Source of the DNA: an uncultured bacterium
Lineage (GTDB): Bacteria > RBG-13-66-14
Assembly (NCBI GenBank): GCA_964577465.1
Contig: CAZNZF010000001.1
Location: 1-60,480 of the forward strand
Reading direction: 5' to 3'
Length of the DNA: 60,480 bases
Part shown: positions 1 to 60,480 of the stretch, piece by piece
Numbering within the stretch: position 1 is the stretch's first letter
Layout of the letters: each line of letters begins with the position of its first letter
Translations under genes and position numbers: made by a program
Notes under the pieces: model-generated
The model's database searches: none
What the model was told of the DNA's origin: nothing
The model's input: only the letters and a program-made list of their open reading frames with translations

Positions 1-52
1 TCCTGGGGCCGGATAAAGGCCGAATTCGAGTAATTCACCCTTCTATCGCCGC

Positions 53-78
53 AAAAAAAGACCGCCCTCGGACGGTCT
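53..78 (-). terminator. Rho-independent terminator downstream of asnA
   Basis: A GACCG...CGGTC hairpin lies at about 60-77. On the minus strand it is followed by a T7 run (A7 at 53-59). It sits about 20 nt past the asnA stop. Confidence 0.7.
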
Positions 79-100
79 TTCTGTTGGACTGAAACGGGCG

Positions 101-1228
101 CTATTCCAGCACGTGGATGTTGCGCGGGGCGCAGATGTCCTTGAGCTGCTTGGGCCAGACGGTGACGCTGACCTCTCCCAGGTGCGCCGCACGTAACAGG
201 TACATGTAGGTGCGCGACTGGCCGATGCCGCCGCCGATGCTCAACGGAATCTGGTCGTTGATGATCGCCTTGTGGTACGGCAGGTTGAGGAAGTCCTCCT
301 GGCCGGTGATCTTGAGCTGCTGCCGCAAGGTGTCCTTGGTGACGCGGATGCCCATGCTGGTGAGCTCGTGGCGGCGCTTGGTGACCGGGTTCCAGACCAG
401 GATGTCGCCGTTGAGGCCGTGCATGGGCTTACCGTCGGCGGAGGTCGTCTCGGTGACCCAGTCGTCGTAGTCGGCGGCGCGCATCTCGTGGGGGTATCCG
501 TCCTTCAACACCCAGCCGATGCCGATGATGAAAACGGCGGGGTACTTCTGGATGATTTTCGTCTCCCGCTGCTTGCGCGGCAGGTCGGGGTACATGTCCA
601 GAATCTCCTCGGCGTGGAGGAAGGTAAGCTCCTCGGGTAAGTCGGGGTACTTGCTCGATTTGAGCTGGGGGTACATCTCCTGGGCCAGCTTGCCGGCGCC
701 GAGGATGACCTTCCAGATTTTCCGAACCGTGTCCTTGAGGTAATCCAGGTTGCGGTCCTGGGCGGTGATGACCTTCTCCCAGTCCCACTGGTCCACGTAG
801 GAGCTGTGGTCGTGGTCGAGGAAGTAGTCCTTGCGCACGGCCTTCATGTCGGTGTTGAGCCCCTCGCCGACCTTGCAGTCGAACTCCTTGAGCGCCATCC
901 GCTTCCACTTGGTGGCGGCCTGCACCACCTGGGCGCGGATGGGGGTCGCCAGGCCGAGGCCGCAGTTGAATTCGATGGGCGTGCGGGAACCGTCGCGGTC
1001 CAGGTAATCGTTCACGCCGCTCTCGCGGTCGACGATGAGCGGAACCTGGGTCATGAAGAGGTTCAGCTCCTTGCAGAGGTTTTCCTCGATATAGCGCTTT
1101 ATGGCGAAGAGGGCCTTCATCCTCTCCTTGGGCGGCAGGAGCGGCTTGTAGTCCGCGGGGAGGATTTTCTCGACCTCTTCGTACGTGCTGATGCCCGGTC
1201 CCGCCAGGTCAGCTTTCTTGTCGGCCAT
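101..1228 (-). CDS. asnA: Aspartate--ammonia ligase (asparagine synthetase A)
   Basis: Full-length 375-aa ORF with AsnA-type class II aaRS-like motifs, including PLSIGGGIGQSR near the C-terminus. An AAGGAGAA RBS lies upstream of the ATG. Confidence 0.9.
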   Translation of the reverse strand: MADKKADLAGPGISTYEEVEKILPADYKPLLPPKERMKALFAIKRYIEENLCKELNLFMTQVPLIVDRESGVNDYLDRDGSRTPIEFNCGLGLATPIRAQVVQAATKWKRMALKEFDCKVGEGLNTDMKAVRKDYFLDHDHSSYVDQWDWEKVITAQDRNLDYLKDTVRKIWKVILGAGKLAQEMYPQLKSSKYPDLPEELTFLHAEEILDMYPDLPRKQRETKIIQKYPAVFIIGIGWVLKDGYPHEMRAADYDDWVTETTSADGKPMHGLNGDILVWNPVTKRRHELTSMGIRVTKDTLRQQLKITGQEDFLNLPYHKAIINDQIPLSIGGGIGQSRTYMYLLRAAHLGEVSVTVWPKQLKDICAPRNIHVLE

Positions 1229-1778
1229 CGTCGGTTCTCCTTGTTAGGGTTGATTGCATATGTTTTTCTTCGAATTCACACGTCATTTTGTTTTTAATCA
1301 CATTATCCCAATCGAAACATTTACCATTCATGGAGATATAAACTCCATTCGGGAGAGTTTGAACGAACGCCAGGGAAGTTGCGAAATTAAAGAGGGCGTC
1401 GGAGCCGCTGAACTTATAAGGTATTATGGCCCCCGTCAATACAATCGTTTTATCCCGTATAGTTTCGGCCAGGACAACGGCGGTTTCCACAATCGTATCG
1501 GTTCCGTGGGTAATGATTATCCGGCGCTTTTTCATTCTCAGGCATTTTTTTAGAATCTTCGCTCTATCTGAGCCCGTCATGTATAAGCTATCGGTCAGCA
1601 TCAGAGTCTCGATATCAACATTCAATGTACAACGACTCAATTTAAGGATGTCGGGGAGGTTAATGCCCTTGAAGGAAAGGTTTCCATCAAGTTCATCGTA
1701 CACCTTGTCGAAAGTCCCGCCAGTGACGAGAATTTTAATGGACTTGTCGTTATCTTGAAAAGATCCCATAAGCACCAT
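1209..1778 (-). CDS. Short L-asparaginase-like protein (asparaginase N-domain only)
   Basis: 189-aa ORF with the asparaginase motifs ILVTGGTFDK (TGGT catalytic Thr region) and ITHGTDT. It is visibly AT-rich compared with its flanks. Its 3' end runs 20 nt into asnA. Confidence 0.7.
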   Translation of the reverse strand: MVLMGSFQDNDKSIKILVTGGTFDKVYDELDGNLSFKGINLPDILKLSRCTLNVDIETLMLTDSLYMTGSDRAKILKKCLRMKKRRIIITHGTDTIVETAVVLAETIRDKTIVLTGAIIPYKFSGSDALFNFATSLAFVQTLPNGVYISMNGKCFDWDNVIKNKMTCEFEEKHMQSTLTRRTDDGRQES

Positions 1779-1873
1779 TATTCATCTGAGCACGAAGATC
1801 CTCTTAAAGCTAGGCGCGTCTCACCAGCCTCGTTGGTTTTCCTCGTGGGAGGATTGCATCCGGAAACGCGTGA

Positions 1874-1902
1874 ATAGTATCGGTTGGCGGGCGTATTGTC
1901 AA
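1874..1902 (-). promoter_or_regulatory. Sigma70-type promoter for the asparaginase-like/asnA unit
   Basis: The minus strand reads TTGACA-N17-TACTAT (-35 at 1897-1902, -10 at 1874-1879), about 95 nt upstream of the ATG at 1778. Confidence 0.45.
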
Positions 1903-1979
1903 CGGGAGTGAGCCATCGCATCCGCTTCGTCGAGGCCCTCAAAGCCGCGGCCTGGAGAGCGAACCGGTATCTTCCGCCC

Positions 1980-2008
1980 TTGACTTGGCCCCGGGTGTAA
2001 GCCAAAAT
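1980..2008 (+). promoter_or_regulatory. Possible sigma70-type promoter for glnA
   Basis: TTGACT-N17-CAAAAT lies about 55 nt upstream of the glnA ATG. The -10 element is weak. Confidence 0.3.
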
Positions 2009-2063
2009 CCGACCTTGCTTAAAGCTGTGCCGTCGCGGTCAAAAAAACCCAGAGGTCAATTCC

Positions 2064-3398
2064 ATGAACACCCTTCAGGACATCAAACGGTTAATCGAGG
2101 AATCGGGCGTCCAGCTCATCCGGGTCTGCTTCACCGACATCATCGGCGACCTCAAGGGCTTCAACATATTACCCGCGGAGCTGGACAAGGCGGCCGGCGA
2201 CGGCCTCGGCGTGGACGGTTCCTCCATCGAGGGCTTCGCCCGCATCAACGAATCGGACCTGGTGGCGGTCCCCGACCTGGACAGCTTCAAGGTCCTGCCG
2301 GACGCGTTCGGGAACCGTGAGCTGCGGTACGCCCTGGTGTTCTGCGACCTCTTCACGCCGGGCGGCTCCCCCTACCCCGGTGATCCCCGCTTCGTCCTCA
2401 AATCGAACCTGGCTAAATTGAAAGCCGATGGCACGACGTTCTACGTCGGCCCGGAGCTGGAGTTCTTCTACGTCAAGGGCGAGAAGGACCCCGAGCCGCT
2501 GGACCACGGCGGTTACTTCGACGCGAGCCTGATATCCAAGACAGCCTTCGTCTGCGACAAGACCCTGGCCATGCTGGGCGACGAGGGCCTCGGCATCCGG
2601 GGCGAGCTGAACCACCACGAGGTGGGCCCCAGCCAGTACGAGGTCGACCTCCGCTACGGGGACGCCCTCGTCATGGCCGACCAGGTCATGCTTGTCAAGC
2701 TCCTGATAAAGGAGGTGGCGCGGATGTACGGCATCCACGCCACTTTCATGCCCAAGCCGGTTTTCCGGGAGAACGGCAGCGGCATGCACGTCCACCAGTC
2801 ACTCTTCAGGGACGGGAAGAACCTCTTCGTCGGGGAGGGGGGCACGGAGGCCCTGCCGGGGCTGAAGCTCTCCGACTTCGCCCTGAAGTACACCGCGGGG
2901 ATTCTGGCGCACATCCGGGAGGCGACCCTGGTGCTCAACCAGTGGGTCAACTCGTACAAGCGGCTCGTCCCAGGTTACGAGGCGCCGTGCTACATCGTCT
3001 GGGGGCACCGGAACCGCTCGGCCCTGGTCCGGGTTCCGCATTACAAGACCCCGCAGTCGGCGCGAATCGAGCTGCGCAGCCCCGACCCCGCCTGCAACCC
3101 CTACCTGGCATTCTCGGCGATGCTGGCCATGGGGATGCGGGGGGTGGAAGGCTCCTACGAGCTGGCCGAGCCCACCGAGGAGAACATGTACGACGCGGGC
3201 GAGCGCTCCTCGGAGATTGCCGAGCTCCCGGAAAGCCTCTCCGAGGCGATCCACCTCTTCGAGAAGAGCGACCTCATGCGCCAGACCCTGGGGGACCACG
3301 TCTTCGAAAAATTCGTCGCGAACAAGACCATCGAGTGGGACTCCTACCGTCAGGTCGTCACCGAGTACGAAATCCAGCACTCGCTGCCGCGCCTGTAG
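2064..3398 (+). CDS. glnA: Glutamine synthetase, type I (short 444-aa form)
   Basis: Full-length ORF with a GS beta-grasp N-domain and catalytic-domain motifs, including KPVFRENGSGMHVHQS. Confidence 0.92.
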   Translation: MNTLQDIKRLIEESGVQLIRVCFTDIIGDLKGFNILPAELDKAAGDGLGVDGSSIEGFARINESDLVAVPDLDSFKVLPDAFGNRELRYALVFCDLFTPGGSPYPGDPRFVLKSNLAKLKADGTTFYVGPELEFFYVKGEKDPEPLDHGGYFDASLISKTAFVCDKTLAMLGDEGLGIRGELNHHEVGPSQYEVDLRYGDALVMADQVMLVKLLIKEVARMYGIHATFMPKPVFRENGSGMHVHQSLFRDGKNLFVGEGGTEALPGLKLSDFALKYTAGILAHIREATLVLNQWVNSYKRLVPGYEAPCYIVWGHRNRSALVRVPHYKTPQSARIELRSPDPACNPYLAFSAMLAMGMRGVEGSYELAEPTEENMYDAGERSSEIAELPESLSEAIHLFEKSDLMRQTLGDHVFEKFVANKTIEWDSYRQVVTEYEIQHSLPRL

Positions 3399-3409
3399 GA
3401 GGTGCGCGG

Positions 3410-3871
3410 ATGGAACCCGTTTACGACACTTATTGCGGCCTGTACTGCGGCGCCTGCCCGGTCCTGCTGGCCAACGAGACCGGGACCGTGGAGCGGCGGG
3501 CAGTGGAGTGGAACATGAAGCCCGGAGAGCTGCGCTGCTTGGGATGCCGGTCGGAGATGACGGCGGTCTTCTGCACGGATTGCGTGATACGCCCGTGCGC
3601 CCGGGATCGGGGGATAACCTCCTGTTGCGATTGCAGCGAGTACCCGTGCGAGTTGCTCAGGAACTTTCGGGCGGACGAGCACCCCCACCACTCCGTAATC
3701 CTGAAAAACCTCGCCCGCATAAAGGAGAAAGGCCCGGACGCCTGGTTGGAGGAGCAGAAGCACCGTTGGAGCTGCCCGGCCTGCGGCGCGCGGTTCACCT
3801 GGTACGACGACCGATGCCCCGAATGCGGCGCCGAGACCTACGACTGCCGGGCCGAGGAGCTGGACCTGTAA
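3410..3871 (+). CDS. Cys-rich DUF3795-like protein
   Basis: Internal ATG at 3410, in frame with track ORF 2942-3871 and 12 nt after the glnA stop, preceded by GGAGG. The 153-aa product starts YCGLYCGACP and carries several further CxxC pairs, typical of DUF3795. Confidence 0.7.
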   Translation: MEPVYDTYCGLYCGACPVLLANETGTVERRAVEWNMKPGELRCLGCRSEMTAVFCTDCVIRPCARDRGITSCCDCSEYPCELLRNFRADEHPHHSVILKNLARIKEKGPDAWLEEQKHRWSCPACGARFTWYDDRCPECGAETYDCRAEELDL

Positions 3872-3946
3872 CCTGTCAGGGATTCCTCCGCCGACCGACC
3901 GGCGGGGAGCGGCTATATTCGGATTAAGCGATAAATACGATGGGGA

Positions 3947-3975
3947 TTGTAAACATCTGAAAAAGATGGCATACT
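3947..3975 (+). promoter_or_regulatory. Possible sigma70-type promoter for iscU
   Basis: TTGTAA-N17-CATACT ends about 30 nt upstream of the iscU ATG. Confidence 0.4.
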
Positions 3976-4003
3976 GGGGGCGGATGTCACAACGGAAGAG
4001 AAC

Positions 4004-4459
4004 ATGGAATCCTACACCGAAAAAGTCATAGACCACTTCCAGCACCCGCGCAACGTGGGCGAGATTCCCGACGCCGACGGCATCGGCCGCGTGGGCAACC
4101 CCACCTGCGGCGACATCATGGAGATGTACATCAAGGTGGACGCCGAGGGGCGCATCACCGACTGCAAGTTCAAGACCTTCGGGTGCGGTGCCGCCATCGC
4201 CACCAGCTCCATCACCACCGAGATGGTCATCGGCCTGACCATCGACGAGGCGGAAAAGCTCAGCCGGAACGACGTCGCGGAGGCGCTGGGCGGCCTGCCC
4301 TCGATCAAGCTGCACTGCTCGAACCTGGCCACCGACGCCCTGAAGGCCGCCATCGCCCACTACCGCTGCCGGAAGGACGGCTCCTGCCCCGACCTGGAGA
4401 GGATGGACCTGGGCGATACATGCGGCCACGAGGACCAGGGCGAGGACGGGCTCGGATAA
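4004..4459 (+). CDS. iscU: Fe-S cluster assembly scaffold (IscU/NifU N-terminal type)
   Basis: 151-aa ORF with the conserved scaffold Cys contexts GNPTCGD, FGCGAAIA and LHCS. Confidence 0.9.
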   Translation: MESYTEKVIDHFQHPRNVGEIPDADGIGRVGNPTCGDIMEMYIKVDAEGRITDCKFKTFGCGAAIATSSITTEMVIGLTIDEAEKLSRNDVAEALGGLPSIKLHCSNLATDALKAAIAHYRCRKDGSCPDLERMDLGDTCGHEDQGEDGLG

Positions 4460-4481
4460 CGGCGTCTTTTCCTGATCGACG

Positions 4482-4505
4482 ACGGCCCGCACCGGGCCGT
4501 TTTTT
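4482..4505 (+). terminator. Rho-independent terminator after iscU
   Basis: ACGGCCC-GCACC-GGGCCGT hairpin followed by TTTTT. Confidence 0.6.
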
Positions 4506-4632
4506 ACACCACCGACCGAGACTGGGTCTGGTCGGTATAATACTCACCGACAGTCGGAGGTCGCCGGGGGCCGCCTGACGCCCACCTTTTCACCGCCCGG
4601 CGGGACGACCCGTGTTTTGGGAAAAACGCGTA

Positions 4633-4661
4633 ACAAAAGGGGAGAGGCTGGGCCTCTCCCC
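4633..4661 (-). terminator. Rho-independent terminator after the RRM protein gene
   Basis: GGGGAGAGG-N5-CCTCTCCCC perfect 9-bp stem. On the minus strand it is followed by TTTTGTT. Confidence 0.6.
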
Positions 4662-4682
4662 CGTGCGTTTGGCAGTGCTTGT

Positions 4683-4952
4683 CTAGCGATCGGACCTGTC
4701 GTCGCGCGGTTTTCTCTCGCGGGCCTCATCCACGCGGATGGTCCGACCGTCGAGCTCGGCACCGTCCATCTCGGATATGGCGTTTCTCCCCGCCTCGTCG
4801 TCGGTGAAAGTCACAAAGCCAAAACCCCGGGACCGGCCGGAATCACGCTCGGTGATTACCTTGGCCTCGACCACTTCGCCGAATTTCTCAAACGCCTCAC
4901 GCAGCGACTGGTCGGTGGTGTCCCAGCTCAAACTCCCCACGAACAGCTTCAC
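4683..4952 (-). CDS. RNA-binding protein, RRM (RNP-1/RNP-2) type
   Basis: 89-aa ORF with RNP-2 (KLFVGSL) and RNP-1 (RGFGFVTF) motifs and an Arg/Asp-rich tail. Confidence 0.85.
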   Translation of the reverse strand: MKLFVGSLSWDTTDQSLREAFEKFGEVVEAKVITERDSGRSRGFGFVTFTDDEAGRNAISEMDGAELDGRTIRVDEARERKPRDDRSDR

Positions 4953-5077
4953 TCTCGGACCTCGTTTCTGGATGGCGCCTCGTGGGCGCTCGCCCTTGGG
5001 GGGAGACCCCCCTTCCGCAGGACGGCCGGTGGCCGCCCTCTTGATAACTCTAGCAAGTTAGGGGCTAGAGCGACGGA

Positions 5078-5106
5078 ATCATAGCACCCGCACTTCGGCT
5101 TGTAAA
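5078..5106 (-). promoter_or_regulatory. Sigma70-type promoter for the RRM protein gene
   Basis: The minus strand reads TTTACA-N17-TATGAT. It leaves a leader of about 120 nt containing a GGGGGGAGACCCCCC hairpin. Confidence 0.45.
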
Positions 5107-5114
5107 TAAAAAAT

Positions 5115-5384
5115 TTAACGTATAACGGCCGGCTTGCCCGTGGTAAGCGTCCCGTCCGGCGTTTTCAACGTGTACAGGTACATACCCGAGGCCAGCGTAA
5201 CTCCCGAAGAATTAACCACTTCCCAGATATACTCTTCGCCGTCCACCGTGGCCCGGAAGACCCTCGCCCCGCCGGCGGCAATGAATGGGGAACGCTTTAC
5301 GGCTGCGCCCGTGCATTGACGACCGGGCATGACCCCGTTTTGGTACAATGGGGTACCTGTTGGAACACTAACCCCAACGAACAC
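5115..5384 (-). pseudogene. Orphan C-terminal sorting-domain fragment (FlgD-Ig / T9SS type A CTD-like)
   Basis: The 89-aa ORF ends ...SGVTLASGMYLYTLKTPDGTLTTGKPAVIR, like secretion C-terminal domains. No passenger domain is possible because the MBOAT gene starts at 5387 on the other strand. Confidence 0.3.
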
Positions 5385-5386
5385 CG

Positions 5387-6826
5387 ATGCTCTTCAACTC
5401 CCTCCAGTTCGCCATCTTCCTCCCGGCGGTGGTCGTCGGGTACTGGCTCCTGCGCCGCAAGCCCCCCCGCTGGCAGAACCTGTTGCTGCTCGCCGCGAGT
5501 TACTTTTTCTACGCCTGGTGGGACTGGCGCTTTCTCGGGCTGATAATCGTCGTCTCACTGACGGACTACCTCGTGGGGCGGGGCCTGGCGGTCGAGGAGC
5601 GGCCGGGACGGCGGAGGCTGCTGCTGGCGGTGAGCCTGGTCGTCAACCTCGGCATCCTCGGATTCTTCAAGTACTTCAACTTCTTCGCCGACTCGGCGGC
5701 GCAGCTCCTGGGCCTGTTCGGGATGAAGGCCAGCCGGACCACCCTGGACATCGTCCTCCCCCTGGGAATCAGCTTCTTCACCTTCAAGTCCCTGTCGTAC
5801 TCCATAGACGTTTTCCGGAAAAAATGCGAGCCGACGCGGGACGCCGTGGCGTATTTCACCTACGTCGCCTTCTTCCCCCAGTTGACCGCCGGGCCCATCG
5901 AGCGGGCGAAGAACCTGCTGCCCCAGTTTTTGAGGTCCCGGACCTTCGACGTCGAGGAGACCAAGGACGGCCTGCGGCAGATTCTGTGGGGCCTGGTGAA
6001 GAAAATCGCCGTGGCCGATTTCCTCGCCGGGTACGTGGACACGGTCTTCCTGACCTACAACCAGCAGGACGGCCTGGTGCTGGGCATCGGGGTTTTTTTG
6101 TACGCCATCCAGCTCTACGCCGACTTCTCCGGCTACTCGGACATCGCCATCGGCGTGGGCAAGCTCATGGGGTTCAAGACCAACCCCAACTTCAACTACC
6201 CCTACTTCTCCCGGAACATCACCGAGTTCTGGCGGCGCTGGCACATCTCCATGATGAGCTGGTTCCGCGACTACATCTTCTACCCGCTGGGGGGGCCGTT
6301 CAAGGGGAAGGCGCGCTGGATACTCTACACCCTGGTGACCTTCACCGTGAGCGGTCTCTGGCACGGCGCCGACTGGACCTTCGTCGCCTGGGGCCTGTTG
6401 AACGGGCTGTACTTCATCCCCATGATTCTGAAGAAGGAGCCGCCGACCTTCACCGGTGTCGTGGCGAAGAAGCGCCGCCTGCCCAGCCTCAAGGAGACGG
6501 GCCAGATGCTGGGGACGTTCCTTCTGGTCCTGTTGGGCTGGGTGTTCTTCCGATCCGATTCGCTCGGGCAGGCCTTCGGGTACCTCGCCCGGATGGTCAC
6601 CCACCCGATCATGCTGGGCCAGGTCGGCTACCGCTTTTACCTGGTTCCGATACTGGTGTGTATCGGCCTATTAATCATCGAGTGGGTCCAACGGAGGAAG
6701 CCCCACGCCCTCAGAATCGAGAAGCTGCCCGGCTGGGCCCGCTGGGTCATCTACTACGCCCTGGTCATCGGGGTGCTCTGCTTCGGCACCTTCGGCGGCT
6801 CCGAGTTCATCTACGCCCAGTTCTAG
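5387..6826 (+). CDS. MBOAT-family O-acyltransferase (AlgI/DltB-like)
   Basis: 479-aa polytopic ORF starting MLFNS..F..F in the way typical of AlgI/DltB. The conserved His region reads FWRRWHISMMSWFRDYIFYPLGG. Confidence 0.88.
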   Translation: MLFNSLQFAIFLPAVVVGYWLLRRKPPRWQNLLLLAASYFFYAWWDWRFLGLIIVVSLTDYLVGRGLAVEERPGRRRLLLAVSLVVNLGILGFFKYFNFFADSAAQLLGLFGMKASRTTLDIVLPLGISFFTFKSLSYSIDVFRKKCEPTRDAVAYFTYVAFFPQLTAGPIERAKNLLPQFLRSRTFDVEETKDGLRQILWGLVKKIAVADFLAGYVDTVFLTYNQQDGLVLGIGVFLYAIQLYADFSGYSDIAIGVGKLMGFKTNPNFNYPYFSRNITEFWRRWHISMMSWFRDYIFYPLGGPFKGKARWILYTLVTFTVSGLWHGADWTFVAWGLLNGLYFIPMILKKEPPTFTGVVAKKRRLPSLKETGQMLGTFLLVLLGWVFFRSDSLGQAFGYLARMVTHPIMLGQVGYRFYLVPILVCIGLLIIEWVQRRKPHALRIEKLPGWARWVIYYALVIGVLCFGTFGGSEFIYAQF

Positions 6827-6834
6827 GAGCGGAC

Positions 6835-7857
6835 GTGTCCTCCATTCTAAAGCGTTTATTAATCTTCCTGCTCCCCATCCTGGCCCTGCTGGTTCTTCAG
6901 TATATAGTCGACCCGCTGGACATTTACCCGGGCGAACAACTTATCATCCCCGTCGCCTCCCACTACCGCTTCGTCAAAACCAACGACTACCTCTACAATC
7001 CGGACAACAAACGGGATTACGATGCCTTCATCTTCGGTTCGAGCCGGGTGATGCGAATCGAGGCGGCCCAGCTCGAGCAGTACGGACTGAAGGCCTTCAA
7101 CTACGGCATCAACATGACCCGCGCCGAGGATTATTACTGCCAACTGCGGCTGCTTTTGGAGAACAACACCGTACCGATTAAACTGATCATCGTAGGATTG
7201 GAACCGGAGCTCTTCAGCAACACCTGGCCCGTGCACCGGCAGCTTCTCCAGGTTCCCGAGCTGTGCCGTTACCTCGTCGCGGATCTGCCCCTCCCCGAGG
7301 CGGGTCACGAGGAATTCCTGCAGACCATCAGCGATTCGTTGCGCTACTCTTTCACGGCCCTGTGGAACCAACTGATGGGGATCAAACCCAGCGGCAAATA
7401 CGAGTTCGACCCCCTGACCGGCGACTACGTGGAGAGGGAGGCGCGCAGAAGCGTGGTCAAGATATCGAGCAACCTGCTGCAATCACTCTATAATATTTAC
7501 TCCGGCTTCACCGAGCTAGACCCCTCCCGGATCGCTTATTTCGACAAATTCATCGACCTCTGCTCCGAAAACGACATCCGAGTGATCGGCTACGTCACCG
7601 GCAACCACCCGACCATGATAGACTTCCTCCGGCAGTACACCGAGTACGACAAGATACTGGCCGAAGTGACGGCATACTGGGATTCCATCGAGTACGCTGG
7701 CTTCACCTGGCGGGACTTCACCAGCGTGGAGGCCTACGGCGGCGACCCCAACGATTACGCCGACCTTGCCCATATCGGCACCTACAACTCCGAGCGGGTA
7801 GCACGTTCCTTGATGGAAATTTACGAGACGACGGAAGTCGGCGCTCCCAAACCCTGA
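6835..7857 (+). CDS. MBOAT-partner protein (DltD/AlgJ-like, N-terminal anchor)
   Basis: GTG at 6835, preceded by AGGAG, 8 nt after the MBOAT stop. It has an N-terminal TM helix and an IFGSSRV motif resembling the DltD/SGNH-type Ser. Only the last 340 codons of track ORF 5329-7857 are taken. Confidence 0.5.
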   Translation: MSSILKRLLIFLLPILALLVLQYIVDPLDIYPGEQLIIPVASHYRFVKTNDYLYNPDNKRDYDAFIFGSSRVMRIEAAQLEQYGLKAFNYGINMTRAEDYYCQLRLLLENNTVPIKLIIVGLEPELFSNTWPVHRQLLQVPELCRYLVADLPLPEAGHEEFLQTISDSLRYSFTALWNQLMGIKPSGKYEFDPLTGDYVEREARRSVVKISSNLLQSLYNIYSGFTELDPSRIAYFDKFIDLCSENDIRVIGYVTGNHPTMIDFLRQYTEYDKILAEVTAYWDSIEYAGFTWRDFTSVEAYGGDPNDYADLAHIGTYNSERVARSLMEIYETTEVGAPKP

Positions 7858-7858
7858 T

Positions 7859-10800
7859 ATGACCGAGACAAACCGAGCGAACCGAGCTATGCCCCCGGCA
7901 AAAACCTGTAGCCTGTGCGGTTTTAAAAACGCACCCAACGTGCGCTTCTGCGGCGGTTGCGGTGAGCCGCTCGTCGAGGTGACGGTGGAGGAGGAGCGCA
8001 AGGACGTCGCCATCCTCTTCGCCGACATCTGCAACTTCACCGAGCTCGTGGCCACCCACGACCCCGAGGAGACCAAGGACAAAATCGACCAGTGCCTGCG
8101 GGTGATGGCTGACGGCGTGGTGGCCATGAATGGTGTGGTGGAGAAATTCATCGGCGACTCGGTCATGGCCGTTTTCGGCGTGCCCGTGACCCACGAGAAC
8201 GACGCCGAGCTTGCGGTGCGGGCCGGGCTGCGCATCGTGGAGAGCGCCCGCAGCTACGGCATCCACGAGAACCTTGAGCTCGAGGTCCGTGTCGGCGTCC
8301 ACTTCGGCGAGGTCATCGTCAGCCGTCATTCCCAGGCGCCGGGCCGCGCGCACCACGTGTTCGGCAACGCCGTCAACCTCGCCTCCCGGCTGGAGGCCAC
8401 GGGCCTCGTCGGCGCCGTCGTCGTCTCGGACGAGGTTTACCGGAAGACGAAGGAGTTCTTCAAGTTCGGTGAGCTGCCGAGCATCCGGGCCAAGGGCGTA
8501 CGGTCGGAGCTCAAGCGCCGCAAGGTCGTCGGAGAAAAGGCCTCGCGGGGAAAAATCCGCGGTGTTCCCGGGCTCTCGTCGCCGTTGATAGGACGCAAAG
8601 CGGAGCTGGACATCCTCCGGGGCATCTACCAAGACGTAGCCGATGGTAAGGGGCTGCGGGTCGTAACCATCGTCGGTGAGGCCGGGATAGGGAAAACCCG
8701 GCTGGTGGAGGAGCTTTTCCTCATCCTCAAGCAGGCGGACTCGAGTCCCCGCGTCCTGCACGGCCGCTGCCTGGGCTATGCCGGGGCCCCCCCGTACTAT
8801 CCCGTCGCCGAGATAATCAAGAAGGCCACCGGGATCAAGGACGACATGCCCCAGAGGGAGATGGCCGACCAGCTCGCCTCGTCGGTGGAGACGATACTCG
8901 GCCGCCGGATGATCGGCGACGTGGACGCCGTGGGCATCCTGTGGAAAATCCTCTCCCTCAGTCAGGACGGGGATTCACCCGACGAGGGGGATACCCGGCA
9001 GATTCACAACCAGGTGCTCCTGGTGGTCGAGGAGCTGCTCCGCGCCCTGGCCAAAGAGGAAAACGTCGTGGTGCTGGTGGAGGACGTCCAGTGGTCCGAC
9101 AGCTCCTCCCTTACGCTCCTGGGCCATCTGGTCCGGTCCCTGACCGACTCCCGCTGCCTGTTGCTAATCAACTCCCGCCCGCCCGGGAACCACGAGGCCA
9201 CGCGGGCCTTCCTGGAGGAGCTCCAGAAGTCGGAACGCCACACGAGGATCAACCTCAAGGACCTTACCGCCGACGATACGCGCCGGCTCTTGTCCGAGCT
9301 GTTGACCGTCGAGGAACTGGACGATACGAAACGGCGGGCCATCATCAAGCTCGCCGCCGGCAATCCATTCTTCGTCGAGGAGATAATCAAGAACCTCATC
9401 GAGAAGGGGGACCTCGAATACCGGGACGGGCACTGGTACACGAACGATGAGGTGGGCGGCTTCGATATCCCCGACACCGTGGAGGGGGTGCTCCGTTCCC
9501 GGATAGATAACCTCCCCGACAAGGAGAAGAAGGTCATCCAGCGCGCCTCCGTCGTCGGTGAGGTGTTCTGGCGAAGGATAGTGACCGAGCTGATGAGCTA
9601 CGCCGTGGGGGACTACCTGGCGGACCTGGAGAAGAGGGACCTCATCCACCGGCGGCTCGAGTCCATCTTCGAGGATGACCTGGAGTACATCTTCAAGCAC
9701 GTCCTGCTGCACGAGACGGTCTACAAGAGCCTGCTCAACCGGGAGCGCCGCGAGCTGCACCTGAAGACGGCGAAGTGGATCGAGAACAACTACTCCGACC
9801 GAATCCAGGCCTACCAGTCGCTCGTGGCCAACCACTTCGAAAACGGCGGCGCGCCCGAGAAGGCCGCCGGGTACTACTTCGAAGCCGGAAGGCACGCCGC
9901 GTCGCTCTACGCCAACGAGGACGCGAAGCTCTTCTTCGCCAAGGCGGTCGAGAACACACAGGAGGGGGACCTCACCCGCCGGGCCTACCTCGAGTGGGGC
10001 GACGTCTGTCTGGAAACGGGAAAGCCGCACGAATCCATCGACCTCTTCACGGCCGCGCTGGGGTACTGCGGCGACACCGCGGAGCGCGCGGAAATCATGG
10101 AGCGCATGGGCTCGGCCCACGAAAAGCTCAGCGAGTACCCCCGTTCCCTGGAGTACTTCGACGACGCCCTGACGCTGCTGAAGGATGAGCCGCCGTCGCT
10201 GCTCCAGAGCAAGACCCTGTACGGCATCGCCTGGGTCCATTACCTCCGCGGGGATTTCCGGGAGGCCCTGGATAACATCACCCGGGCCGAAGAGGTCATC
10301 GCCCGGGTGGGGGGGGAAGACATCGTCTCGGACAGGGTCCGCGCCCGCATCGCGAATATACACGGCAGCATCCTCAACGAGCTGAAGCGGCTCGACGAGG
10401 GCCGCGAGTACCAGGGCCGCACCCTGGAGCTGTACGAGAAGCACGGCGACCTCCTAGGCATGCAGAGCGTGCTGAACAACATCGCCACCGTTGAGATGGA
10501 GGAGGGCAGGTACGGGGCGGCCCTCGAGCTGCTGGAGCGCTCCTATGAAATCGCCGATCGCTGCGGCGACAGGCTGGGGCTCGCCATCAACTGCAACAAC
10601 CTGGCCTCCATCTACACCACCTTCGGCCGCCTCGACCGCGCCGAGGAGCTCTACTCCCGCTACCTGGAGATGAACGCAATTATTAACAACCGCCTGGGCG
10701 ACGGATACGCCAACTACGGCCTCGCCACCCTGTCCCGCTTGCGGGGGGAGTACGACAAGGCCGAGAACCACTTCCGCCGGGCGATTGAAATCTATGGAGA

Positions 10801-11242
10801 GGTGGGGGCCCACCGGATGACCCTGGTCGTCAAGCTGTCCCTCGCCGTCTTCTACGCGGAGATCGGGCGCGAGGGGGAATCCGAGGCGCTATTCGCCGAG
10901 GTGGGCGAGTTCATGGACGAGAAGGAGATCGTCGTTGACCGCCTGAGCGCCCTGGGGCTCACGGCGCGTCGCCGGGAATTCTCCGCGAATGAGCGGGAAC
11001 GCCTCCGGTCATTCCTGCCCGCCGCCGAGGTCGGATACGAAAAGGAAACGGACAGAAACGGCCGGCTGGAGGAGGCGGTGCACCTGGCAACACTCTACGA
11101 GCGGATAGGCGAAGGGGAAAAGGCCGCCGGATACTGGGAGTCGGCCCGGGTCATGTTCAACGAGATTTTGGGGAACATCGGCGACGAGGGGCTGCGGGCG
11201 ACCTTCCGCGAGGCCATGGGGAAGCGGGGCTACGTCGTGTAA
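7859..11242 (+). CDS. Zinc-ribbon / class III adenylate-guanylate cyclase / AAA (STAND) ATPase / TPR protein
   Basis: Domains seen in the 1127-aa ORF:
- a CSLCG...CGGCG zinc ribbon;
- cyclase motifs ILFADICNFTEL, FIGDSVMAVFG and NLASRLE;
- Walker A GEAGIGKTRL;
- a C-terminal TPR-like repeat region.
The real start may be the ATG at 7889, after the 9-mer element. Confidence 0.85.
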   Translation: MTETNRANRAMPPAKTCSLCGFKNAPNVRFCGGCGEPLVEVTVEEERKDVAILFADICNFTELVATHDPEETKDKIDQCLRVMADGVVAMNGVVEKFIGDSVMAVFGVPVTHENDAELAVRAGLRIVESARSYGIHENLELEVRVGVHFGEVIVSRHSQAPGRAHHVFGNAVNLASRLEATGLVGAVVVSDEVYRKTKEFFKFGELPSIRAKGVRSELKRRKVVGEKASRGKIRGVPGLSSPLIGRKAELDILRGIYQDVADGKGLRVVTIVGEAGIGKTRLVEELFLILKQADSSPRVLHGRCLGYAGAPPYYPVAEIIKKATGIKDDMPQREMADQLASSVETILGRRMIGDVDAVGILWKILSLSQDGDSPDEGDTRQIHNQVLLVVEELLRALAKEENVVVLVEDVQWSDSSSLTLLGHLVRSLTDSRCLLLINSRPPGNHEATRAFLEELQKSERHTRINLKDLTADDTRRLLSELLTVEELDDTKRRAIIKLAAGNPFFVEEIIKNLIEKGDLEYRDGHWYTNDEVGGFDIPDTVEGVLRSRIDNLPDKEKKVIQRASVVGEVFWRRIVTELMSYAVGDYLADLEKRDLIHRRLESIFEDDLEYIFKHVLLHETVYKSLLNRERRELHLKTAKWIENNYSDRIQAYQSLVANHFENGGAPEKAAGYYFEAGRHAASLYANEDAKLFFAKAVENTQEGDLTRRAYLEWGDVCLETGKPHESIDLFTAALGYCGDTAERAEIMERMGSAHEKLSEYPRSLEYFDDALTLLKDEPPSLLQSKTLYGIAWVHYLRGDFREALDNITRAEEVIARVGGEDIVSDRVRARIANIHGSILNELKRLDEGREYQGRTLELYEKHGDLLGMQSVLNNIATVEMEEGRYGAALELLERSYEIADRCGDRLGLAINCNNLASIYTTFGRLDRAEELYSRYLEMNAIINNRLGDGYANYGLATLSRLRGEYDKAENHFRRAIEIYGEVGAHRMTLVVKLSLAVFYAEIGREGESEALFAEVGEFMDEKEIVVDRLSALGLTARRREFSANERERLRSFLPAAEVGYEKETDRNGRLEEAVHLATLYERIGEGEKAAGYWESARVMFNEILGNIGDEGLRATFREAMGKRGYVV
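7861..7906 (+). repeat. 9-mer tandem element, copy 1
   Basis: GACCGAGAC AAACCGAGC GAACCGAGC followed by TATGCCCCCGGCAAAAACC. A near-identical module occurs at 34811-34855. Confidence 0.6.
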
Positions 11243-11463
11243 CCGACGACGGCGCGACGACAGCCGGCCCGGGAGGGCTTTTTTTATACCATAGCGGAGC
11301 ACCCCTTCATTCTGAAACGACCATTCTGGCGGATATCCATTCGAGAAGTACATCGAGGCAAACAGTTCGGAAACGACCGCCGGTCTATTAATCAACGGCC
11401 AAACACCCCCACTACGCACCTACGGACGACATCGGGTAACGGTTTGATGCACACCGGCAACCG

Positions 11464-11479
11464 GGGCATAAAGATTGCT
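11464..11479 (+). promoter_or_regulatory. Sigma54-like -24/-12 element upstream of the response regulator and EBP genes
   Basis: GGGCAT-N5-TTGCT with correct GG-N10-GC spacing, about 110 nt upstream of the ATG at 11588. It has one mismatch in the -24 hexamer (G for T). Confidence 0.35.
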
Positions 11480-11587
11480 TCAACAATCAGTACAACGTTT
11501 AAATCGCTCACGTACATTATTGAGACAACTGTAATAGGGGGAATCGGCTATCGCGAAGGCGCCGCCCCCGTCAAGGAGAATCAGCCC

Positions 11588-11959
11588 ATGCCCGAAAAAA
11601 TCATCATCGTGGAGGACGAAATCATCGTCGCCATGGACCTGAGCCTTCGGCTCTCACGGCTCGGCTACGACGTAATCGGCGTCTTCTCCACCGGCGAGGA
11701 AGCGGTGGAACAGTGCGCCAAAACCCGCCCCGATATAATCCTCATGGACTACATGCTCCGGGGGGAGCTCAACGGCCTCGAGGCCACCAAGCTCATCCAC
11801 TCGCTCTACGACACGCCGGTGGTGATGCTCAGCGCCCTACCCGAAAACACCGAAACCCGGGAATGCGACGGGTACGTGGTGAAACCCTTCGAGTTCTTCG
11901 GTTTGAAGAGAACGATCGAAAGCGTCCTGCAAAACTCAAGGAGCATCAAAGCCTCGTAA
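11588..11959 (+). CDS. Receiver-only response regulator (CheY-like)
   Basis: ATG at 11588 preceded by AAGGAGAA. The 123-aa product has the acidic pair VEDE, the phospho-acceptor context IILMDYML and VVKPF. Confidence 0.85.
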   Translation: MPEKIIIVEDEIIVAMDLSLRLSRLGYDVIGVFSTGEEAVEQCAKTRPDIILMDYMLRGELNGLEATKLIHSLYDTPVVMLSALPENTETRECDGYVVKPFEFFGLKRTIESVLQNSRSIKAS

Positions 11960-12110
11960 CCAGGGGCCATGCCGAAAGGGCGCCGTCCACCGGTGGGCGT
12001 ACCTTGAGCCCAAGGATAACCGCCGGCGCCCATGCGACGAGAACGTGCACCACGAATAATTGCTATCCAGCAAAATCGGCTAAACCATTCCCCTCAGGCG
12101 AGGTAATAAA

Positions 12111-13460
12111 ATGGAACAAAGAACCCGAGTACTAATCGTTGACGACGACTCCAACTTCTGCGAAAGCACTTGTGACGGCCTCAGCCTCGAGGGTTACGAC
12201 GTCAGGTACGCCACCACGGGCAAAGAAGGGCTCGAATATTTCAAATCCTGGAATCCGAGCATCGTCCTGTTGGACCAAAAACTCCCCGACATCCTGGGAA
12301 CGGAGGTCGAAAGGCAGATCCGGGAGGCGGACCCCGGGGTCAAGGTCATCTTCGCCACCGCCTACGGGTCGCTCTCCGGGGCGGTCGAGGCGGTCAAGAA
12401 CGGGGCCTTCCACTACCTTACGAAACCGCTCGAGATAGACGAGTTCTACTTCACCGTGGCTAAGGCCGCCCGCCTGGCCGAGCTCGAACGGCGCACCCGC
12501 ATCACGGAGTTCCAACTCTCGCGGGCGCGGCAGACCGACGAATTCGCGGGCGATTCCTCGGCGATTCAGGAGACGCAGCGGCTCATCGAGCTGGCCGCCC
12601 AGACCGATTCCACTATACTCATCACCGGGGAAACCGGGGTGGGCAAAGGAGTCGCGGCGCGGGCCATCCACCGTAAAAGCGGCCGGAAGGACGACCTGTT
12701 GTCCGTGAACTGCGCCTCAATCCCCGAGAGCCTCATCGAATCGGAGCTCTTCGGTTACGAGAAGGGGGCCTTTACCGGCGCCGACTCACGGCGGAAAGGG
12801 GTCTTCGAGCTGGTCAAGGACGGCACCCTTCTGTTGGACGAGATTGCCGAGATGCCCCTCCAGCTTCAGAGCAGGCTGTTGACCGTGCTGGAAGAGGGTC
12901 GGATTCGGCGCCTGGGGGGCGACGTGGAGATACTCCTGAACGTCCGGGTCATCGCCACCACGAACCGGCCCATCGTCGAGGACATCAAGAACGGCCGTTT
13001 CCGCGAGGACCTCTACTTCAGGCTGGCCATCATCACCATCAACGTTCCCCCGCTCAGGGAACGCCGGGAGGATATTCCCATACTCTGTAAAAACCTGTTG
13101 GAAGGCATGACCAACGGTATCTACAGCGAGCTGCCCCCGGAGCAGCTCACCGCGCTGATGAGTTACCGCTGGCCCGGCAACGTACGTGAACTTCACAACA
13201 TCCTGGAGCGCTCGGTGATTCTCGCGGCCGGCGGGGTGCTCGACCCCGCGTCGCTTATCGAAGGCGTATCCGGGAATTACGGCGGACCGGGGACGACCGA
13301 TATCCGCTCCCTGGAAGATGTAGAGTGGGAGCACATCGATCGGGCCTTGAAATTTCACCGGTACAACAAAACCCACGCGGCTATGGCGCTGGGGATATCA
13401 CTTTCCACACTCAGACGACGCGTCGCGGCCTACGAGTGTCTGGGAAAAAAGAAGGCCTGA
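12111..13460 (+). CDS. Sigma54-dependent response regulator (NtrC-family enhancer-binding protein)
   Basis: The 449-aa ORF has a receiver domain (VLLDQKLPD), an AAA+ domain with Walker A GETGVGKG and the sigma54-contact loop EKGAFTGA, and a C-terminal Fis-type HTH. Confidence 0.9.
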   Translation: MEQRTRVLIVDDDSNFCESTCDGLSLEGYDVRYATTGKEGLEYFKSWNPSIVLLDQKLPDILGTEVERQIREADPGVKVIFATAYGSLSGAVEAVKNGAFHYLTKPLEIDEFYFTVAKAARLAELERRTRITEFQLSRARQTDEFAGDSSAIQETQRLIELAAQTDSTILITGETGVGKGVAARAIHRKSGRKDDLLSVNCASIPESLIESELFGYEKGAFTGADSRRKGVFELVKDGTLLLDEIAEMPLQLQSRLLTVLEEGRIRRLGGDVEILLNVRVIATTNRPIVEDIKNGRFREDLYFRLAIITINVPPLRERREDIPILCKNLLEGMTNGIYSELPPEQLTALMSYRWPGNVRELHNILERSVILAAGGVLDPASLIEGVSGNYGGPGTTDIRSLEDVEWEHIDRALKFHRYNKTHAAMALGISLSTLRRRVAAYECLGKKKA

Positions 13461-13593
13461 AGCGTCATCTTCCGAGCGCACCCGAGGGATTAAGGCCGCC
13501 CACCGCCGGCCTTTCTTCATACCACAGAGGAAGGCGGAGCAATGGATCGAACCGTCTTCGGGAAACCGGCTTCGGATATGCGGAGTAAAAGAT

Positions 13594-13622
13594 TTGTAAT
13601 CTTGGAAATTAAACCCTACAAT
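13594..13622 (+). promoter_or_regulatory. Possible sigma70-type promoter for the OM barrel gene
   Basis: TTGTAA-N17-TACAAT ends about 27 nt upstream of the GTG at 13649. Confidence 0.4.
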
Positions 13623-13648
13623 GAGGGCGAGACGCGCGGGATTACAAC

Positions 13649-15094
13649 GTGATTTATTCGAAACGAATCATTCTGGGTGTGATTATCCTCATGATTCCAG
13701 CCGCCGGGATGAACATCTTCGGCACCCGGGCCATGGGGATGGGCGGCGCACAGGTGGCGCTGGTCGACGACGCCACCGCCGCCTTTTGGAATCCGGCGGC
13801 CTTCGGGAACCAGGTCAGCTTCTCCACCACCGAAAGCATCTTCGGTTTCACGGGCGAGGACAACCTCACCCAGTACGTAAACGGACTGAACCAGTATTAC
13901 ACCCTAAAAGACACCATCCCGAACAACTACAATGATTTCCTGGACTACATGGACGACAATTCCGAAGAGGCGCACCGTTACATAGACGACATCGTGGACT
14001 CCCTCGGCGATTTCAACGACCCCGGCGTGGGTATAGTCTGGGACCTCCACTCCGGCGTGGCGACCCGGGTCGGTCCGGCGGTCGTTTCCTGGCTCTACGA
14101 AAACCGCATCGAGGTCGGTCCCTGGGTGGACAACCACCTGTCACGCCTCATACCCACCGAGTACCTGCGATCCCCCAACGACGTCCTTTCTCTTTACAAC
14201 GAAGGGCTCCTGAGCGGCGACGAGTTCGCCCTGCTCTGGCCCGGCTACAATCCCAACAATCCTGATCAGGATTCGTTCATCGGCGACCACCTCGGGAACA
14301 GCATCGGCCTGGATGACAACGGCTCTCTCATCACCATCTCCGGTCTGGTGACGAACACCATCGGTTTCAGCTACGGCTACTCCTTCGAGCTGACCCGGGA
14401 CGACTTCATCGCGGTGGGCGGAACCCTCAAATTCATTTTTGGGGAGCGCAGCGGGGACTCCACCGGCATTCTGATCGACGCCGACCTCGACACCTTCGAC
14501 CCGGGCATCCTCGACGTCGGCTCGAACTGGATTCTCAACAACATCTTCACCCTGCGCACCATGACCACGGGGAGCGGCTTCAGCGTGGACCTGGGCGTTC
14601 AGGGGAGGCTGGGCAAGCAGTTCCGCTACGGGCTCCTGGCGCGCAATCTCATCCCCACCCAACTGGCCTGGGACGACCCGCGATTCAAGCCCACACCGAT
14701 AAATCCGGAGCTCCGCCTCGGAGCGGCCTACGAGCCCGTCGAGGGCCTTTACTTGGCGCTGGACCTGGACCTTCTCCCCGTGGATAACCTGTCCTGCAGG
14801 TACAACCCGCTGACCGGTGTCGAGGAGGACGCGGTCTCCTACCACGAGCGGAGCATCGCCCTGGGCGCCGAGTACAACGTCGGAGGGGTTCTCACCGTGC
14901 GCGCCGGGATGAGCACAAATTACAACGCCCTCTTCGAGGAGGAGTCACCGGCCAAGTTCATCCTCTCCACCGGGATTGGGTTCGACATCGGCGAGGTGTT
15001 CCACATGAGCCTGGCGTTCATGAGCAACCTCATCCGGCCCCGAGACGTGGACGCCAGCCTGGGCGGCTCCCTCTCCCTCGGCTTCACCCTGTAA
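13649..15094 (+). CDS. Putative outer-membrane beta-barrel protein (PorV/TraF_2-like)
   Basis: 481-aa ORF with a signal peptide, the motif GTRAMGMGGAQVALVDDATAAFWNPAA typical of PorV/TraF-like barrels, and a C-terminal aromatic/hydrophobic end (LSLGFTL). Confidence 0.5.
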   Translation: MIYSKRIILGVIILMIPAAGMNIFGTRAMGMGGAQVALVDDATAAFWNPAAFGNQVSFSTTESIFGFTGEDNLTQYVNGLNQYYTLKDTIPNNYNDFLDYMDDNSEEAHRYIDDIVDSLGDFNDPGVGIVWDLHSGVATRVGPAVVSWLYENRIEVGPWVDNHLSRLIPTEYLRSPNDVLSLYNEGLLSGDEFALLWPGYNPNNPDQDSFIGDHLGNSIGLDDNGSLITISGLVTNTIGFSYGYSFELTRDDFIAVGGTLKFIFGERSGDSTGILIDADLDTFDPGILDVGSNWILNNIFTLRTMTTGSGFSVDLGVQGRLGKQFRYGLLARNLIPTQLAWDDPRFKPTPINPELRLGAAYEPVEGLYLALDLDLLPVDNLSCRYNPLTGVEEDAVSYHERSIALGAEYNVGGVLTVRAGMSTNYNALFEEESPAKFILSTGIGFDIGEVFHMSLAFMSNLIRPRDVDASLGGSLSLGFTL

Positions 15095-15139
15095 CCCGGC
15101 GACGGCGGGCCTTCTCCGGCCCTCGCCGGGTTTTTTTTT
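15095..15139 (+). terminator. Rho-independent terminator after the OM barrel gene
   Basis: CCCGGCGA...TCGCCGGG outer stem with a GGGCC/GGCCC inner stem, followed by T9. Confidence 0.8.
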
Positions 15140-15220
15140 CGGACGAAATGCAGCCTGTGCCTGTGGGCGTTGCTGACCAGCAACGGTCAGATACCAGGCG
15201 GGGGCGGATAGGACCGGCTC

Positions 15221-15249
15221 TTGCCAATCAACCGGAGACCGGGTAAAAT
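15221..15249 (+). promoter_or_regulatory. Sigma70-type promoter for blc
   Basis: TTGCCA-N17-TAAAAT lies about 55 nt upstream of the blc ATG. Confidence 0.45.
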
Positions 15250-15305
15250 ACAATTCGGGCGAAGATAAAGGGCAAGATACAGACCTACTTTCAAGGGGGG
15301 AAGAG

Positions 15306-15893
15306 ATGAGCTTTCGTACCACGTGGCGCGCTCAGACCGTGATTACAATCGCGGCTCTTCTGGTAATCATCCAGGTGGCGACGCTCGGATGCGGAATCAC
15401 GACCACGGAGCGCCTGGGATTGGGACCGCTCAAAACCGTCGGGCACGTCGACCTCGGACGCTACCTGGGCACCTGGTACGAAATCGCCCGTTTCCCCCAG
15501 TCCTTCCAGGAGGGCTGCGTGGCCTCGACCGCCACCTACACCCTGCGGTCGGACGGACTCATCGACGTCCTCAACACCTGCCGCAATGAGACACTCGACG
15601 GCGATGAGCGCAACGCCCTCGGCCTGGCCCGCGTCGTGGACGTGGAGACCAACGCCAAGCTCCAGGTGACCTTCTTCCTCTTCTTCTGGGGCGACTACTG
15701 GATAATCGACCTGGCCGACGATTACAGTTGGGCCGTGGTCGGCCATCCCAGCCGCGACTACCTGTGGATACTCTGCCGCACCCCGCAGATGGACGAGGGA
15801 GTTTACTCCGGCATCCTCGAGCGCCTGGAAGCCGTAGGCTACGAGACCGACCGGCTCTACGTGACCCCGCAGGTCGAGACCGCGGTGGATTGA
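15306..15893 (+). CDS. blc: Outer-membrane lipoprotein Blc (bacterial lipocalin)
   Basis: 195-aa ORF with a lipobox-like LGC and the lipocalin SCR1 motif GTWYEIARFP. It resembles Blc along its whole length. Confidence 0.88.
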   Translation: MSFRTTWRAQTVITIAALLVIIQVATLGCGITTTERLGLGPLKTVGHVDLGRYLGTWYEIARFPQSFQEGCVASTATYTLRSDGLIDVLNTCRNETLDGDERNALGLARVVDVETNAKLQVTFFLFFWGDYWIIDLADDYSWAVVGHPSRDYLWILCRTPQMDEGVYSGILERLEAVGYETDRLYVTPQVETAVD

Positions 15894-15949
15894 CGCCGAC
15901 GACGGCGGATATAACGCAAGGCTCCCCCTCGCGGAGGAGCCTCTTTCGG

Positions 15950-16330
15950 TGGTGGAGGCGGGGGGAATCGAACCCCCGTCCGATGATACCCTCACGACAG
16001 CTCTACATGCTTAGCCGTGCTTAACATTCGCCGCGGGCAGGGCGACGGCGACCTCAACCCGAAACTAGCCCCTTCAAAATAGTCTCCCCCGGGGGAAGAG
16101 AGCCACCCCGGGCTCGACGCCCACCAGTTTCACGCCCTCTCCGCGGCCCGATGGGCCGAAGCCGCGGGGGACGGGCCTTACGTGCCTAGGTTATCCGAAA
16201 GGATAACTTAAGCGGCCAACGCCAGATCGTAATCGGCGCTTGTGGTTTTGCCGCCTGTTTTACGAGGCCTGCGGCGACCTCGGCATGCAACCGGCGCTCG
16301 GACGACCACCGTCGAACCCGAATCGCCCCC
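15950..16330 (-). ncRNA. ssrA: tmRNA (SsrA)
   Basis: On the minus strand the 5' end reads GGGGGCGAUUCGGGUUCGACGG and the 3' end reads GGACGGGGGUUCGAUUCCCCCCGCCUCCACCA, a tRNA-Ala-like acceptor/T-arm. An internal tag reading frame ends ...GCC GAU UAC GAU CUG GCG UUG GCC GCU UAA (ADYDLALAA). Confidence 0.9.
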
Positions 16331-16391
16331 GGAGCGGTGTTAATATAGCCGCAAATTGCCCCGGCGTCAAGCTCCGGTCCTTGCCGGGGCT

Positions 16392-16625
16392 TTACAATCG
16401 AGCTTCCCGGTCCTCTCCACCACCCTTCCGCCGGTCGACTATAACGCGCCTCACCGCGGCCCAGACCAGCAACCCGACGAGCACGAGCAGCAGGGTGTAC
16501 TGGAGCCAGTCCAGCTCCTGTTGCAGGAAGACCGGCGCCCGTCCGTCGATGAGTGCGACGACGCCCTCCGTTAGAATCCAGAGGAGGGCGAGGCCGGCGA
16601 TGACGGCCCGGACATACACCGTCAA
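16392..16625 (-). CDS. Small two-TM membrane protein (hypothetical)
   Basis: Last 77 codons of track ORF 16392-18350. The TTG start overlaps the MFS TGA stop in a TTGA junction. Two hydrophobic helices are present and GC3 is high. No family was recognised. Confidence 0.35.
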   Translation of the reverse strand: MTVYVRAVIAGLALLWILTEGVVALIDGRAPVFLQQELDWLQYTLLLVLVGLLVWAAVRRVIVDRRKGGGEDREARL

Positions 16626-17983
16626 CCTCTCCGCGAATTCTGGCGGAACAGGCCGCGCATCCAGTACACCGGGCGCTTGAACCCGGTCTCGCCCAGATGG
16701 GACACCAGCGGCTGGACGTAGCTGTCCGTCCGCCGGCTCATCCGCAGGAAGAGGAAGGCCGCCGCCACCCGGAGGGCGCCGGAGATGACGAAGACGAGCT
16801 GATAGCCGGTGGGCCAGCCGCCGGCGAGGGGCACGGTGCCTCCGATGAGCTTCGCCACGGCGCCGCCCGTCATCGAGCCGCCGAAGTACCCCAGGCCGGA
16901 GAGCACCGCCACCAGTGCGATGGCGTAGGGGCGGCTCTTCTTCGTGGCGATGGCCAGCGGAGCGGCGAAGACCGCCAGGTTCATCGCCGACCAGAACGCC
17001 CCGGACAGTACCGCCTCGGGCCATACGGGCCAGCTGAACCCCGGGCCGGTCGCGCTCCAGACCAGCGGAAAGAGGCCCAGCACGACCCCGCAGGTCGCCA
17101 GGACCGCCCGGGCGCCGAAGCGGTCCAGCGCCCGGCCCCAGAACCGGTTGGTGACCAGGACCGCCACCGTCACGATGACGCCGTACGCCTGGATGGTGGT
17201 GTAGGAGAAGCCGAGGTAGTTCAGGGCGTGGGGCAGGAAGAACGGGCCGCCCACGCCGATGGCGAAGTTCCAGCACACGACGGCGAAGAGGAACCGCCGG
17301 AGGTTGTCGTTGTCCACGGCGTCCCGCAGCCCCCGGAAGATGTTGAACTCGGTCCTGTTCTGCCGGGGTGAGGGCGGGTATTTGGCCAGGAGGTACACGC
17401 TCACCGCGCCGCCCGCCACCGCCGCGCCGAAAACGATGACGTGCGCCAGGGCGAGGTGGCCCTCCCCCAGAAGGTCCACGAGCGCCGCGGCGCCCAGACC
17501 GGCGGCGAGCCCCGTCGCGCCGGTGAAGATGTTGCGGGTGCCGAAGTACCTCCCCCGGATGGTGACCGGGACGAAGTCGGCGGACCAGGAGACCCAGGCG
17601 TTTTCCAGGGGCGCCGCGAAGGCGTAGCTGACGGCCGCGGTGAACACGAGCAGCATGAGGCGCGTGTCCGAATCCAGGGGCAGGATGAGGAGCACCGCCG
17701 GAACGACCCACACCATGCGGTGCACGGCGGAGGTCCAGATGAAAATCGGCCGGTGCCGCACCCCTCGGGAGATGAGGTAGGCCGAGAGGAGCTGGAGGGG
17801 ACGGAACAGGAAGGGCAGGGAGCCCAGGAGCCCCAGCATGAGCTCGTCGGCCCCCAGCTTGATGGCGAAGCCGGTGAAGACGACACCGGCGGCGATGGAG
17901 AGGTGGAACTGGGCCAGGCAGCCTTCCCAGGTGCATAGGGCCAGGTCGCGCCTGAGCTGCCCGCGGTCGAGCTCCACGTTCAA
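16622..17983 (-). CDS. MFS transporter
   Basis: About 453-aa polytopic ORF with roughly 12 TM segments. The TTG start at 17983 overlaps the upstream stop; an alternative GTG lies at 17977. The track ORF's N-terminal extension overlaps the phosphatase gene. Confidence 0.8.
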   Translation of the reverse strand: MNVELDRGQLRRDLALCTWEGCLAQFHLSIAAGVVFTGFAIKLGADELMLGLLGSLPFLFRPLQLLSAYLISRGVRHRPIFIWTSAVHRMVWVVPAVLLILPLDSDTRLMLLVFTAAVSYAFAAPLENAWVSWSADFVPVTIRGRYFGTRNIFTGATGLAAGLGAAALVDLLGEGHLALAHVIVFGAAVAGGAVSVYLLAKYPPSPRQNRTEFNIFRGLRDAVDNDNLRRFLFAVVCWNFAIGVGGPFFLPHALNYLGFSYTTIQAYGVIVTVAVLVTNRFWGRALDRFGARAVLATCGVVLGLFPLVWSATGPGFSWPVWPEAVLSGAFWSAMNLAVFAAPLAIATKKSRPYAIALVAVLSGLGYFGGSMTGGAVAKLIGGTVPLAGGWPTGYQLVFVISGALRVAAAFLFLRMSRRTDSYVQPLVSHLGETGFKRPVYWMRGLFRQNSRRG

Positions 17984-18645
17984 GCCTTGGGGAAGAGGGG
18001 CGGGAAGGGGTCCGAGCGGAGCTCCGGGGGGAGGTGCTCCCGGTCGTTGAACGAGGCGAGGTTCGGCTGCTCGCCCTGCCAGACGACCCGCGAGAAGCAC
18101 GCGTTGTCAAGGCGGAACCGGATCCAGCCGTCGAAGGGAATGCCCAGGACCCGGGCGAGGAAGTGGGAGAGTATACCCCCGTGGGCCGCGACGAGGGCCC
18201 GGTTCCACTCCCCGCCCAGAACCTTCTCCAGCGCAACCGAGGCCCGCTCGTAAACGTCCCGGCGGGACTCGCCCCCCGGGAAGCGGTACTCGCCCCGGCG
18301 GTACGTATCCGGGTCAATTCCGGGCAGGAAATGCGCGTGGAACTCAGCATAGGTCTGGTTGGCCGCCGTCCCCAGGTCGATTTCTTCCAGCTCGTCGATG
18401 ACCACGGAACGCGGTATCTGTACCCGAAGGGAAAGCCCCCGCTCGAATGCAGGGGCCAGGGTCGCCGCCACCCTCCCGGCCGGCGAAGTGTAAACGGCGT
18501 CGACGCCGAGATTCACCAGCACGTCGGTCAGAGCCAGGGCCTGCCGAACGCCGCGTGCGGAAAGGGGGTAATCCGTCCGACCCTGGAGGATACCCCGCTC
18601 GTTGGCCGTCGTCTCGGCGTGTCGAAGTAAATATAGCTCTTTCAA
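17980..18645 (-). CDS. Histidine phosphatase family protein (phosphoglycerate mutase/CobC-like)
   Basis: 221-aa ORF starting (TTG)KELYLLRHAETTAN, which is the RHG-type catalytic motif. A second His region reads VAAHGG. Confidence 0.85.
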   Translation of the reverse strand: MKELYLLRHAETTANERGILQGRTDYPLSARGVRQALALTDVLVNLGVDAVYTSPAGRVAATLAPAFERGLSLRVQIPRSVVIDELEEIDLGTAANQTYAEFHAHFLPGIDPDTYRRGEYRFPGGESRRDVYERASVALEKVLGGEWNRALVAAHGGILSHFLARVLGIPFDGWIRFRLDNACFSRVVWQGEQPNLASFNDREHLPPELRSDPFPPLFPKA

Positions 18646-19130
18646 TGTAATATAGATTTATATTTTTCAAACAACTTAACTATACATTTACTCAAACTAG
18701 AATCATTAACCAACACAATCCCAACCCCGCCACCTTGGAACCGATTTAGTATATTTCGGCATCTAAAAGTTGTGTGCGAAGCGAATAGCTGATAATGAAA
18801 AAGACTAGTAATTTCACATTCCTTTTGAATAGCTTCATTATATTTATCAATAAGTAGCGGAATATCAATTGTATTATTTGAAATAATTATATAATCAATA
18901 TCAGAAGGTTTTTCCTTTGAACTTACAAAGCTCCCTCCAAAATACAATCTTTGTATTTGAGCTTTTTGTATAATTTGATAATGAGCACATACAAATACAG
19001 CAAAAAGCTTTTTACGCCAATCGTTAAATGTAAAACAATCATCAATATCGTTGAGAGTGCATTGATGCTCACCTTTTGGTAAGCATAACACCCCCTTATG
19101 TGAATTGTAGTTCAGCGTCGGAATAGGCAT
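18642..19130 (-). CDS. DUF6932-like minimal nucleotidyltransferase (pol-beta fold), AT-rich island
   Basis: ATG at 19130 (the track ORF extends to a TTG at 19151). The N-terminus reads MPIPTLNY..G.LP.G.H.CTL, and GGSFVSSKEKPSDIDYII matches the GS...DxD NTase signature. Composition is strikingly AT-rich compared with the flanks. Confidence 0.55.
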   Translation of the reverse strand: MPIPTLNYNSHKGVLCLPKGEHQCTLNDIDDCFTFNDWRKKLFAVFVCAHYQIIQKAQIQRLYFGGSFVSSKEKPSDIDYIIISNNTIDIPLLIDKYNEAIQKECEITSLFHYQLFASHTTFRCRNILNRFQGGGVGIVLVNDSSLSKCIVKLFEKYKSILH

Positions 19131-19169
19131 TGCTGAAGAGGGGGTGAGCAAATGCCCACCCCCGTCGAC

Positions 19170-19793
19170 CTAGAACCGCTCGTGGACCTTGGCCATGGCG
19201 GCGTTGAGATCGGTGGGAACCCCCTCGAGGAGGTTCTTGACGGCGTTCCGGGTCTCCCGCACGAACCCCTCGTCCTTGAGCCCGCCGAGGTTGATTTCCA
19301 CGTTGAGAATCGCCCCGTTTATACCGGCGGTCAACAGGAGCGCGCCGACCCCGATGTCGCTGACGGCGTTCTGGTTTCCGATGAGCGCCAGCCGGGGCGC
19401 CCGGGTCAGGAGGCGGCGGCTCAGGCGGGCCACCTCGAGGGGCACCTCGATGGCCCGCTTCGTGCATTTCTGGATTTCCTTCCCGCGGGCCCTCTTCTCC
19501 TCGGGGCTTGCCTTGGGCAGCTTGAAGGAGGCCATCAGGGCGTTGAAGGCCTCGGTATCCTCGTCAATCAGCACGCGGAGCCGGTCGGCGGCCTCGGCTA
19601 TTCCTACGAGCTCCCCCCGGCACTCGTCCCAGAACTCCTCGTACCCCTTCTTCCCCGCGGTCAACTGGCAGACCATGGCCAGGAGGTTCGCCCCCAGACC
19701 GGCCGCCAGAGCCGCCGAGGAGCCTCCCCCGGGGGCCGGTTCCTTGCTGCCGAGCTTTTTCAGGAAATCCGTGATGGTGAGGTCCGTCAGCAT
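19170..19793 (-). CDS. Formimidoyltetrahydrofolate cyclodeaminase (FtcD C-domain-type, stand-alone)
   Basis: 207-aa ORF with the PAPGGGSSAALAAGLGANL motif of the cyclodeaminase/cyclohydrolase family. Confidence 0.85.
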   Translation of the reverse strand: MLTDLTITDFLKKLGSKEPAPGGGSSAALAAGLGANLLAMVCQLTAGKKGYEEFWDECRGELVGIAEAADRLRVLIDEDTEAFNALMASFKLPKASPEEKRARGKEIQKCTKRAIEVPLEVARLSRRLLTRAPRLALIGNQNAVSDIGVGALLLTAGINGAILNVEINLGGLKDEGFVRETRNAVKNLLEGVPTDLNAAMAKVHERF

Positions 19794-19842
19794 CCGTTGC
19801 TCCTTCGCGTAACGGGGGGCCCGGCGTATAAAGCCGTATACG

Positions 19843-21192
19843 TCAACTGAAGAGGTCGGAGAACCGCTGTGTTTTGGGTCGGGTTTCGTCGGGCTGCCGC
19901 CGCCGGTCCACGAGCCGGCCCCGTTTGATGACGGAGACGACGTGGTTCACGCCCCAGGCGTAGATGAGATCCTCGGGCGTGCCCACGTTCAGGATGATGA
20001 TGTCGGCCTGCTTGCCCGGTTCGAGACTGCCCAGCTCTTTTTCGCGCCCCACGGCGTAAGCGGCGTTCACCGTGACGGCGTTGAGCGCCTCGCAAACCGT
20101 CAGGCCGCACCGCATCACCCCGAGCTCGATGACCCGCCCCATGGAGAGGGTGTGGGAGGAGCCGGGATTGTGGTCCGAGGCCAGGGCGACGATGGCCCCC
20201 GCGTCCACCAGCTTGCGCCCCGGCGCGTACCTCTCCCCGAAGAGGAAGAAGGTGGTCGCGGGCAGCAGGACCGCCGCGGTCTTCGAGTTCGCCAGAAGCC
20301 CGATTTCCTCGTCGCTTATGTAGGGCAGGTGATCCACGCTGCGGGCGCCGAGCTCGATGCCCAGGCGGGTGCCCCCCGAGGGGGAGAGTTCGTCGGCGTG
20401 GACCTTGGGCAGCAGGCCGTGGGCCTGGCCCGCCTGGAGGATGCGGCGGCTCTCCTCCACGGTGAAGGCGTCCCGCTCGCAGAAAACGTCGCAGAACTCG
20501 GCCAGCTCAAGGGCGGCCACCTTGGGAATCATCTTCTCGCAGACCAGGTCCACGTAGCCCCCGCGGTCCCCGGCATACTCGCGGGGCAGGGCGTGGGCGC
20601 CGAGGAAGGTCGGCACCAGCTCCCACGGACCCTCGGCGTCGAGCTCTTTAATCGCCTGAAGGATGGCCATCTCACCGGCTACGGAGAGGCCGTAGCCCGA
20701 CTTGGCCTCGAAGGTGGTCACCCCGGCGAAGAACATGCTCCACAGCCTGCCCCGGGCGCTCTCGACGAGGTCGGACACGCGCATCTTGCGGGTGGCGTCC
20801 ACGGTGGCCTGGATTCCTCCGCCGGCGGCCTGCAGCTCCTCGTAACTCGCGCCGCCCAGCCGCTTCAAAAACTCGTCGGCCCGGTTCCCGCCGTACACCG
20901 GGTGGGTGTGCGCATCCACCATGCCGGGCATGACCATCCCGCCGCGGGCGTCGAGGAGGGTGGTGGGGGGGCCGCCAAGCTGCATGATGTCGGTCACGGA
21001 GCCCACGGCCGTAATCCGGCTGCCGGTGACGGCCACGGCTCCGTCGGGGACGGCGTGGACGTCGTCCTGTTCCGGACCCCTCCGGGGTTCCTTCCCGGCG
21101 CAGGTCAGGACCAGCGAGGCGTTGTGGACGATGAGGTCGGGGAAGCCGTCGTCCCGGTCTCTCACCAACGGGGGTTTGGGCGGGTTCATCAT
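19843..21192 (-). CDS. hutI: Imidazolonepropionase
   Basis: 449-aa amidohydrolase ORF with VDAHTHPVYGG and the downstream His/Asp metal ligands in HutI order. Confidence 0.9.
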   Translation of the reverse strand: MMNPPKPPLVRDRDDGFPDLIVHNASLVLTCAGKEPRRGPEQDDVHAVPDGAVAVTGSRITAVGSVTDIMQLGGPPTTLLDARGGMVMPGMVDAHTHPVYGGNRADEFLKRLGGASYEELQAAGGGIQATVDATRKMRVSDLVESARGRLWSMFFAGVTTFEAKSGYGLSVAGEMAILQAIKELDAEGPWELVPTFLGAHALPREYAGDRGGYVDLVCEKMIPKVAALELAEFCDVFCERDAFTVEESRRILQAGQAHGLLPKVHADELSPSGGTRLGIELGARSVDHLPYISDEEIGLLANSKTAAVLLPATTFFLFGERYAPGRKLVDAGAIVALASDHNPGSSHTLSMGRVIELGVMRCGLTVCEALNAVTVNAAYAVGREKELGSLEPGKQADIIILNVGTPEDLIYAWGVNHVVSVIKRGRLVDRRRQPDETRPKTQRFSDLFS

Positions 21193-22164
21193 TTAAATTT
21201 GGAAGTCGATGATTTGGGTGTTCTTCAGGTTGTCCACCTGCATGTACCACTTGGCGGAATCGATAAAGGCGTCGGCGGGGGCGAGCCCGATGAGCTCGGT
21301 CTGGATGATGGGAACGCCGTAGCGGGCCGCCTCGCGCCGGATGGTCTCCACGACGCGGAAGAGCGGGGTCTTGGTGTAGTCCAGAAAATTCATCGAGATT
21401 TGGACCATGCCCGTCTTCCGGGTGAAGGAGCCCCGGTGGGTGACCATGGCGCCGAGCTCGTCGTAGCTCTTGACGTCGACGGGACCCTCCTCGCGGTCCT
21501 CGAGGTAGAAACCCGCCCCCTGGATGTTGATGAAGCCGCCCGAGGAGCCGCGGATGGCCTTGGCAATGCGCCTGCCGATTCCGACGTCGGTGGTGCCCAG
21601 GTTGACGTTGAAGGCGATGAGGAAGGGTCGGGCGCCCATGATGGTCGCACCGGCGGTGGGGTGCGGCGAGTCCGGGCCGAAATCGGGCTTCCACAGCGGG
21701 TCTTTCATCTTCGCGGCCAGGCCCTCGTACTCCCCCTTGCGGATGTCGGACTGGCTCTGGCGGTGCGGCGCCGTCGCCGACTCGCGGTACAGGTACACCG
21801 GCACGCCGAACTTGTCCGCCACTGCCCCGGCGCACTCCTTGGCCAGCGCGTCGCAGTCGGACATCTGCGCGTCGCGCACCGGCACGTAGGGGGAGACGTC
21901 CACCGCGCCGATGCGCGAGTGCTCGCCCGAGTGGTGGTTCATGTCGATGAGCTCGACGGCCCGGTTGTAGAGGGCCAGCGTGGCCTCCTTCAATCCTTTG
22001 AAGCCGCCGACACAGGTGATGACCGAGCGGTTGTGATCCGGGTCGGAGGAGAAATCCAGGAGCTTGACGCCCTCGATGGACCGCAGGGGCTCGACACAGG
22101 ACTTGACCACGTCGGCCCGCCGGCCCTCGCTGATGTTGGGGACCCACTCGATGAGCGCCGCCAT
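21193..22164 (-). CDS. Glutamate formimidoyltransferase (FtcD N-domain-type, stand-alone)
   Basis: 323-aa ORF starting ...WVPNISEGRR, characteristic of formiminotransferases. It abuts the hutI start. Confidence 0.9.
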   Translation of the reverse strand: MAALIEWVPNISEGRRADVVKSCVEPLRSIEGVKLLDFSSDPDHNRSVITCVGGFKGLKEATLALYNRAVELIDMNHHSGEHSRIGAVDVSPYVPVRDAQMSDCDALAKECAGAVADKFGVPVYLYRESATAPHRQSQSDIRKGEYEGLAAKMKDPLWKPDFGPDSPHPTAGATIMGARPFLIAFNVNLGTTDVGIGRRIAKAIRGSSGGFINIQGAGFYLEDREEGPVDVKSYDELGAMVTHRGSFTRKTGMVQISMNFLDYTKTPLFRVVETIRREAARYGVPIIQTELIGLAPADAFIDSAKWYMQVDNLKNTQIIDFQI

Positions 22165-22283
22165 TTACCCTCCTCCCCGCACCGAAGACGTTCCCGCCGC
22201 CCGTTTCCGCAACGACGCAACCGCATAACTGCGCCGGCGAAGCCGGAAATCAGCATTATAACACGCGGACGGTCGGTCCCGGG

Positions 22284-23129
22284 TCACTCCACGGTGAAGG
22301 CCCCCGAGGCCGCCTCGGAGCCGTCGAGCTTCACCGTTATATTCCATTCGCCGGACTGCCACACGCCGGGCTCGGTGTAGCCCTTGCCGCCGATGACGCG
22401 CAGCGTGCCTTCACCGTCCGCGAAAACGGCGGAGCGCAGCTCCTCCCACCGCACCTCGCCGTCAGGGGCGGTCCAGACCACGGTGACCTCGTGGGCCTCC
22501 TCCGGGCCGCTCGACTCACGCGCGAGCTTCAGGACCCACACGACCATCTCGGTCTCGGCCAGGCCGAAGTGCGTCGCGGGGGAGGAATAATCGCCGTGGC
22601 GGTAGAAGTCGAGCGAGACGACCTCGGGCGGCCGAGTAGTCGGCTCCACCACCTCTACATCGACCGCTCCCGACTCGGCGCCTACGGCACCGGCCAGGGA
22701 TTTTGCCAGGTCCCGGCAGGCCCAGGGCAACTCGGCCGTCGTCCCCACGGTCACCGTTTCGCCCAGGACCGCCTCCGAAGATTCCACGTCCACCAGGCGG
22801 ACCGCCAGGGTGTACGTCTCGCCCAGGGCGGAGAGGGACCCCACGGCGATGTAGTCGGCGCCGGTCAGCGCGCCCAGCTCCGCGGCCTCGCCCGTCGTCA
22901 TGCCCGCCGCGGAGAGCGACCGCTCCTCCATAATCCGCGCCAGTTGCGCCCGCTCGATGACACGCACGTCGGGAAGCCCCACCAGCTCCGTGCGCAGAAT
23001 CTCCGCCACCGCCAGGGCCTGGTCGGGGAAGACGCCCAGCGGCTGGAAGTCGGTCACGGCCAGGGTTATCGGCTCCGCGGCGACCGTCAGCCCGGCGGCG
23101 AACAGAAGGAAAAGGGCCGCTCGGCGCAT
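22284..23129 (-). CDS. Secreted CsgG/LpoB/FlgO-like domain protein
   Basis: 281-aa ORF with a signal peptide. The N-domain (ITLAVTDF...LRTELV...VIERAQL..I..E...S..G) resembles the CsgG/LpoB-type fold. The C-terminal half was not recognised. Confidence 0.5.
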   Translation of the reverse strand: MRRAALFLLFAAGLTVAAEPITLAVTDFQPLGVFPDQALAVAEILRTELVGLPDVRVIERAQLARIMEERSLSAAGMTTGEAAELGALTGADYIAVGSLSALGETYTLAVRLVDVESSEAVLGETVTVGTTAELPWACRDLAKSLAGAVGAESGAVDVEVVEPTTRPPEVVSLDFYRHGDYSSPATHFGLAETEMVVWVLKLARESSGPEEAHEVTVVWTAPDGEVRWEELRSAVFADGEGTLRVIGGKGYTEPGVWQSGEWNITVKLDGSEAASGAFTVE

Positions 23130-23262
23130 TTTGACCTCCGTCTGTCCACCGATTATAGCATCAAACCGCCGGGGGTTACCCGGCGGCTCGGACGTTGAGG
23201 GCGGCTACGCAGAATGTATCTGCGACCGAAGGTAATCCTCCACGTGCCGCTACGGTTAAAAT

Positions 23263-23520
23263 GTAGGGCGGCCCTTCCACGGTCCGCCGCGTATTGCGAT
23301 GGCGTAGGGGCCGACCGACGGCACGCCGTTTAGGTCGGCCCGTATCAGGAACTAATGTAGGGCGGGGATTTTAATCCCCGCCGTTTTTTATCAAAGGAAG
23401 CCCTCACCCCCAACCCCGTCGGCGCGCCGCTCCCACAGGGAGAGGGGAACCGCCACACTTGCGGATTATGAAAATGCAGGGCGGCTCTGCGGGACGAGTC
23501 CTCCGCGGGCCACCGTTTTT
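23263..23520. repeat. REP/BIME-like cluster A (GTAGGGCGG-headed palindromes)
   Basis: Units lie at about 23263-23289, 23304-23341, 23357-23382 (GTAGGGCGGGGATTTTAATCCCCGCC) and 23474-23513 (variant head GCAGGGCGG). Each forms a GC-rich hairpin. Confidence 0.6.
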
Positions 23521-23533
23521 TGTAAATACAAGG

Positions 23534-23722
23534 TCAGGGCTGTTGCCGCTTGAACCGCCGCACCAGCCAGCGGACCGCGTAGTAGATAATCAAAACCCCG
23601 GCGACGATGAAAACGGCGGTCAGAAGCTCCGACCCCTCGCAGGATGTGCCTCAGGTCGAGCCCTGGGCCAGGGCCGTCACCGCGGACGACGCCAGCGCCA
23701 ACAATGCCGTAAACTTGACCAA
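23534..23722 (-). pseudogene. Small signal-peptide/TM-anchor ORF interrupted by an in-frame TGA
   Basis: The frame reads (TTG)VKFTALLALASSAVTALAQGST-TGA-GTSCEGSELLTAVFIVAGVLIIYYAVRWLVRRFKRQQP-TGA. High GC3 continues across the internal stop at 23651-23653. It is either a disrupted gene or a recoding candidate. Confidence 0.3.
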
Positions 23723-23846
23723 AGCGCGCCTTTACCTTCGACCTTTCCAGACCCCTACGCCGCCATTTTCAGTCCGGTTCCACCCCGTTCCCGGACAACA
23801 AAGAGGGGGCTCCACCGCCCCCTCCCGAATCGAACGAACTGAGGAA

Positions 23847-24785
23847 CTAGGCCCCTTCGCCGCACTTCAGCAGCAGCTCGTGCCAGCGCCGGTCTATCTC
23901 GGCCTGGATTTCGTCGATGACGTCCTGCCGCAGCTCCGGCTTGAACAGGTGGCGGAATCGACCCTGCCCCTGCAGCCAGTCCACGACCGGCTTCTTCTGT
24001 TTGGGCTTGAAGTTCAGCTTCCACTGGCCGTCGACGACCTCGTACAGCGGCCAGAAGCAGGTGTCCACCGCCAGCAAGCCGGTCTGGACCGTCTCGTTGG
24101 GGGAGATTTTCCAGCCCGGGATGCAGGGTGAGAGGCAGTTGATGAAACAGGGCCCGTCGGTGTAGAAGGCGGTGTGGGCTTTCCGGATGAGGTCGTTGGG
24201 CTTGGCGGGGATGGCCTGGGCCACGTAGGGCAGGCGGTGGGCGGCCAGAATCCCGGTCAGGTCCTTGTTGAACTGGGGCTTGCCGTAGGACACCTTGCCG
24301 GCGGGGGCGGTGGTGGTGCTGGCGCCGTGGGGCGTCGAGCCGGACCGCTGGTAGCCGGTGTTCATGTAGCCCTCGTTGTCGTAGCAGATGTACACCATAT
24401 TGTGCCCGCGCTCCATGGCCCCCGAAAGGCTCTGCAGGCCGATATCGTACGTGCCGCCGTCGCCGCCGAAGGCCAGGAATTTGAAGTTGTGGGGCATCTT
24501 GCCCCGCTTCTTCAGGGCGCGGTAGGCGGTCTCGACGCCGGAGCAGGTGGCCGCCGAGTTCTCGAAGGCGTTGTGGATGTAGGAGCACCGCCAGGCCGAG
24601 AACGGGTAGATGGTGGTGGAGACCTCCAAGCACCCCGTGGCCGCGGTGACGACGACCTCGTCCTCGGCGTCCAGGCTGTGGAGGACCTGGCGCATGAGCA
24701 TCGTGGCGCCGCAGCCCGCGCACATGCGGTGACCCCCGGAGAGCCGCTGCCGCGTCGTGAGGGCGATTTCCTTGAAACTGGCCAT
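23847..24785 (-). CDS. porB: 2-oxoacid (pyruvate):ferredoxin oxidoreductase, beta (TPP-binding) subunit
   Basis: 312-aa ORF with the GGHRMCAGCG N-terminal motif and the GGDGG TPP-binding region. Confidence 0.9.
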   Translation of the reverse strand: MASFKEIALTTRQRLSGGHRMCAGCGATMLMRQVLHSLDAEDEVVVTAATGCLEVSTTIYPFSAWRCSYIHNAFENSAATCSGVETAYRALKKRGKMPHNFKFLAFGGDGGTYDIGLQSLSGAMERGHNMVYICYDNEGYMNTGYQRSGSTPHGASTTTAPAGKVSYGKPQFNKDLTGILAAHRLPYVAQAIPAKPNDLIRKAHTAFYTDGPCFINCLSPCIPGWKISPNETVQTGLLAVDTCFWPLYEVVDGQWKLNFKPKQKKPVVDWLQGQGRFRHLFKPELRQDVIDEIQAEIDRRWHELLLKCGEGA

Positions 24786-24813
24786 ATCTCCTCCTCGGGC
24801 GTCGGGGCGCCCG

Positions 24814-26022
24814 TTAAGCCTTGACCGCCGCCGGCTCGTGCTGGCGGACGTTTAAGTATCCGTAATCGTCCACGCTCTTGCCCCCGAGCAGCCGGAACAG
24901 GTCCTCAAAGACCTCCTCGATGTGGTAGGTCTCTATCTGGCGACCGCCCAGACCGTACATCCGGCTGATGACCTCGGGACGGGAATCCATCTCGTACATG
25001 GCCGAGCGCAGCTCGTTGTATATCGGCCCGCCCATGGCGCCGAAGCTCACCGCGCGGTCCATCATCGCCACGCACTTCACGTGGGCCAGGGCCTGGGTGA
25101 GTTCCTCGCCGGGGAAGGGGCGGAAGACCCGCAGGTTTATAGCACCGGCCTTCCTGCCCTGCTCACGGAACCGGTCCACCACGATGTTGACCGTCCCGCC
25201 GGTGGAGTTGAGGACCACGATGGCCACCTCGGCGTCCTCCAGTTTGTAGGAGCGGAAGTAGCCGTCGTCCCGCGTTCCGAACTCCCTGGAGAACTCCCGG
25301 GACACGTCGAGGACGACCTTGCGGGCGGCCTCCATCGCGTCTACCTGGCCCCGCTTGTGCTCGAAGTAGTAGTCGTGCAGGTCCAACGGACCCATCGTCA
25401 ACGGCAGGGCGGGGTCGAGCAGGGGGTACTGCGGGTGGTACTCGCCGATGAACTTCTTCACCTTGGCTATGTCGTGGATGAGCACGTTCTCCATGCCGTG
25501 GCTGGTGATGAAGCCGTCGAAGTTGACCATCACCGGCAGCAGCACGTCGGGGTGCTCGGCGATGCGGATCGCCTGAATCGTGTTCTCGTAGGCTTCCTGG
25601 GCGTTCACGCAGAAGAGCTGTATCCAGCCCGAATCCCGGCACAGCATGGCGTCGGAGTGGTCGCAGTGGATGTTGATCGGGCCGGAGAGGGCGCGGTTGA
25701 CGACGGGCATGACGATGGGCAGCCGCAGGGAGGCGGCGATGTAGACGATTTCGGTCATGAGCGCCAGGCCGTTGGCGCTGGTGGCGGTCATGGTCCGGGC
25801 CCCGCCCGCCTCGCTGCCCACGCAAGCGCTCATCGCCGAGTGCTCGCTCTCCACCAGGATGAGCTCGGTGGACACGTCGCCGTCGGCGTGGAAGTCGGCG
25901 AACTTCTGCATTAAACTCGTCTGGGGCGTGATGGGGTAGGCGGCCACGACGTCGGGGTCGATCTGCATCATCGCGTAGGCGGCCGCCTGATTCCCTGTCA
26001 AGGCGAGCATTTTATCAGGCAC
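24814..26022 (-). CDS. porA: 2-oxoacid (pyruvate):ferredoxin oxidoreductase, alpha subunit
   Basis: 402-aa ORF with N-terminal LTGNQAAAYA....AAYPITPQT, typical of PorA/VorA. Confidence 0.9.
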   Translation of the reverse strand: MPDKMLALTGNQAAAYAMMQIDPDVVAAYPITPQTSLMQKFADFHADGDVSTELILVESEHSAMSACVGSEAGGARTMTATSANGLALMTEIVYIAASLRLPIVMPVVNRALSGPINIHCDHSDAMLCRDSGWIQLFCVNAQEAYENTIQAIRIAEHPDVLLPVMVNFDGFITSHGMENVLIHDIAKVKKFIGEYHPQYPLLDPALPLTMGPLDLHDYYFEHKRGQVDAMEAARKVVLDVSREFSREFGTRDDGYFRSYKLEDAEVAIVVLNSTGGTVNIVVDRFREQGRKAGAINLRVFRPFPGEELTQALAHVKCVAMMDRAVSFGAMGGPIYNELRSAMYEMDSRPEVISRMYGLGGRQIETYHIEEVFEDLFRLLGGKSVDDYGYLNVRQHEPAAVKA

Positions 26023-26053
26023 GGCAAAACCTCCTCGGGGCTCGTAACCCCGC

Positions 26054-26998
26054 TTACTTGCTGGTCTCCTTGACCATGGTGATGGCCTTGACCTTGGGGG
26101 GGCACACCTCGGCGCAGATGCCGCAGCCCTTGCAGTGCACGAGGTCGTGACCGGTCATCTTCCCGGTCTCGGGGTCGAAGGTGATGGCCGCGTCGGGACA
26201 GAAGATGAAGCAGCGGAAGCAGTGGGTGCATTTCTCGGAGTCCCAGACCGGCCGGTCGGCGCGCCAGGCGCCCGTGTTGTAGTCCTCGGCGTTGCCGGCC
26301 CGCATGTAGGGGTGCAGCTTCGAGGCCACGATGTAGCCGGCCCGGGGGAGCTCCTTGTAGCTCTCGTTCCCGTACTTGGGCTCGGCCAGTTGGCCGCGGC
26401 CGCCGGGCCCCTTAGCGTCTCCCGGCTTGGAGATAGAGACCGCCGCCTCCCGGATGGCCTTGATGTTCCCCTCGAGCACGTCCTTGGAGAACACGTCCGC
26501 GTAGTTGGCCTTGAAGCTGGCGCAGATGTCGTCGGCGGAGAGCACGTCGATGAGGCCCGTCAAGGCGCCGATGGTGGGGGTGTTCGGCATCCGGCGGCCC
26601 AGGTACTTCCGGCTGATGGCGGTGGCGTCCACGGTGAAGATGCGGAACCGGTGGCCGTCGACGATGTTCTCGCGGACCTCGGCCGGCGAAAGCTCCGTGT
26701 TGACCAACAGAATCCCGTCTTCCTTCAGCCCCTCGCTCACATCCACCACGTTCAACAGCGTCTCGTCCAGGACGATGACGATGTCGGGGTCGGTGACGGA
26801 GGAGTAGATGGTTATCGGTGAGTCCGAGATTCGGTTGAAGGCCTTGATCGGGGCGCCCATGCGCTCGGAGCCGTATTCGGGGAAGGACTGGACGTACTTG
26901 CCCGACTCCAGGGCCGCGTCGGCGAGCACCTTGGAGGCCGTCACCGCGCCCTGTCCGCCCCGAGCGTGCCAGCGCAGCTCAAGCATCTTGGGCATCAA
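26054..26998 (-). CDS. 2-oxoacid:ferredoxin oxidoreductase gamma subunit fused to a delta (2x[4Fe-4S]) domain
   Basis: 314-aa ORF with gamma motif RGGQGAVTASKVLA at the N-terminus. The C-terminal 70 aa carry CTHCFRCFIFCP and CKGCGICAEVCP ferredoxin motifs. Confidence 0.88.
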   Translation of the reverse strand: MMPKMLELRWHARGGQGAVTASKVLADAALESGKYVQSFPEYGSERMGAPIKAFNRISDSPITIYSSVTDPDIVIVLDETLLNVVDVSEGLKEDGILLVNTELSPAEVRENIVDGHRFRIFTVDATAISRKYLGRRMPNTPTIGALTGLIDVLSADDICASFKANYADVFSKDVLEGNIKAIREAAVSISKPGDAKGPGGRGQLAEPKYGNESYKELPRAGYIVASKLHPYMRAGNAEDYNTGAWRADRPVWDSEKCTHCFRCFIFCPDAAITFDPETGKMTGHDLVHCKGCGICAEVCPPKVKAITMVKETSK

Positions 26999-27050
26999 TT
27001 CCTCCTCTGGGCAAAAAAAGGGATGCGCGTTTATACGCGGTTTGGGCTAG

Positions 27051-27087
27051 AAAAAAGCCAGCCGGATACTAACAGATAGCCGGCTGG
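27051..27087 (-). terminator. Rho-independent terminator after rmuC
   Basis: The minus strand has a CCAGCCGG...CCGGCTGG stem followed by CTTTTTTC. It lies between rmuC and the por operon start. Confidence 0.65.
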
Positions 27088-27123
27088 AATACAAGGCGTC
27101 GCGGACCGTGGAATGCAGTTATT

Positions 27124-28443
27124 TCAGGACCCGCCCTCCCCGTCCGGCGGCGTCCCCGATTCCCCCCCGGGCAACAGCTCCGGGGCCTGTATCCGACGGA
27201 GCTGGACGTCTTTTTCGTCCAGGAGGGGGAGCTCCCGGGTCGTGGTTATGTCCAACTCCTTTATCCTCCGGGCCGAGGGCAGCACGTTGCGTTCCAATGA
27301 CCCCACCAGGTTGTTGTAGTTCTCCAGGGCCTTCACCAGGCTCCGTCCGAGGTTGTCTATGTGCTCGGTCATCGTGCACAGCCGCTCGAATATCTCCCGG
27401 CCCTGGGCGGCGATTTTCTGCGCGTTCTTCTGGAGCGCCTCCTCGCGCCACCCCTGTTTCACCGCCAGCAAGAGGGACATCAGGCTCAGAGGGGAGCTCA
27501 ACAGCACGCCCTGTTCGAGACCGTGCTCGATCAAGGTGGGGTCGTATTCCAGAGCGGCGGCGAAGAAGGATTCCACGTTCAGGAACTGGATGACGAACTC
27601 GGGAGACCTGTCGAACTGCATCCAGTAATCCTTCTTGCCGAGGTCCCTCATCCGGTCCTTGACGGTCCGGGCAAACTCCTTGAGCTCGTGCCGGCGCTCC
27701 TCGTCGGTCTTCTTCTCCTGGGCCTGCAGGTAGTGGTCCGCCGAGGTCTTGGCGTCGATGACGACTATCCGCTCGTTGGGGAGGTAAATGACCATGTCGG
27801 GGCGCAACCTTCCCCCCTCGCCCTCCACGGAGACCTGCTCCTCGAAATCCACGTGCTCCTGCATCCCCGCCAACTCCACCAGCCGCCTTAGCTGGACCTC
27901 CCCCCAACGACCGCGCACGCCGGGGCGCTTGAGCGCGTCCAGCAGCCTGCCGGTTTCATCGTCCAGCTTGCCGATAAGGCTCTGTTGCTGGTCGAGCGTG
28001 GTTTTCAGCTCGGTCGTCTGTTTGCGGTATTCGTCCAGCGCGTTTGAAAGAGGCTGGATGGTTTTATCCACCTCTTTGCGTTTATTTTCGAAATTTTCCT
28101 CGGCCAGCAGCAGGAAATCCTTCTTGCTCGTGACGAGCGCCTCCTGGGCCAGTGCCTGGAACACGTCCCTGAATTTCTTCTCCGTCTCTTCGAGCATCCG
28201 GCGCTGCTCGGCGATATTTTCCTTCTCTTTCTCGTACCGGGCTTCCGCCTCCTTGATTCTTCCCTCCGCCGAGCGCAGTAGGAGCTCCAGCTCGCCCCTC
28301 TGCTTGATGAGTTCGGTCTTGTCCTCCTTGAGCTCCGAGATGACCGGGGACTGGTCGCCGCGGGTTTTAGCGGTCAACCGACCGATCCATACCCCCAGCG
28401 CCAAGCCCGCCACGAGCCCGATACCCACGTACACCAGTTCCAT
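27124..28443 (-). CDS. rmuC: DNA recombination protein RmuC
   Basis: 439-aa ORF with an N-terminal TM helix, a long coiled-coil and a C-terminal RmuC nuclease-like domain. Confidence 0.88.
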   Translation of the reverse strand: MELVYVGIGLVAGLALGVWIGRLTAKTRGDQSPVISELKEDKTELIKQRGELELLLRSAEGRIKEAEARYEKEKENIAEQRRMLEETEKKFRDVFQALAQEALVTSKKDFLLLAEENFENKRKEVDKTIQPLSNALDEYRKQTTELKTTLDQQQSLIGKLDDETGRLLDALKRPGVRGRWGEVQLRRLVELAGMQEHVDFEEQVSVEGEGGRLRPDMVIYLPNERIVVIDAKTSADHYLQAQEKKTDEERRHELKEFARTVKDRMRDLGKKDYWMQFDRSPEFVIQFLNVESFFAAALEYDPTLIEHGLEQGVLLSSPLSLMSLLLAVKQGWREEALQKNAQKIAAQGREIFERLCTMTEHIDNLGRSLVKALENYNNLVGSLERNVLPSARRIKELDITTTRELPLLDEKDVQLRRIQAPELLPGGESGTPPDGEGGS

Positions 28444-28575
28444 CTCCGCCTCCTTCGCCTACCTCAATAGCTTACCACAACCCTATGACAACCCGGGTCC
28501 GCGATTTGGCAAGGCGCGGGGATTGCTGCTAAAATTATAACAGTCGAATTAAAACGTAACCGCGGAGAGCGCGCC

Positions 28576-29367
28576 ATGCCCGATTCCCAAGACCCCGCCG
28601 GACCCGCGAACCCCCTGGCCGGAGTCGGCCTCGACGCGGATTCGAGCGTCACCGGCCTCTACTCCCCGAGCCGTCTCTCCGACCCGAAGACCCTGCAGAA
28701 ACGTGAGACGTTCTGCGCCGAAGTGCTGGGGACCCGTCCCCTGGGCGGCACGGCCCTGGAGGTCGGCTGCGGGGTGGGATACCTGACCAATGCCTTGGCC
28801 GGGCGCTCCGGGCACGTGGTCGCCCTGGACCGCTCGCTGACCCACTGCATCGTGGCCGTCTCCATCCTCTACTCCCTGGGCCGGGAGAACGTCACCGTCT
28901 TCCACGGGAGCCTGCCGGGGCTGGCCGGACCGAAGGACAAGGTGGTCGCGCCCCGCGAGCGCTCCTTCGTCCTGGTCGTCTCCTACGACGGCCTCCGCCG
29001 GGAGAACCTCGTAAATTTCTCCCAGTTGAGCCGATACATAGCGCCGATGGGGATGGCGCTCATCGCCTTCCCGTCGTGGTGGTTCGGAGAGGGAAAGAGC
29101 GACCTGGAGCGGAAGCTCTACGCGCGGGGTTTCGACGCCGGCTGGGAGGACGGCGACCTGGTGGTGGGCGGGGGACTGGAGGAACTGGCCCGGGGCGAGA
29201 CGCCGCCCGAGCTCATCAATCTGCCCTACGCCGCGGCCATGAGCAACCTCCCCGGGGTGTACGATTTCAAGGCCAAGCGGCCCCACCCCGAATGGCGCGG
29301 ACCGGAAACCTTCAAGGTCGGCATGTCCTGGCGGCTCTTTCATCTGACCGCGGGGTGGGAGGCGTAA
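28576..29367 (+). CDS. Class I SAM-dependent methyltransferase
   Basis: 263-aa ORF with motif I LEVGCGVGYLT and an acidic post-I residue (VVALD). Confidence 0.7.
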   Translation: MPDSQDPAGPANPLAGVGLDADSSVTGLYSPSRLSDPKTLQKRETFCAEVLGTRPLGGTALEVGCGVGYLTNALAGRSGHVVALDRSLTHCIVAVSILYSLGRENVTVFHGSLPGLAGPKDKVVAPRERSFVLVVSYDGLRRENLVNFSQLSRYIAPMGMALIAFPSWWFGEGKSDLERKLYARGFDAGWEDGDLVVGGGLEELARGETPPELINLPYAAAMSNLPGVYDFKAKRPHPEWRGPETFKVGMSWRLFHLTAGWEA

Positions 29368-29377
29368 CGCGGACAAT

Positions 29378-29413
29378 GAAAAACGGGAGGTCACGGACCT
29401 CCCGATTTTTTTT
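29378..29413. terminator. Bidirectional terminator between the methyltransferase gene and rpmB
   Basis: CGGGAGGTC-ACG-GACCTCCCG perfect 9-bp stem, flanked by an A-run on the left and T8 on the right. Confidence 0.75.
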
Positions 29414-29428
29414 GAAATTGAAAACCGG

Positions 29429-29617
29429 TTACGGCTTGACGACCTTCCCGGAACGCAGGCACCGCGTGCAGACGCGAATCCGCTTCACTTTCCCGTCCAC
29501 CACGGCGCGGACCCGCTGGATGTTGGGCTTGAAGACGCGCTTGGTGTGCCGCAGCGAGTGGCTGACGTTGGACCCCGAGCTGCTTTCCTTGCCGCAGATG
29601 TCGCACCGTAGGCTCAT
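29429..29617 (-). CDS. rpmB: 50S ribosomal protein L28
   Basis: 62-aa [13 protein letters not shown]....G.NVSHS...TKR.F.PN.Q, the canonical L28 sequence. Confidence 0.92.
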
Positions 29618-29780
29618 GACGCCGTCCTTATTTCTCCGGATGAGCGGCGGTAGCCTAACACGCCCGCGAGCCGCCTGTCAAGAGGCGGTCCCGGACGCCG
29701 CCGTCGGGGTGGCGGGGGTCCCGGCGCTGCGTTATAATCACCGCGCCACACGAGGGGTATCTGCGCCCGAAGGGAAATCC

Positions 29781-31397
29781 ATGAGCTACCAGGTCATCGC
29801 GCGCAAATGGCGGCCCCAGGTTTTCGGCGAGGTCATCGGCCAGCAGCACATCTGCCGGATGCTCCAGAATGCCGTGAGCCAGGGCCGCGTCGGACACGCC
29901 TACCTCTTCGCCGGGCCGCGGGGGGTGGGCAAGACCACCACGGCCCGCCTGTTGGCCAAGGCGCTCAACTGCGTGACCGGCCCCACGGCGGAGCCCTGCA
30001 ATGCGTGCGACCAGTGCCGCTCCATCGCGTCCGGGGCCAACGTGGACGTCATCGAAATCGACGCCGCCTCGAACCGCGGAATAGACGAAATCCGGACGCT
30101 GCGGGAGAACGTGAAGTTCGCCCCGGCGGGCGGCCGCTATAAAATCTACATCATCGACGAGGTTCACATGCTCACCCGGGAGGCCTTCAACGCCCTTTTA
30201 AAGACGCTGGAGGAGCCACCCGAGCACGCCGTTTTCATCCTGGCCACCACCGACCCGGACAAGCTACCCCCCACGATAACCAGCCGCTGCCAGCGGCTCA
30301 CCTTCCGCCGCATCCCCACGGGTGAAATCGCCGCGCTCCTGGAGCGCATCGCCCGCGAGGAGGACTATGAGCTGGACCACGAGGCGGCACTTCTGGCGGC
30401 CCGTTCCGCGAGCGGGGCCATCCGCGACGCCGAGAGCACCCTGGAGCAGCTCTTCGCGTACGGGGAGAAGCGGATCACCCTCCAGGACGCGCGGACCGTC
30501 CTGGGCAAGGTCGGCGTGGATACCCTGGTGGAGTTGACGGTGGCCGTTCTGGACGGCGACGCCGCGGCCGTCGTCCGCCGGGTCACCGAGACGGTGGATT
30601 CGGGAATCGACCCGCGGGCGCTCGCCGAGGAGCTCCTGGACCTGTGGCGCGACCGGTTCATCCTCTCCCTGGGCGGCGAGGCCGCGGGACTGGTCGAGGG
30701 GTCGGCCGAGCGGGCCCCCGCCGCATCGGAACGCGCCGTCCCGCCGGAGACCTGGCTCTCGCTCCTGGCCCCCCTGCGCCGGGCCGTGGTGGAGCTCAAG
30801 CTCTCCCGCCAGCCGCGCCTGACCCTGGAGCTGGCCCTGGTGGAGCTGTCCCGGCTGCCCAGGCTGATTTCCCTGACCGAGCTGGCCGAGAAGCTGCGGG
30901 GCGCACAGGGGGAAAACCCGCCCGCCGCGCAAAAAAAAACTCGACCCCCGACCGATGAGGGATTGAGCACAGAACCCGGGGGGCGGGAGGACGGAACCTG
31001 GGAGGAGTTCCTCCCCCACCTGCGGAAGGCGAACACGAGCGTCGGGGCCTTCGCCGCGGAGGCCCGGGGGGTCCGCCTGGAGGACGACCGGCTCATCCTC
31101 GTTTTCCCGCCCGAGTTCAGCTTCCACCACCAGCAGCTCCGCAAGATGGAGAACGTGCGCGTCGTGGAGCGGGCCGCGACGGAGTTCTTTTCGAGGCCTA
31201 TAACCTTCGAGGCACTCCTGGAGACCCCGCCCAAGGACCGGGAAGGAACGGCCGCGGAAAATGTCAAGGAGCGCCCGGCGGTCGGCGCCGACCTGGACGG
31301 CCTCTCGTCCAAGGACCGGCAGGTCGTACAGAGGACCATCGAGGTTTTCGACGCCCGGGTGGTCAGGGTGGAGGGGGAGCGCCGGGGCGAGACGTAA
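29781..31397 (+). CDS. dnaX: DNA polymerase III subunits tau/gamma
   Basis: ATG at 29781, in frame with track ORF 29076-31397. The product starts MSYQVIARKWRPQ.F..V.GQ, has Walker A GPRGVGKTT, a zinc module CNACDQC and Walker B IIDEVHML. Confidence 0.92.
   Translation: MSYQVIARKWRPQVFGEVIGQQHICRMLQNAVSQGRVGHAYLFAGPRGVGKTTTARLLAKALNCVTGPTAEPCNACDQCRSIASGANVDVIEIDAASNRGIDEIRTLRENVKFAPAGGRYKIYIIDEVHMLTREAFNALLKTLEEPPEHAVFILATTDPDKLPPTITSRCQRLTFRRIPTGEIAALLERIAREEDYELDHEAALLAARSASGAIRDAESTLEQLFAYGEKRITLQDARTVLGKVGVDTLVELTVAVLDGDAAAVVRRVTETVDSGIDPRALAEELLDLWRDRFILSLGGEAAGLVEGSAERAPAASERAVPPETWLSLLAPLRRAVVELKLSRQPRLTLELALVELSRLPRLISLTELAEKLRGAQGENPPAAQKKTRPPTDEGLSTEPGGREDGTWEEFLPHLRKANTSVGAFAAEARGVRLEDDRLILVFPPEFSFHHQQLRKMENVRVVERAATEFFSRPITFEALLETPPKDREGTAAENVKERPAVGADLDGLSSKDRQVVQRTIEVFDARVVRVEGERRGET
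30931..30939 (+). other. A9 slippery run inside dnaX (candidate tau/gamma recoding site)
   Basis: C AAA AAA AAA C at codons 384-387. The -1 frame stops at 30956-30958 and the +1 frame stops at 30964-30966. Confidence 0.5.
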
Positions 31398-31411
31398 CGG
31401 ACGCGCGGGAG

Positions 31412-31765
31412 GTGGCTTCAATGACTGCCGGCGGCTTCGAAGGCATAATGGCCCAGGCCCAGCGGCTTCAGGCGAAGATCGCCGAGGTCCAGGCCCGGCT
31501 GGCGGAGACCTTCGTCGAGGGCCAATCCGGCGGCGGCCTGGTGAAGGTCAAGATGAACGGGCGCCACGACGTCACCCGCGTAGTCATAGAGCCGGGGGCC
31601 GCGGGCTCCGGGGACGTGGAGCTCCTCGAGGACCTCATCGTTGCAGCCGTCGCCGACGCCAGGGTCAAGGCCGACGAGATGGTGCACGAGGAGATGGCCC
31701 GGGCCGCGCAGGAGGCGGGCATCCCCCCGGCAATCGCCGAGCAGATGATGGGCGGCGGCTTTTAA
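31412..31765 (+). CDS. ybaB: Nucleoid-associated protein YbaB/EbfC
   Basis: 117-aa ORF immediately after dnaX, with the typical ...MAQAQRLQAKI.E.Q..L......G.SGGGLVKV..NG pattern. Confidence 0.88.
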   Translation: MASMTAGGFEGIMAQAQRLQAKIAEVQARLAETFVEGQSGGGLVKVKMNGRHDVTRVVIEPGAAGSGDVELLEDLIVAAVADARVKADEMVHEEMARAAQEAGIPPAIAEQMMGGGF

Positions 31766-31846
31766 AAACATGGCCGGCCGCCCGCCGGCGTTGGATTTAT
31801 GGCCGAAACTGGGCTATACTACCAGCGGAACACACTGGAGCGGCCC

Positions 31847-32335
31847 ATGAGCGCCGAGCAAGAAATCCCAGTCGACGTGGCCGGCATCGCCTTCGACCCC
31901 AAGAAGAAGTCGCCGGTGGTCATCCTGCGCGACGCCGCCGCCGAGCGCGTCCTGCCCATCTGGGTCGGCTCCTTCGAGGCCAACGCCATCATCGCCGAGA
32001 AGGAGCACGTGAAGTCGCCGCGGCCCATGACCCACGACCTCCTGAAGCGGGTGGTACTCACCCTGGGCGCCGCCGTGGACCGCCTGGTCATCACCGAGAT
32101 TCGGGACAACACCTTCTACGCCGAGCTGCACCTGATGTACGGCGAGGACGAAATTCTGGTGGACTGCCGGCCCTCCGACGGCATCGCCCTGGCGCTGCGC
32201 TTCAACGCCCCGATTTTCGTGGCCGAGTCGGTGCTCGCCTTCGAGGAGTCCAAGCAGCAGTCGGCGATTTTAAACTCCGAGGACCTCTCCCGTTTCCTGG
32301 ACGGCCTGACCCCAGACGACTTCGAGAAGCGCTGA
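31847..32335 (+). CDS. Bifunctional nuclease (BFN/DUF151) domain protein
   Basis: Start taken at MSAEQEIPV. The product contains PVVILRD....VLPIWVG..EA.AI and RPMTHDL motifs typical of DUF151. The track ORF starts at 31799. Confidence 0.75.
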   Translation: MSAEQEIPVDVAGIAFDPKKKSPVVILRDAAAERVLPIWVGSFEANAIIAEKEHVKSPRPMTHDLLKRVVLTLGAAVDRLVITEIRDNTFYAELHLMYGEDEILVDCRPSDGIALALRFNAPIFVAESVLAFEESKQQSAILNSEDLSRFLDGLTPDDFEKR

Positions 32336-32362
32336 GGGCCGTGCGGTGGCCGGTGGGTGGTT

Positions 32363-32385
32363 GAGAACCGAGGGGTTCTTTTTTA
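32363..32385 (+). terminator. Rho-independent terminator 1 after the nuclease gene
   Basis: GAGAACC-GAGG-GGTTCT followed by a T-run. Confidence 0.6.
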
Positions 32386-32437
32386 TACGGAAAGAGTGAC
32401 GCCGTCACCCGTAGTCTTCTTTAAACCAACGGAAAAC

Positions 32438-32460
32438 GAGAACCGCGAGGTTCTTTTTTT
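32438..32460 (+). terminator. Rho-independent terminator 2 (near-duplicate of terminator 1)
   Basis: GAGAACC-GCGA-GGTTCT followed by T7. It uses the same stem sequence as the hairpin 75 nt upstream. Confidence 0.55.
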
Positions 32461-32482
32461 ACATTGGAAGAAAGCCCGAAAA

Positions 32483-32687
32483 ACGGGCGGTGTACGGAGC
32501 CCCCGCCCTACATCCGATGTGAAATTGTGTAGGGCGGCCCCGTAGGATGAATCCTCTGCGGGCCGCCGTTTTAAATAAGCGGCGGGGAAAGGATTCCCCG
32601 CCCTACGACCGATACAATAATCCGTAGGGCGGCAGCTCTGTATGCCGCCCTAGTCGAAGCGGCGGGGATAGAAATCCCCGCCCTACA
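32483..32687. repeat. REP/BIME-like cluster B (GTAGGGCGG-headed palindromes, both orientations)
   Basis: Units lie at about 32483-32512, 32529-32568, 32581-32606, 32624-32653 (GTAGGGCGGCA...TGCCGCCCTAG) and 32661-32687. The units at 32581 and 32661 (GGCGGGGA-N-TCCCCGCCCTAC) are inverted copies of unit 23357-23382. Confidence 0.6.
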
Positions 32688-32711
32688 TTTGGAACCACGC
32701 AATTGCCCATC

Positions 32712-33893
32712 CTACCGCTTCAGCATCCCGATGATTTCCGGGATGACCTCGTGGAGGTCGCCCACGATGCCGAAGTCGGCGTAGTTGAAAATCGGCGCCC
32801 GCGGGTCCCGGTTGATGGCCACGATGTGCTCCGCGGTTTTCATACCGGCCAGGTGCTGGACGGAGCCGGAGATGCCGCAGGCCACGTAGAGCTTGGGCCG
32901 GACGGTGCGGCCGGTCTGTCCCACCTGGTGGGGGTAGGGAATCCAGCCGGCGTCCACGGCGGCGCGGCTGGCCCCCACGGCGGCGCCCAGCGCCTCGGCC
33001 AGGTCGCGGATGAGCTTGAAATTTTCCGGCTTGCCCACCCCGCGCCCCCCGGAGACGATGACCCGCGCGTCGGCGATGTTGACCTCGGGCTCGGAGGCGA
33101 TGAAGCGCTTGAGGACCGCCTTGAGCTCCGCCTTGGACAGGGCCACGGTGTCCCGGACGAGCTGGCCCTCGTGGCCGGGCGTCGGGACGGGGGCGAAGAC
33201 CTTCGGGCGGACGGTGGCCATCTGGGGGCGGTGGTTCGGGGTGATGATGGTGGCCATGATGTTGCCGCCGAAGGCCGGCCGGGTCTGGAGGAGCCGCCGG
33301 TTCTCGCGGTCGATGGAAAGCCCGGTGCAGTCGGCGGTCAGGCCGGTGTGGAGTCGTGTGGCCAGCGCTCCGGCCCAGTCGCGGCCGTTGGCCGTGGCGC
33401 CGAAGAGGATGACTTCGGGACGGTGATACTCCACCACCTGGGCCGCCGCCTCGACGAAAGTGTCGTTCGAATAACGACCAAGGAGCGGGTGCTCGGCGAG
33501 GTGCACCACGTCGGCACCGTGGGCGATGAGCCCGTCCACCAGGTGCCCGACGTCGTCACCCAGCAGGAGCGCCGACAGCGGCACGTCCAGGTCGTCGGCC
33601 AGCTCCCGCCCCTTGCCGAGGAGCTCCAGGCTCACCGCGGCGACCTTCTTCGACTGCAGTTCCACCGCCACCCACACCCCGCGGTAATCTGCGAGGTCCA
33701 CCCCGCCGGCGGCGTCGGGGCGGTCGAGGATGATGGCCTCGACGGGGCAACTCTCGACGCAGGCGCCGCAGTCGGTGCAGCGCTCGTTCACCCGGGCCAG
33801 CTCCTCCACCATCTCGAGGGCGCCGAAGGGGCAGACCTTCACGCACGCGGCGCAGCCGATGCAGAGCCTCTCGGAGATGCGCAGGTACGGCAT
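32712..33893 (-). CDS. etfA: Electron transfer flavoprotein alpha subunit with an N-terminal 2x[4Fe-4S] ferredoxin domain
   Basis: ATG at 33893 overlaps the etfB TGA. The N-terminus has [12 protein letters not shown] and [12 protein letters not shown]; the C-terminal FAD motif reads [12 protein letters not shown]. Only the last 393 codons of track ORF 32712-34679 are taken. Confidence 0.88.
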
Positions 33894-34693
33894 CAGCTTT
33901 CCTTCAGGATGCGGTTGTCCTCGAGCCACTTGACGAAGATGGCGGCGGCCTCGCGGGCCGGGGCCTCCGTCATCTCCCCCCCGGAGGATACCGCAGAGGG
34001 GGTGAACACCCTTACCACCTGGGTGGGCGAGCCGGCCAGGCCGACCTCCTCCTCGCTCAAACCCAGTCTGTCGGCGTCCCAGACCGGAATCTCGGCGGTT
34101 TTGGCGCGACGGAGACCGCGCAGGCTGGGCAGCCGCGGCTCGTTGATGTCCTTGACCACGGAGACCACGGCCGGCAGCCGGGCCTCCAGCACCTCCCGCC
34201 CGTCCTCCAGCAGCCTCTGGACCTCTATTGCCCCGTCGTCGGGCCGGCCGATGCGGTCGATGTAGGTGAGCTGGGTCCAGCCGAGGCGCCGTGAGATACC
34301 GGGGCCGACCTGCCCCGTGTCGCCGTCTATGGCCTGCTTCCCGGCGAACACGAGGACCACCGCCGGTTCTAGCCGCTCTATGGCCCGGGCCAGGACGAAA
34401 CTGGTGGCCAGGGTGTCGGCTCCCGCGAAGGCGGGGTCGGACAGGAGCACCGCGTCGTCCACGCCCATGGCGATTGCGTCCCGGAGCACCGTCTCGGCCT
34501 GGGGAGGACCCATCGTCAGGGCGGTGACCTTGCCGCCGTAAGCGTCCCGGAGCTCGAGCGCCGCCTCCAGAGCGTAGAGGTCGAAGGGATTGGTGACGCT
34601 GGGCACACCCTCGCGGATGAGGGTGCCGCGCTTCGGGTCTATCCGGACCGTGGCGACGTCGGGGACCTGTTTGATGCAAACTACGTAATGCAT
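33893..34693 (-). CDS. etfB: Electron transfer flavoprotein beta subunit
   Basis: Start taken at MHYVVCIKQVPD (ATG at 34693), the canonical EtfB N-terminus. The upstream extension in the track ORF covers the repeat and promoter region. Confidence 0.9.
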   Translation of the reverse strand: MHYVVCIKQVPDVATVRIDPKRGTLIREGVPSVTNPFDLYALEAALELRDAYGGKVTALTMGPPQAETVLRDAIAMGVDDAVLLSDPAFAGADTLATSFVLARAIERLEPAVVLVFAGKQAIDGDTGQVGPGISRRLGWTQLTYIDRIGRPDDGAIEVQRLLEDGREVLEARLPAVVSVVKDINEPRLPSLRGLRRAKTAEIPVWDADRLGLSEEEVGLAGSPTQVVRVFTPSAVSSGGEMTEAPAREAAAIFVKWLEDNRILKES

Positions 34694-34754
34694 GTCAGGG
34701 CGTTCTGAAACCTTGTCTGATGGGGAAGTACGGCCGGCGGCATCGTCGGGAGTG

Positions 34755-34783
34755 ATAATAGCAGCGCCCCGGAAGCGGGTCAA
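34755..34783 (-). promoter_or_regulatory. Sigma70-type promoter for etfBA
   Basis: The minus strand reads TTGACC-N17-TATTAT, about 60 nt upstream of the etfB ATG. Confidence 0.45.
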
Positions 34784-34810
34784 GCCGCGCGGTGTAGGTT
34801 GCACCTCGCC

Positions 34811-34855
34811 GAACCGAGCGAACCGAGCGAACCGAGCTATGCCTTCGGCAAAACC
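34811..34855 (+). repeat. 9-mer tandem element, copy 2
   Basis: Three perfect copies of GAACCGAGC followed by TATGCCTTCGGCAAAACC. It sits between the divergent etf and EPS promoters. Confidence 0.7.
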
Positions 34856-34864
34856 GCCTGCATC

Positions 34865-34879
34865 TGGCACCGTTTTTGC
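34865..34879 (+). promoter_or_regulatory. Sigma54 (-24/-12) promoter upstream of the polysaccharide locus
   Basis: Exact TGGCAC-N5-TTGC (TGGCACcgtttTTGCg) in an intergenic region, oriented toward wza and about 270 nt upstream of it. A sigma54 EBP is encoded at 12111-13460. Confidence 0.65.
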
Positions 34880-35064
34880 GCACAACTACAATCACGGTCC
34901 GGCGCCCGGGAAAGCGCCACATTTTGTCACACCGGGAAACTTTTACGGCATCGCCGTGCCCGCCGGGGAGACGCCGCCCGGGATATTCACCAGCACGGTC
35001 TCGGACAGCCGATAACATGGGCTTTGGGAACGTCCCGCACGCGTGGCCGACCGCGTAGCACGCC

Positions 35065-35093
35065 TTGACCAGCCCCCATCCAAGGCGTATAAT
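35065..35093 (+). promoter_or_regulatory. Sigma70-type promoter proximal to wza
   Basis: TTGACC-N17-TATAAT lies about 45 nt upstream of the wza start. Confidence 0.5.
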
Positions 35094-35135
35094 CTCAACA
35101 AATAATGGAGGGGAAAACCCCGGGGACCATCGAAC

Positions 35136-35867
35136 GTGAACGCTGGAACGATGGGTCGAAAAATAACAGGCGTCGTCCTGCTGCTGCTGTCCGCCTGCCT
35201 GGCCGAGGCCGACGGGGAGCTCACCCTGGCCGACCGGTCCGTGGAGGTCGTGGAGGTCGAATACCCCACGCCCGAATTCATCGCCGAAACGACATACAGA
35301 ATCGGTGTGGACGACCTCCTGTCCATCACCATCGTCGGCCATCCCGAACTCTCCGGCTCTTACCACGTGGATCCCGAGGGGTATCTGAACCTCCCCTACC
35401 TGGAGGATTTCATCGCCGTGGGGTACACCCCCCACGAGCTGCGCAAGAAGCTGCTCGAGGAGTGGGCCCCCTATCTGGGCCACCCCCAGATAGGTCTCGA
35501 GGTCCAGGAGTATTCGAGCTGCAGGGTCTACGTGCTCGGCGAGGTGAAAGACCCCGGCCGCTACAACTACCGGGTGAGGCTGAGCCTGGTCGAGGCCCTG
35601 GCCGAAGCCAGCGGGTTCTGGGGCAATCCCGTGGAGAGCGAGGTAGCCATCATCCGTGTATTGCCGGACGTGACCCGCCTCTACCTGGTCGACGTGCGGG
35701 GCATCCTGGAGGAGGGTCGGGCGGCTCTCGACGTGCCGCTGGCCGCCGGGGACATCGTGTACGTCCCCCGCACTTTCATCGGCGACTGGAACGAATTCCT
35801 GAACAACATCGCCCCGACACTGCGCGCCGTATTCGACGCGAACCGACTTTACAACCTGAGCTGGTAG
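35136..35867 (+). CDS. wza: Polysaccharide export outer-membrane protein (Wza-like: Poly_export + SLBB)
   Basis: The 243-aa ORF has a signal/lipobox-like LLSAC, YRIGVDDLLSITIVGHPELSG (Poly_export motif), and SLBB-like RVYVLGEV..PG.Y and GDIVYVP. The start is GTG at 35136 or ATG at 35151. Confidence 0.85.
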   Translation: MNAGTMGRKITGVVLLLLSACLAEADGELTLADRSVEVVEVEYPTPEFIAETTYRIGVDDLLSITIVGHPELSGSYHVDPEGYLNLPYLEDFIAVGYTPHELRKKLLEEWAPYLGHPQIGLEVQEYSSCRVYVLGEVKDPGRYNYRVRLSLVEALAEASGFWGNPVESEVAIIRVLPDVTRLYLVDVRGILEEGRAALDVPLAAGDIVYVPRTFIGDWNEFLNNIAPTLRAVFDANRLYNLSW

Positions 35868-35868
35868 A

Positions 35869-38244
35869 GTGGAACAACCGACCAACCCAGGCCGTGGACG
35901 CGGCGCACCCAAGGTATCCGAATACCTCCTCGTACTGCGGAAGCGGAAGTGGATAATCATTTTCGCCGTGCTGATCTCGCTCACGATCGCCACCTACCAA
36001 TCCTACACAACTCCCCCGACCTACGTGGCGACGGCGTCCCTGGTTCTCGAGGCCTCGGGGCAGAACACCGATTTCCTGCAGGGCTTTTACTCGGCCTTCC
36101 AGCCGTTTCGCCTGGAGACCGAGCTCCAGATCATCTCGAGCCGTTCCATCTGCCTGGGCGTGGTCGAGCGGCTGAACCTCGCCTTCCATCCCCAGGAACA
36201 GCTCCCCGACGGCGTATTCTTCCAGGATCCCTTCGTCGAAGTAGGCTTCCCCGTCGGCCGGTACAGGGTGATCGAGAGCGAGACCGGCTTCTCGGTTCTC
36301 GACGACGCGCAAGACGCCATCGGTGAAGGTCTCTACGACCAGCCCTTCGTGTCGAACGACGGGCTTTTCGGCTTCACCCTCCACGACCCCGAGCCCCACC
36401 CCAAGCGAATCATCAGCATCAAGGCGACCAACCCCATCCAGGAAGCCGAGAGCATCCGCCATTCCATCAGCGTACAACAGGCCAGCGACTCAAACGCGTT
36501 CACCGTGAGCGTTTCCCATACGGACCCGAAGATGGTGGCCAGGCTGGCGAACACCGTCGCCGAGGTCTATGTGGATGAGAATCTTCGCTGGAAACAGGAG
36601 CGCGCCCGTAAGGCCCGAGAGTTCATCGGGCAGCAGATCGAGGTGGCCGAGGTCAAGCTGCGGCTGACCGAGGATCTCCTCAGGGAGTACAAGGAAGAGC
36701 TGGGCATCGTGTCCTTCACCGATGAGGCGAGGGAGATGATTAACCGCCTGAGCAACACCGAGGAGAGCAAGAGCAACCTGGAACGGGACCTCGCCGAGCT
36801 GGAGGGACAGAAAAGAACCGTCGAGAACTACCTGAATCGAGGCGAGATAGACCTCGACACGCTGATGGCCATCAGTTCCTGGCCCACGTTCCAAACTGAC
36901 CAGTTGTTGAGGGATTTCGTCCGGACGGCCGGGGAGCTCACGGTCGAAAAGCAGCAGCTGAAACAAACCTCCGGTCATCTAAACCCCAGGCTGGACGAGA
37001 TCGATGGAGAGCTGGACGCCCTCGAAAATGACATTGAGAATCGGCTCTCCTACATCATCGACTCCGGCGCCCTCGGCATCTCCATAGAAGGCGTCAAATC
37101 CAAGATCGAGGAAACGTCGAGCACCATCTCCGTGCTCACTTCGGAGCTCTCCATCATGCCGCGGGAGGAAATGGAGCTCTCCATCCGGGAGAGAAAGAGC
37201 GACGTCGCGTCGAAAATCCACTCGCTACTCCTCGAACGGTACGAGGAGGCCCGCATCAACGAGAGCATGGAAACGGGCGACGTCCGCATCATCGACCGGG
37301 CGATACGACCCGTGGGGCCGGTAAGCCCCAACCATGTTTCGGACCTTCTCCTCGGCCTGGCCATCGGCCTCATCATCGGAATCGGCCTGGCCATGATCGT
37401 CGAGATGAACGACACGACGGTGAAATCGGCCGATGAGGTTACGAACCTGACCGGGCTAACGCTGATCGGCACAATACCGAAAGCGACCGAGGAGTTCGAG
37501 GACCTCGGCAAGGGTCATCTGACAGTTTTAGAAAATCCCCGTTCCCCCATCGCGGAAACGTACCGCATCATCCGCACGAATATCCAATACTTCAGCATCG
37601 ACAAGCAGATCCGCGTCCTGTCCATTACGAGCCCCAGCAAGGGTGAAGGGAAGACAACGACCGCGGCGAACCTGGGCGTGTCCATCGCCCAGCAGGGTCA
37701 TAAAACCCTGTTGGTGGACACCGATCTGCGCAAGGCGAAGATGCACCGCTTCTTCAACATCCCCAACACCCCCGGCTTTACCGAGCTCATCCTCGGGGAC
37801 AGGACCGACGAGGAGGTCATCCGATCCACCCGTGTCGAAAACCTCTTCGTCCTCCCCTCGGGGCACCCGCCGCCCAATCCCTCCGAGCTCCTGTCCAGCC
37901 GCCGGACACAGGATATCCTCGAACGATTCCGCCAGGAGTACGACAAGGTGATCCTGGATACCTCCCCCGTCCTGGCGGTAACCGACCCCGCAATCCTGGG
38001 GACCCTGGTCGACGGAACCATCCTCATCGTCGAATCCGAGGTGAGCGAGGCCGAGGCCGTCAAGGAAGCGGTGAACCTCTTGAAAAACGCGCGGGCTCAG
38101 ATACTGGGCTTCGTTTTAAACAAAGTGGATCTCACCCGAACGTACAGATCGCACAGGTACTACCACTACTACTACTACCACGACGACGACGAGGCGGAGC
38201 GGTCCAAAGGTTCGATTTGGAAACGTTTCCGGGGCAAAAAGTAA
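35869..38244 (+). CDS. wzc: Polysaccharide co-polymerase / BY-family tyrosine autokinase (Wzc/GumC-like)
   Basis: Features of the 791-aa ORF:
- a Wzz-type N-domain with two TM helices and a long coiled-coil;
- Walker A SPSKGEGKTTTAANLG, Walker A' LLVDTDLRK and Walker B VILDTSP;
- a C-terminal Tyr cluster YRSHRYYHYYYYH. Confidence 0.88.
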   Translation: MEQPTNPGRGRGAPKVSEYLLVLRKRKWIIIFAVLISLTIATYQSYTTPPTYVATASLVLEASGQNTDFLQGFYSAFQPFRLETELQIISSRSICLGVVERLNLAFHPQEQLPDGVFFQDPFVEVGFPVGRYRVIESETGFSVLDDAQDAIGEGLYDQPFVSNDGLFGFTLHDPEPHPKRIISIKATNPIQEAESIRHSISVQQASDSNAFTVSVSHTDPKMVARLANTVAEVYVDENLRWKQERARKAREFIGQQIEVAEVKLRLTEDLLREYKEELGIVSFTDEAREMINRLSNTEESKSNLERDLAELEGQKRTVENYLNRGEIDLDTLMAISSWPTFQTDQLLRDFVRTAGELTVEKQQLKQTSGHLNPRLDEIDGELDALENDIENRLSYIIDSGALGISIEGVKSKIEETSSTISVLTSELSIMPREEMELSIRERKSDVASKIHSLLLERYEEARINESMETGDVRIIDRAIRPVGPVSPNHVSDLLLGLAIGLIIGIGLAMIVEMNDTTVKSADEVTNLTGLTLIGTIPKATEEFEDLGKGHLTVLENPRSPIAETYRIIRTNIQYFSIDKQIRVLSITSPSKGEGKTTTAANLGVSIAQQGHKTLLVDTDLRKAKMHRFFNIPNTPGFTELILGDRTDEEVIRSTRVENLFVLPSGHPPPNPSELLSSRRTQDILERFRQEYDKVILDTSPVLAVTDPAILGTLVDGTILIVESEVSEAEAVKEAVNLLKNARAQILGFVLNKVDLTRTYRSHRYYHYYYYHDDDEAERSKGSIWKRFRGKK

Positions 38245-39215
38245 CCCTATTCACCGCGCTGACGAGTCGAGATCCCAGCGATCTGGCTCGTCATATTATG
38301 GAGACGCCGGACGCCCTTGAATGGCTGAGGGAGGAGCGGCTCGCCCCGCTGGCGGATTGGAGGCTGGGCGGCGGGAGTTTGGCACAGGGCTTGCAAAAAG
38401 AAGTTCGTGCCTCCCTGAAGGAACAAAGGCGTCGAGAGGCTCGCTGGGAGTTGGTCCAAACCGCTCCGCTCCTGGACCTTCTGGCGGAAACGGCGACTCT
38501 GCAACCGCTGGCCCTCAAGGGGTTGGATTTCCGCGCACGGCTGTACCCACCCGCCACCAGGCCGGCGTCGGACATCGACATTTACGTAGAACGCGGGAAG
38601 ATGGGCCGGTTCGCCGAGGCGGCGGAAAAAACGGGCTGGAGGCTGGACACCCGGGGGAGGCTGGGGCGCAGGCTCTGGCGGCGTTGGAACCATCTCATCT
38701 GGGGCAAGGATCAGACCGTTCTGGAAGTTCACTACGCCCTCACGGCACCCGGGAGGTACAACGAGGATTTCAGGTTCGGGGAAAATCCCACCCCCCTGGA
38801 CCTGCACGGAGTAACGCTCTGGGTGCCATCCAGGGAGGACGCGACGCTCTTCTGCCTGGTCCACCTCTGCGGGAACCACTTCTTCGATTCACACCTCCTG
38901 TCGGTTTACGACATCTGGATGTTGTGTCCCGGCCTCGATTGGGGTAAACTCTACGCGAGTGCGCGCAAGGCGGGATTGGAACGGACGGTCTGTTTCGCGG
39001 TTGCATATCTGAGAGGCTACCCGACGCTGAGGGGGCTCGTCCCGCCCGGGGAACCGCTCCGGCCGGGTCGATTCGGGAAGGGATTCTTCGAAAAGAAACA
39101 TAAAAGGGTCCGGGCACGGTCCAGGCTGCTGGGGCTCTACCTCGCGGATCCGCCGATACGCTCTCTGACCTACGTTCTCGGCCACCTCGGCGAAAGGCTC
39201 GACATCTTCCGATGA
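38217..39215 (+). CDS. PF14907-like 'uncharacterised nucleotidyltransferase' family protein
   Basis: The 332-aa ORF has ...PLALKGLDFRARLYP....RPASDIDIYV.. matching the KG...R..xDiDllV core of NTP_transf_5. The TTG start at 38217 overlaps wzc by 28 nt and the start is uncertain (an ATG lies at 38298). Its stop overlaps the PqqD ATG (ATGA). Confidence 0.65.
   Translation: METFPGQKVTLFTALTSRDPSDLARHIMETPDALEWLREERLAPLADWRLGGGSLAQGLQKEVRASLKEQRRREARWELVQTAPLLDLLAETATLQPLALKGLDFRARLYPPATRPASDIDIYVERGKMGRFAEAAEKTGWRLDTRGRLGRRLWRRWNHLIWGKDQTVLEVHYALTAPGRYNEDFRFGENPTPLDLHGVTLWVPSREDATLFCLVHLCGNHFFDSHLLSVYDIWMLCPGLDWGKLYASARKAGLERTVCFAVAYLRGYPTLRGLVPPGEPLRPGRFGKGFFEKKHKRVRARSRLLGLYLADPPIRSLTYVLGHLGERLDIFR
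38380..38395 (+). promoter_or_regulatory. Exact sigma54 -24/-12 motif inside the nucleotidyltransferase ORF
   Basis: TGGCAC-N5-TTGCA (TGGCACagggcTTGCA), oriented toward the PqqD, radical SAM and peptide genes. It is intragenic, so function is unproven. Confidence 0.35.
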
Positions 39216-39496
39216 AAACGTACGATCCCGACGCGGTGCCCGTGAAAACGGGGCGGATACCCTCCCAGGAAGTGGATGGCGAGATATTCGCCATCACCCC
39301 CGAAGACGGGATGCTCCACAATTTCAACGAGGTCGGGAGCTTCATCTGGAATCTGATCGACGGGAAACGCAGCCTCGCCGACATCGAAGGCTCAATCATC
39401 GCGGAGTACGACGTGGAATCGAACCAGCTCAGGAACGATCTGACGACGTTCTTCAAGGCGCTCGGTGAAAAGGGTTTGGTGGGATACAAACGCTGA
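39212..39496 (+). CDS. PqqD-family peptide chaperone (RiPP recognition element)
   Basis: 94-aa ORF with the PqqD pattern ....QEVDGEIFAI.PEDGMLHNFNEVGSFIWNLIDGKRSL.DI...I..EYDV......NDL..F...L...GLV. Confidence 0.8.
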   Translation: MKTYDPDAVPVKTGRIPSQEVDGEIFAITPEDGMLHNFNEVGSFIWNLIDGKRSLADIEGSIIAEYDVESNQLRNDLTTFFKALGEKGLVGYKR

Positions 39497-39534
39497 CCTA
39501 CACCGCGCGATTCGTAAAGGCGGCTCTCGGCAGA

Positions 39535-40659
39535 ATGAACGACGGGGCCACAGAACCGAAAACCTTCGCGAAGCTCCGCTGGAAAACCTTCCAACGTCAT
39601 ATCCCCTACCTCGTCACCCTCGAGTTGACCTACCGCTGCAACCTCCGGTGCACTCACTGTTACCTGACGCCGGACGACCCCCACCGGGAGGAGATGCCGG
39701 TCGAGGACTGGCTCCGGACCATCCGCGAACTCACCGACCTGGGGGCGTTCTACGTGACCGTCACCGGTGGTGAACCGACTCTGTACCCGGGATTCTGGGA
39801 CATCCTGGAGGAGCTGCAACGGCGGGAAGCGGTGGTCCGCGTCTTCACCAACGCCACGACCCTGACCGGGGAGGATGTGGACCGCCTGGTCATGTGCGGG
39901 GTCCGCTACGTGGACATCTCCCTCCACGGACCCGACGCCGCTACGCACGAGGCCGTGACCCGCACTCCCGGCAGCTTCGACGCAACGGTTGCGGCGGTAA
40001 AAAGGCTCCGGGCCGCCGGGGTATTCGTCAATCTCAAGGGCAGTCTTTTAAAGTCGAATTACAGCGTGGTCAACGAGCTGGACCGGTACATGCTGTCGTT
40101 AGGAGGCCGCCCGCTCCTGAACATGAACATCACCCCGGCCAACGACGGCGGCACGGGACCGCTCGAAAAGGCGCTCGGTGCCGAGGAGCACTGCTTTATT
40201 CTCGATAACTACGAACGCTTGCGAAATGAACCACCGGATGGCGAGCCCCCGGAGAAAACGGAATGGCTGAGGGTCTTTCACGCCGTTTCCTGCACCGCCG
40301 GCTTCTCGACCCTGTCCGTCACACCCGACGGCGAGGTGTTTCCCTGCTTGCAATTGCGCGCCTCGATGGGAAACGTCCGGCGGAGCACATTGAGGAAAAT
40401 ATGGCATCATTCTCCACTTAACCTCTATCTGACTGGTATGTTCACACTCCCGATACCTGACTGCCGGGATTGTGAGCTTGCCTATGGTTGCATGCGCTGC
40501 CCCGGCCTGGCCCTCATCGAAACCGGCAGCCTCTGGAGGTCCTCGCCCAGCACCTGTCAGATGGCGCGCAATTACACATCAGCCCACACCAAACACCTTA
40601 CACGAGAAGGAAACGGAAATGAGCAAGAAGACTTACACATCGCCCAGCCTGACAAGTGA
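39535..40659 (+). CDS. Radical SAM / SPASM-domain peptide-modifying enzyme
   Basis: The 374-aa ORF has the CxxxCxxC motif in YRCNLRCTHCY and a GGEP motif (VTGGEPTL). The C-terminal SPASM Cys clusters are CTAG....V.PDGEVFPC and CRDCELAYGCMRCPG. Confidence 0.88.
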   Translation: MNDGATEPKTFAKLRWKTFQRHIPYLVTLELTYRCNLRCTHCYLTPDDPHREEMPVEDWLRTIRELTDLGAFYVTVTGGEPTLYPGFWDILEELQRREAVVRVFTNATTLTGEDVDRLVMCGVRYVDISLHGPDAATHEAVTRTPGSFDATVAAVKRLRAAGVFVNLKGSLLKSNYSVVNELDRYMLSLGGRPLLNMNITPANDGGTGPLEKALGAEEHCFILDNYERLRNEPPDGEPPEKTEWLRVFHAVSCTAGFSTLSVTPDGEVFPCLQLRASMGNVRRSTLRKIWHHSPLNLYLTGMFTLPIPDCRDCELAYGCMRCPGLALIETGSLWRSSPSTCQMARNYTSAHTKHLTREGNGNEQEDLHIAQPDK

Positions 40660-40795
40660 AAGAATCTTTCAGGAATCATCGGCGAGGTGTCTGTATGATA
40701 TTCAGGGTTCCGTAACAACTTGTAAGAAGAAAACGGGAGCGTGCTCATACAGCACTATTGAGGGTTATTGCACTATCTGGCCCTTCGATTCCTAG
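40619..40795 (+). CDS. Candidate RiPP precursor peptide (58 aa, 4 Cys)
   Basis: ATG at 40619 with GAAGGA 9-14 nt upstream. It overlaps the radical SAM 3' end by 41 nt. Sequence: MSKKTYTSPSLTSERIFQESSARCLYDIQGSVTTCKKKTGACSYSTIEGYCTIWPFDS. The stretch is AT-rich compared with its surroundings. It is visible only as the tail of track ORF 40472-40795. Confidence 0.55.
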   Translation: MSKKTYTSPSLTSERIFQESSARCLYDIQGSVTTCKKKTGACSYSTIEGYCTIWPFDS

Positions 40796-40907
40796 CGGGG
40801 GGATTGGACGCATTGGGGCGAATCAGGGCACTACCAGATCCCTTTAAACCAGAGAGGGCTGGATTAACCGAGACCTGAAAGCCGGGCTCATAGCGGAAGC
40901 GCTGCGC

Positions 40908-41339
40908 GTGAGCGGTCCCCGATGGGTGAAGAGCCGTGGCCGATGCCACGGTGAATTGATACCCGAGGGGGACGAGCTACTCCTGGAGCCCTTCGGGGAA
41001 ACGCCCCCGCGGGTCGGCGAGATAGCGGCCTATATAAATCCCGACGGCCTCGAGGTCGTCCACCGCCTCTGCCACCGGGACACCGACGGCTGGTGGGGCA
41101 ACGCGGACACGGTGCTGGCGATGGAGCGCACCGGAAGCCTTATAGGCCGCGTCACGGCCCGGCGGTGGAAGGGCTCCGTCCGCGCCGTGAGGCCGATGCC
41201 CGCGCGGGCCGGGCTGGCCTGGCTCATCCACCGGCTCTACCGACACTCCCACGGCCTTTTAGGAGCCTGGGGGCGGGTTGTCCTGCAACTTGTACAGCGG
41301 CTCAAACCACTGCTCTACCACACCCGACAGGGAATATGA
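40908..41339 (+). CDS. S24/S26 (LexA/signal peptidase)-fold protein with Cys at the nucleophile position
   Basis: The 143-aa ORF starts with GTG. VKSRGRCHGELIPEGDELLL, GEIAAY, EVVHRL, WWGNAD and SLIGRV align by eye to the V.G.SM.P.l..GD.v.v / GDIv.f / v.HRv / KGDn / i.G.v blocks of S24/S26 peptidases. Its stop overlaps the next gene's ATG (ATGA). Confidence 0.35.
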   Translation: MSGPRWVKSRGRCHGELIPEGDELLLEPFGETPPRVGEIAAYINPDGLEVVHRLCHRDTDGWWGNADTVLAMERTGSLIGRVTARRWKGSVRAVRPMPARAGLAWLIHRLYRHSHGLLGAWGRVVLQLVQRLKPLLYHTRQGI

Positions 41340-42658
41340 ACCACAACGAACCGGCAAAGAGACTGAAAGAAGGCCCGGCGGTCTTCGGCGTCATCGGCCT
41401 GGGCTACGTGGGGCTGCCCCTCGCCCTGGAGTTCGCCGAGGCCGGCATCCGCGTCATCGGCTTCGACATCGACCCGTCGAAGGTGGAATCCCTGCAAAAA
41501 GGCGAGAGTTACATCCAGCAGATACCGGCCGGGCGGATCAAGCCGTACGTGGACTCGGGCATTTTCGAGGCGACCGGCGACCTGGACCGCCTGGGCGAGG
41601 TCGACGTCATCGCCATCTGCGTGCCCACGCCGCTGGACGACCACCGGCAGCCGGACCTGAGCTTCGTTGAAATCACGTCCCGGGACGTGGCCCGTCGGCT
41701 GAAGAAGGGGCAGGTGGTGATTCTCGAGTCCACCACCTATCCCGGCACCACCCGGGAGGTCGTCCGGCCCATCCTCGAGGAGGGATCGGGCCTCAAAGGC
41801 GGGACGGACTTCTTCCTCGCCTTCTCCCCGGAGCGGGAGGACCCGGGCAACAAGGACTACCGGACCCGGACGATTCCCAAGGTCATCGGCGCGCTGACTC
41901 CGGCGGGGCTGGACCTGGCCAAAAATTTCTACGACCGGGTCTTCGAGAGGACGGTCCCGGTGTCCAGCCTCGAGGTGTCCGAGATGACGAAAATCTTCGA
42001 GAACACCTTCCGGGCCGTGAACATCGCCCTGGTCAACGAGCTGAAGATGCTGGCGCTGCGCATGGGGGTCAACCTGCACGAGGTGATAGACGCCGCCTCG
42101 ACGAAGCCCTTCGGGTTCATGCCCTTCCGCCCGGGGCCGGGCCTCGGGGGGCACTGCATCCCCATCGACCCCTTCTACCTCACCTGGAAGGCCCACGAGT
42201 ACGAGTTCAGCACCCGCTTCATCGAGCTGGCCGGCGAGATAAACACGGGGATGCCCCGTTTCGTGGTGGAACGCACCACCGAGGCGCTCAACCACGCGGG
42301 CAAGCCGCTCCGGGGCTCGAAAATTTTAATCCTCGGCATATCCTACAAACCCGACATCGACGATATGCGCGAAAGCCCGGCCGTGCCGGTCATGGAGGGC
42401 CTGCTCGCGCGTGGGGCGAAGGTGGACTACCACGACCCGCACATCCCCAAGATGCCCGCCACGCGCCAGACCGGACTGCGCCTGGAGAGCATCCCCCTGA
42501 AGGATTACTCCGTGCTCGCGGCCTACGACGCCGTGATCGTCGTGACCAACCATTCCTCATACGATTACCGGGAGGTGGTCCGACGCGCGGCCCTGGTGGT
42601 GGACACGCGGAACGCCACCGCGGGGATACCGAACGATGGGAACGTGTGGCTGGCCTGA
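41336..42658 (+). CDS. Nucleotide-sugar dehydrogenase (UDP-GlcNAc/ManNAc dehydrogenase-like; UDPG_MGDP_dh family)
   Basis: ATG at 41336. The 440-aa product has the Rossmann motif VIGLGYVGLPLA and the catalytic Cys context GGHCIPIDP. Confidence 0.88.
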   Translation: MNHNEPAKRLKEGPAVFGVIGLGYVGLPLALEFAEAGIRVIGFDIDPSKVESLQKGESYIQQIPAGRIKPYVDSGIFEATGDLDRLGEVDVIAICVPTPLDDHRQPDLSFVEITSRDVARRLKKGQVVILESTTYPGTTREVVRPILEEGSGLKGGTDFFLAFSPEREDPGNKDYRTRTIPKVIGALTPAGLDLAKNFYDRVFERTVPVSSLEVSEMTKIFENTFRAVNIALVNELKMLALRMGVNLHEVIDAASTKPFGFMPFRPGPGLGGHCIPIDPFYLTWKAHEYEFSTRFIELAGEINTGMPRFVVERTTEALNHAGKPLRGSKILILGISYKPDIDDMRESPAVPVMEGLLARGAKVDYHDPHIPKMPATRQTGLRLESIPLKDYSVLAAYDAVIVVTNHSSYDYREVVRRAALVVDTRNATAGIPNDGNVWLA

Positions 42659-42778
42659 CCCCTTCACATCGAAGGTCGAAAAAAGCGGCGGGAAGGGCGG
42701 TCTTGCGGGAGAGGCGCCCTTTTTGTATCATCACCTGGATAATCCAGCCCCGGTTTCCGCGGGGCCGTTGAGAGGGGC

Positions 42779-43474
42779 ATGGAGATTCTCGCCGTCATCC
42801 CCGCCCGGGGCTCATCCAAGGGCCTGGAGCGGAAGAACGTCGCCCCCCTGGGGGGGAGGCCGCTGCTGGCTTACACGGCCGACTGCGTCCTGGGGGCCGT
42901 CCATCCCCTGAGGGCGGTGCTTTCCACCGAGGACGACGAGATAGCAAGCCTGGGGCGTCGCCTGGGCCTCGAGGTCCCCTTCCGGCGTCCCGTCGAGCTG
43001 GCGGGCGACGACGCCACGTCCCTGACGGTCCTCCAGCACGCCCTGGTTAGTTTACACGCCGATGAGGGGTACTCCCCGGAATGGGTGGTGTTTCTGCAGC
43101 CGACCTCGCCGCTGAGGACCGCCGCCCATCTGGACGCCGCGCTGGACCGGCTTTTATCCGGGAGGTTCGATTCCCTCGTCTCGCTGACCCCCATGCGCCA
43201 GAATCCGGCCTGGGCCTACCGCGTCACCGACGGGCTGGCCGAGCCCGTCGAGCGGGACCGACCCGGCCGTCGGCAGGAGCTGCCCGATTTCTATTACCCC
43301 AACGGGGCGATATACGCGACCTCCCCGGGACTCCTGGCCGCCGACCGCATCCTCGGTGACCGCTGCGCCGCCTTCGTGATGGAGCCCTGGGAGTCGGTGG
43401 ACGTGGACGACGCCTGGGACATGGCGGTGGCCGAGGCCGGTCTCATCCACGCCAAAAGGGCGCCGAGATGGTAG
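42779..43474 (+). CDS. neuA: Acylneuraminate (nonulosonate) cytidylyltransferase
   Basis: 231-aa ORF starting MEILAVIPARGSSKGLERKN, the CMP-NulO synthetase signature. Confidence 0.85.
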   Translation: MEILAVIPARGSSKGLERKNVAPLGGRPLLAYTADCVLGAVHPLRAVLSTEDDEIASLGRRLGLEVPFRRPVELAGDDATSLTVLQHALVSLHADEGYSPEWVVFLQPTSPLRTAAHLDAALDRLLSGRFDSLVSLTPMRQNPAWAYRVTDGLAEPVERDRPGRRQELPDFYYPNGAIYATSPGLLAADRILGDRCAAFVMEPWESVDVDDAWDMAVAEAGLIHAKRAPRW

Positions 43475-44508
43475 CCGCCTTCCGGGTGGGCGGTCGCCCG
43501 TTGGCGCCGGGCGAACCGGTTTACATCGTCGCCGAGGGCGGCGTGAACCACGACGGCGACCTGCAGAAGGCCCTGGACATCGCCGCCGCCGCCGGGGAGT
43601 GCGGGGCCGACGCGGTCAAGTTCCAGCTCTTCACCCCCGAAAACCTCGTCGCCGCCGATGCGCCCCTGGCGCGCTACCAGGAGAGCGGTGCCGGCGGGAA
43701 AGACCAACTGGCTATGCTGGAAAGACTACAACTCTCCAAGCGGGACTTCGCCCGGGTAAAATCCCGCTGCGACGGTCTGGGCCTGGACTTCATCCTCTCG
43801 GCCTTCTCCCCGGGAGACGTGCGCGCCGCCGCGGAGCTGGGCGTGCCGGTGCTGAAAATCGGCTCCGGCGAGCTCACCGACCCCTTCGTTCTGGACGCCG
43901 CGCGCAATACCGGCCTCCCGCTCATGGTCTCCACGGGGATGGCGGACCTGGATGACGTCGCCTGGGCCGTGGAGCGCCTGGGGGAGGCGGAGATTCTTCT
44001 CTTCCACTGCACCAGCGCGTACCCCGCCCCGGTGGAGGAGATGAACCTGCGCGCCCTGACCGCCCTGCGCGAACGCTTCGACCGTCCCGTGGGCCTCTCC
44101 GACCACAGCCCGGGCATCCAGGCCGCATGCCTGGCCGTGGCCCTGGGCGCCTGCGCCGTGGAGAAGCACTTCACCCTGGACCGGGAGGGAATCGGTCCAG
44201 ACCACGCGGCCAGCCTGGACCCGGCCGGTTTCCGGGAGCTCGTCACCGGGATACGCGCGACGGAGCGCATCCTGGGCGACGGGGAGAAGCGCTCCACCCC
44301 CGCGGAGGAGGACACCCGGTCCGTCTCGCGGAAGGGCCTCCGGACGACGCGCAGGCTGAAGGCGGGTCACCGACTGGCCCCGGGGGATTTAGCCGCCAAA
44401 CGGCCGGCGGTGGGCCTGGACCCCCGCGGGGTCGAAGGCCTGTACGGGAAAAAACTGAAAGGCACGCTGAAACCTGATCAACCCCTGACCGACGACGACC
44501 TGGAGTAA
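43468..44508 (+). CDS. neuB: N-acetylneuraminate (nonulosonate) synthase with a C-terminal SAF domain
   Basis: 346-aa ORF with the NeuB motifs YIVAEGGVNHDGDL..A......A...GADAVKFQ and a C-terminal SAF-like segment. Confidence 0.9.
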   Translation: MVAAFRVGGRPLAPGEPVYIVAEGGVNHDGDLQKALDIAAAAGECGADAVKFQLFTPENLVAADAPLARYQESGAGGKDQLAMLERLQLSKRDFARVKSRCDGLGLDFILSAFSPGDVRAAAELGVPVLKIGSGELTDPFVLDAARNTGLPLMVSTGMADLDDVAWAVERLGEAEILLFHCTSAYPAPVEEMNLRALTALRERFDRPVGLSDHSPGIQAACLAVALGACAVEKHFTLDREGIGPDHAASLDPAGFRELVTGIRATERILGDGEKRSTPAEEDTRSVSRKGLRTTRRLKAGHRLAPGDLAAKRPAVGLDPRGVEGLYGKKLKGTLKPDQPLTDDDLE

Positions 44509-44530
44509 TCGAAGCCTTCTCTTTAAAGGG

Positions 44531-45355
44531 GTGAGCGTGGAGTACGAAATCTACGATACCGCGCCCGATTCGCTGCCCACCGAGGCCATCCGGTGCAGGA
44601 GCGTCGCATCCATCCATCAGCGTTTCGGAAACGCGGACATCGCCGGCTGGACCATCGCCAACCTGGGGCTGGCCTCGGGGGAGAGGGTCATAGACATAGG
44701 CTGCGGGGTGGGGCAGATAACGATCCCGCTCGCCCGGGCGGTAGCGCCGGACGGCCACGCCAAGGGGATAGACAACGAACCGGACTACGCGGCGGCCTGG
44801 GACGCCCTCGACAAGGGCGACCTGCCGGTCTCCTTCGACCTCTGGCGGTGGGAGGCTCCCTGGCCCTGGCTCGACGGCTCCTACGACGCGGCGGTGGCCA
44901 ATTTCACCCTCACCATCCTGCCCGACCTCGACCTGGCCGTGAGGGAAATCGTGCGGATCCTCCACCCCAACGGCCGTCTGCTCGTCACCGGCTCCGCCAC
45001 CGACGACCAGGCCGAGTTCATGCAGATGCACTGGGAGCTGGTGGGGGAGCACCCCACCGCCGAGATGGCCGCCCGGGGGAGGGACCTGACCTCCGAGGTC
45101 CTGCCGCTGCTGGATGAAAAACTCGGTCCCGGCAGGCGGATCGAATTCGCCAACGACCTGAGCTTCCCCCGGCCCCAGGACGTGGTCGAATTCTACGCGA
45201 CCGGGAAGCTCTACGGGCTCCTGGCCACCGACGCACGCACGCGCGACGACCTCCTGGACCTGATTTTCCACGCCGCCGAGGCGCACATCGCCAAGAACGG
45301 CACCTACGTCGTCAAGCGGCGGCTCGTCGGCGGGCTCTACATCAAGAAGCCCTGA
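44531..45355 (+). CDS. Class I SAM-dependent methyltransferase
   Basis: 274-aa ORF starting with GTG, with motif I VIDIGCGVGQIT. It sits between neuB and neuC. Confidence 0.7.
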   Translation: MSVEYEIYDTAPDSLPTEAIRCRSVASIHQRFGNADIAGWTIANLGLASGERVIDIGCGVGQITIPLARAVAPDGHAKGIDNEPDYAAAWDALDKGDLPVSFDLWRWEAPWPWLDGSYDAAVANFTLTILPDLDLAVREIVRILHPNGRLLVTGSATDDQAEFMQMHWELVGEHPTAEMAARGRDLTSEVLPLLDEKLGPGRRIEFANDLSFPRPQDVVEFYATGKLYGLLATDARTRDDLLDLIFHAAEAHIAKNGTYVVKRRLVGGLYIKKP

Positions 45356-45356
45356 T

Positions 45357-46517
45357 TTGACGCACCGGCGGATTGCCATCCTCACCGGTTGCCGCTCCGA
45401 TTACGGCCTGCTCCGCCCCTTCATCCGGCGGGTGGAGGAGGAACCGGGGGCGGAGCTGGTCCTCTACGCGGCGGCCGGTCACCTCTCCCCCTCCCGCGGG
45501 ATGACGGTGGAACAGATACGCCGGGATGGGTTCGAGCCGCTGACCCTGGCTCCGGCGGCCGAGGACGACGACACCCCGGCGGGCATGGCGGAACTGGCCT
45601 CCCGCGTGACCGGTGAGCTGGCGCGCCTGTGGCTCCGTGACCGACCGGACTGGCTCGTCGTGCTGGGGGATCGGGTCGAGGTGCTGGGCGCCGCCGTGGC
45701 GGCATGGTACAGCCGCGTCCCCCTGGCCCAGTTCCACGCCGGGGACCTGTCCCTGGTGGACGACGGGCCCCGGCACGCCGTCAGCCGTCTGACCCATCTG
45801 CTGTTCCCCGCCACCCGATCCGCGGCCCAAAGGCTGCTCGCGTGGGGGGAGGAGACCTGGCGCGTGCACCAGGTGGGCTCCCTGGCGGCCGACCGCGCCG
45901 TCTCCGGCCGGCCCCTCGGCCCCGAAGAGCTCCGCGCCCTGGGTGAACGGGTGGACCTGAACCTGGACGGCGACTTCCTGGTGCTGGTGTACCACCCCCT
46001 GCCCGGGGAGCCGGAGAAAACGGCGAAGGGGCTCGTGGCGTGCCTGGAGTCGCTGGACGCCGCCTCGCTCCCCACCCTCGCCCTCCACCCCAACGCCGAT
46101 GCCGGCGGACGGCCGATAGTCGAGGAGCTGGAACGGTGGGTGGAGCGCGGGCCGCATCGCGCGCTCCACGCCAGCCTGGCGCCGGAATCGTTCGCCGAAA
46201 TCCTGCGCCGGACGCGGGCCCTCGTCGGCAACTCCTCGGCCGGGCTCATCGAGTGCTCCGTCATGGGAACTCCGGCGGTCAACGTCGGGCCGAGGCAGGG
46301 GGGCCGCGAGCGCGGCGCCAACGTCGTCGACACCGACGCGGACCCCGGAGAGGTGCGAGTGGCGCTCGAAAAAATCCTCGCCGAGACGGGCATCCGTGAA
46401 CGGCTCCTCCGGCGACCCTCCCCCTACGGCGACGGCGGCACGGCTTCCAGGGCGCTCGAGATAATCCTGAAAACGCCGATTGACGATACCCTCCTGGACA
46501 AGACGCTCCGCGGTTAA
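45357..46517 (+). CDS. neuC: UDP-N-acetylglucosamine 2-epimerase (hydrolysing), NeuC/LegG-like
   Basis: 386-aa ORF starting with TTG. It has RIAILTGCRSDYGLL (compare the TGTRAEYGLL motif) and the epimerase_2 fold pattern. Confidence 0.85.
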   Translation: MTHRRIAILTGCRSDYGLLRPFIRRVEEEPGAELVLYAAAGHLSPSRGMTVEQIRRDGFEPLTLAPAAEDDDTPAGMAELASRVTGELARLWLRDRPDWLVVLGDRVEVLGAAVAAWYSRVPLAQFHAGDLSLVDDGPRHAVSRLTHLLFPATRSAAQRLLAWGEETWRVHQVGSLAADRAVSGRPLGPEELRALGERVDLNLDGDFLVLVYHPLPGEPEKTAKGLVACLESLDAASLPTLALHPNADAGGRPIVEELERWVERGPHRALHASLAPESFAEILRRTRALVGNSSAGLIECSVMGTPAVNVGPRQGGRERGANVVDTDADPGEVRVALEKILAETGIRERLLRRPSPYGDGGTASRALEIILKTPIDDTLLDKTLRG

Positions 46518-46530
46518 CCCGAGAGGTGCA

Positions 46531-48075
46531 ATGGTGACATCCCTGAAAAACCTCTTCCTGTCCCCCGCCGACGGGCTGCGCCGGGCGATGGAGGTGATAG
46601 ACGCCGGACGGCTGGGGATGGCGCTGGTGGTGGATACCGACGGCAGGCTGCTGGGCACGCTCACCGACGGCGACGTCCGGCGCCACCTGCTCGAGGGAGG
46701 CGGCCGGGACGATCCGGTGGAGAAAATTTACTGCCGCGAGCCGCTGACGGCGACGACGGGGTACGACCGCGCCGGGCTCGCCCGTATCGCGGAGGCCCGC
46801 GGAATCAAGCTCATCCCATTCCTCGAGGACGGACGGCCCACGCGGCTCCTGACCCCGGCCGACCTCTCCGAGGTAGACCAGCCGGCGATACTGGGCGGCA
46901 CACCCGCCTTCCGGGAGCCCATCCCGGTGGCGCGGCCCACCCTGCCTGAATTCGGGGAGATTTCCGCCGAGCTGGAACGCGTGCTCACGAGCGGCATTAT
47001 AACGAACGGCCCGCAGGTGGAGGCCTTCGAGCGGGAAGCGGCGGCGTGGATGGGGACGGAGCCGGAGAAGGTGGTCGCCGTTTCGAGCTGTACCACGGGA
47101 CTCATCCTGACCCTCTCCCGCATCGAACCGCCGGGCGAGGTGGTGATGCCCGGCTTCACCTACTTCGCCACGGGGCTCGCGGCGACGTGGAACGGGCTGA
47201 CGCCGGTGTTCGTGGACGCCGGGGCCGACGACTTCAACGTGGACGCCTCGGCCGTGGAACGGGCCGTCGGGGATAAAACAAAAGCCATCGTCGGCGTGTA
47301 CGTCTTCGGCTGCCCGCCCCCGGTGGTCGAGCTGCGCAGGCTGGCCGACGCTCACGGGATACCGCTGATTCTCGACGCCGCCCACGCCTTCGGCGCCGAA
47401 CAGGACGGCACGCCGGCCGGGCGCTTCGGCGACGTCGAGGTCTTTTCCCTCTCGCCCACCAAGCCGGTCACGTCCGGGGAGGGCGGCCTGATTGTCTGCC
47501 GCGAGGTGGCGACCGCCGCCGACCTCAGACGCCGCCGGAACCTCGGCATCCTGGACTCGGCCACCGACCCCACCCGGGGGTTGAACGGCAGGATGAGCGA
47601 GCTCAACGCCGTGCTGGGAAGGGCCTCCCTGCGGCACCTGGAGAAAAACCTCCAGGCGCGCCGACGGCTGGTCCAGGTCTATCGCGACGAGCTGGGGGAC
47701 GTCCCCGGCCTGGGGTTCCAGAAGCTGCCGCCCGGCGCCGTCTCCACTTTCAAGGACCTGGCCGTCGTCGTGGATTCCGACACGTTGGGGATGACGCGCG
47801 ACGACCTCGCCGAGGGCCTCGCCGCGGAGAACATCGGCACCAAGAAATATTTCTCGCCGCCGCTGCACCTCCAGCGCCGCTTCGCCGGCCTGTCCCGGAC
47901 GGATGGACAACTTAAGGTGACCGAGAAACTCGCGGACGGCGTGCTCTGTCTCCCGCTCTACTCCCACCAGGAGGAGGAGGACGTCCGGCGTGTGGCCGCG
48001 GCGTTGAGGCGCCTCGTCGCACACGGGGAAGAGGTCGACCGACGGCTGACCGAGCTACGTCGGGAGTGGGAGTAG
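46531..48075 (+). CDS. CBS-domain / DegT-DnrJ-EryC1 aminotransferase fusion
   Basis: ATG at 46531 preceded by GAGAGG. The N-terminal ~120 aa form a CBS pair (LVVDTDGRLLGTLTDGDVRR). A PLP-dependent sugar aminotransferase follows, with the Lys context SLSPTKPVTSGEGG. Confidence 0.85.
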   Translation: MVTSLKNLFLSPADGLRRAMEVIDAGRLGMALVVDTDGRLLGTLTDGDVRRHLLEGGGRDDPVEKIYCREPLTATTGYDRAGLARIAEARGIKLIPFLEDGRPTRLLTPADLSEVDQPAILGGTPAFREPIPVARPTLPEFGEISAELERVLTSGIITNGPQVEAFEREAAAWMGTEPEKVVAVSSCTTGLILTLSRIEPPGEVVMPGFTYFATGLAATWNGLTPVFVDAGADDFNVDASAVERAVGDKTKAIVGVYVFGCPPPVVELRRLADAHGIPLILDAAHAFGAEQDGTPAGRFGDVEVFSLSPTKPVTSGEGGLIVCREVATAADLRRRRNLGILDSATDPTRGLNGRMSELNAVLGRASLRHLEKNLQARRRLVQVYRDELGDVPGLGFQKLPPGAVSTFKDLAVVVDSDTLGMTRDDLAEGLAAENIGTKKYFSPPLHLQRRFAGLSRTDGQLKVTEKLADGVLCLPLYSHQEEEDVRRVAAALRRLVAHGEEVDRRLTELRREWE

Positions 48076-48090
48076 CATTCCCTTTCGCGG

Positions 48091-48126
48091 GGCCGGAAGC
48101 CGGGAGACCGCTTTCGGCCGTTTTTT
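48091..48126 (+). terminator. Rho-independent terminator after the aminotransferase gene
   Basis: Imperfect GGCCGGAAGCCGG...CCGCTTTCGGCC hairpin followed by T6. Confidence 0.55.
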
Positions 48127-48171
48127 CCCCCGGGACCCGTATCCCGGGGAACCCCACGATCGAGGCCGGGA

Positions 48172-49716
48172 TTGCCCACGGGTAAAGTCAAGGCGAGCCG
48201 CCTCTGGAGCGACACGTTCTGGATGTCCGCCGCCGGTCTTTTCAGCGCCGGCCTGAGCATCCTGCGCGCCCTCCTCCTGCCGAAAATCATCGACAATCCG
48301 GCGAACTACGGGCTGCTCCTCGTCATCAGCCTCATAATTGGATACGGAGCCTACGCCCATCTCGGCGTGACGCTGGGCATCTATCGCCAGATTCCGTACC
48401 TGCGGGGGACGGGGACCTCGGAAGAGGAAATCGCCGACCTGCGCAACTCCTCCCTGGGCTTCGTGCTCCTGATGGGGTTCGTGGCCGTCATCGTCTCCTT
48501 CCTCCTCGGCTGGACCCAGATAGAAGACGGCACCCTCCTCGGATTCGTCATCCTCGCCGCGGGAGCGGCCCTGGTTCCCCTGCGGAATCTGACGGCTGTT
48601 TTGACGAACTTCTACCAGGCCGAGGGGCGGTTCCGCTTCCTGGCCATCCTGGAGTTCTTCTACATCCTGTCGTCCGTCGGACTCACACTTCTCGGGGCCC
48701 AGCTCTTCGGGATTCTCGGCGTCGCCGGGGCCATTATAATCGTGGAAATCGTATTCGTAGTCCTCTACAGCCGACTGACCGGTTATCCCCATCGGTTGCG
48801 GTTGGTTCCCCGCCTCGACTGGGCGAAAGTCGGCCGGCTGATACGCGTCGGACTGCCGCTGACCATCGTCGTATTCCTCCGCTTCTGCCTGGAGAGCATC
48901 GACAAGCTGTTCATCGCCCGTTTCATCGGCGGGGTGGATCGTGGGTTCTTGAACCTGGCGGCCACCGTGGGGATGCTCGTCATCCTGGTTCCGGGCAAGC
49001 TCGGTATCGTTCTCAACCCGGAACTGGCGCGGAGCACCGGCGCCGGTGAAATCGGCGAGCTCCGGCGTCGCCTGACGAGCTATACCGAGGCGACCGCTTA
49101 CATAGGCGCCCTGTTGGCCGGGCTGGCTGTCATAGGCTCCAGGACGGTTCTGGCGGCATGGCTGCCGAATTACGCCCCGTCTCTGGCTCTCATAGACCTC
49201 TACGCGCCCCGGATGGCCTTCTACGCCATCATAACCATCGCCGGGAACACCCTGATCAACCTCCTCATCGACCGCCGGCGCGTCGGGCTGTGGATCGGAA
49301 TGCAGCTCGGCATCCTGCTCCTGGCCGTCTCGGCCTGCACCCTGGCACTGTTCCGTTTCGGCTCAAGCTGGTCCATCGTGCTGGCGAGCACCGGCGTCAT
49401 TATCGCAAACGCCCTCCTCATCAACTACTTCGCCGCGAAAGAGGTGGGGATGAAGCTGGGGGAGCGGCTGGGCTTCCTTTTACGACTCGTCCTGCCTCTG
49501 GGCTACGTCGGCGCGCTGGTGGAGGGGTTGAAGTTCGGCCTCACCTACATCGAGCACTGGTCGACTTTAATGCGCCTGCTTACCGGAACGGGCGCCTTAA
49601 TCGTCCTCGCACTGCCCCTGGTAATTCACGGCGAGCGCCGTCTGGGGCTGTTTAAAATGCTGAGGACCCGGATCCGTGAACGCCTCATTCAACCCCGCGG
49701 TGAGCTCGATGATTAG
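48172..49716 (+). CDS. wzx: Polysaccharide flippase (Wzx-like, MOP superfamily)
   Basis: 514-aa ORF with about 12-14 TM segments. The N-terminal pattern ...W.....L.......L..P.I......YGL is typical of Wzx. The start is uncertain (TTG at 48172). Confidence 0.75.
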   Translation: MPTGKVKASRLWSDTFWMSAAGLFSAGLSILRALLLPKIIDNPANYGLLLVISLIIGYGAYAHLGVTLGIYRQIPYLRGTGTSEEEIADLRNSSLGFVLLMGFVAVIVSFLLGWTQIEDGTLLGFVILAAGAALVPLRNLTAVLTNFYQAEGRFRFLAILEFFYILSSVGLTLLGAQLFGILGVAGAIIIVEIVFVVLYSRLTGYPHRLRLVPRLDWAKVGRLIRVGLPLTIVVFLRFCLESIDKLFIARFIGGVDRGFLNLAATVGMLVILVPGKLGIVLNPELARSTGAGEIGELRRRLTSYTEATAYIGALLAGLAVIGSRTVLAAWLPNYAPSLALIDLYAPRMAFYAIITIAGNTLINLLIDRRRVGLWIGMQLGILLLAVSACTLALFRFGSSWSIVLASTGVIIANALLINYFAAKEVGMKLGERLGFLLRLVLPLGYVGALVEGLKFGLTYIEHWSTLMRLLTGTGALIVLALPLVIHGERRLGLFKMLRTRIRERLIQPRGELDD

Positions 49717-51544
49717 GGCGCCATCCCTTCTAGGTCTGGCCGGTCATGTCGCCCCGAAGGCGCTCGAGCGGGAGTTTGACCGTCAGAGGCGCTTGAATCG
49801 CGAACCGACGGTGACCAACCTCCTACCCGGTGTGCTCGGCGAGTCGTTGTTGAAGGTCTGCCGGGACTCCGGCGTAGCCGTGACGACCTCCGAGGCGCTC
49901 CTGGGGCGGGAGGGAATCCGGCGGGTCGACGCCGAGGCCAAAGAGCTCACCGACCGCGTTTTCGAGGCCATCGGTCGGGACGACTTGACGCGGGTCATCT
50001 GGCACCTCTTCTATTGGTACCGTCTGCGCCGGGCGTGCCTGGGCGCCGCGATTCTGGACTCGGCGCTGACGGAAGGCTGTTACGCGGCGACCCTTCTGGG
50101 TGGGGAAGAGGTCCTGGCCGGGGTTCTCGACGAGGTATGCCGGCGGAGGGACGTCCGCTTCAATGCACCCGGCGCCGCCCCCGCCTCCTTCACCCGCCGC
50201 CTGCGAATCTTCAGGATCGGTTCGGAACGGCGCATCCCCCTGAACGAGGGACTGGCCCGGGGGCTCACCCTGGCGTCGTCGCTCCTGCGTCCCGTGGGCG
50301 GGAAGGGGAGCCCCGCACCCCTGGATGGCCTGATCCTTACGACCCTTCCCTCCGAGAAGGCGACCTGGCGGCCTATTCTGGACGGGATTCCCGAAGGGGT
50401 GCGTTTCGGGCTGGTGGCGACGTACCGGGTGGACCCCCGCGATCTTCCCCCCGCCGTCCGCCGTTACAGCCTCGACGCGTGGCTCCTGCCGAAACGCATC
50501 GGCGAATGGATCAGGACCGACCGGGATTACCGGAGTATCGGCCCCCAGTTGCCCCGCATCCTGCCCCACCTGCCGTGGAGGGGGCTGGACCTGGGAGAAT
50601 TCGCACGGTGTACGCTGGCGAGCGTAATTCCACAGCTCTTCTGGAAGTTGATTCCCCGGGCTGCGGCTCTCGAGGGGTTGATCGAGGCGGTGAAACCGAG
50701 GGTGCTGGTCTGCCTGACGGAGCGCAACGAGCTCGTCAACCTGGCCTTCCGGATGGCCGCCGAGAGAGGGATTCCCACCCTGGCGATAGAATCCCACGAC
50801 ATGATCTGGGACTCGCCGCTCTTCGGACGCCTGGAGGCGGACAGGCTGGCGGTGAGCGGGACGTACTCGGAGAGCATCTACGTCAGAAACGGGGTCCCCC
50901 GGGAGAAGATTACCGTCACCGGCCAACCTTCCTTTGACGGGCTGGCCCGGTACCGTGGGAAACAACACGTAAACAGAGAGGCCGATGAACGCCTGCTGGT
51001 CGTCATCACCCAGCCGCCCGACGTCGCGCTCACCGAGGATACGCGCCGGGAGATGCTGCGGGGGGCGCTCCTCGCCGGCAGGGAGATACAGCGGCTTCGG
51101 GTTTTAATCAAACCGCACCCCCGGGACGACCTTGGCGACCTGCGCCTGATTTTGAGCGAGCTCGGGGCGCCCCGGGACGCGCTCCTGCCGAAAAAGCTCG
51201 ATTTGTACGGCCTGCTCGCCTCCGCGGACGTCATCCTCACGGCCTTCTCCACCGTGGGCGTGGAGGCGATCATGCTGGGGCGGCCGGTGGTGGTCTTCAA
51301 GACCGGTGAAGGGTCCTCGGTGCTGCCCTACGTGGATTCGGAGGCGGTTCTCCGGGCCGAGGACGCGGGGCGGACGGCGGAGATGATAAAACGGGTAATC
51401 GAAGGCGAAGTCGTCCATGAGCTGGCCCAGGGTCGCAAAGCCTACATCGCCGACCACGAGTGCGCGGCGGACGGTGACTGTGCGGCCAGGGTAGTCCGGC
51501 TCATCCTCGAAATGCTGAACGGGGAAGGCCGTGCGGGGATATAG
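49709..51544 (+). CDS. GT-B-fold transferase, TagF/KpsS-like (KPHP motif)
   Basis: The C-terminal half reads ...LLVVITQPPD....LRVLIKPHPRD....ASADVILTAFSTVGVEAIMLGRPVVVF, like glycerophosphotransferase or capsule-synthesis GT-B enzymes. The N-terminal half was not recognised. The start is ATG at 49709, or 49676 in the track. Confidence 0.5.
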   Translation: MIRAPSLLGLAGHVAPKALEREFDRQRRLNREPTVTNLLPGVLGESLLKVCRDSGVAVTTSEALLGREGIRRVDAEAKELTDRVFEAIGRDDLTRVIWHLFYWYRLRRACLGAAILDSALTEGCYAATLLGGEEVLAGVLDEVCRRRDVRFNAPGAAPASFTRRLRIFRIGSERRIPLNEGLARGLTLASSLLRPVGGKGSPAPLDGLILTTLPSEKATWRPILDGIPEGVRFGLVATYRVDPRDLPPAVRRYSLDAWLLPKRIGEWIRTDRDYRSIGPQLPRILPHLPWRGLDLGEFARCTLASVIPQLFWKLIPRAAALEGLIEAVKPRVLVCLTERNELVNLAFRMAAERGIPTLAIESHDMIWDSPLFGRLEADRLAVSGTYSESIYVRNGVPREKITVTGQPSFDGLARYRGKQHVNREADERLLVVITQPPDVALTEDTRREMLRGALLAGREIQRLRVLIKPHPRDDLGDLRLILSELGAPRDALLPKKLDLYGLLASADVILTAFSTVGVEAIMLGRPVVVFKTGEGSSVLPYVDSEAVLRAEDAGRTAEMIKRVIEGEVVHELAQGRKAYIADHECAADGDCAARVVRLILEMLNGEGRAGI

Positions 51545-52742
51545 GGTGCTCTGCGTTTCGACGCTCATGCCCTACCCCCCCGTAGGCGGGGGGGAGAGCA
51601 AGTTTTTCCACCTCCTGCGCGAGGTTTCCAGGTTCCACGAGGTGGACCTCCTCCTCTTCCCGCCCACTGAGCCCGCACGGGAGGACATAGACGGCCTGCG
51701 CCCCCATGCCCGCAGCATCAGCCTCGAGCCGTACCGACGCCGGTCGGGTTTCCTGGACAAGCTACGCTCCATAGTAGACCCGATCCCCCACCCCTTTTCT
51801 TTTTTCCGTAACACGCCCATCACGGGCGCCGTGAAACGGGCTCTGGGCGAAAATAAATACGACCTGCTGCACGTGGAGGGCTGTTTTCCCGGATACTCCA
51901 TCGTGGGCCTGAGAACGCCGCCGCGGCTGATCCTGCCGCACGACGCAATTTACAGAAATTATATGGAAAACCTTAAAATGGCTCCCTGGCGCAAAAAACC
52001 GTTCCTCACCTTAGACTTTCTGAAGTTCAGATACTACGAGCCGCGTCTCTACGGTTATTTCGACGCCGTGGGCATGTGCACCACCGTGGAAGCCCGGGCC
52101 GTGAAGAAACTGAACCCCGCCGTGCACGTGCGCGTCGTATCCAACGGCGCCGACCTCAACACCGCGGCTCCCGGACCGCACGCCGAGGAATTCCCCAGCC
52201 TCGTCTTCAGCGGATCCTTCGATTACCCCCCGAACGAGCTGGCCGCGCTGAGGCTCATGGGGAGGATTGCGCCCCCGCTGCGCGTGAGGTGGCCGAAGCT
52301 CACGGTTTTCATCGTCGGAAACCGCCCCACCCGACGCATGGCCCGGGCCGCCGACGGCAATCCCGGGAACGTCATCACCGGTCGGGTGGAATCGGTGCCG
52401 GAGTGGATTGCTCGGGGGTCGGTGTACTGCAGCCCCCTGACGTACGGCGTGGGGTTCAAGAACAAGGTTCCGGAGGCCTGGTCCGCCGCCAGACCCCTCG
52501 TGGCCACACCCAAGACCATGGAGGGGATCGAGTTCATCCCCGGTCGGGACGCCCTGGTGGCTGAAACCGATGCCGATTTGGTCCGCGCCTGTGCTATGCT
52601 TCTCGACGATGCGGACATGCGGAAGAAAATCGGAGAATCGGGCGGGAAACGGATTGACGAACGGTACAACTGGCCGCTTCTGGCCCAGGACCTCCTCGAG
52701 CTGTACGATTACGTAGCCGCCCAACCGGTCAATAACCGATGA
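51531..52742 (+). CDS. Glycosyltransferase family 4
   Basis: The 403-aa ORF has an N-terminal VLCVSTLMPYPPVGGGE and a C-terminal GT1-type domain. An alternative GTG start lies at 51546. Confidence 0.8.
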   Translation: MRGYRVLCVSTLMPYPPVGGGESKFFHLLREVSRFHEVDLLLFPPTEPAREDIDGLRPHARSISLEPYRRRSGFLDKLRSIVDPIPHPFSFFRNTPITGAVKRALGENKYDLLHVEGCFPGYSIVGLRTPPRLILPHDAIYRNYMENLKMAPWRKKPFLTLDFLKFRYYEPRLYGYFDAVGMCTTVEARAVKKLNPAVHVRVVSNGADLNTAAPGPHAEEFPSLVFSGSFDYPPNELAALRLMGRIAPPLRVRWPKLTVFIVGNRPTRRMARAADGNPGNVITGRVESVPEWIARGSVYCSPLTYGVGFKNKVPEAWSAARPLVATPKTMEGIEFIPGRDALVAETDADLVRACAMLLDDADMRKKIGESGGKRIDERYNWPLLAQDLLELYDYVAAQPVNNR

Positions 52743-54187
52743 GCATTTCACAACCGGGGATATTTCAGAGGCCCGGCGAGAGATTGCTGGAATACGCCCG
52801 TCGGCACCGCAATCTCACGGCGTGCGCGCTTCTGGCGGCGGCGTATCTGGTCGTCTGCTTCGTGTTGCACCTGCCCTACTACTTCGTCGGCCTGGCCGTG
52901 GTAGGCGCCATCCTACTGGGCATCTTCCTGAAGTACCCCTTCGCCACGTTTCTCGGCTATGTATTCCTCGTCAACCTCCTCCCCTACGGCCATATAGGCA
53001 CGTACACCTTCACCCTGGCCAAAATCGGGGGGATTATTCTTGTCGCCGTGACCCTCGCCGTAGCGGCGATCAGGACACCGGAGTACGGGCGGCGGATCAA
53101 ACGGGCCTTCGACAAACGGGGCATCGTGGTCCTCATCATGATACTGGCCGGCGCCGTTTCGACCATCGTCAGCCGCAACCCCCGGTCTGAATTCATCGAG
53201 CAGCACTTTCAATTCCTGGTCCTCTTCGCCCTGGCACGCGTGTACGTGGACACGGAAAAACGTTTATGGTGGCTGCTCGTGATCATCCTCCTGGCCCGAG
53301 GCATTGATAGCGCGCTTGGGCTGTACGAGTATATAACGGTACCGGTGGCCGTGAGAATCTCGGGGACTTTCTTCGATCCGAACGAGTACGCCTGCTACAC
53401 TCTTGTCACGCTTCCCATCGCGGTTTATCTCTTCCAATACCAGAAGAATAAATTGTTCCGCGTCTTTTTTTTCGTGATGGGCCTCCTCACGTTCATCGCC
53501 GTTATCATCTCCTTCTCCCGCGCCGGTTTCGTCACCCTGGCGCTCATCCTCCTGTTCATCTTCTTCATCCCGACGATAAAACTGAGAAACCGTATAATAA
53601 TGCTGCTCCTCACCGTCGTGCTCATCATCGCGTTCATCCCTTTCGATTACTGGACGCGGATCGAAACCCTGAACTCCCTCTTCGGGGACGAGGACATGGA
53701 ACGATCGGTCATGATCAGAAAACGACAGGTGGACACCTCCATCCGCTTGTTTTTGGAAAATCCGATTTTCGGTGTGGGGTACATGCAGTACCGGACCGCC
53801 CCCGAGAAGCTGCTGGGCGGTTACATCATCAAACGAGGGCGCCTCGGTGAACACTCGACGATCCTCAAGATCTTCGTAGAGTTCGGTCTCATGGGATTCA
53901 TCCCCTTCGTGTTTCTGATTATCCTTACCTTCCGATCGGGTATTCGCGCGATAAAACTCTCCCGGCTGGCCGGTTTCCAGGGGATTCGCCTCCTGTCCAC
54001 GGCGACGACGCTCTCCTTTACCGCGTATATGATATTCAGCTTCATGCTGGGTACGTACACCAAATATCTGTATCTCTACCTCGCGCTGCCCATGGTGGCT
54101 TACGATTTAGCGATGGAAAAGCTATCCCGCCCGGCGACGGAGGGGGGGGTGACAGACGGAGAGGACCTCGACAGAAGCGTGGCGTGA
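52739..54187 (+). CDS. wzy: O-antigen polymerase/ligase family membrane protein (Wzy-like)
   Basis: 482-aa ORF with about 10-12 TM segments and a periplasmic loop of Wzy_C type (...SFSRAGFVTLAL...). ATGA overlap with the upstream GT gene. Confidence 0.7.
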   Translation: MSISQPGIFQRPGERLLEYARRHRNLTACALLAAAYLVVCFVLHLPYYFVGLAVVGAILLGIFLKYPFATFLGYVFLVNLLPYGHIGTYTFTLAKIGGIILVAVTLAVAAIRTPEYGRRIKRAFDKRGIVVLIMILAGAVSTIVSRNPRSEFIEQHFQFLVLFALARVYVDTEKRLWWLLVIILLARGIDSALGLYEYITVPVAVRISGTFFDPNEYACYTLVTLPIAVYLFQYQKNKLFRVFFFVMGLLTFIAVIISFSRAGFVTLALILLFIFFIPTIKLRNRIIMLLLTVVLIIAFIPFDYWTRIETLNSLFGDEDMERSVMIRKRQVDTSIRLFLENPIFGVGYMQYRTAPEKLLGGYIIKRGRLGEHSTILKIFVEFGLMGFIPFVFLIILTFRSGIRAIKLSRLAGFQGIRLLSTATTLSFTAYMIFSFMLGTYTKYLYLYLALPMVAYDLAMEKLSRPATEGGVTDGEDLDRSVA

Positions 54188-54287
54188 TCACCCTTCGGTT
54201 CTTCACGTCATCGGACCCTGGTGTCTGGCCGGCGCGGAGAAACAGCTCGCGTGCGTCGCCAGCCGCCAGGCCGTAGAGGGATGGAGG

Positions 54288-55286
54288 GTGGAGATACTGG
54301 TCCTGGGTGACGAGTGGAACGAGACCGTCACCCGTATCGCGCACCCCTGCCCCGTGGTGACCCTGCCGAACCGTCCCCGGGGATTGGCCCGGTTACGGGC
54401 CCTGGCGCGGAAGCTGGAAGCCGAAGACTGGCCGCTGGCGGCGGGCCAGCTCTTCTCCGGGAACCTCTACGCCGTGGCCGCGGCACACAGGACGGGGAGG
54501 AAGGCGCTCGTATTCGAGGGGGGGCTGGAGCCCTGGAAACGTTGGTATCACCTGACCGCCTGCCGGTGGTACTGGAGGAGGGCGGAGCTGATCGAGGTCA
54601 ACTCCCGGGCGGTGGGGGAGATGGTTCTCTCGCGGGGCGGCCCGGAGTCAAAGCTCCGGGTCATCTACAATGGCATTGAGCCGGTGCGGCCCGTGACGGA
54701 TGACGAGCGCGGGGAGGCCAGGCGGAAACTCGGGCTGGGCGCGGGACCGGTGGTGGTGATGGTGGCCAACCTCCGGCACCCCAAGGACCCCCAGACCCTG
54801 GTGCGGGCGACCGCCCGCCTGAAGGGCGCACACCCCGGAATCCGCACCCTCCTCGCCGGAGAAGGCCGCCTCCGCCCCGCGGTCGAGGCGCTCGTCCGGG
54901 AACTGGGGCTGGAAGAAGAGGTGCGGCTTCTCGGTCGGACCGACGACGTGAGGGGCGTGCTGGCCGCGGCGGACGTCTTCTGCCATTCGAGCCTCTCCGA
55001 GGGGCTGCCCAACGCGGTAATCGAGGCCCAGGCCGCCGGTGTCCCCTGCGCGGTGTCGAGAGCCGGGGGGAGCACGGAGCTCGTCGCGGACGGCGACCGG
55101 GGGCTGGTTTTCGAAATAGGTGACGCGGACGGTTGCGCCGCGGCCATCTCCCGCCTGCTGGAAAACCCCGGGGAGGCCCGGCGGATGGCCGAAAATTCCC
55201 GCGCCTGGGTCGCCCGGGAGCTCTCCTTCGAGCGGAACATGGAGCTGCACCGCCGTCTGTACGAGGAAGCCCTGGGCATCGCGTAA
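54288..55286 (+). CDS. Glycosyltransferase family 4
   Basis: 332-aa ORF starting with GTG after GGAGGG. It has the GT1 C-domain motif SLSEGLPNAVIEAQAAGVPCAVSRAGGSTELV. Confidence 0.75.
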   Translation: MEILVLGDEWNETVTRIAHPCPVVTLPNRPRGLARLRALARKLEAEDWPLAAGQLFSGNLYAVAAAHRTGRKALVFEGGLEPWKRWYHLTACRWYWRRAELIEVNSRAVGEMVLSRGGPESKLRVIYNGIEPVRPVTDDERGEARRKLGLGAGPVVVMVANLRHPKDPQTLVRATARLKGAHPGIRTLLAGEGRLRPAVEALVRELGLEEEVRLLGRTDDVRGVLAAADVFCHSSLSEGLPNAVIEAQAAGVPCAVSRAGGSTELVADGDRGLVFEIGDADGCAAAISRLLENPGEARRMAENSRAWVARELSFERNMELHRRLYEEALGIA

Positions 55287-55287
55287 C

Positions 55288-56349
55288 ATGCGTCTTTTAC
55301 TCATCACCCCCCACCTCATCGCCGGCGGCGCCGAACGGGACACCATCGCGCTGGCTGGCGGACTCGTGCGCCACGGGCACCGGGTGACCCTGGCGTCGCA
55401 CGGCGGAGCGCTCTCCCCCGAGGCCGAGGACAGCGGCGTGGAGGTCGTGGAGCTGCGGACGCACAGCCGCACACCTCTGGGCCTCGTGCGCCTGTCCCGT
55501 GAACTGGCGGCGCTGGTCGCCGAGAGGGGCTGCGACCTGGTCCACACCCAGGCGGTCCTGCCGGCGGCCGCGGCGCGAAGGGGCCTCGGGCGGGGGATGC
55601 CGGTCCTGGTGACCATCCACAACCTCCACCGGCGCTGGTCCTATCCCCTGGCGGCGGGACTGCTGCGGTGGGCCGCCGACCGGGTGCTGTTCGTATCCGA
55701 TTACGAGCGGCGGAATTTCCGGCGGTGCGGGTTTCCCGACGACCGGGCCCTGACCGTGCAGACCGGCCTGCCGGACGCCTTCTTCGACGTCGAGCCGGAG
55801 GGAACCGGAGTCCGCTTCACCTTTCTGATGCCGGCCCGCATCGACGGGCGGAAGGGGCACGACGACCTCCTGCGGGCCGTATCTATCAGCAGGAACGCCC
55901 CGTTCGACGTGTGGGTCGCCGGTGACGGCCCCGCCCGACGCTCCCTGGAACGGATGGCCGCCCGTCTCGGCGTGACGGACCGGGTCAGGTTCCTCGGCTT
56001 CCAACGGGACATGCCGGCTCTGCTCAGGCGCGTGAGCGCCCTGGTCCTCCCCAGCCTGCGCGAGTCGCTGCCGCTGTCGGTGCGGGAGGGAATGGCCGCC
56101 GGGCTACCGGTGGTCGCCACCGCCGTGGGCGGTATTCCCGAACTCGTCGAGCACGACCGGACGGGATTGTTGGTCCCCCGCCGCGACCCGCGGAGGCTGG
56201 CCCGGGCGATGGAGCGGCTGGCAACCCGGCCGGGCCTGGCGCGGCGGATGGGGGAAAACGCCCGGCGGACCGCCGAACGACGCTGGAGGCTGGAGGGATA
56301 CCTGGATCGCTTGGAGACGATGTACCGGGAACTGATGGAGGGTCGGTGA
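55288..56349 (+). CDS. Glycosyltransferase family 4
   Basis: ATG at 55288, 2 nt after the upstream stop. The N-terminus reads MRLLLITPHLIAGGAER. The C-domain motif is SLRESLPLSVREGMAAGLPVVATAVGGIPELV. Confidence 0.85.
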   Translation: MRLLLITPHLIAGGAERDTIALAGGLVRHGHRVTLASHGGALSPEAEDSGVEVVELRTHSRTPLGLVRLSRELAALVAERGCDLVHTQAVLPAAAARRGLGRGMPVLVTIHNLHRRWSYPLAAGLLRWAADRVLFVSDYERRNFRRCGFPDDRALTVQTGLPDAFFDVEPEGTGVRFTFLMPARIDGRKGHDDLLRAVSISRNAPFDVWVAGDGPARRSLERMAARLGVTDRVRFLGFQRDMPALLRRVSALVLPSLRESLPLSVREGMAAGLPVVATAVGGIPELVEHDRTGLLVPRRDPRRLARAMERLATRPGLARRMGENARRTAERRWRLEGYLDRLETMYRELMEGR

Positions 56350-56660
56350 GCCTTTACGAGTGGGCGCTTCTTGTCGCGGGGGTGGTACTGTTATCCCTGG
56401 CGAACTACCGGTTCTACTTCGGGAGCCGGCGTTCGAGTTACGTGCTATTCGTCCTGGCCTCGGCGCTCTTCGTCGGCGGCTTCCTCCTGGCCGGGATGGT
56501 GCGGGAGGATTACAACGCCGCGCTGACCCTGATGCTCATCTACCTCGCGGTCTACGTCGCCGAGCGCGTCGGCTTCATCCTGTTTGCGCGATTTATGCGC
56601 CAGCGCGCCGCGGAGGGTCACGAGGACGAGGGGGACCAGGCCGGCCAGGGCGATGATTAG
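56346..56660 (+). CDS. Small three-TM membrane protein (hypothetical)
   Basis: 104-aa ORF with an ATGA overlap to the upstream GT gene. It has three hydrophobic helices and an acidic tail. Its 3' part overlaps the convergent ORF 56445-57239. Confidence 0.4.
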   Translation: MSLYEWALLVAGVVLLSLANYRFYFGSRRSSYVLFVLASALFVGGFLLAGMVREDYNAALTLMLIYLAVYVAERVGFILFARFMRQRAAEGHEDEGDQAGQGDD

Positions 56661-57239
56661 CCAGGGTCCGGTCGAGGACAGCCCCTCCACGGATACACCG
56701 CAATCGAAAGTGGTGAACAGGACGGTGAAGAGCGCCACGGCCGGCCAGAAGCTCCCCGCCGCCCAGGTCAGCATCCCCGCCAGACCGGCCGCCACGACGC
56801 CGCGGGTCGTGGGCACCACGGCGAGCACCGCCAGCGCCCCCCAGACGATTCTCCCCGTCAGGCCGCCCGAGTCGAGAAAGGCCGGCAGAAAGCGGTAGGC
56901 AAAGTAGGCCGTGCCGGCCGCGGCCACCGCGTTGGAGACCCAGACCCATACATCCGCCCACCCCGAGGGGAACGCGAGCTCGGGGAAGAGGAAGAACACG
57001 GCGACGGCGACCGCGACCGCGATGAGTAGCTGCCGGTAGACGCTCGCCCCCGGCTCGGCCGGAACCCGATTGAGCTTGAGCCAGACCAGCGGCGCGGCGA
57101 TGCCGACCGCGACGAAGGTAATCAGCCGGTAAAAAAGCTCGTAGGCCACGTTGGCCCCGCCCAGCCAGTGGGTCGCGGCCAGGAGGGCGTACGCGGCTAT
57201 CAAACCCAGGGCGTAAAAAAGACGTATCCTCGACGACAT
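56445..57239 (-). CDS. Polytopic membrane protein (hypothetical)
   Basis: 264-aa ORF with 6-7 hydrophobic helices. The last ~65 codons are a charged, low-complexity tail antisense to 56346-56660, so the true 3' end is uncertain. Confidence 0.5.
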   Translation of the reverse strand: MSSRIRLFYALGLIAAYALLAATHWLGGANVAYELFYRLITFVAVGIAAPLVWLKLNRVPAEPGASVYRQLLIAVAVAVAVFFLFPELAFPSGWADVWVWVSNAVAAAGTAYFAYRFLPAFLDSGGLTGRIVWGALAVLAVVPTTRGVVAAGLAGMLTWAAGSFWPAVALFTVLFTTFDCGVSVEGLSSTGPWLIIALAGLVPLVLVTLRGALAHKSRKQDEADALGDVDREVDEHQGQRGVVILPHHPGQEEAADEERRGQDE

Positions 57240-59592
57240 GGTGTCACCTCGGCTTCACAAAATTATATGGGTCATCCTCCTGCTGGTCAAGCCGGCCGTG
57301 GCGGATGCCTGGTCCGAGGCCCAGTCCGCCGCCGAGGCCGGGGATTACGCGGGGGCTGTCTCGATTCTGACCCGGGCCGCGGACGCGGGTGAGGTCCGCC
57401 CGGACAAGCTGGGCCGGTACGAGACCCAGATTTTCCTCTGGCGCCGGGAACTGGGCGAGGGACGGCAGGCCCTGGACAGGCTTTTCGAGCTGCCCGAGCG
57501 GGCTCCGGGCGGACTGGACTCCGCCGCCCTGGCCCTGGGGGATTATTTCGCCCAAAACCCCACCGACCTCCAACTCTGGTTCGAGGCCGCGGAGCACCGC
57601 AACGCATGGAACGGCGTGGCGGGCGCGCTGGCAAAGCGGCTTCTGGATAAGAACGCCTTCGAGGCCGCCGCCCGGGTGGCCGGTTCCCAGCCCGCCCGGT
57701 GCCGGAACGTGCTCGACGACCTGGCCCGCCGACCGGAAAGCGCCGAGCTCGCCCTGGCCTCCTACGGAGGGGACCCCTACGCGTTCGACCTGGGCACCTG
57801 GAAAACCTGGCTCCGCCTGACCGAGTCCGCCCGGGGACCCGAGGTCGCGGTGGCCGAGGCCCTGCGAAAGGTCGAGCGGGACCCGGACCGGGTGGAGTTC
57901 CGCTGCGAGGCCAGCGAGCGGCTGCGCGGTCTCGGCCGCGCCGGCGAGGCCCTCGGGCTGTGGGAAGACCAGGACGGCACCCGGGACGACCGGGTGTACG
58001 TCGAGCGGGGGGAGTGCCTCTTCTCCCTGGGTCGCGTGGACGAGGCGCTGGAAAACTGGCGGGCCAAGCTTAACCGGCCCAACCTGCGGCCGGGCGACGT
58101 GCGGACGGTGGCGCGGATTTTCTCCGACCACGGCCTCAACGAGGAGGCGCTCCGGCTGCTGGAAAACCCGCCCACCGGCGATTCGGCGGAATACAGTCGG
58201 GACATTGCCCGGCTTTTGTTCACCCTCGGGCGCTACCGGGACGCCGCCGAAACCAGCGTCGAGGCCGTCTCCCGGGATGGTCCCGGCTCCTGGGCCGTCG
58301 CGTTCTTCGGGGGTTTCGGCGCGACGGAGGAGACGGCGCTCGTCGCCCTGGACACCCTCGAAGGCCGCGAGGAGCCGGTATTCGGCCGCATCCGCCTGGG
58401 CCTCGCCCTCTCGCCCTGGGCCCTGGATTCCGTGGAGGACGGCCCCGGGCCCCTACCCCACCCCTGGCGGGGGGAGAGGCCGACGCCCGTGCTGGATGAA
58501 CGCGCACGCAGCGTCGTCGAGGACGAAATCCGCTCCATGACCGCCTTCTTCGCCGAGAACGCCGACATCACCCCCTGGCTCGTCGGCGCCGGCGGAATCC
58601 TCCCCCTCGAGATGGTGAGCGCCCTGGGACAGGCCGGACTGCCGGAGATGGCGCTGGAAGCCGCCCTGCGGCTGGCCTTGCTGGAGGGCCTGACAGACGC
58701 CGCCCGGGGAGCGCTCGCGTCCGCCGGCCTGTCCCTCGCCTGCGCTTTTCAACTTAGCGCCCAGGGCTACGAGCCCGATGAAATCCTGGCCCTGAACCCC
58801 GTCGACGGTGAGCTGAAATGGCGGACGGCCCTCTTCCTCCTGCGCGGAGGTCGGCCCGCCGAGGCGGAGGCGCTGCTGGGTGAAATTTCGGCGGACCGCG
58901 GTTACGGCCCCGACGGGGAGGAGCTGCTCGCCGCGCGTATCGAGGCCGCCCTGCGCCTGGACGAGCCGGAACGGGCCTGGGGGCTCACCGGGCGGACGCC
59001 GGACGACCTCGACGAACCGGCCGACCCGGAGCTTCACTACCAGTTAACGCTGCTGCAGCTCGCGCACCTGGCGGAAATGCTCGACGCGGACCCGTCCTTC
59101 GACCCGGGTCCGGTCCTGAATCGGGTCCGGCGGTACATCGCGCTGAACGCCGACGACCCCCGGGCCACGGACCTCCTGCGCCTGGTCCTGGCCTCGGGCT
59201 TCGCCGAAAGCCCCGGCGAGAAGGCGGCGCTCGCCGACCTGGTGGAGGCCGCTTTGGCCGGCTACCGGGGCGATTCGTCCGCGGAGGAACGCCGCCTCCG
59301 CGACGCTCTGGCCGCCGGCGGTCCGCTGGGCGACGAGGCGGCGGTCCAACTGGCCGACCTCCTGGCCGGGGAGGGGGATTACACCTCGGCCCGCGACGTA
59401 CTCGCGGACGTCATCACCACCGGCACCGAAGGCACGGGCGACCGGGCGCTGGCCCTGGCGGCCTGGCTCGACGCCGATTTTCTCGAAAACGCCGAGGGCG
59501 CAATCGGCGACCTGACGAGCCTGGTCAGCGGTTACCCCGGATCGGTGCTGCTGGAATACGCCCGCCGCGGCCTGGCCGCCCTGGGCCGATGA
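57238..59592 (+). CDS. Secreted TPR-like / helical-repeat protein (hypothetical)
   Basis: 784-aa ORF with a signal peptide (KIIWVILLLVKPAVADA) and a balanced, Ala/Leu/Glu/Asp-rich helical-repeat composition. The antisense ORFs look artefactual. Confidence 0.6.
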   Translation: MVSPRLHKIIWVILLLVKPAVADAWSEAQSAAEAGDYAGAVSILTRAADAGEVRPDKLGRYETQIFLWRRELGEGRQALDRLFELPERAPGGLDSAALALGDYFAQNPTDLQLWFEAAEHRNAWNGVAGALAKRLLDKNAFEAAARVAGSQPARCRNVLDDLARRPESAELALASYGGDPYAFDLGTWKTWLRLTESARGPEVAVAEALRKVERDPDRVEFRCEASERLRGLGRAGEALGLWEDQDGTRDDRVYVERGECLFSLGRVDEALENWRAKLNRPNLRPGDVRTVARIFSDHGLNEEALRLLENPPTGDSAEYSRDIARLLFTLGRYRDAAETSVEAVSRDGPGSWAVAFFGGFGATEETALVALDTLEGREEPVFGRIRLGLALSPWALDSVEDGPGPLPHPWRGERPTPVLDERARSVVEDEIRSMTAFFAENADITPWLVGAGGILPLEMVSALGQAGLPEMALEAALRLALLEGLTDAARGALASAGLSLACAFQLSAQGYEPDEILALNPVDGELKWRTALFLLRGGRPAEAEALLGEISADRGYGPDGEELLAARIEAALRLDEPERAWGLTGRTPDDLDEPADPELHYQLTLLQLAHLAEMLDADPSFDPGPVLNRVRRYIALNADDPRATDLLRLVLASGFAESPGEKAALADLVEAALAGYRGDSSAEERRLRDALAAGGPLGDEAAVQLADLLAGEGDYTSARDVLADVITTGTEGTGDRALALAAWLDADFLENAEGAIGDLTSLVSGYPGSVLLEYARRGLAALGR

Positions 59593-60437
59593 CCGGTCGC
59601 CTCGACGAAATTTACCGAAGCTGCGCCCTGTGCCCCAGGGCGTGCGGGGTGGACCGGACGGCTGGGGAGAGGGGGTCCTGCGGCGTGGGACCGGTGCCGC
59701 GGGTCACCTCCGCCGGTCCCCATTTCGGGGAGGAGCCGGAGCTGGTCGGGCGCGGCGGTTCGGGGACCATCTTCTTCGGCGGCTGCAACCTCCACTGCCT
59801 CTTCTGCCAGAACGCCGACATCAGCCAGCGGGCGGCGGGGAGACCCGTGGGGCCCGAGGAACTGGCCCGGCTGATGCTCACCCTGGAAAGAAACGGCTGC
59901 GAGAACGTCAACCTCGTGACGCCGACGCACATCGCCCCCCCGCTGGCCGAGGCGGTGAGGCTCGCCCGGGGGATGGGTCTGCGGGTGCCGCTGGTGTGGA
60001 ACTGCGGGGGGTACGAGAGCCGGGAGGTCGTCGAGCTGCTGGACGGCCTGGTGGAGATCTACATGCCCGATTTCAAATACGGGCCCGAGGCCCCCGCCGG
60101 TGAGCTTTCGGGAGCGCCGGATTACTTCGAGAAATGCGCCGAGGTTTTTCGAGAAATGCACCGGCAGGTGGGGGTCCTGGAAACCGACGAACGCGGCGTC
60201 GCCCGGAAGGGGCTCTTGATCCGCCACCTGGTCCTCCCGGGCGGCCTGGCCGACTCCCGGGGCGTCCTGCGGTTCATCGCGGAGCTGTCCCCGGAGAGCT
60301 ACGTCAACGTCATGGACCAGTACCGCCCGTGCCACCGGGCGGGGGAGTACGGGAGCCTGGACCGACGGCCGACCACCGGCGAGTTGGAGGACGTCCGGGG
60401 GTACGCGCGGGGGTTGGGGCTCCACCGCGGATTTTAA
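59589..60437 (+). CDS. Radical SAM protein, PflX-like (pyruvate formate-lyase activase homologue, COG1313-type)
   Basis: 282-aa ORF with an N-terminal CALCPRACGVDR cluster and the radical SAM motif CNLHCLFCQN. ATGA overlap with the upstream gene. Confidence 0.8.
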   Translation: MTGRLDEIYRSCALCPRACGVDRTAGERGSCGVGPVPRVTSAGPHFGEEPELVGRGGSGTIFFGGCNLHCLFCQNADISQRAAGRPVGPEELARLMLTLERNGCENVNLVTPTHIAPPLAEAVRLARGMGLRVPLVWNCGGYESREVVELLDGLVEIYMPDFKYGPEAPAGELSGAPDYFEKCAEVFREMHRQVGVLETDERGVARKGLLIRHLVLPGGLADSRGVLRFIAELSPESYVNVMDQYRPCHRAGEYGSLDRRPTTGELEDVRGYARGLGLHRGF

Positions 60438-60480
60438 GCAAGTACCGCGCCGATTGAAAAGGCGGGCTTCGCGGCCTCCC

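Follow-up and report, generated by a model that had tools for sequence, protein, structure and literature searches.

We consider it likely that the region 38217-41339 of the window (the whole stretch of 60,480 nucleotides analysed here) is a RiPP biosynthetic cassette that is transcribed within a wza-wzc operon and whose product is tied to the polysaccharide or its export machinery. Five co-directional genes, overlapping or tightly packed, occupy the space from wzc to a nucleotide-sugar dehydrogenase gene, and all five open reading frames (ORFs) claimed in a preliminary description of this DNA were found on the + strand where it had placed them. The cassette and its nearest neighbors comprise the following features.

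35065..35093, + strand: sigma-70-like promoter match, TTGACC-17-TATAAT (11/12), upstream of wza; a consensus match only
35136..35867, + strand: wza-type outer-membrane polysaccharide export protein (Poly_export E=4.6e-16, with SLBB domains)
35869..38244, + strand: wzc-type chain-length determinant / BY-kinase (Wzz, GNVR and AAA_31 domains)
38217..39215, + strand: PF14907 nucleotidyltransferase-fold protein (PF14907 E=6e-31)
39212..39496, + strand: stand-alone PqqD-family protein (PF05402 E=4.9e-16)
39535..40659, + strand: PqqE-like radical SAM (rSAM) enzyme with SPASM (PF04055 E=1.8e-27; PF13186 E=4.1e-11)
40619..40795, + strand: predicted precursor peptide, 58 aa (leader MSKKTYTSPSLTSERIFQESS..., four-Cys core, C-terminal Ser)
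40863..41339, + strand: S24/S26-fold predicted leader peptidase (Cys13 for the Ser nucleophile; conserved His52-Arg53)
41336..42658, + strand: nucleotide-sugar dehydrogenase (TIGR03026 427 bits, cut-off 190), the downstream cassette boundary

The genomic neighborhood agrees with the flanks first claimed, namely wza, wzc, the dehydrogenase, neuA/neuB/neuC-type genes, wzx, wzy and GT4 glycosyltransferases, with an aminotransferase in addition. The wzc product scores 200 bits on TIGR01007 (cut-off 108) and has a Tyr-rich C-terminal tail (RYYHYYYYH), and wza is found immediately 5' of wzc in every Coatesbacteria-type locus. The promoter-like site upstream of wza is the single one, with no terminator-like site above chance level from there to position 42000, and the operon start is probably at 35065..35093, as judged from this consensus match. 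At the upstream boundary the nucleotidyltransferase gene starts with TTG, 28 nt inside the 3' end of wzc, and its stop shares ATGA with the PqqD start; the wzc/nucleotidyltransferase overlap region retains 96% nucleotide identity among relatives. At the downstream boundary the ATG of the dehydrogenase gene, the first sugar-pathway gene, overlaps the stop of the last cassette ORF in another ATGA, so that the two are coupled in translation. The proposal of a RiPP-type cassette that lies inside a Wza/Wzc operon and shares translational coupling with it was supported by every test run. Neither an exporter nor an immunity gene was recognized for the cassette. The five family assignments fared less evenly: direct HMM scans confirmed the nucleotidyltransferase, PqqD and rSAM proteins, whereas the small ORF and the S24/S26-fold ORF matched no Pfam or NCBIfam model directly and were confirmed by other evidence.

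The 58-aa ORF overlaps the 3' end of the rSAM gene by 41 nt. Its conservation in homologous neighborhoods, set beforehand as a test, was borne out, with small ORFs adjoining the rSAM gene in ~35 related loci spread over more than 10 phyla. These peptides share a leader of the form [KR][KR]xYxxPx-hydrophobic and a hypervariable core with conserved Cys, and ~90% of them end in Ser. Y6, P9, C24 and C35 are invariant in an alignment of 22 sequences, and the C-terminal residue in that alignment is Ser in 20, Thr in two and Asp in one. Among close relatives the leaders differ chiefly at synonymous third positions, and nucleotide identity in the precursor core is 48-50% versus 75-90% for the enzymes. 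Judged from these alignments, the small ORF does encode a genuine precursor and the precursors constitute one family.

The PqqD-family protein is predicted to serve as the leader-binding (RRE) chaperone, and its top NCBIfam matches are the Bacillus-type lasso PqqD chaperone (the best), ScmD and the GeoRSP PqqD protein, each at ~40 bits and below cut-off. The rSAM enzyme has a complete seven-Cys SPASM domain and no fused RRE, and its homologues keep C35/C39/C42 together with seven downstream cysteines (C253, C271, C310, C313, C319, C322 and C341). Kinship with non-RiPP SPASM enzymes had also been named in advance as a test; the nearest solved relatives proved to be SkfB (1.6e-20) and PqqE (3.3e-17), not an anaerobic sulfatase maturase. 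The best NCBIfam match is ScmE at 115 bits versus a cut-off of 400, and non-peptide enzymes (AhbD, NirJ) score about equal to peptide maturases; the sequence does not reveal the chemistry of the enzyme. The nucleotidyltransferase carries an hG...DxD motif in which G102, R115, D119 and D121 are invariant among 14 cassette-associated homologues; it matched no NCBIfam family, and a profile search returned no PDB relative.

A stand-alone PqqD protein combined with an rSAM/SPASM enzyme of ~370 aa is also the PqqD/PqqE and MftB/MftC architecture, the best NCBIfam and PDB matches include MftC and PqqE, and the C-terminal residue of the precursor is conserved. Mycofactocin, moreover, is a glycosylated product of the C-terminal end of its precursor. 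The cassette might accordingly yield a PQQ- or mycofactocin-like small cofactor or metabolite, derived from a few residues such as the C-terminal Ser region and used by sugar-modifying enzymes. We regard this as improbable, however, given that the conserved elements are two to four Cys over 25-40 hypervariable residues rather than a fixed C-terminal di- or tripeptide, that every score is far under the PqqE and MftC family cut-offs, and that the cassette has no conserved neighbor that would qualify as a cofactor-dependent oxidoreductase partner. Some SPASM/twitch rSAM enzymes modify sugars, cytosylglucuronate decarboxylase (7vob) is the third-best PDB match of the window enzyme (E=2e-12), and sugar genes surround the cassette; the rSAM and PF14907 proteins could then act on polysaccharide or nucleotide sugars, with the small ORF and PqqD incidental. 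This seems extremely unlikely, as PqqD and a leader-bearing small ORF are kept with the rSAM gene across phyla, including many loci without sugar genes, and several lineages fuse PF14907 to the S24 peptidase.

Of 80 species-level loci screened with HMMs, 30 have a cassette; of these, 29 encode PqqD, 29 an HprK-like protein, 24 an S24 protein and 13 PF14907. The widespread form of the cassette encodes PqqD, an HprK-like kinase, an S24 peptidase and between one and three rSAM/SPASM enzymes, and may also include GNAT and PF14907 domains, the latter often fused to the S24 peptidase; the ScmC-like proteins of related cassettes are HprK-like kinases. Conservation extends over rSAM identities from 88% to 38%. 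The order wza-wzc-nucleotidyltransferase-PqqD-rSAM-small ORF-S24 is common to loci L001-L005, L090 and L091, and in L006 the series nucleotidyltransferase-ScmC-PqqD-rSAM-small ORF-S24 ends a different glycosyltransferase/Wzy/WecA locus. Comparison of these loci shows that the window has a lineage-restricted version, lacking the kinase, of an uncharacterised cassette that is widespread, the lineage probably being Candidatus Coatesbacteria.

Genes for wza/wzc are present in 6/30 cassette loci versus 0/50 non-cassette rSAM loci (p=0.002, with related species not independent and many contigs short). This association recurs in Coatesbacteria-type, Omnitrophota, Nitrospirota, Chloroflexota and Clostridia loci and in L092, and such cassettes beside or inside Wza/Wzc loci of different phyla are especially those bearing PF14907. 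Polysaccharide genes, as detected by phmmer with a restricted number of queries, lie near 8/13 PF14907-positive versus 2/17 PF14907-negative cassettes (p=0.007). The cassette overlaps the wzc stop codon in the window, L001-L003, L090, L091 and L092; in L092, wzi-wza-wzc is followed by an overlapping nucleotidyltransferase-S24 gene, ScmC, PqqD, rSAM and a 55-aa ORF. In L052 (Omnitrophota) the cassette sits between wza and wzc, and L090 keeps wza-wzc and the cassette with the downstream sugar genes absent.

An ordinary self-contained RiPP cluster, for example antimicrobial or signalling, might instead hitch-hike on the EPS promoter with no functional tie to the polysaccharide or Wza/Wzc. Such a reading would suit the 24/30 related cassettes without wza/wzc in the available DNA, a hypervariable core typical of diversifying selection as in bacteriocins, and cassettes in unrelated contexts, such as that of L008 adjoining C25 peptidase/cohesin genes. 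We nonetheless find it unlikely in view of a wza/wzc link that recurs across phyla and is missing from the 50 control loci, the precise placement over the wzc stop codon or between wza and wzc, the gene content of L090, and the co-variation of PF14907 with nearby polysaccharide genes. Given the recurrent placement at Wza/Wzc loci, the cassette product probably works in concert with the exported polysaccharide or with the machinery that exports it. Co-export, nucleotidylylation and action as a primer or regulator, put forward in the preliminary description, are candidate roles. That related cassettes neighbor these export genes in several phyla far apart makes a link between such peptides and surface sugars, so far unstudied, likely.

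The closest described relatives of the widespread cassette are the SynChlorMet (SCM) cassette and, among lasso peptides, tailoring by a kinase and a nucleotidyltransferase. The SCM models (ScmC, ScmD, ScmE and ScmF, TIGR04248-TIGR04251) are defined computationally only. Both SCM and window cassettes contain a PqqD homologue and PqqE-like rSAM/SPASM enzymes, ScmE and ScmD rank among the best matches of the window proteins as described above, and distant relatives of the window cassette have a Pfam-labelled ScmC gene. However, the window scores are far under the SCM cut-offs (115 versus 400 and 40 versus 100), a single rSAM gene replaces the ScmE/ScmF pair, ScmC is absent, and PF14907, an S24-fold protein and embedding in an EPS operon are added. 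Furthermore, a precursor family is identified for window-type cassettes, whereas the SCM cassette was reportedly described with its precursor unidentified.

In lasso peptides, the precursor is phosphorylated on its C-terminal Ser by an HprK-like kinase, and adding hexose to that phosphate requires PsmN, an uncharacterised nucleotidyltransferase (PMC6993621). The Firmicutes tailoring module (paeninodin, pseudomycoidin) consists of the HprK-like kinase, PsmN and a PqqD-like B1 protein. Both systems have precursors with a C-terminal Ser, the window PqqD protein is closest to a lasso chaperone among NCBIfam models, and the wider cassette family has an HprK-like kinase and PF14907, a putative counterpart pair; the earlier remark that PF14907 and PqqD occur near EPS loci and in lasso clusters agrees with these results. 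In contrast, the window has no lasso cyclase or B2 protease, the core-modifying enzyme is an rSAM/SPASM protein, and the kinase is absent from the window itself.

Sacti/ranthipeptide pathways (SkfB, AlbA, CteB, PapB, SCIFF) likewise unite a Cys-rich core with an rSAM/SPASM maturase, SkfB being the closest solved relative of the window enzyme, and the leader motif KKxYxxPxL presumably resembles those of the freyrasin and thermocellin precursors. Unlike in those pathways, where the RRE forms the N-terminal domain of the maturase, it is a PqqD protein of its own in the window, every family model is far under cut-off with thioether chemistry here a prediction, and PF14907 and S24 steps and a near-invariant C-terminal Ser are added.

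In the pathway we propose, the stand-alone PqqD protein would bind the conserved leader (KKxYxxPxL...F) of the 58-aa precursor, as its family membership suggests, and hand it to the PqqE-like rSAM/SPASM enzyme, which would most likely cross-link the conserved core Cys as sacti/ranthipeptide-type thioethers. By analogy with PsmN, the PF14907 enzyme may decorate the peptide with a nucleotidyl or sugar-phosphate-type group, most plausibly at the nearly invariant C-terminal Ser. The phosphoserine-tailoring analogy is incomplete here because the window lacks the HprK-like kinase found in 29/30 other cassettes. The leader would be removed by the S24/S26-fold protein, with a Cys/His pair replacing Ser/His.

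No other gene of the cassette is as conserved as this last ORF. Its first canonical start is GTG at 40908, which close relatives lack, and in-frame codons upstream of it are conserved; the true start probably lies upstream, at the conserved candidate ATT 40863 behind a likewise conserved SD-like site. A profile of the protein retrieves both Pfam Peptidase_S24 (27/35) and S26 (8/35) proteins, and the top Foldseek matches of its AlphaFold model (pLDDT 77.5) are the lambda cI C-terminal domain, human SEC11, LexA and signal peptidase I. Profile search and model together place it with the Sec11/SipW-type signal peptidases. The fold is that of the Sec11/SipW/archaeal-type (S26B) and LexA/cI-type S24 families, and the archaeal-type signal peptidase I model scores homologues in other cassettes at 39-47 bits. 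It differs from these families in having no N-terminal membrane anchor, being probably cytoplasmic, and in matching no curated model directly. Fusions in other cassettes (S24-nucleotidyltransferase, S24-GNAT-nucleotidyltransferase, S24-GNAT and nucleotidyltransferase-S24) indicate that the peptidase and PF14907 belong to one pathway. Across 33 cassettes the nucleophile column of the S24-like proteins holds Ser in 26 and Cys in seven, with Cys rather than Ser in the window lineage, and all 33 retain the His of the 'HR' motif. With Ser replaced by Cys and the 'SMxP' motif lost, the S24-like protein could be something other than a peptidase; S. pyogenes SipA, a catalytically altered homologue, is among its Foldseek matches.

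Reading of the open reading frames together with Pfam scans (PF14907, PF05402, PF04055 and PF13186) recovered all five cassette genes as the preliminary description had laid them out, set within a polysaccharide export operon:

35065-35093, + strand: promoter-like site with 11/12 consensus matches
35136-35867, + strand: wza
35869-38244, + strand: wzc
38217-39215, + strand: PF14907 nucleotidyltransferase (NTase; PF14907 E=6e-31); overlaps the end of wzc by 28 nt; stop codon and PqqD start codon merged in ATGA
39212-39496, + strand: PqqD (PF05402 E=4.9e-16); ends 38 nt upstream of the radical SAM (rSAM) gene
39535-40659, + strand: rSAM/SPASM enzyme (PF04055 E=1.8e-27; PF13186 E=4.1e-11)
40619-40795, + strand: 58-aa small ORF; 41-nt overlap with the rSAM 3' end
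40908-41339 (from GTG), + strand: 143-aa S24-like ORF; stop codon and dehydrogenase start codon merged in ATGA
41336-42658, + strand: nucleotide-sugar dehydrogenase

Downstream of the dehydrogenase lie neuA/neuB/neuC-type genes, a methyltransferase, a DegT aminotransferase, wzx, a large putative glycosyltransferase, GT4 enzymes and wzy, and the closest named relatives belong to Candidatus Coatesbacteria. Sites resembling an internal terminator were no more frequent than chance in the operon, an Rfam scan of 34600-42000 returned no RNA family, and a hairpin over the precursor stop codon was only as stable as shuffled sequence (z=-0.47). G+C content drops to 0.568 at 40001-41000, compared with 0.62-0.66 on both flanks. 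An etfB/etfA pair (32712-34885, - strand), whose EtfA carries a fused ferredoxin domain, diverges from wza, and this placement is kept in all Coatesbacteria-type loci of our comparison set (L001-L004, L090 and L091).

The radical SAM enzyme has the features of a PqqD-dependent rSAM/SPASM system, namely the rSAM motif, a SPASM region, an adjoining PqqD gene and a leader/core precursor. In a 12-sequence alignment, the CxxxCxxC residues C35, C39 and C42 are invariant, as are the SPASM residues C253, C271, C310, C313, C319 and C322, with C341 present in at least 90% of sequences. Seven SPASM cysteines are expected for two auxiliary Fe-S clusters. Identity as an anaerobic sulfatase maturase, the grouping raised in the preliminary description as incompatible with a RiPP role, was rejected, with no such structure among PDB matches at E<=1e-3.

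Pfam and NCBIfam scans matched the 58-aa ORF to no curated family, although a homologous small ORF lies 3' of the rSAM gene in every related locus that could be read, in keeping with its original description as a small Cys-rich peptide gene. Peptide N-termini read MSKKSYTPPSL at 79% rSAM identity, MSKKSYTRPRV at 56%, MKKKSYQKPKL at 41% and (MN)KHKKKYDKPQL at 38%. The corresponding regular expression, [KR][KR]xYxxPx[LVIM], applied to 89 loci, identified 31 small ORFs with this leader motif, 26 of which directly adjoin an rSAM gene on the same strand; loci added later contributed 11 more. Across a 22-sequence precursor alignment, Y6, P9 and two Cys are invariant; C-terminal residues are Ser (20), Thr (2) and Asp (1), with one Ser displaced in the alignment display. 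The window peptide ends in WPFDS, and additional Coatesbacteria-type peptides all end in Ser. Among close relatives, leader differences outside the rSAM overlap fall mostly at synonymous third positions, with 4 synonymous changes versus 1 replacement over 12 leader codons between the window and its relative L002. The core, in contrast, is the least conserved stretch of the operon, with 48-50% nucleotide identity versus 75-90% for the enzymes; by region, identity is 48-50% over the core and the spacer after it (40692-40871), 75-85% over the rSAM gene and 88-95% over the S24-like gene (40917-41141). RiPP precursors are recognised by the combination of a conserved leader with a hypervariable core in which Cys positions are fixed; the small ORF shows all three traits and can be assigned from its sequence as a genuine precursor.

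To place the cassette within a wider family, we scanned species-representative genomes, which yielded 80 loci among the matches listed. The rSAM relatives in these loci are 24-33% identical, and none comes from a Coatesbacteria genome. Six-frame ORFs of these loci were screened with HMMs built from related loci, such that loci without a cassette served as built-in controls. A cassette was found in 30 of the 80 listed loci, spanning Omnitrophota, Elusimicrobiota, Planctomycetota, Nitrospirota, Thermodesulfobacteriota, Acidobacteriota, Chloroflexota, Verrucomicrobiota, Clostridia, Actinomycetota and others. Pairing of PqqD with the rSAM enzyme is kept in 29/30, and a protein resembling ScmC of the SynChlorMet (SCM) cassette models likewise accompanies 29 cassettes; 24 have an S24 domain, 13 have PF14907 and 10 have two or more rSAM genes. 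Larger cassettes with three rSAM/SPASM genes occur in L020, L024, L057 and L059 (Nitrospiraceae), L039 and L075; their precursor gene sits between the second rSAM gene and the HprK-like kinase gene, and the precursors have longer Gly/Ser-rich tails ending in Ser.

The last cassette ORF had been described as S24/S26-fold, a call backed by distant profile matches and structural comparison, not by direct family scans, as Pfam and NCBIfam gave no match. Of 35 more distant profile matches scanned, 27 were Peptidase_S24 (PF00717) and 8 Peptidase_S26. With an AlphaFold model (pLDDT 77.5) as query, the top Foldseek matches were to LexA, the lambda cI C-terminal domain, human SEC11, SipA and signal peptidase I. 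The top PDB entries were 2ho0, 7p2q, 1f39, 1t7d and 3jso, with probability 0.92-1.0 but weak E-values (from 6.5e-3). On the archaeal-type signal peptidase I model, whose cut-off is 51.85, homologues from other cassettes reached 39-47 bits. The canonical nucleophile motif G-x-S-M-x-P is present in 26/33 cassette S24 domains, and the His of the 'HR' motif (His52), the general base of the Sec11/SipW type, in 33/33. In the window and all Coatesbacteria-type homologues, Cys13 (G-R-C-H-G-E) replaces the Ser nucleophile, and an independent Ser-to-Cys replacement with the rest of the motif intact (G-R-C-M-E-P) occurs in an Acidobacteriota locus (L029, 4785-5222). No other cassette gene is as conserved at the nucleotide level (0.88-0.95), which argues that this one is functional; it is under strong purifying selection, and its protein may work as a Cys/His peptidase.

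The family itself is narrow, since a profile search of 1.84 billion representative proteins gave only five clusters at E<1e-10. Similarly, a metagenome scan with the S24-like alignment gave only 9 close loci, which indicates that the Cys-type protein is lineage-restricted, and word-indexed homologue searches with the S24-like protein and with the NTase returned close relatives only. The GTG at 40908 is absent in 3/4 close relatives, and the in-frame codons upstream of it are conserved and encode the N-terminal helix of homologues with canonical starts. Furthermore, an SD-like AGGG (AGAGGG in the window) followed after 4 nt by ATT at 40863 (ATC in one relative) is conserved in 5/5 sequences. 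The true start is thus probably the non-canonical ATT at 40863, not the GTG at 40908, and a non-AUG start may keep expression of the gene low.

Across cassette-associated NTases, the DxD pair (D119 and D121) is invariant. An AlphaFold model of the NTase, based on 10 close homologues, reached a mean pLDDT of only 48.8 and was too poor for fold search, and a profile of 14 diverse cassette NTases gave nothing significant against the PDB (best E=1.1). The ScmC-like protein matched the NCBIfam 'HprK-related kinase A/B' and HPr(Ser) kinase models at 1e-5 to 1e-8, and its profile found PEPCK and two HprK structures (1jb1 and 2qmh, 1.8e-6); by these similarities it is classed as an HprK-like P-loop kinase. 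PF14907 and the S24 domain are frequently joined in a single gene, with S24-NTase in L052, S24-GNAT-NTase in L016 and NTase-S24 in P0146/L092. These fusions of PF14907 with the S24 domain argue that the two act in one pathway. An S24-GNAT fusion is also present in L021.

The combination of kinase and nucleotidyltransferase recalls the tailoring of the lasso peptides paeninodin and pseudomycoidin, where the precursor's C-terminal Ser receives a phosphate from an HprK-like kinase (PMC6993621; PMC11912497). One or two hexoses are then attached to the phosphate, for which the uncharacterised nucleotidyltransferase PsmN and its two Asp residues are required (PMC6993621; PMC11912497). The same elements recur in the cassette family: precursors ending in Ser, HprK-like kinases and PF14907 nucleotidyltransferases in which the DxD is invariant. 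By analogy, the C-terminal Ser is therefore expected to be the site of phospho-type tailoring. Pfam scans of window ORFs revealed neither a lasso cyclase (asparagine-synthetase-like) nor a B2 protease, which agrees with the initial statement that the cassette has no lasso cyclase. In addition, whereas 29/30 related cassettes have an HprK-like kinase, an HMM screen of ORFs found no HprK-like or ScmC-like kinase within the window's 60 kb; the only kinase-less look-alike among the 30 species-level cassette loci is L074, whose contig ends at the cassette edge. With no kinase in the window, the NTase would either act directly on the Ser hydroxyl or have a different substrate.

The cassette was also compared with other described groups. 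The closest described entity is SynChlorMet (TIGR04248-TIGR04251), itself known by computation only. The window PqqD scored 39.7 bits on ScmD versus a cut-off of 100, and the window rSAM 115.3 bits on ScmE and 86.6 bits on ScmF versus a cut-off of 400. Moreover, the 60-kb window has no ScmC-like match and has one rSAM of this type, not two paralogues. Falling below every curated cut-off and lacking both ScmC and the second rSAM, the window cassette is not a SynChlorMet member. Sactipeptide and ranthipeptide maturase models (AlbA, SkfB, StsB and PapB) also scored far below their cut-offs (StsB 85 versus 625, SkfB 80 versus 300), and precursor models left the precursors unmatched except for one marginal SCIFF match (E=0.06) in an Elusimicrobia homologue. 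Members of these groups carry Cys-to-carbon thioether cross-links; the core Cys are conserved in the present family, and such links are predicted for the window peptide. Full-text literature searches, with most subscription journals outside their scope, returned no description of the cassette, its precursors or an EPS association, and the RiPP and rSAM surveys consulted made no mention of a kinase, nucleotidyltransferase or polysaccharide context.

Overall, gene content, motifs, conservation and fusions support the RiPP-cassette reading with which the preliminary description began. The window cassette is best classed as a PqqD/rSAM-SPASM RiPP system with three unusual features: repeated integration into Wza/Wzc operons across phyla, a Ser-ending precursor family seemingly tied to HprK-like and PF14907 tailoring, and a Ser-to-Cys, Sec11/SipW-like predicted peptidase. 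Extending these observations by family membership and analogy suggests a pathway in which PqqD would bind the precursor leader and the rSAM/SPASM enzyme would cross-link the core. Thioether cross-links are the most likely rSAM chemistry, because Cys are the only conserved core residues. The S24-fold protein would then cut off the leader; in GNAT-fusion cassettes, leader removal followed by N-acetylation would fit the fusions. The weakest step of the proposal is that of the window NTase, which would transfer a nucleotidyl or sugar-phosphate group straight onto the Ser hydroxyl unless its substrate is another.

The association with polysaccharide export was assessed through gene neighborhoods. 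In the Coatesbacteria-type lineage, the block etfBA (divergent)-wza-wzc-NTase-PqqD-rSAM-precursor-S24 persists at rSAM identities as low as 41%. A 45-nt stretch containing the wzc/NTase overlap shows 96% identity among relatives, as dual coding would predict. One such locus, L090 (ENA ERZ27247998 k141_451069, 1-20471), keeps etfBA, wza, wzc and the full cassette with the sugar-biosynthesis genes absent downstream, which argues that the tight partner of the cassette is wza-wzc, not the sugar pathway. DNA-alkylation-repair, HypF and AsmA/TamB genes occupy the place of the sugar genes in L090, and a 58-aa ORF with a signal-peptide-like N-terminus directly follows its S24-like gene.

More distant cassettes show varied arrangements around export genes. 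The cassette ends a different glycosyltransferase/Wzy/WecA locus in L006 and lies between wza and wzc in L052 (Omnitrophota), and wzc and/or wza occur within a few kb of it in L010, L023, L033, L053 and L054. Another locus, L092, reads wzi-wza-wzc, an NTase-S24 gene overlapping the wzc stop codon, kinase, PqqD, rSAM and a 55-aa precursor. Across the 80 listed loci, wza/wzc accompany 6/30 cassette loci versus 0/50 other rSAM loci (Fisher p=0.002), and polysaccharide genes accompany 8/13 PF14907-positive versus 2/17 PF14907-negative cassettes (p=0.007). These counts include many short contigs and related species, which are non-independent samples, and the polysaccharide genes were identified with a limited set of phmmer queries. 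A functional connection to polysaccharide export is therefore likely, though it is not obligatory for the family. A bolder version posits a physical coupling between the matured peptide and the polysaccharide pathway: the PF14907 enzyme would decorate the C-terminal Ser with a nucleotidyl or sugar-phosphate group, and the decorated peptide would prime, cap or anchor the Wzx/Wzy polymer. Alternatively, it would be exported by the Wza-Wzc machine as cargo or act on that machine as an allosteric partner. We regard this version as improbable; if true, it would mean a peptide-linked exopolysaccharide or RiPP-controlled capsule export system across several phyla.

Finding a new rSAM RiPP cassette is not rare, and the usual interpretation of RiPP cassettes is that of stand-alone clusters for antibiotics or signals. 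Here, translational coupling to Wza/Wzc, together with the presence of the family beside Wza/Wzc in at least five other lineages, suggests an unstudied connection of a modified peptide to capsule/EPS export. A precursor family, with a leader motif and a near-invariant C-terminal Ser, is now defined for a widespread SynChlorMet-like cassette known from computation alone. The link to lasso-peptide kinase/nucleotidyltransferase tailoring offers a testable substrate for the uncharacterised PF14907 family, and the predicted Sec11/SipW-type peptidase provides a natural Ser-to-Cys switch under strong purifying selection. The cassette claims are open to heterologous expression, and the export-operon association is recurrent and directly testable.

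Several other features of the window deserve mention. Scans of operon ORFs (35136-56349) and of upstream window ORFs turned up no initiating phosphoglycosyltransferase (Bac_transf or Glycos_transf_4), which may be encoded elsewhere in the genome; a WecA-like gene adjoins the cassette in L006 and L089. The gene between wzx and a GT4 gene (49676-51544) encodes a 622-aa protein whose C-terminal half only weakly resembles Epimerase_2 and Glyphos_transf; this protein may be a transferase of the nonulosonate or capsule-polymerase type. The window also encodes a large signalling protein with adenylate/guanylate cyclase, AAA_16 and TPR domains (7859-11242) and a sigma-54-dependent response regulator (12111-13460), near which are long ORFs without a Pfam match (5329-7857, 13649-15094 and 16392-18350). 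Another surface-structure gene encodes a CsgG-like protein of the curli secretion channel family (22284-23129, - strand; E=3.3e-8).

Follow-up and report, generated by a model that had tools for sequence, protein, structure and literature searches.

The 58-codon open reading frame (ORF) at 40619-40795 on the forward strand of the window (the whole stretch of DNA analysed here, 60,480 nucleotides) is, judging from comparison of related loci, a real, conserved and uncalled gene. We consider it likely to be the true precursor gene in a RiPP-type cassette of five parts, among them a lasso-B1-like PqqD protein, a radical SAM (rSAM)/SPASM enzyme and a cytoplasmic S24/S26-fold peptidase with a Cys/His/Asp triad. 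The precursor appears to be a genuine member of an uncharacterised family of lasso-leader/rSAM hybrid RiPPs, and the neighbouring enzymes most likely modify it.

The gene extends from an ATG at 40619-40621 to a TAG stop at 40793-40795 and is preceded by a Shine-Dalgarno sequence at 40606..40611 (+), GAAGGA, read from the sequence 7 nt 5' of the ATG. It forms the 3' part of a 107-aa frame that runs from stop to stop (40472-40795) and overlaps the 3' end of the rSAM/SPASM gene by 41 nt. The first-pass annotation had proposed this uncalled ORF with its GAAGGA ribosome-binding site, and we reproduced both the coordinates and an identical translation, as well as the YTSPSL motif at residues 6-11 (40634-40651) and four Cys residues at 24, 35, 42 and 51, with 10, 6 and 8 residues in between. 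Residues 1-22 are the predicted leader (MSKKTYTSPSLTSERIFQESSA, 40619..40684, +) and residues 23-58 the predicted core (RCLYDIQGSVTTCKKKTGACSYSTIEGYCTIWPFDS, 40685..40795 with the TAG stop, +), a boundary placed by the lasso register. The core contains the Cys codons at 40688, 40721, 40742 and 40769 (+) and ends with the codon for Ser58 at 40790-40792 (+). This is the single YxxPxL-type Cys peptide of the family in the window.

Base composition sets the gene apart, with a GC content of 0.46 and a GC3 of 0.54, compared to GC3 values of 0.74-0.90 in the neighbouring genes. An AT-rich tract had been described from 40380 to 40800; it is evident at 40550-40775 (GC 0.45-0.49 versus about 0.60-0.76 in the flanks), but 40380-40550 shows only a slight drop (0.54-0.59). 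Similarly, of the rare codons listed for this tract, AGA (once) and TCA (twice) occur in the precursor frame, while TTA and ATA are absent from it. The exact peptide is missing from the protein collection in which the window's rSAM enzyme and downstream protein are both present, so the ORF was evidently uncalled in the source assembly; two homologues of the precursor have been called elsewhere, one labelled 'hypothetical protein' and the other unnamed. Pfam and NCBIfam searches returned no model for the window's peptide, for ten distant peptides or for the downstream protein. We found no stable RNA structure 3' of the gene (z = -0.26) and no Rfam match in the RNA downstream of it, and terminator and promoter counts around it were those expected from shuffled sequence.

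A search beside homologous rSAM genes, as the first-pass annotation had suggested, found a conserved ORF at the same position with the motif kept in the form Y-x-x-P-x-hydrophobic. The precursor is present at this position in all seven related Coatesbacteria-type loci, which are not assembly duplicates of one genome, given that their flanks differ by 7-30%; the ORF was seen in L001/L083, L002/L004, L003, L005, L006 and L007, and also in P0001. An AAGGA/AGGAG element occurs at the same spacing (7-8 nt before the start) in all six clade loci. The leader follows the consensus M.KK.Y..P.[LFVI].SE.IFQE[AS]S with changes mostly at third codon positions; between the window and L002, substitutions at codon positions 1/2/3 number 3/4/15 in the leader and 14/13/19 in the core. 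These alignments indicate that the leader evolves under purifying selection, the Tyr and Pro of its motif being invariant and position +5 hydrophobic in the homologues. The core is variable at all three codon positions and diverges more than every neighbouring gene (61-71% identity versus 87-88% for the rSAM enzyme). Its four Cys and a terminal [DN]S are kept in the seven homologues, and a Tyr or Phe two residues past Cys1 and Cys3 (C-x-Y/F) is kept within the clade.

Protein searching with the window's peptide gave two close homologues only, and the wider family was recovered from six-frame translations of related loci. An iterated precursor profile produced 64 matches among 22,477 six-frame segments, 51 of them just downstream of an rSAM gene on the same strand; the loci had been preselected for an rSAM gene, which favours matches near such genes, and position and strand played no part in the profile search. 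Approximately 50 distant relatives from many phyla lie directly downstream of PqqD-rSAM/SPASM pairs and have the Y..P.hydrophobic motif. In 40 of 58 family peptides the first Cys follows this Tyr by 18 residues, in another 10 by 20; 45 of the 58 end in Ser and 6 in Thr. Cys residues number two to five per peptide, most commonly three (33/58), and Cys is the sole type of core residue kept family-wide, with constant spacing to the leader motif. Just ahead of the first Cys, A-x-A is common in distant members and the window's clade has S-x-[RKPS]. By these homologies, the precursor belongs to a large, undescribed peptide family found across many uncultured bacterial phyla.

The cassette is ordered NTP_transf_5, PqqD, rSAM/SPASM, precursor and S24/S26-fold protein, all on the forward strand. 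The first gene (38217..39215), which overlaps the Wzc stop and the PqqD start, encodes a nucleotidyltransferase-family protein matching NTP_transf_5 (PF14907, Pfam E 6e-31). The next (39212..39496) encodes a discrete PqqD-family RiPP recognition element (RRE), probably of the lasso-B1 type (PF05402, E 4.9e-16), for which the closest solved structures are TbiB1 (5v1u, 1.3e-7) and a lasso PqqD chaperone (9x90, 1.2e-6), with a weaker match to PqqD itself (3g2b, E 0.036); its best NCBIfam match, lasso_PqqD_Bac, scores 39.9 bits against a cut-off of 80. The rSAM/SPASM enzyme (39535..40659; PF04055 and PF13186) has no fused RRE and contains CxxxCxxC and seven conserved C-terminal Cys in the SPASM region. 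Its nearest solved structures are SkfB (the best), PqqE, SuiB and CteB. No NCBIfam rSAM family claims it above cut-off, and its reaction therefore cannot be read from a family assignment: at about 100 bits it is roughly equally far from ScmE, ACGX rSAM, MftC, AhbD, PqqE, StsB, AlbA and WgkB, and among curated maturases it reaches 85 for StsB (cut-off 625), 84 for AlbA (850) and 80 for SkfB (300).

The final gene (40863..41339) encodes an S24/S26-fold peptidase-like protein of 143-158 aa, recognised through profile links, an AF2 model and Foldseek. Its first canonical start is GTG at 40908, but the conserved N-terminal helix begins upstream, and translation may possibly start at ATT 40863. Pfam finds nothing in the protein itself and a PDB sequence search with its profile found nothing, yet this profile reaches proteins that pass the Pfam S24/S26 thresholds, a transitive link. 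An AF2 model built on a 30-sequence alignment has a pLDDT of 89.7, superseding an earlier 13-sequence model with a pLDDT of 45 and meaningless Foldseek matches, and its top Foldseek matches, with probability 1.00, are the lambda cI C-terminal domain, UmuD', SEC11A/C and Escherichia coli SPase I. The putative catalytic residues are Cys28 (40944-40946), His67 (41061-41063) and Asp82 (41106-41108). Cys28 aligns with the Ser of G-x-S-M-x-P, and His67 and Asp82 are invariant. Among 81 cassette-linked homologues, 52 have Ser/His/Asp and 23 have Cys/His/Asp, the Cys occurring at the nucleophile position in the window's clade and in 14 other cassette homologues, and the homologue in the cassette at L046 exceeds the TIGR02228 cut-off. 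The model shows an N-terminal helix, two C-terminal amphipathic helices and no membrane anchor. On the combined evidence of remote homology and this confident model, the protein is assigned the S24/S26 peptidase fold with a Cys/His/Asp triad, which bears out the earlier suggestion of a peptidase of S26-type fold downstream. Its beta-barrel fold is common to S26B (Sec11, SipW) and LexA/UmuD-type S24 peptidases, and, as in S26B, His rather than Lys is the predicted general base alongside a conserved Asp. It does not have the Ser nucleophile that S26 signal peptidase I pairs with a Lys (S26A) or His (S26B) base, and whereas signal peptidases act on secretory signal peptides, its likely substrate is a cytoplasmic RiPP leader. 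Most likely it is a cytoplasmic leader peptidase whose nucleophile alternates between Ser and Cys within the family.

When 160 related loci were compared, PqqD was found in 137, the S24-like protein in about 79 and NTP_transf_5 in about 53, with all five cassette elements together in 27 loci and the NTP_transf_5 and S24-like domains fused in a single protein, P0153. A profile search detected a strong HprK-like kinase in 117 of the 160, directly upstream of PqqD in distant cassettes, but nothing in the window or its clade. Comparison across phyla thus indicates that the accessory genes co-occur with the precursor, and the neighbouring genes appear to fit a peptide-maturation cassette. A Wza-Wzc ... 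NeuB/NeuC/Wzx/Wzy operon encloses the cassette in each of the seven clade loci, and the two are coupled in translation. We considered a general link of the cassette to polysaccharide export and rejected it: Wza or Wzc lies within 4 kb of only 5 of about 150 distant loci, so the association is taken as specific to this clade, and most distant cassettes have ABC transporters without polysaccharide genes. No description of a cassette combining rSAM, PqqD, NTP_transf_5, S24/signal peptidase and HprK was found in the literature searched.

From these homologies we infer a maturation route in which the PqqD protein would recognise Tyr6, Pro9 and Leu11 of the leader, in the way that lasso B1 proteins recognise YxxPxL leaders, and hand the core to the RRE-less rSAM/SPASM enzyme, which would modify the Cys-bearing core beginning with the Cys at +18 from the Tyr. 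The S24/S26-like peptidase would then cut the leader after residue 22, in the lasso register, or after residue 23, before Cys24. PsmN, an NTP_transf_5-family enzyme, acts on a lasso peptide by decorating its phosphorylated C-terminal Ser, this Ser being the target of both PsmK and PsmN (PMC6993621); by analogy, the NTP_transf_5 protein may decorate Ser58. Given the lack of a kinase in the window's clade, the paeninodin and pseudomycoidin precedent of phosphorylation followed by decoration cannot apply unchanged. The first-pass annotation had likewise seen in the peptide a precursor for YxxPxL-PqqD recognition and rSAM/SPASM modification, a proposal with which its position, selected leader, Cys residues and PqqD-rSAM-linked family all agree. 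It had also argued for cleavage at SSA|R from small residues at -3 and -1, which did not hold up: the Ala at -1 occurs only in the window, and six homologues have V, V, I, I, I and L. SSA|R does fall at the boundary that the lasso register predicts, in which YxxPxL takes up -17 to -12.

Lasso clusters with a kinase and nucleotidyltransferase are among the closest known parallels. Those of paeninodin, pseudomycoidin and Bradymonas bsf comprise A, B1, B2, C, K, N and D, and with our cassette such clusters have in common a YxxPxL leader, a discrete PqqD RRE (in the cassette one that resembles the B1 type) and an NTP_transf_5 'N' enzyme. The C-terminal Ser that is the kinase/N target in paeninodin and pseudomycoidin is conserved in the precursor family, and an HprK-like kinase occurs in distant family members as it does in kinase-type lasso clusters. 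In place of the cyclase and the transglutaminase-like B2 protease of lasso clusters, however, the cassette has an rSAM/SPASM enzyme and an S24/S26-fold peptidase, and its precursor core is Cys-based. In lasso leaders YxxPxL spans -17 to -12 (PMC10368454), a register that YTSPSL matches. Lasso mining has until now counted as false positives the roughly 300 discrete lasso-type RREs that adjoin rSAM enzymes (PMC7470986).

The SynChlorMet (ScmC/ScmD/ScmE/ScmF; TIGR04248-04251) and HPr-rel-A (TIGR04352-04355) systems follow the same logic of PqqD, PqqE-like rSAM and HprK-like proteins, and the NCBIfam models that score best come from them: ScmE with the rSAM enzyme, ScmD with the PqqD protein and ScmC or HprK_rel_A/B with a ~270-aa protein of distant cassettes (41 versus a cut-off of 125). 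All SynChlorMet equivalogs score well below threshold (ScmE 115 versus 400, ScmD 39.7 versus 100, ScmF 86.6 versus 400), and neither a second rSAM enzyme nor an ScmC-like protein was found in the window. SynChlorMet has two rSAM enzymes, whereas this cassette has one, together with the S24/S26-like peptidase, NTP_transf_5 and an identified precursor. According to its curators, the SynChlorMet cassette is not known to have an assigned precursor, and neither is the HPr-rel-A system known to have one. Sactipeptide and ranthipeptide systems (SkfB, AlbA, CteB, PapB, StsB) resemble the cassette in combining an rSAM/SPASM enzyme carrying the full auxiliary-cluster Cys set with a small precursor having several core Cys, and here too the maturase lies beside a Cys-containing precursor. 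In most sacti- and ranthisynthases the N-terminal RRE is part of the enzyme, while that of the cassette is separate and lasso-like, and the leader motif, C-terminal Ser, S24/S26 peptidase and NTP_transf_5 are foreign to these classes. The mycofactocin and PQQ pathways also pair a discrete PqqD-family chaperone with an rSAM/SPASM enzyme to act on a small peptide, after which a dedicated peptidase and a group-transfer enzyme take over; these last two belong to different families from those of the cassette, and the precursors have a conserved C-terminal Val-Tyr or Glu...Tyr, as opposed to a hypervariable, Cys-based core.

An explanation that we find scarcely credible is that the ORF is a chance non-coding frame in the AT-rich stretch where the rSAM gene ends and the intergenic region follows; this GC-rich genome holds many long spurious ORFs, and this one was uncalled in its source assembly and matches no curated family. 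Yet the start, Shine-Dalgarno sequence, frame, leader, four Cys and terminal Ser are kept across rSAM identities from 88% to 54%, synonymous changes predominate in the leader, and in many phyla distant homologues are found at the equivalent site; these comparative data effectively refute a chance origin. Another, also very improbable, is a lasso precursor with its cyclase and B2 protease encoded elsewhere, as the YxxPxL leader, the B1-like RRE and NTP_transf_5, a known lasso tailoring partner, might suggest. Neither an Asn-synthase-like cyclase nor a transglutaminase-like B2 protease turned up in the cassette, in the operon genes at 35-56 kb or in the other large ORFs scanned, in agreement with the first reading of the cluster. 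In the lasso register the core reads RCLYDIQGS..., beginning with Arg instead of a small residue and having Q, G and S rather than an Asp or Glu acceptor at positions 7-9, and the tight pairing of peptide and rSAM gene recurs in over 50 loci. With cyclase and B2 protease absent from the ORFs scanned and the acceptor residue missing, the lasso-peptide reading is rejected.

The likeliest rSAM chemistry is the formation of Cys-derived thioether cross-links of the sacti- or ranthipeptide type, to which we give about even chances. It is possible, though rather unlikely, that the peptide is a real substrate forming no thioethers, the enzyme instead catalysing C-C or C-O cross-links on aromatics, epimerisation or Cys conversion, with the Cys serving as disulfide or metal ligands. 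Such chemistry would suit the roughly equal distance of the enzyme from families ranging from ScmE to WgkB, the presence of the non-thioether enzymes PqqE and SuiB among its solved relatives and the Tyr/Phe kept two residues past Cys1 and Cys3; against it stand the family-wide retention of Cys alone in the core, at a fixed distance from the leader motif, and the best solved match being the thioether-forming SkfB. In addition, an odd Cys count is commonest, which argues against a purely disulfide role. We regard as doubtful the idea that the peptide is a scaffold, as with PQQ, mycofactocin and pearlins, on whose C-terminal Ser NTP_transf_5 builds a small molecule or tag; sugar nucleotides of the operon may be used and the tag released or transferred, for example to polysaccharide. 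A C-terminal Ser or Thr in 51 of 58 family members, the parallel to mycofactocin logic (MftB, MftC, MftE, MftF), the coupling of the cassette to the polysaccharide operon in all seven clade loci and the Wza or Wzc genes near five distant loci are consistent with a scaffold. Cofactor precursors are sequence-conserved, however, while this core diverges fastest, and most distant cassettes accompany transporters instead of polysaccharide genes.

The preferred reading, a genuine precursor matured by its neighbouring enzymes, would give a large number of orphan PqqD-rSAM/SPASM cassettes a concrete substrate. With the family signature of K-x-Y-x-x-P-x-hydrophobic, a first Cys at +18 or +20 and a C-terminal Ser, hundreds of uncalled precursors should be recoverable. 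The first-pass annotation had called the leader and the enzymology 'mismatched or recombined'; recombination is partly borne out by the B1-like PqqD protein and the lasso partner NTP_transf_5, whereas a mismatch is not, for the distribution of the PqqD-rSAM lasso-leader combination indicates a widespread natural architecture and no one-off. It seems that RiPP modules for recognition and tailoring can pass from one enzymology to another, here from lasso to rSAM. The location of the cassette inside an exopolysaccharide operon also raises a possible link between peptide and polysaccharide biosynthesis in this clade. A bolder proposal, which we regard as improbable, is that this is the first precursor of a new RiPP class in which lasso recognition has been recoupled to rSAM cross-linking, a Cys/His/Asp leader peptidase and a Ser-linked polysaccharide product. 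The lasso module may then consist of YxxPxL, the B1-like RRE, Ser tailoring by NTP_transf_5, joined in most members by an HprK-like kinase, and the Coatesbacteria peptide may be joined through its C-terminal Ser to the product of the nonulosonic-acid operon. If true, this would mean a peptide-anchored or peptide-capped exopolysaccharide in the Coatesbacteria clade.

The 58-codon frame at 40619-40795 (+ strand) encodes the peptide MSKKTYTSPSLTSERIFQESSARCLYDIQGSVTTCKKKTGACSYSTIEGYCTIWPFDS. As the first-pass annotation described, it starts at ATG 40619 behind a GAAGGA element (40606-40611), stops at TAG 40793-40795, occupies the 3' part of a 107-aa stop-to-stop frame and has Cys at positions 24, 35, 42 and 51. 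It overlaps the radical SAM (rSAM)/SPASM gene (39535-40659) by 41 nt. The AT-rich tract reported around the frame holds for 40550-40775, where GC is 0.45-0.49 versus 0.60-0.76 in the surroundings, but not for 40380-40550, where GC is just marginally reduced; GC3 is 0.54 in the ORF versus 0.74-0.90 in neighbouring genes. Two of the four rare codons listed with it, AGA and TCA, occur in the frame, and the other two are missing. The ORF went uncalled in the source assembly, as is shown by the absence of the exact peptide from the protein collection, where the rSAM enzyme and downstream protein of the window are both present.

With the rSAM enzyme as query, searches found an identical metagenome contig (L003, 100%) and loci whose enzymes share 87% (L001/L083), 74% (L002/L004, from Candidatus Coatesbacteria RBG_13_66_14), 60% (L005), 54% (L006) and 56% (L007) identity with that of the window. 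All of these loci carry a small ORF at the equivalent position with an AAGGA/AGGAG element 7-8 nt upstream of its start, and a protein search added one homologue (P0001). The clade alignment reads M.KK.Y..P.[LFVI].SE.IFQE[AS]S..C, followed by a variable core that keeps four Cys and a terminal [DN]S. Between the window and L002, differences at codon positions 1/2/3 number 3/4/15 in the predicted leader (residues 1-22), where third positions dominate, and 14/13/19 in the predicted core (residues 23-58), where all positions are affected; this distribution shows a leader held by purifying selection and a fast-changing core, as RiPP precursors usually do. With position, start element, leader, four Cys and terminal Ser conserved in all related loci, comparison shows the putative uncalled precursor to be a real gene. 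The overlap of the peptide and rSAM genes is incidental, since they are separate in L005. In L007, flanking proteins are 83-92% identical to those of the window (NTP_transf_5 83%, peptidase 85%, Wzc 88%, sugar dehydrogenase 92%) versus merely 65% for PqqD and 56% for the rSAM enzyme, and the kilobase preceding the peptide gene, most of it rSAM gene, has a GC of 0.46. Here, and also in L002 and L006, divergence or exchange seems to be faster for the PqqD-rSAM-peptide module than for its flanking frame.

The surrounding genes are tightly packed and all on the + strand. Family searches identified a Wza-like export protein (35136-35867) and a Wzc-like tyrosine autokinase (35869-38244), and Pfam NTP_transf_5 (PF14907; 38217-39215), PqqD (39212-39496) and the rSAM/SPASM enzyme. 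The precursor is followed by a 143-158-aa protein ending at 41339, beyond which lie an NDP-sugar dehydrogenase, a cytidylyltransferase, NeuB, a methyltransferase, a NeuC-type epimerase, a DegT aminotransferase, Wzx, glycosyltransferases and Wzy. From this gene content, the cassette lies within a Wzx/Wzy-type polysaccharide operon making a nonulosonic acid, a link that is strict inside the clade and rare in other loci. The longest dehydrogenase ORF (41093-42658) would, from GTG 41093, cover most of the peptidase gene; because homology starts at about residue 99 and homologues begin MNHNE... (about 41330), the true start probably overlaps just the last few peptidase codons, with translational coupling. 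Located 5' of the operon, a large adenylate/guanylate cyclase-AAA-TPR protein and a sigma-54-dependent response regulator (7859-11242 and 12111-13460) could regulate the polysaccharide/peptide operon. Long predicted ORFs with no Pfam family at E <= 1e-5 lie at 5329-7857 (+, 842 aa), 13649-15094 (+, 481 aa), 16392-18350 (-, 652 aa) and 57238-59592 (+, 784 aa).

Direct sequence searches of Pfam, NCBIfam and the PDB found no match to the protein downstream of the precursor. A profile of this protein, run against 1.8 billion representative proteins, leads to proteins passing Pfam S24/S26 thresholds; adding profile-found proteins to the alignment raised AlphaFold pLDDT from 45 to 89.7, and Foldseek matched the lambda cI C-terminal domain, UmuD', human SEC11A/C, SipA and E. 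coli signal peptidase with probability 1.00. In the alignment, Cys28 replaces the nucleophile Ser of G-x-S-M-x-P, Asp82 is invariant, and His67 occupies the general-base position, like ER/archaeal-type signal peptidases. The triad is Ser/His/Asp in 52 and Cys/His/Asp in 23 of the 81 cassette-linked homologues, an interchange expected only if this position is a working nucleophile. Profile link, model and structural matches thus show the S24/S26 fold that had been claimed for this protein, here with a Cys/His/Asp triad; a membrane anchor is not seen in the model. The conserved N-terminal helix LKAGLIAEALR lies in the stretch 40848-40910, ahead of GTG 40908, which is the first canonical start, and right behind an in-frame TAA (40845-40847); this stretch is apparently translated, because its differences from L002 are mostly synonymous. 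An Ile codon 4 nt past a GAGGG element is ATT in the window and L001, ATA in L002 and ATC in L007, which suggests a non-canonical start; L005 and L006 have ATG or TTG a few codons further 5' of the helix.

Local profile scans of 160 loci found PqqD in 137, an HprK-like protein of ~270 aa, in most cases immediately 5' of PqqD, in 117, the S24-like protein in ~79, NTP_transf_5 in ~53, and all five cassette elements jointly in 27. NTP_transf_5 is tied to the peptidase both by co-occurrence and by gene fusion, P0153 joining it to the S24-like domain. Further fusions of this domain are P0144, P0146, P0159 and P0161, and several such fusions carry a GNAT acetyltransferase. The HprK-like protein, which weakly resembles ScmC and HprK_rel_A/B, is found directly 5' of PqqD in, for example, L046 (2864-3676) and L088 (2891-3715), among loci L008-L162; the profile scan did not find it in the window or any clade locus. 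L046 has the typical distant order of HprK-like, PqqD, rSAM, peptide, S26-like (passing TIGR02228), ABC transporter and NTP_transf_5. In paeninodin/pseudomycoidin-type lasso clusters, an HprK-type kinase phosphorylates the C-terminal Ser, onto which PsmN, of the NTP_transf_5 family, then puts a hexose (PMC6993621).

Among solved structures, TbiB1 (E 1.3e-7) and 9x90 (1.2e-6), both lasso B1 proteins, are nearest to the PqqD protein, against only E 0.036 for PqqD itself; these sequence matches point to a RiPP recognition element (RRE) probably of lasso-B1 type. RRE-Finder reported ~300 lasso-type discrete RREs adjoining rSAM enzymes, treated as lasso-mining false positives (PMC7470986). The rSAM enzyme has the CxxxCxxC motif and the full SPASM Cys set without a fused RRE, falls under the cut-off of every curated NCBIfam family, and has SkfB, PqqE, SuiB and CteB as its nearest solved relatives. 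YxxPxL is always at -17 to -12 in lasso leaders (PMC10368454), a register that puts the boundary after residue 22, the SSA|R site of the first-pass annotation, and Ser21 at -2, where lasso leaders have Thr. The small -3/-1 rule offered for that site is not conserved, the clade having A, V, V, I, I, I and L at -1. Since A-x-A right before the first Cys is common in distant family members, R23|C24 is a second candidate.

In the maturation that we propose, the RRE would bind the leader through Tyr6, Pro9 and Leu11, the rSAM enzyme would cross-link Cys, most likely as thioethers, the S24/S26-like peptidase would cut after residue 22 or 23, and NTP_transf_5 would modify Ser58. A different rSAM chemistry is possible, as is a scaffold or cofactor role based on the C-terminal Ser, although the latter fits poorly with the hypervariable core. 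The comparative data rule out a chance ORF, and a true lasso peptide is ruled out because no cyclase or B2 protease was found among the cassette genes, the operon genes at 35-56 kb or the other large ORFs scanned, and the acceptor residue is missing. The predicted product is of a known kind, an RRE-dependent, rSAM-modified, Cys-bearing RiPP. In the curated libraries and literature searched (subscription journals may differ), we found no description of the peptide family with its lasso-type leader and RRE, of the Ser/Cys-His-Asp signal-peptidase-fold partner, or of the NTP_transf_5 and kinase tailoring set and polysaccharide-operon embedding.

A profile of the seven clade peptides, iterated over the full six-frame translation of the 160 loci, matched 64 of 22,477 segments, of which 51 are just 3' of the rSAM gene on the same strand. 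The matches are from Acidobacteriota, Nitrospirota, Omnitrophota, Elusimicrobiota, Chloroflexota, Planctomycetota and other phyla (for example, MATQDKRPYEKPTLEPSSIFGADTTTCCRATNGTCS...TSTTS and ...KKYQKPKIVSEKIFEQAALACGKCISGNPVFVSGCRYLPRLS). Some distant loci have two family peptides, or two PqqD and two peptides (L015 4980-5725; L017 3214-3960; L060 4927-5070 and 7862-8062; L090 2620-2739 and 3874-3996), so multi-precursor or duplicated cassettes exist. The 58 distinct sequences contain 2-5 Cys and end in Ser (45/58) or Thr (6/58); their first Cys follows the Tyr of Y-x-x-P at a distance of 18 residues in 40 peptides and 20 in 10. Of 29 non-redundant leaders, 28 have A, S or T at Tyr+15. No Pfam or NCBIfam model matches any of these peptides. 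The profile matches show that the predicted precursor is part of a broad and unmodelled family of peptides that accompanies PqqD-rSAM/SPASM pairs.
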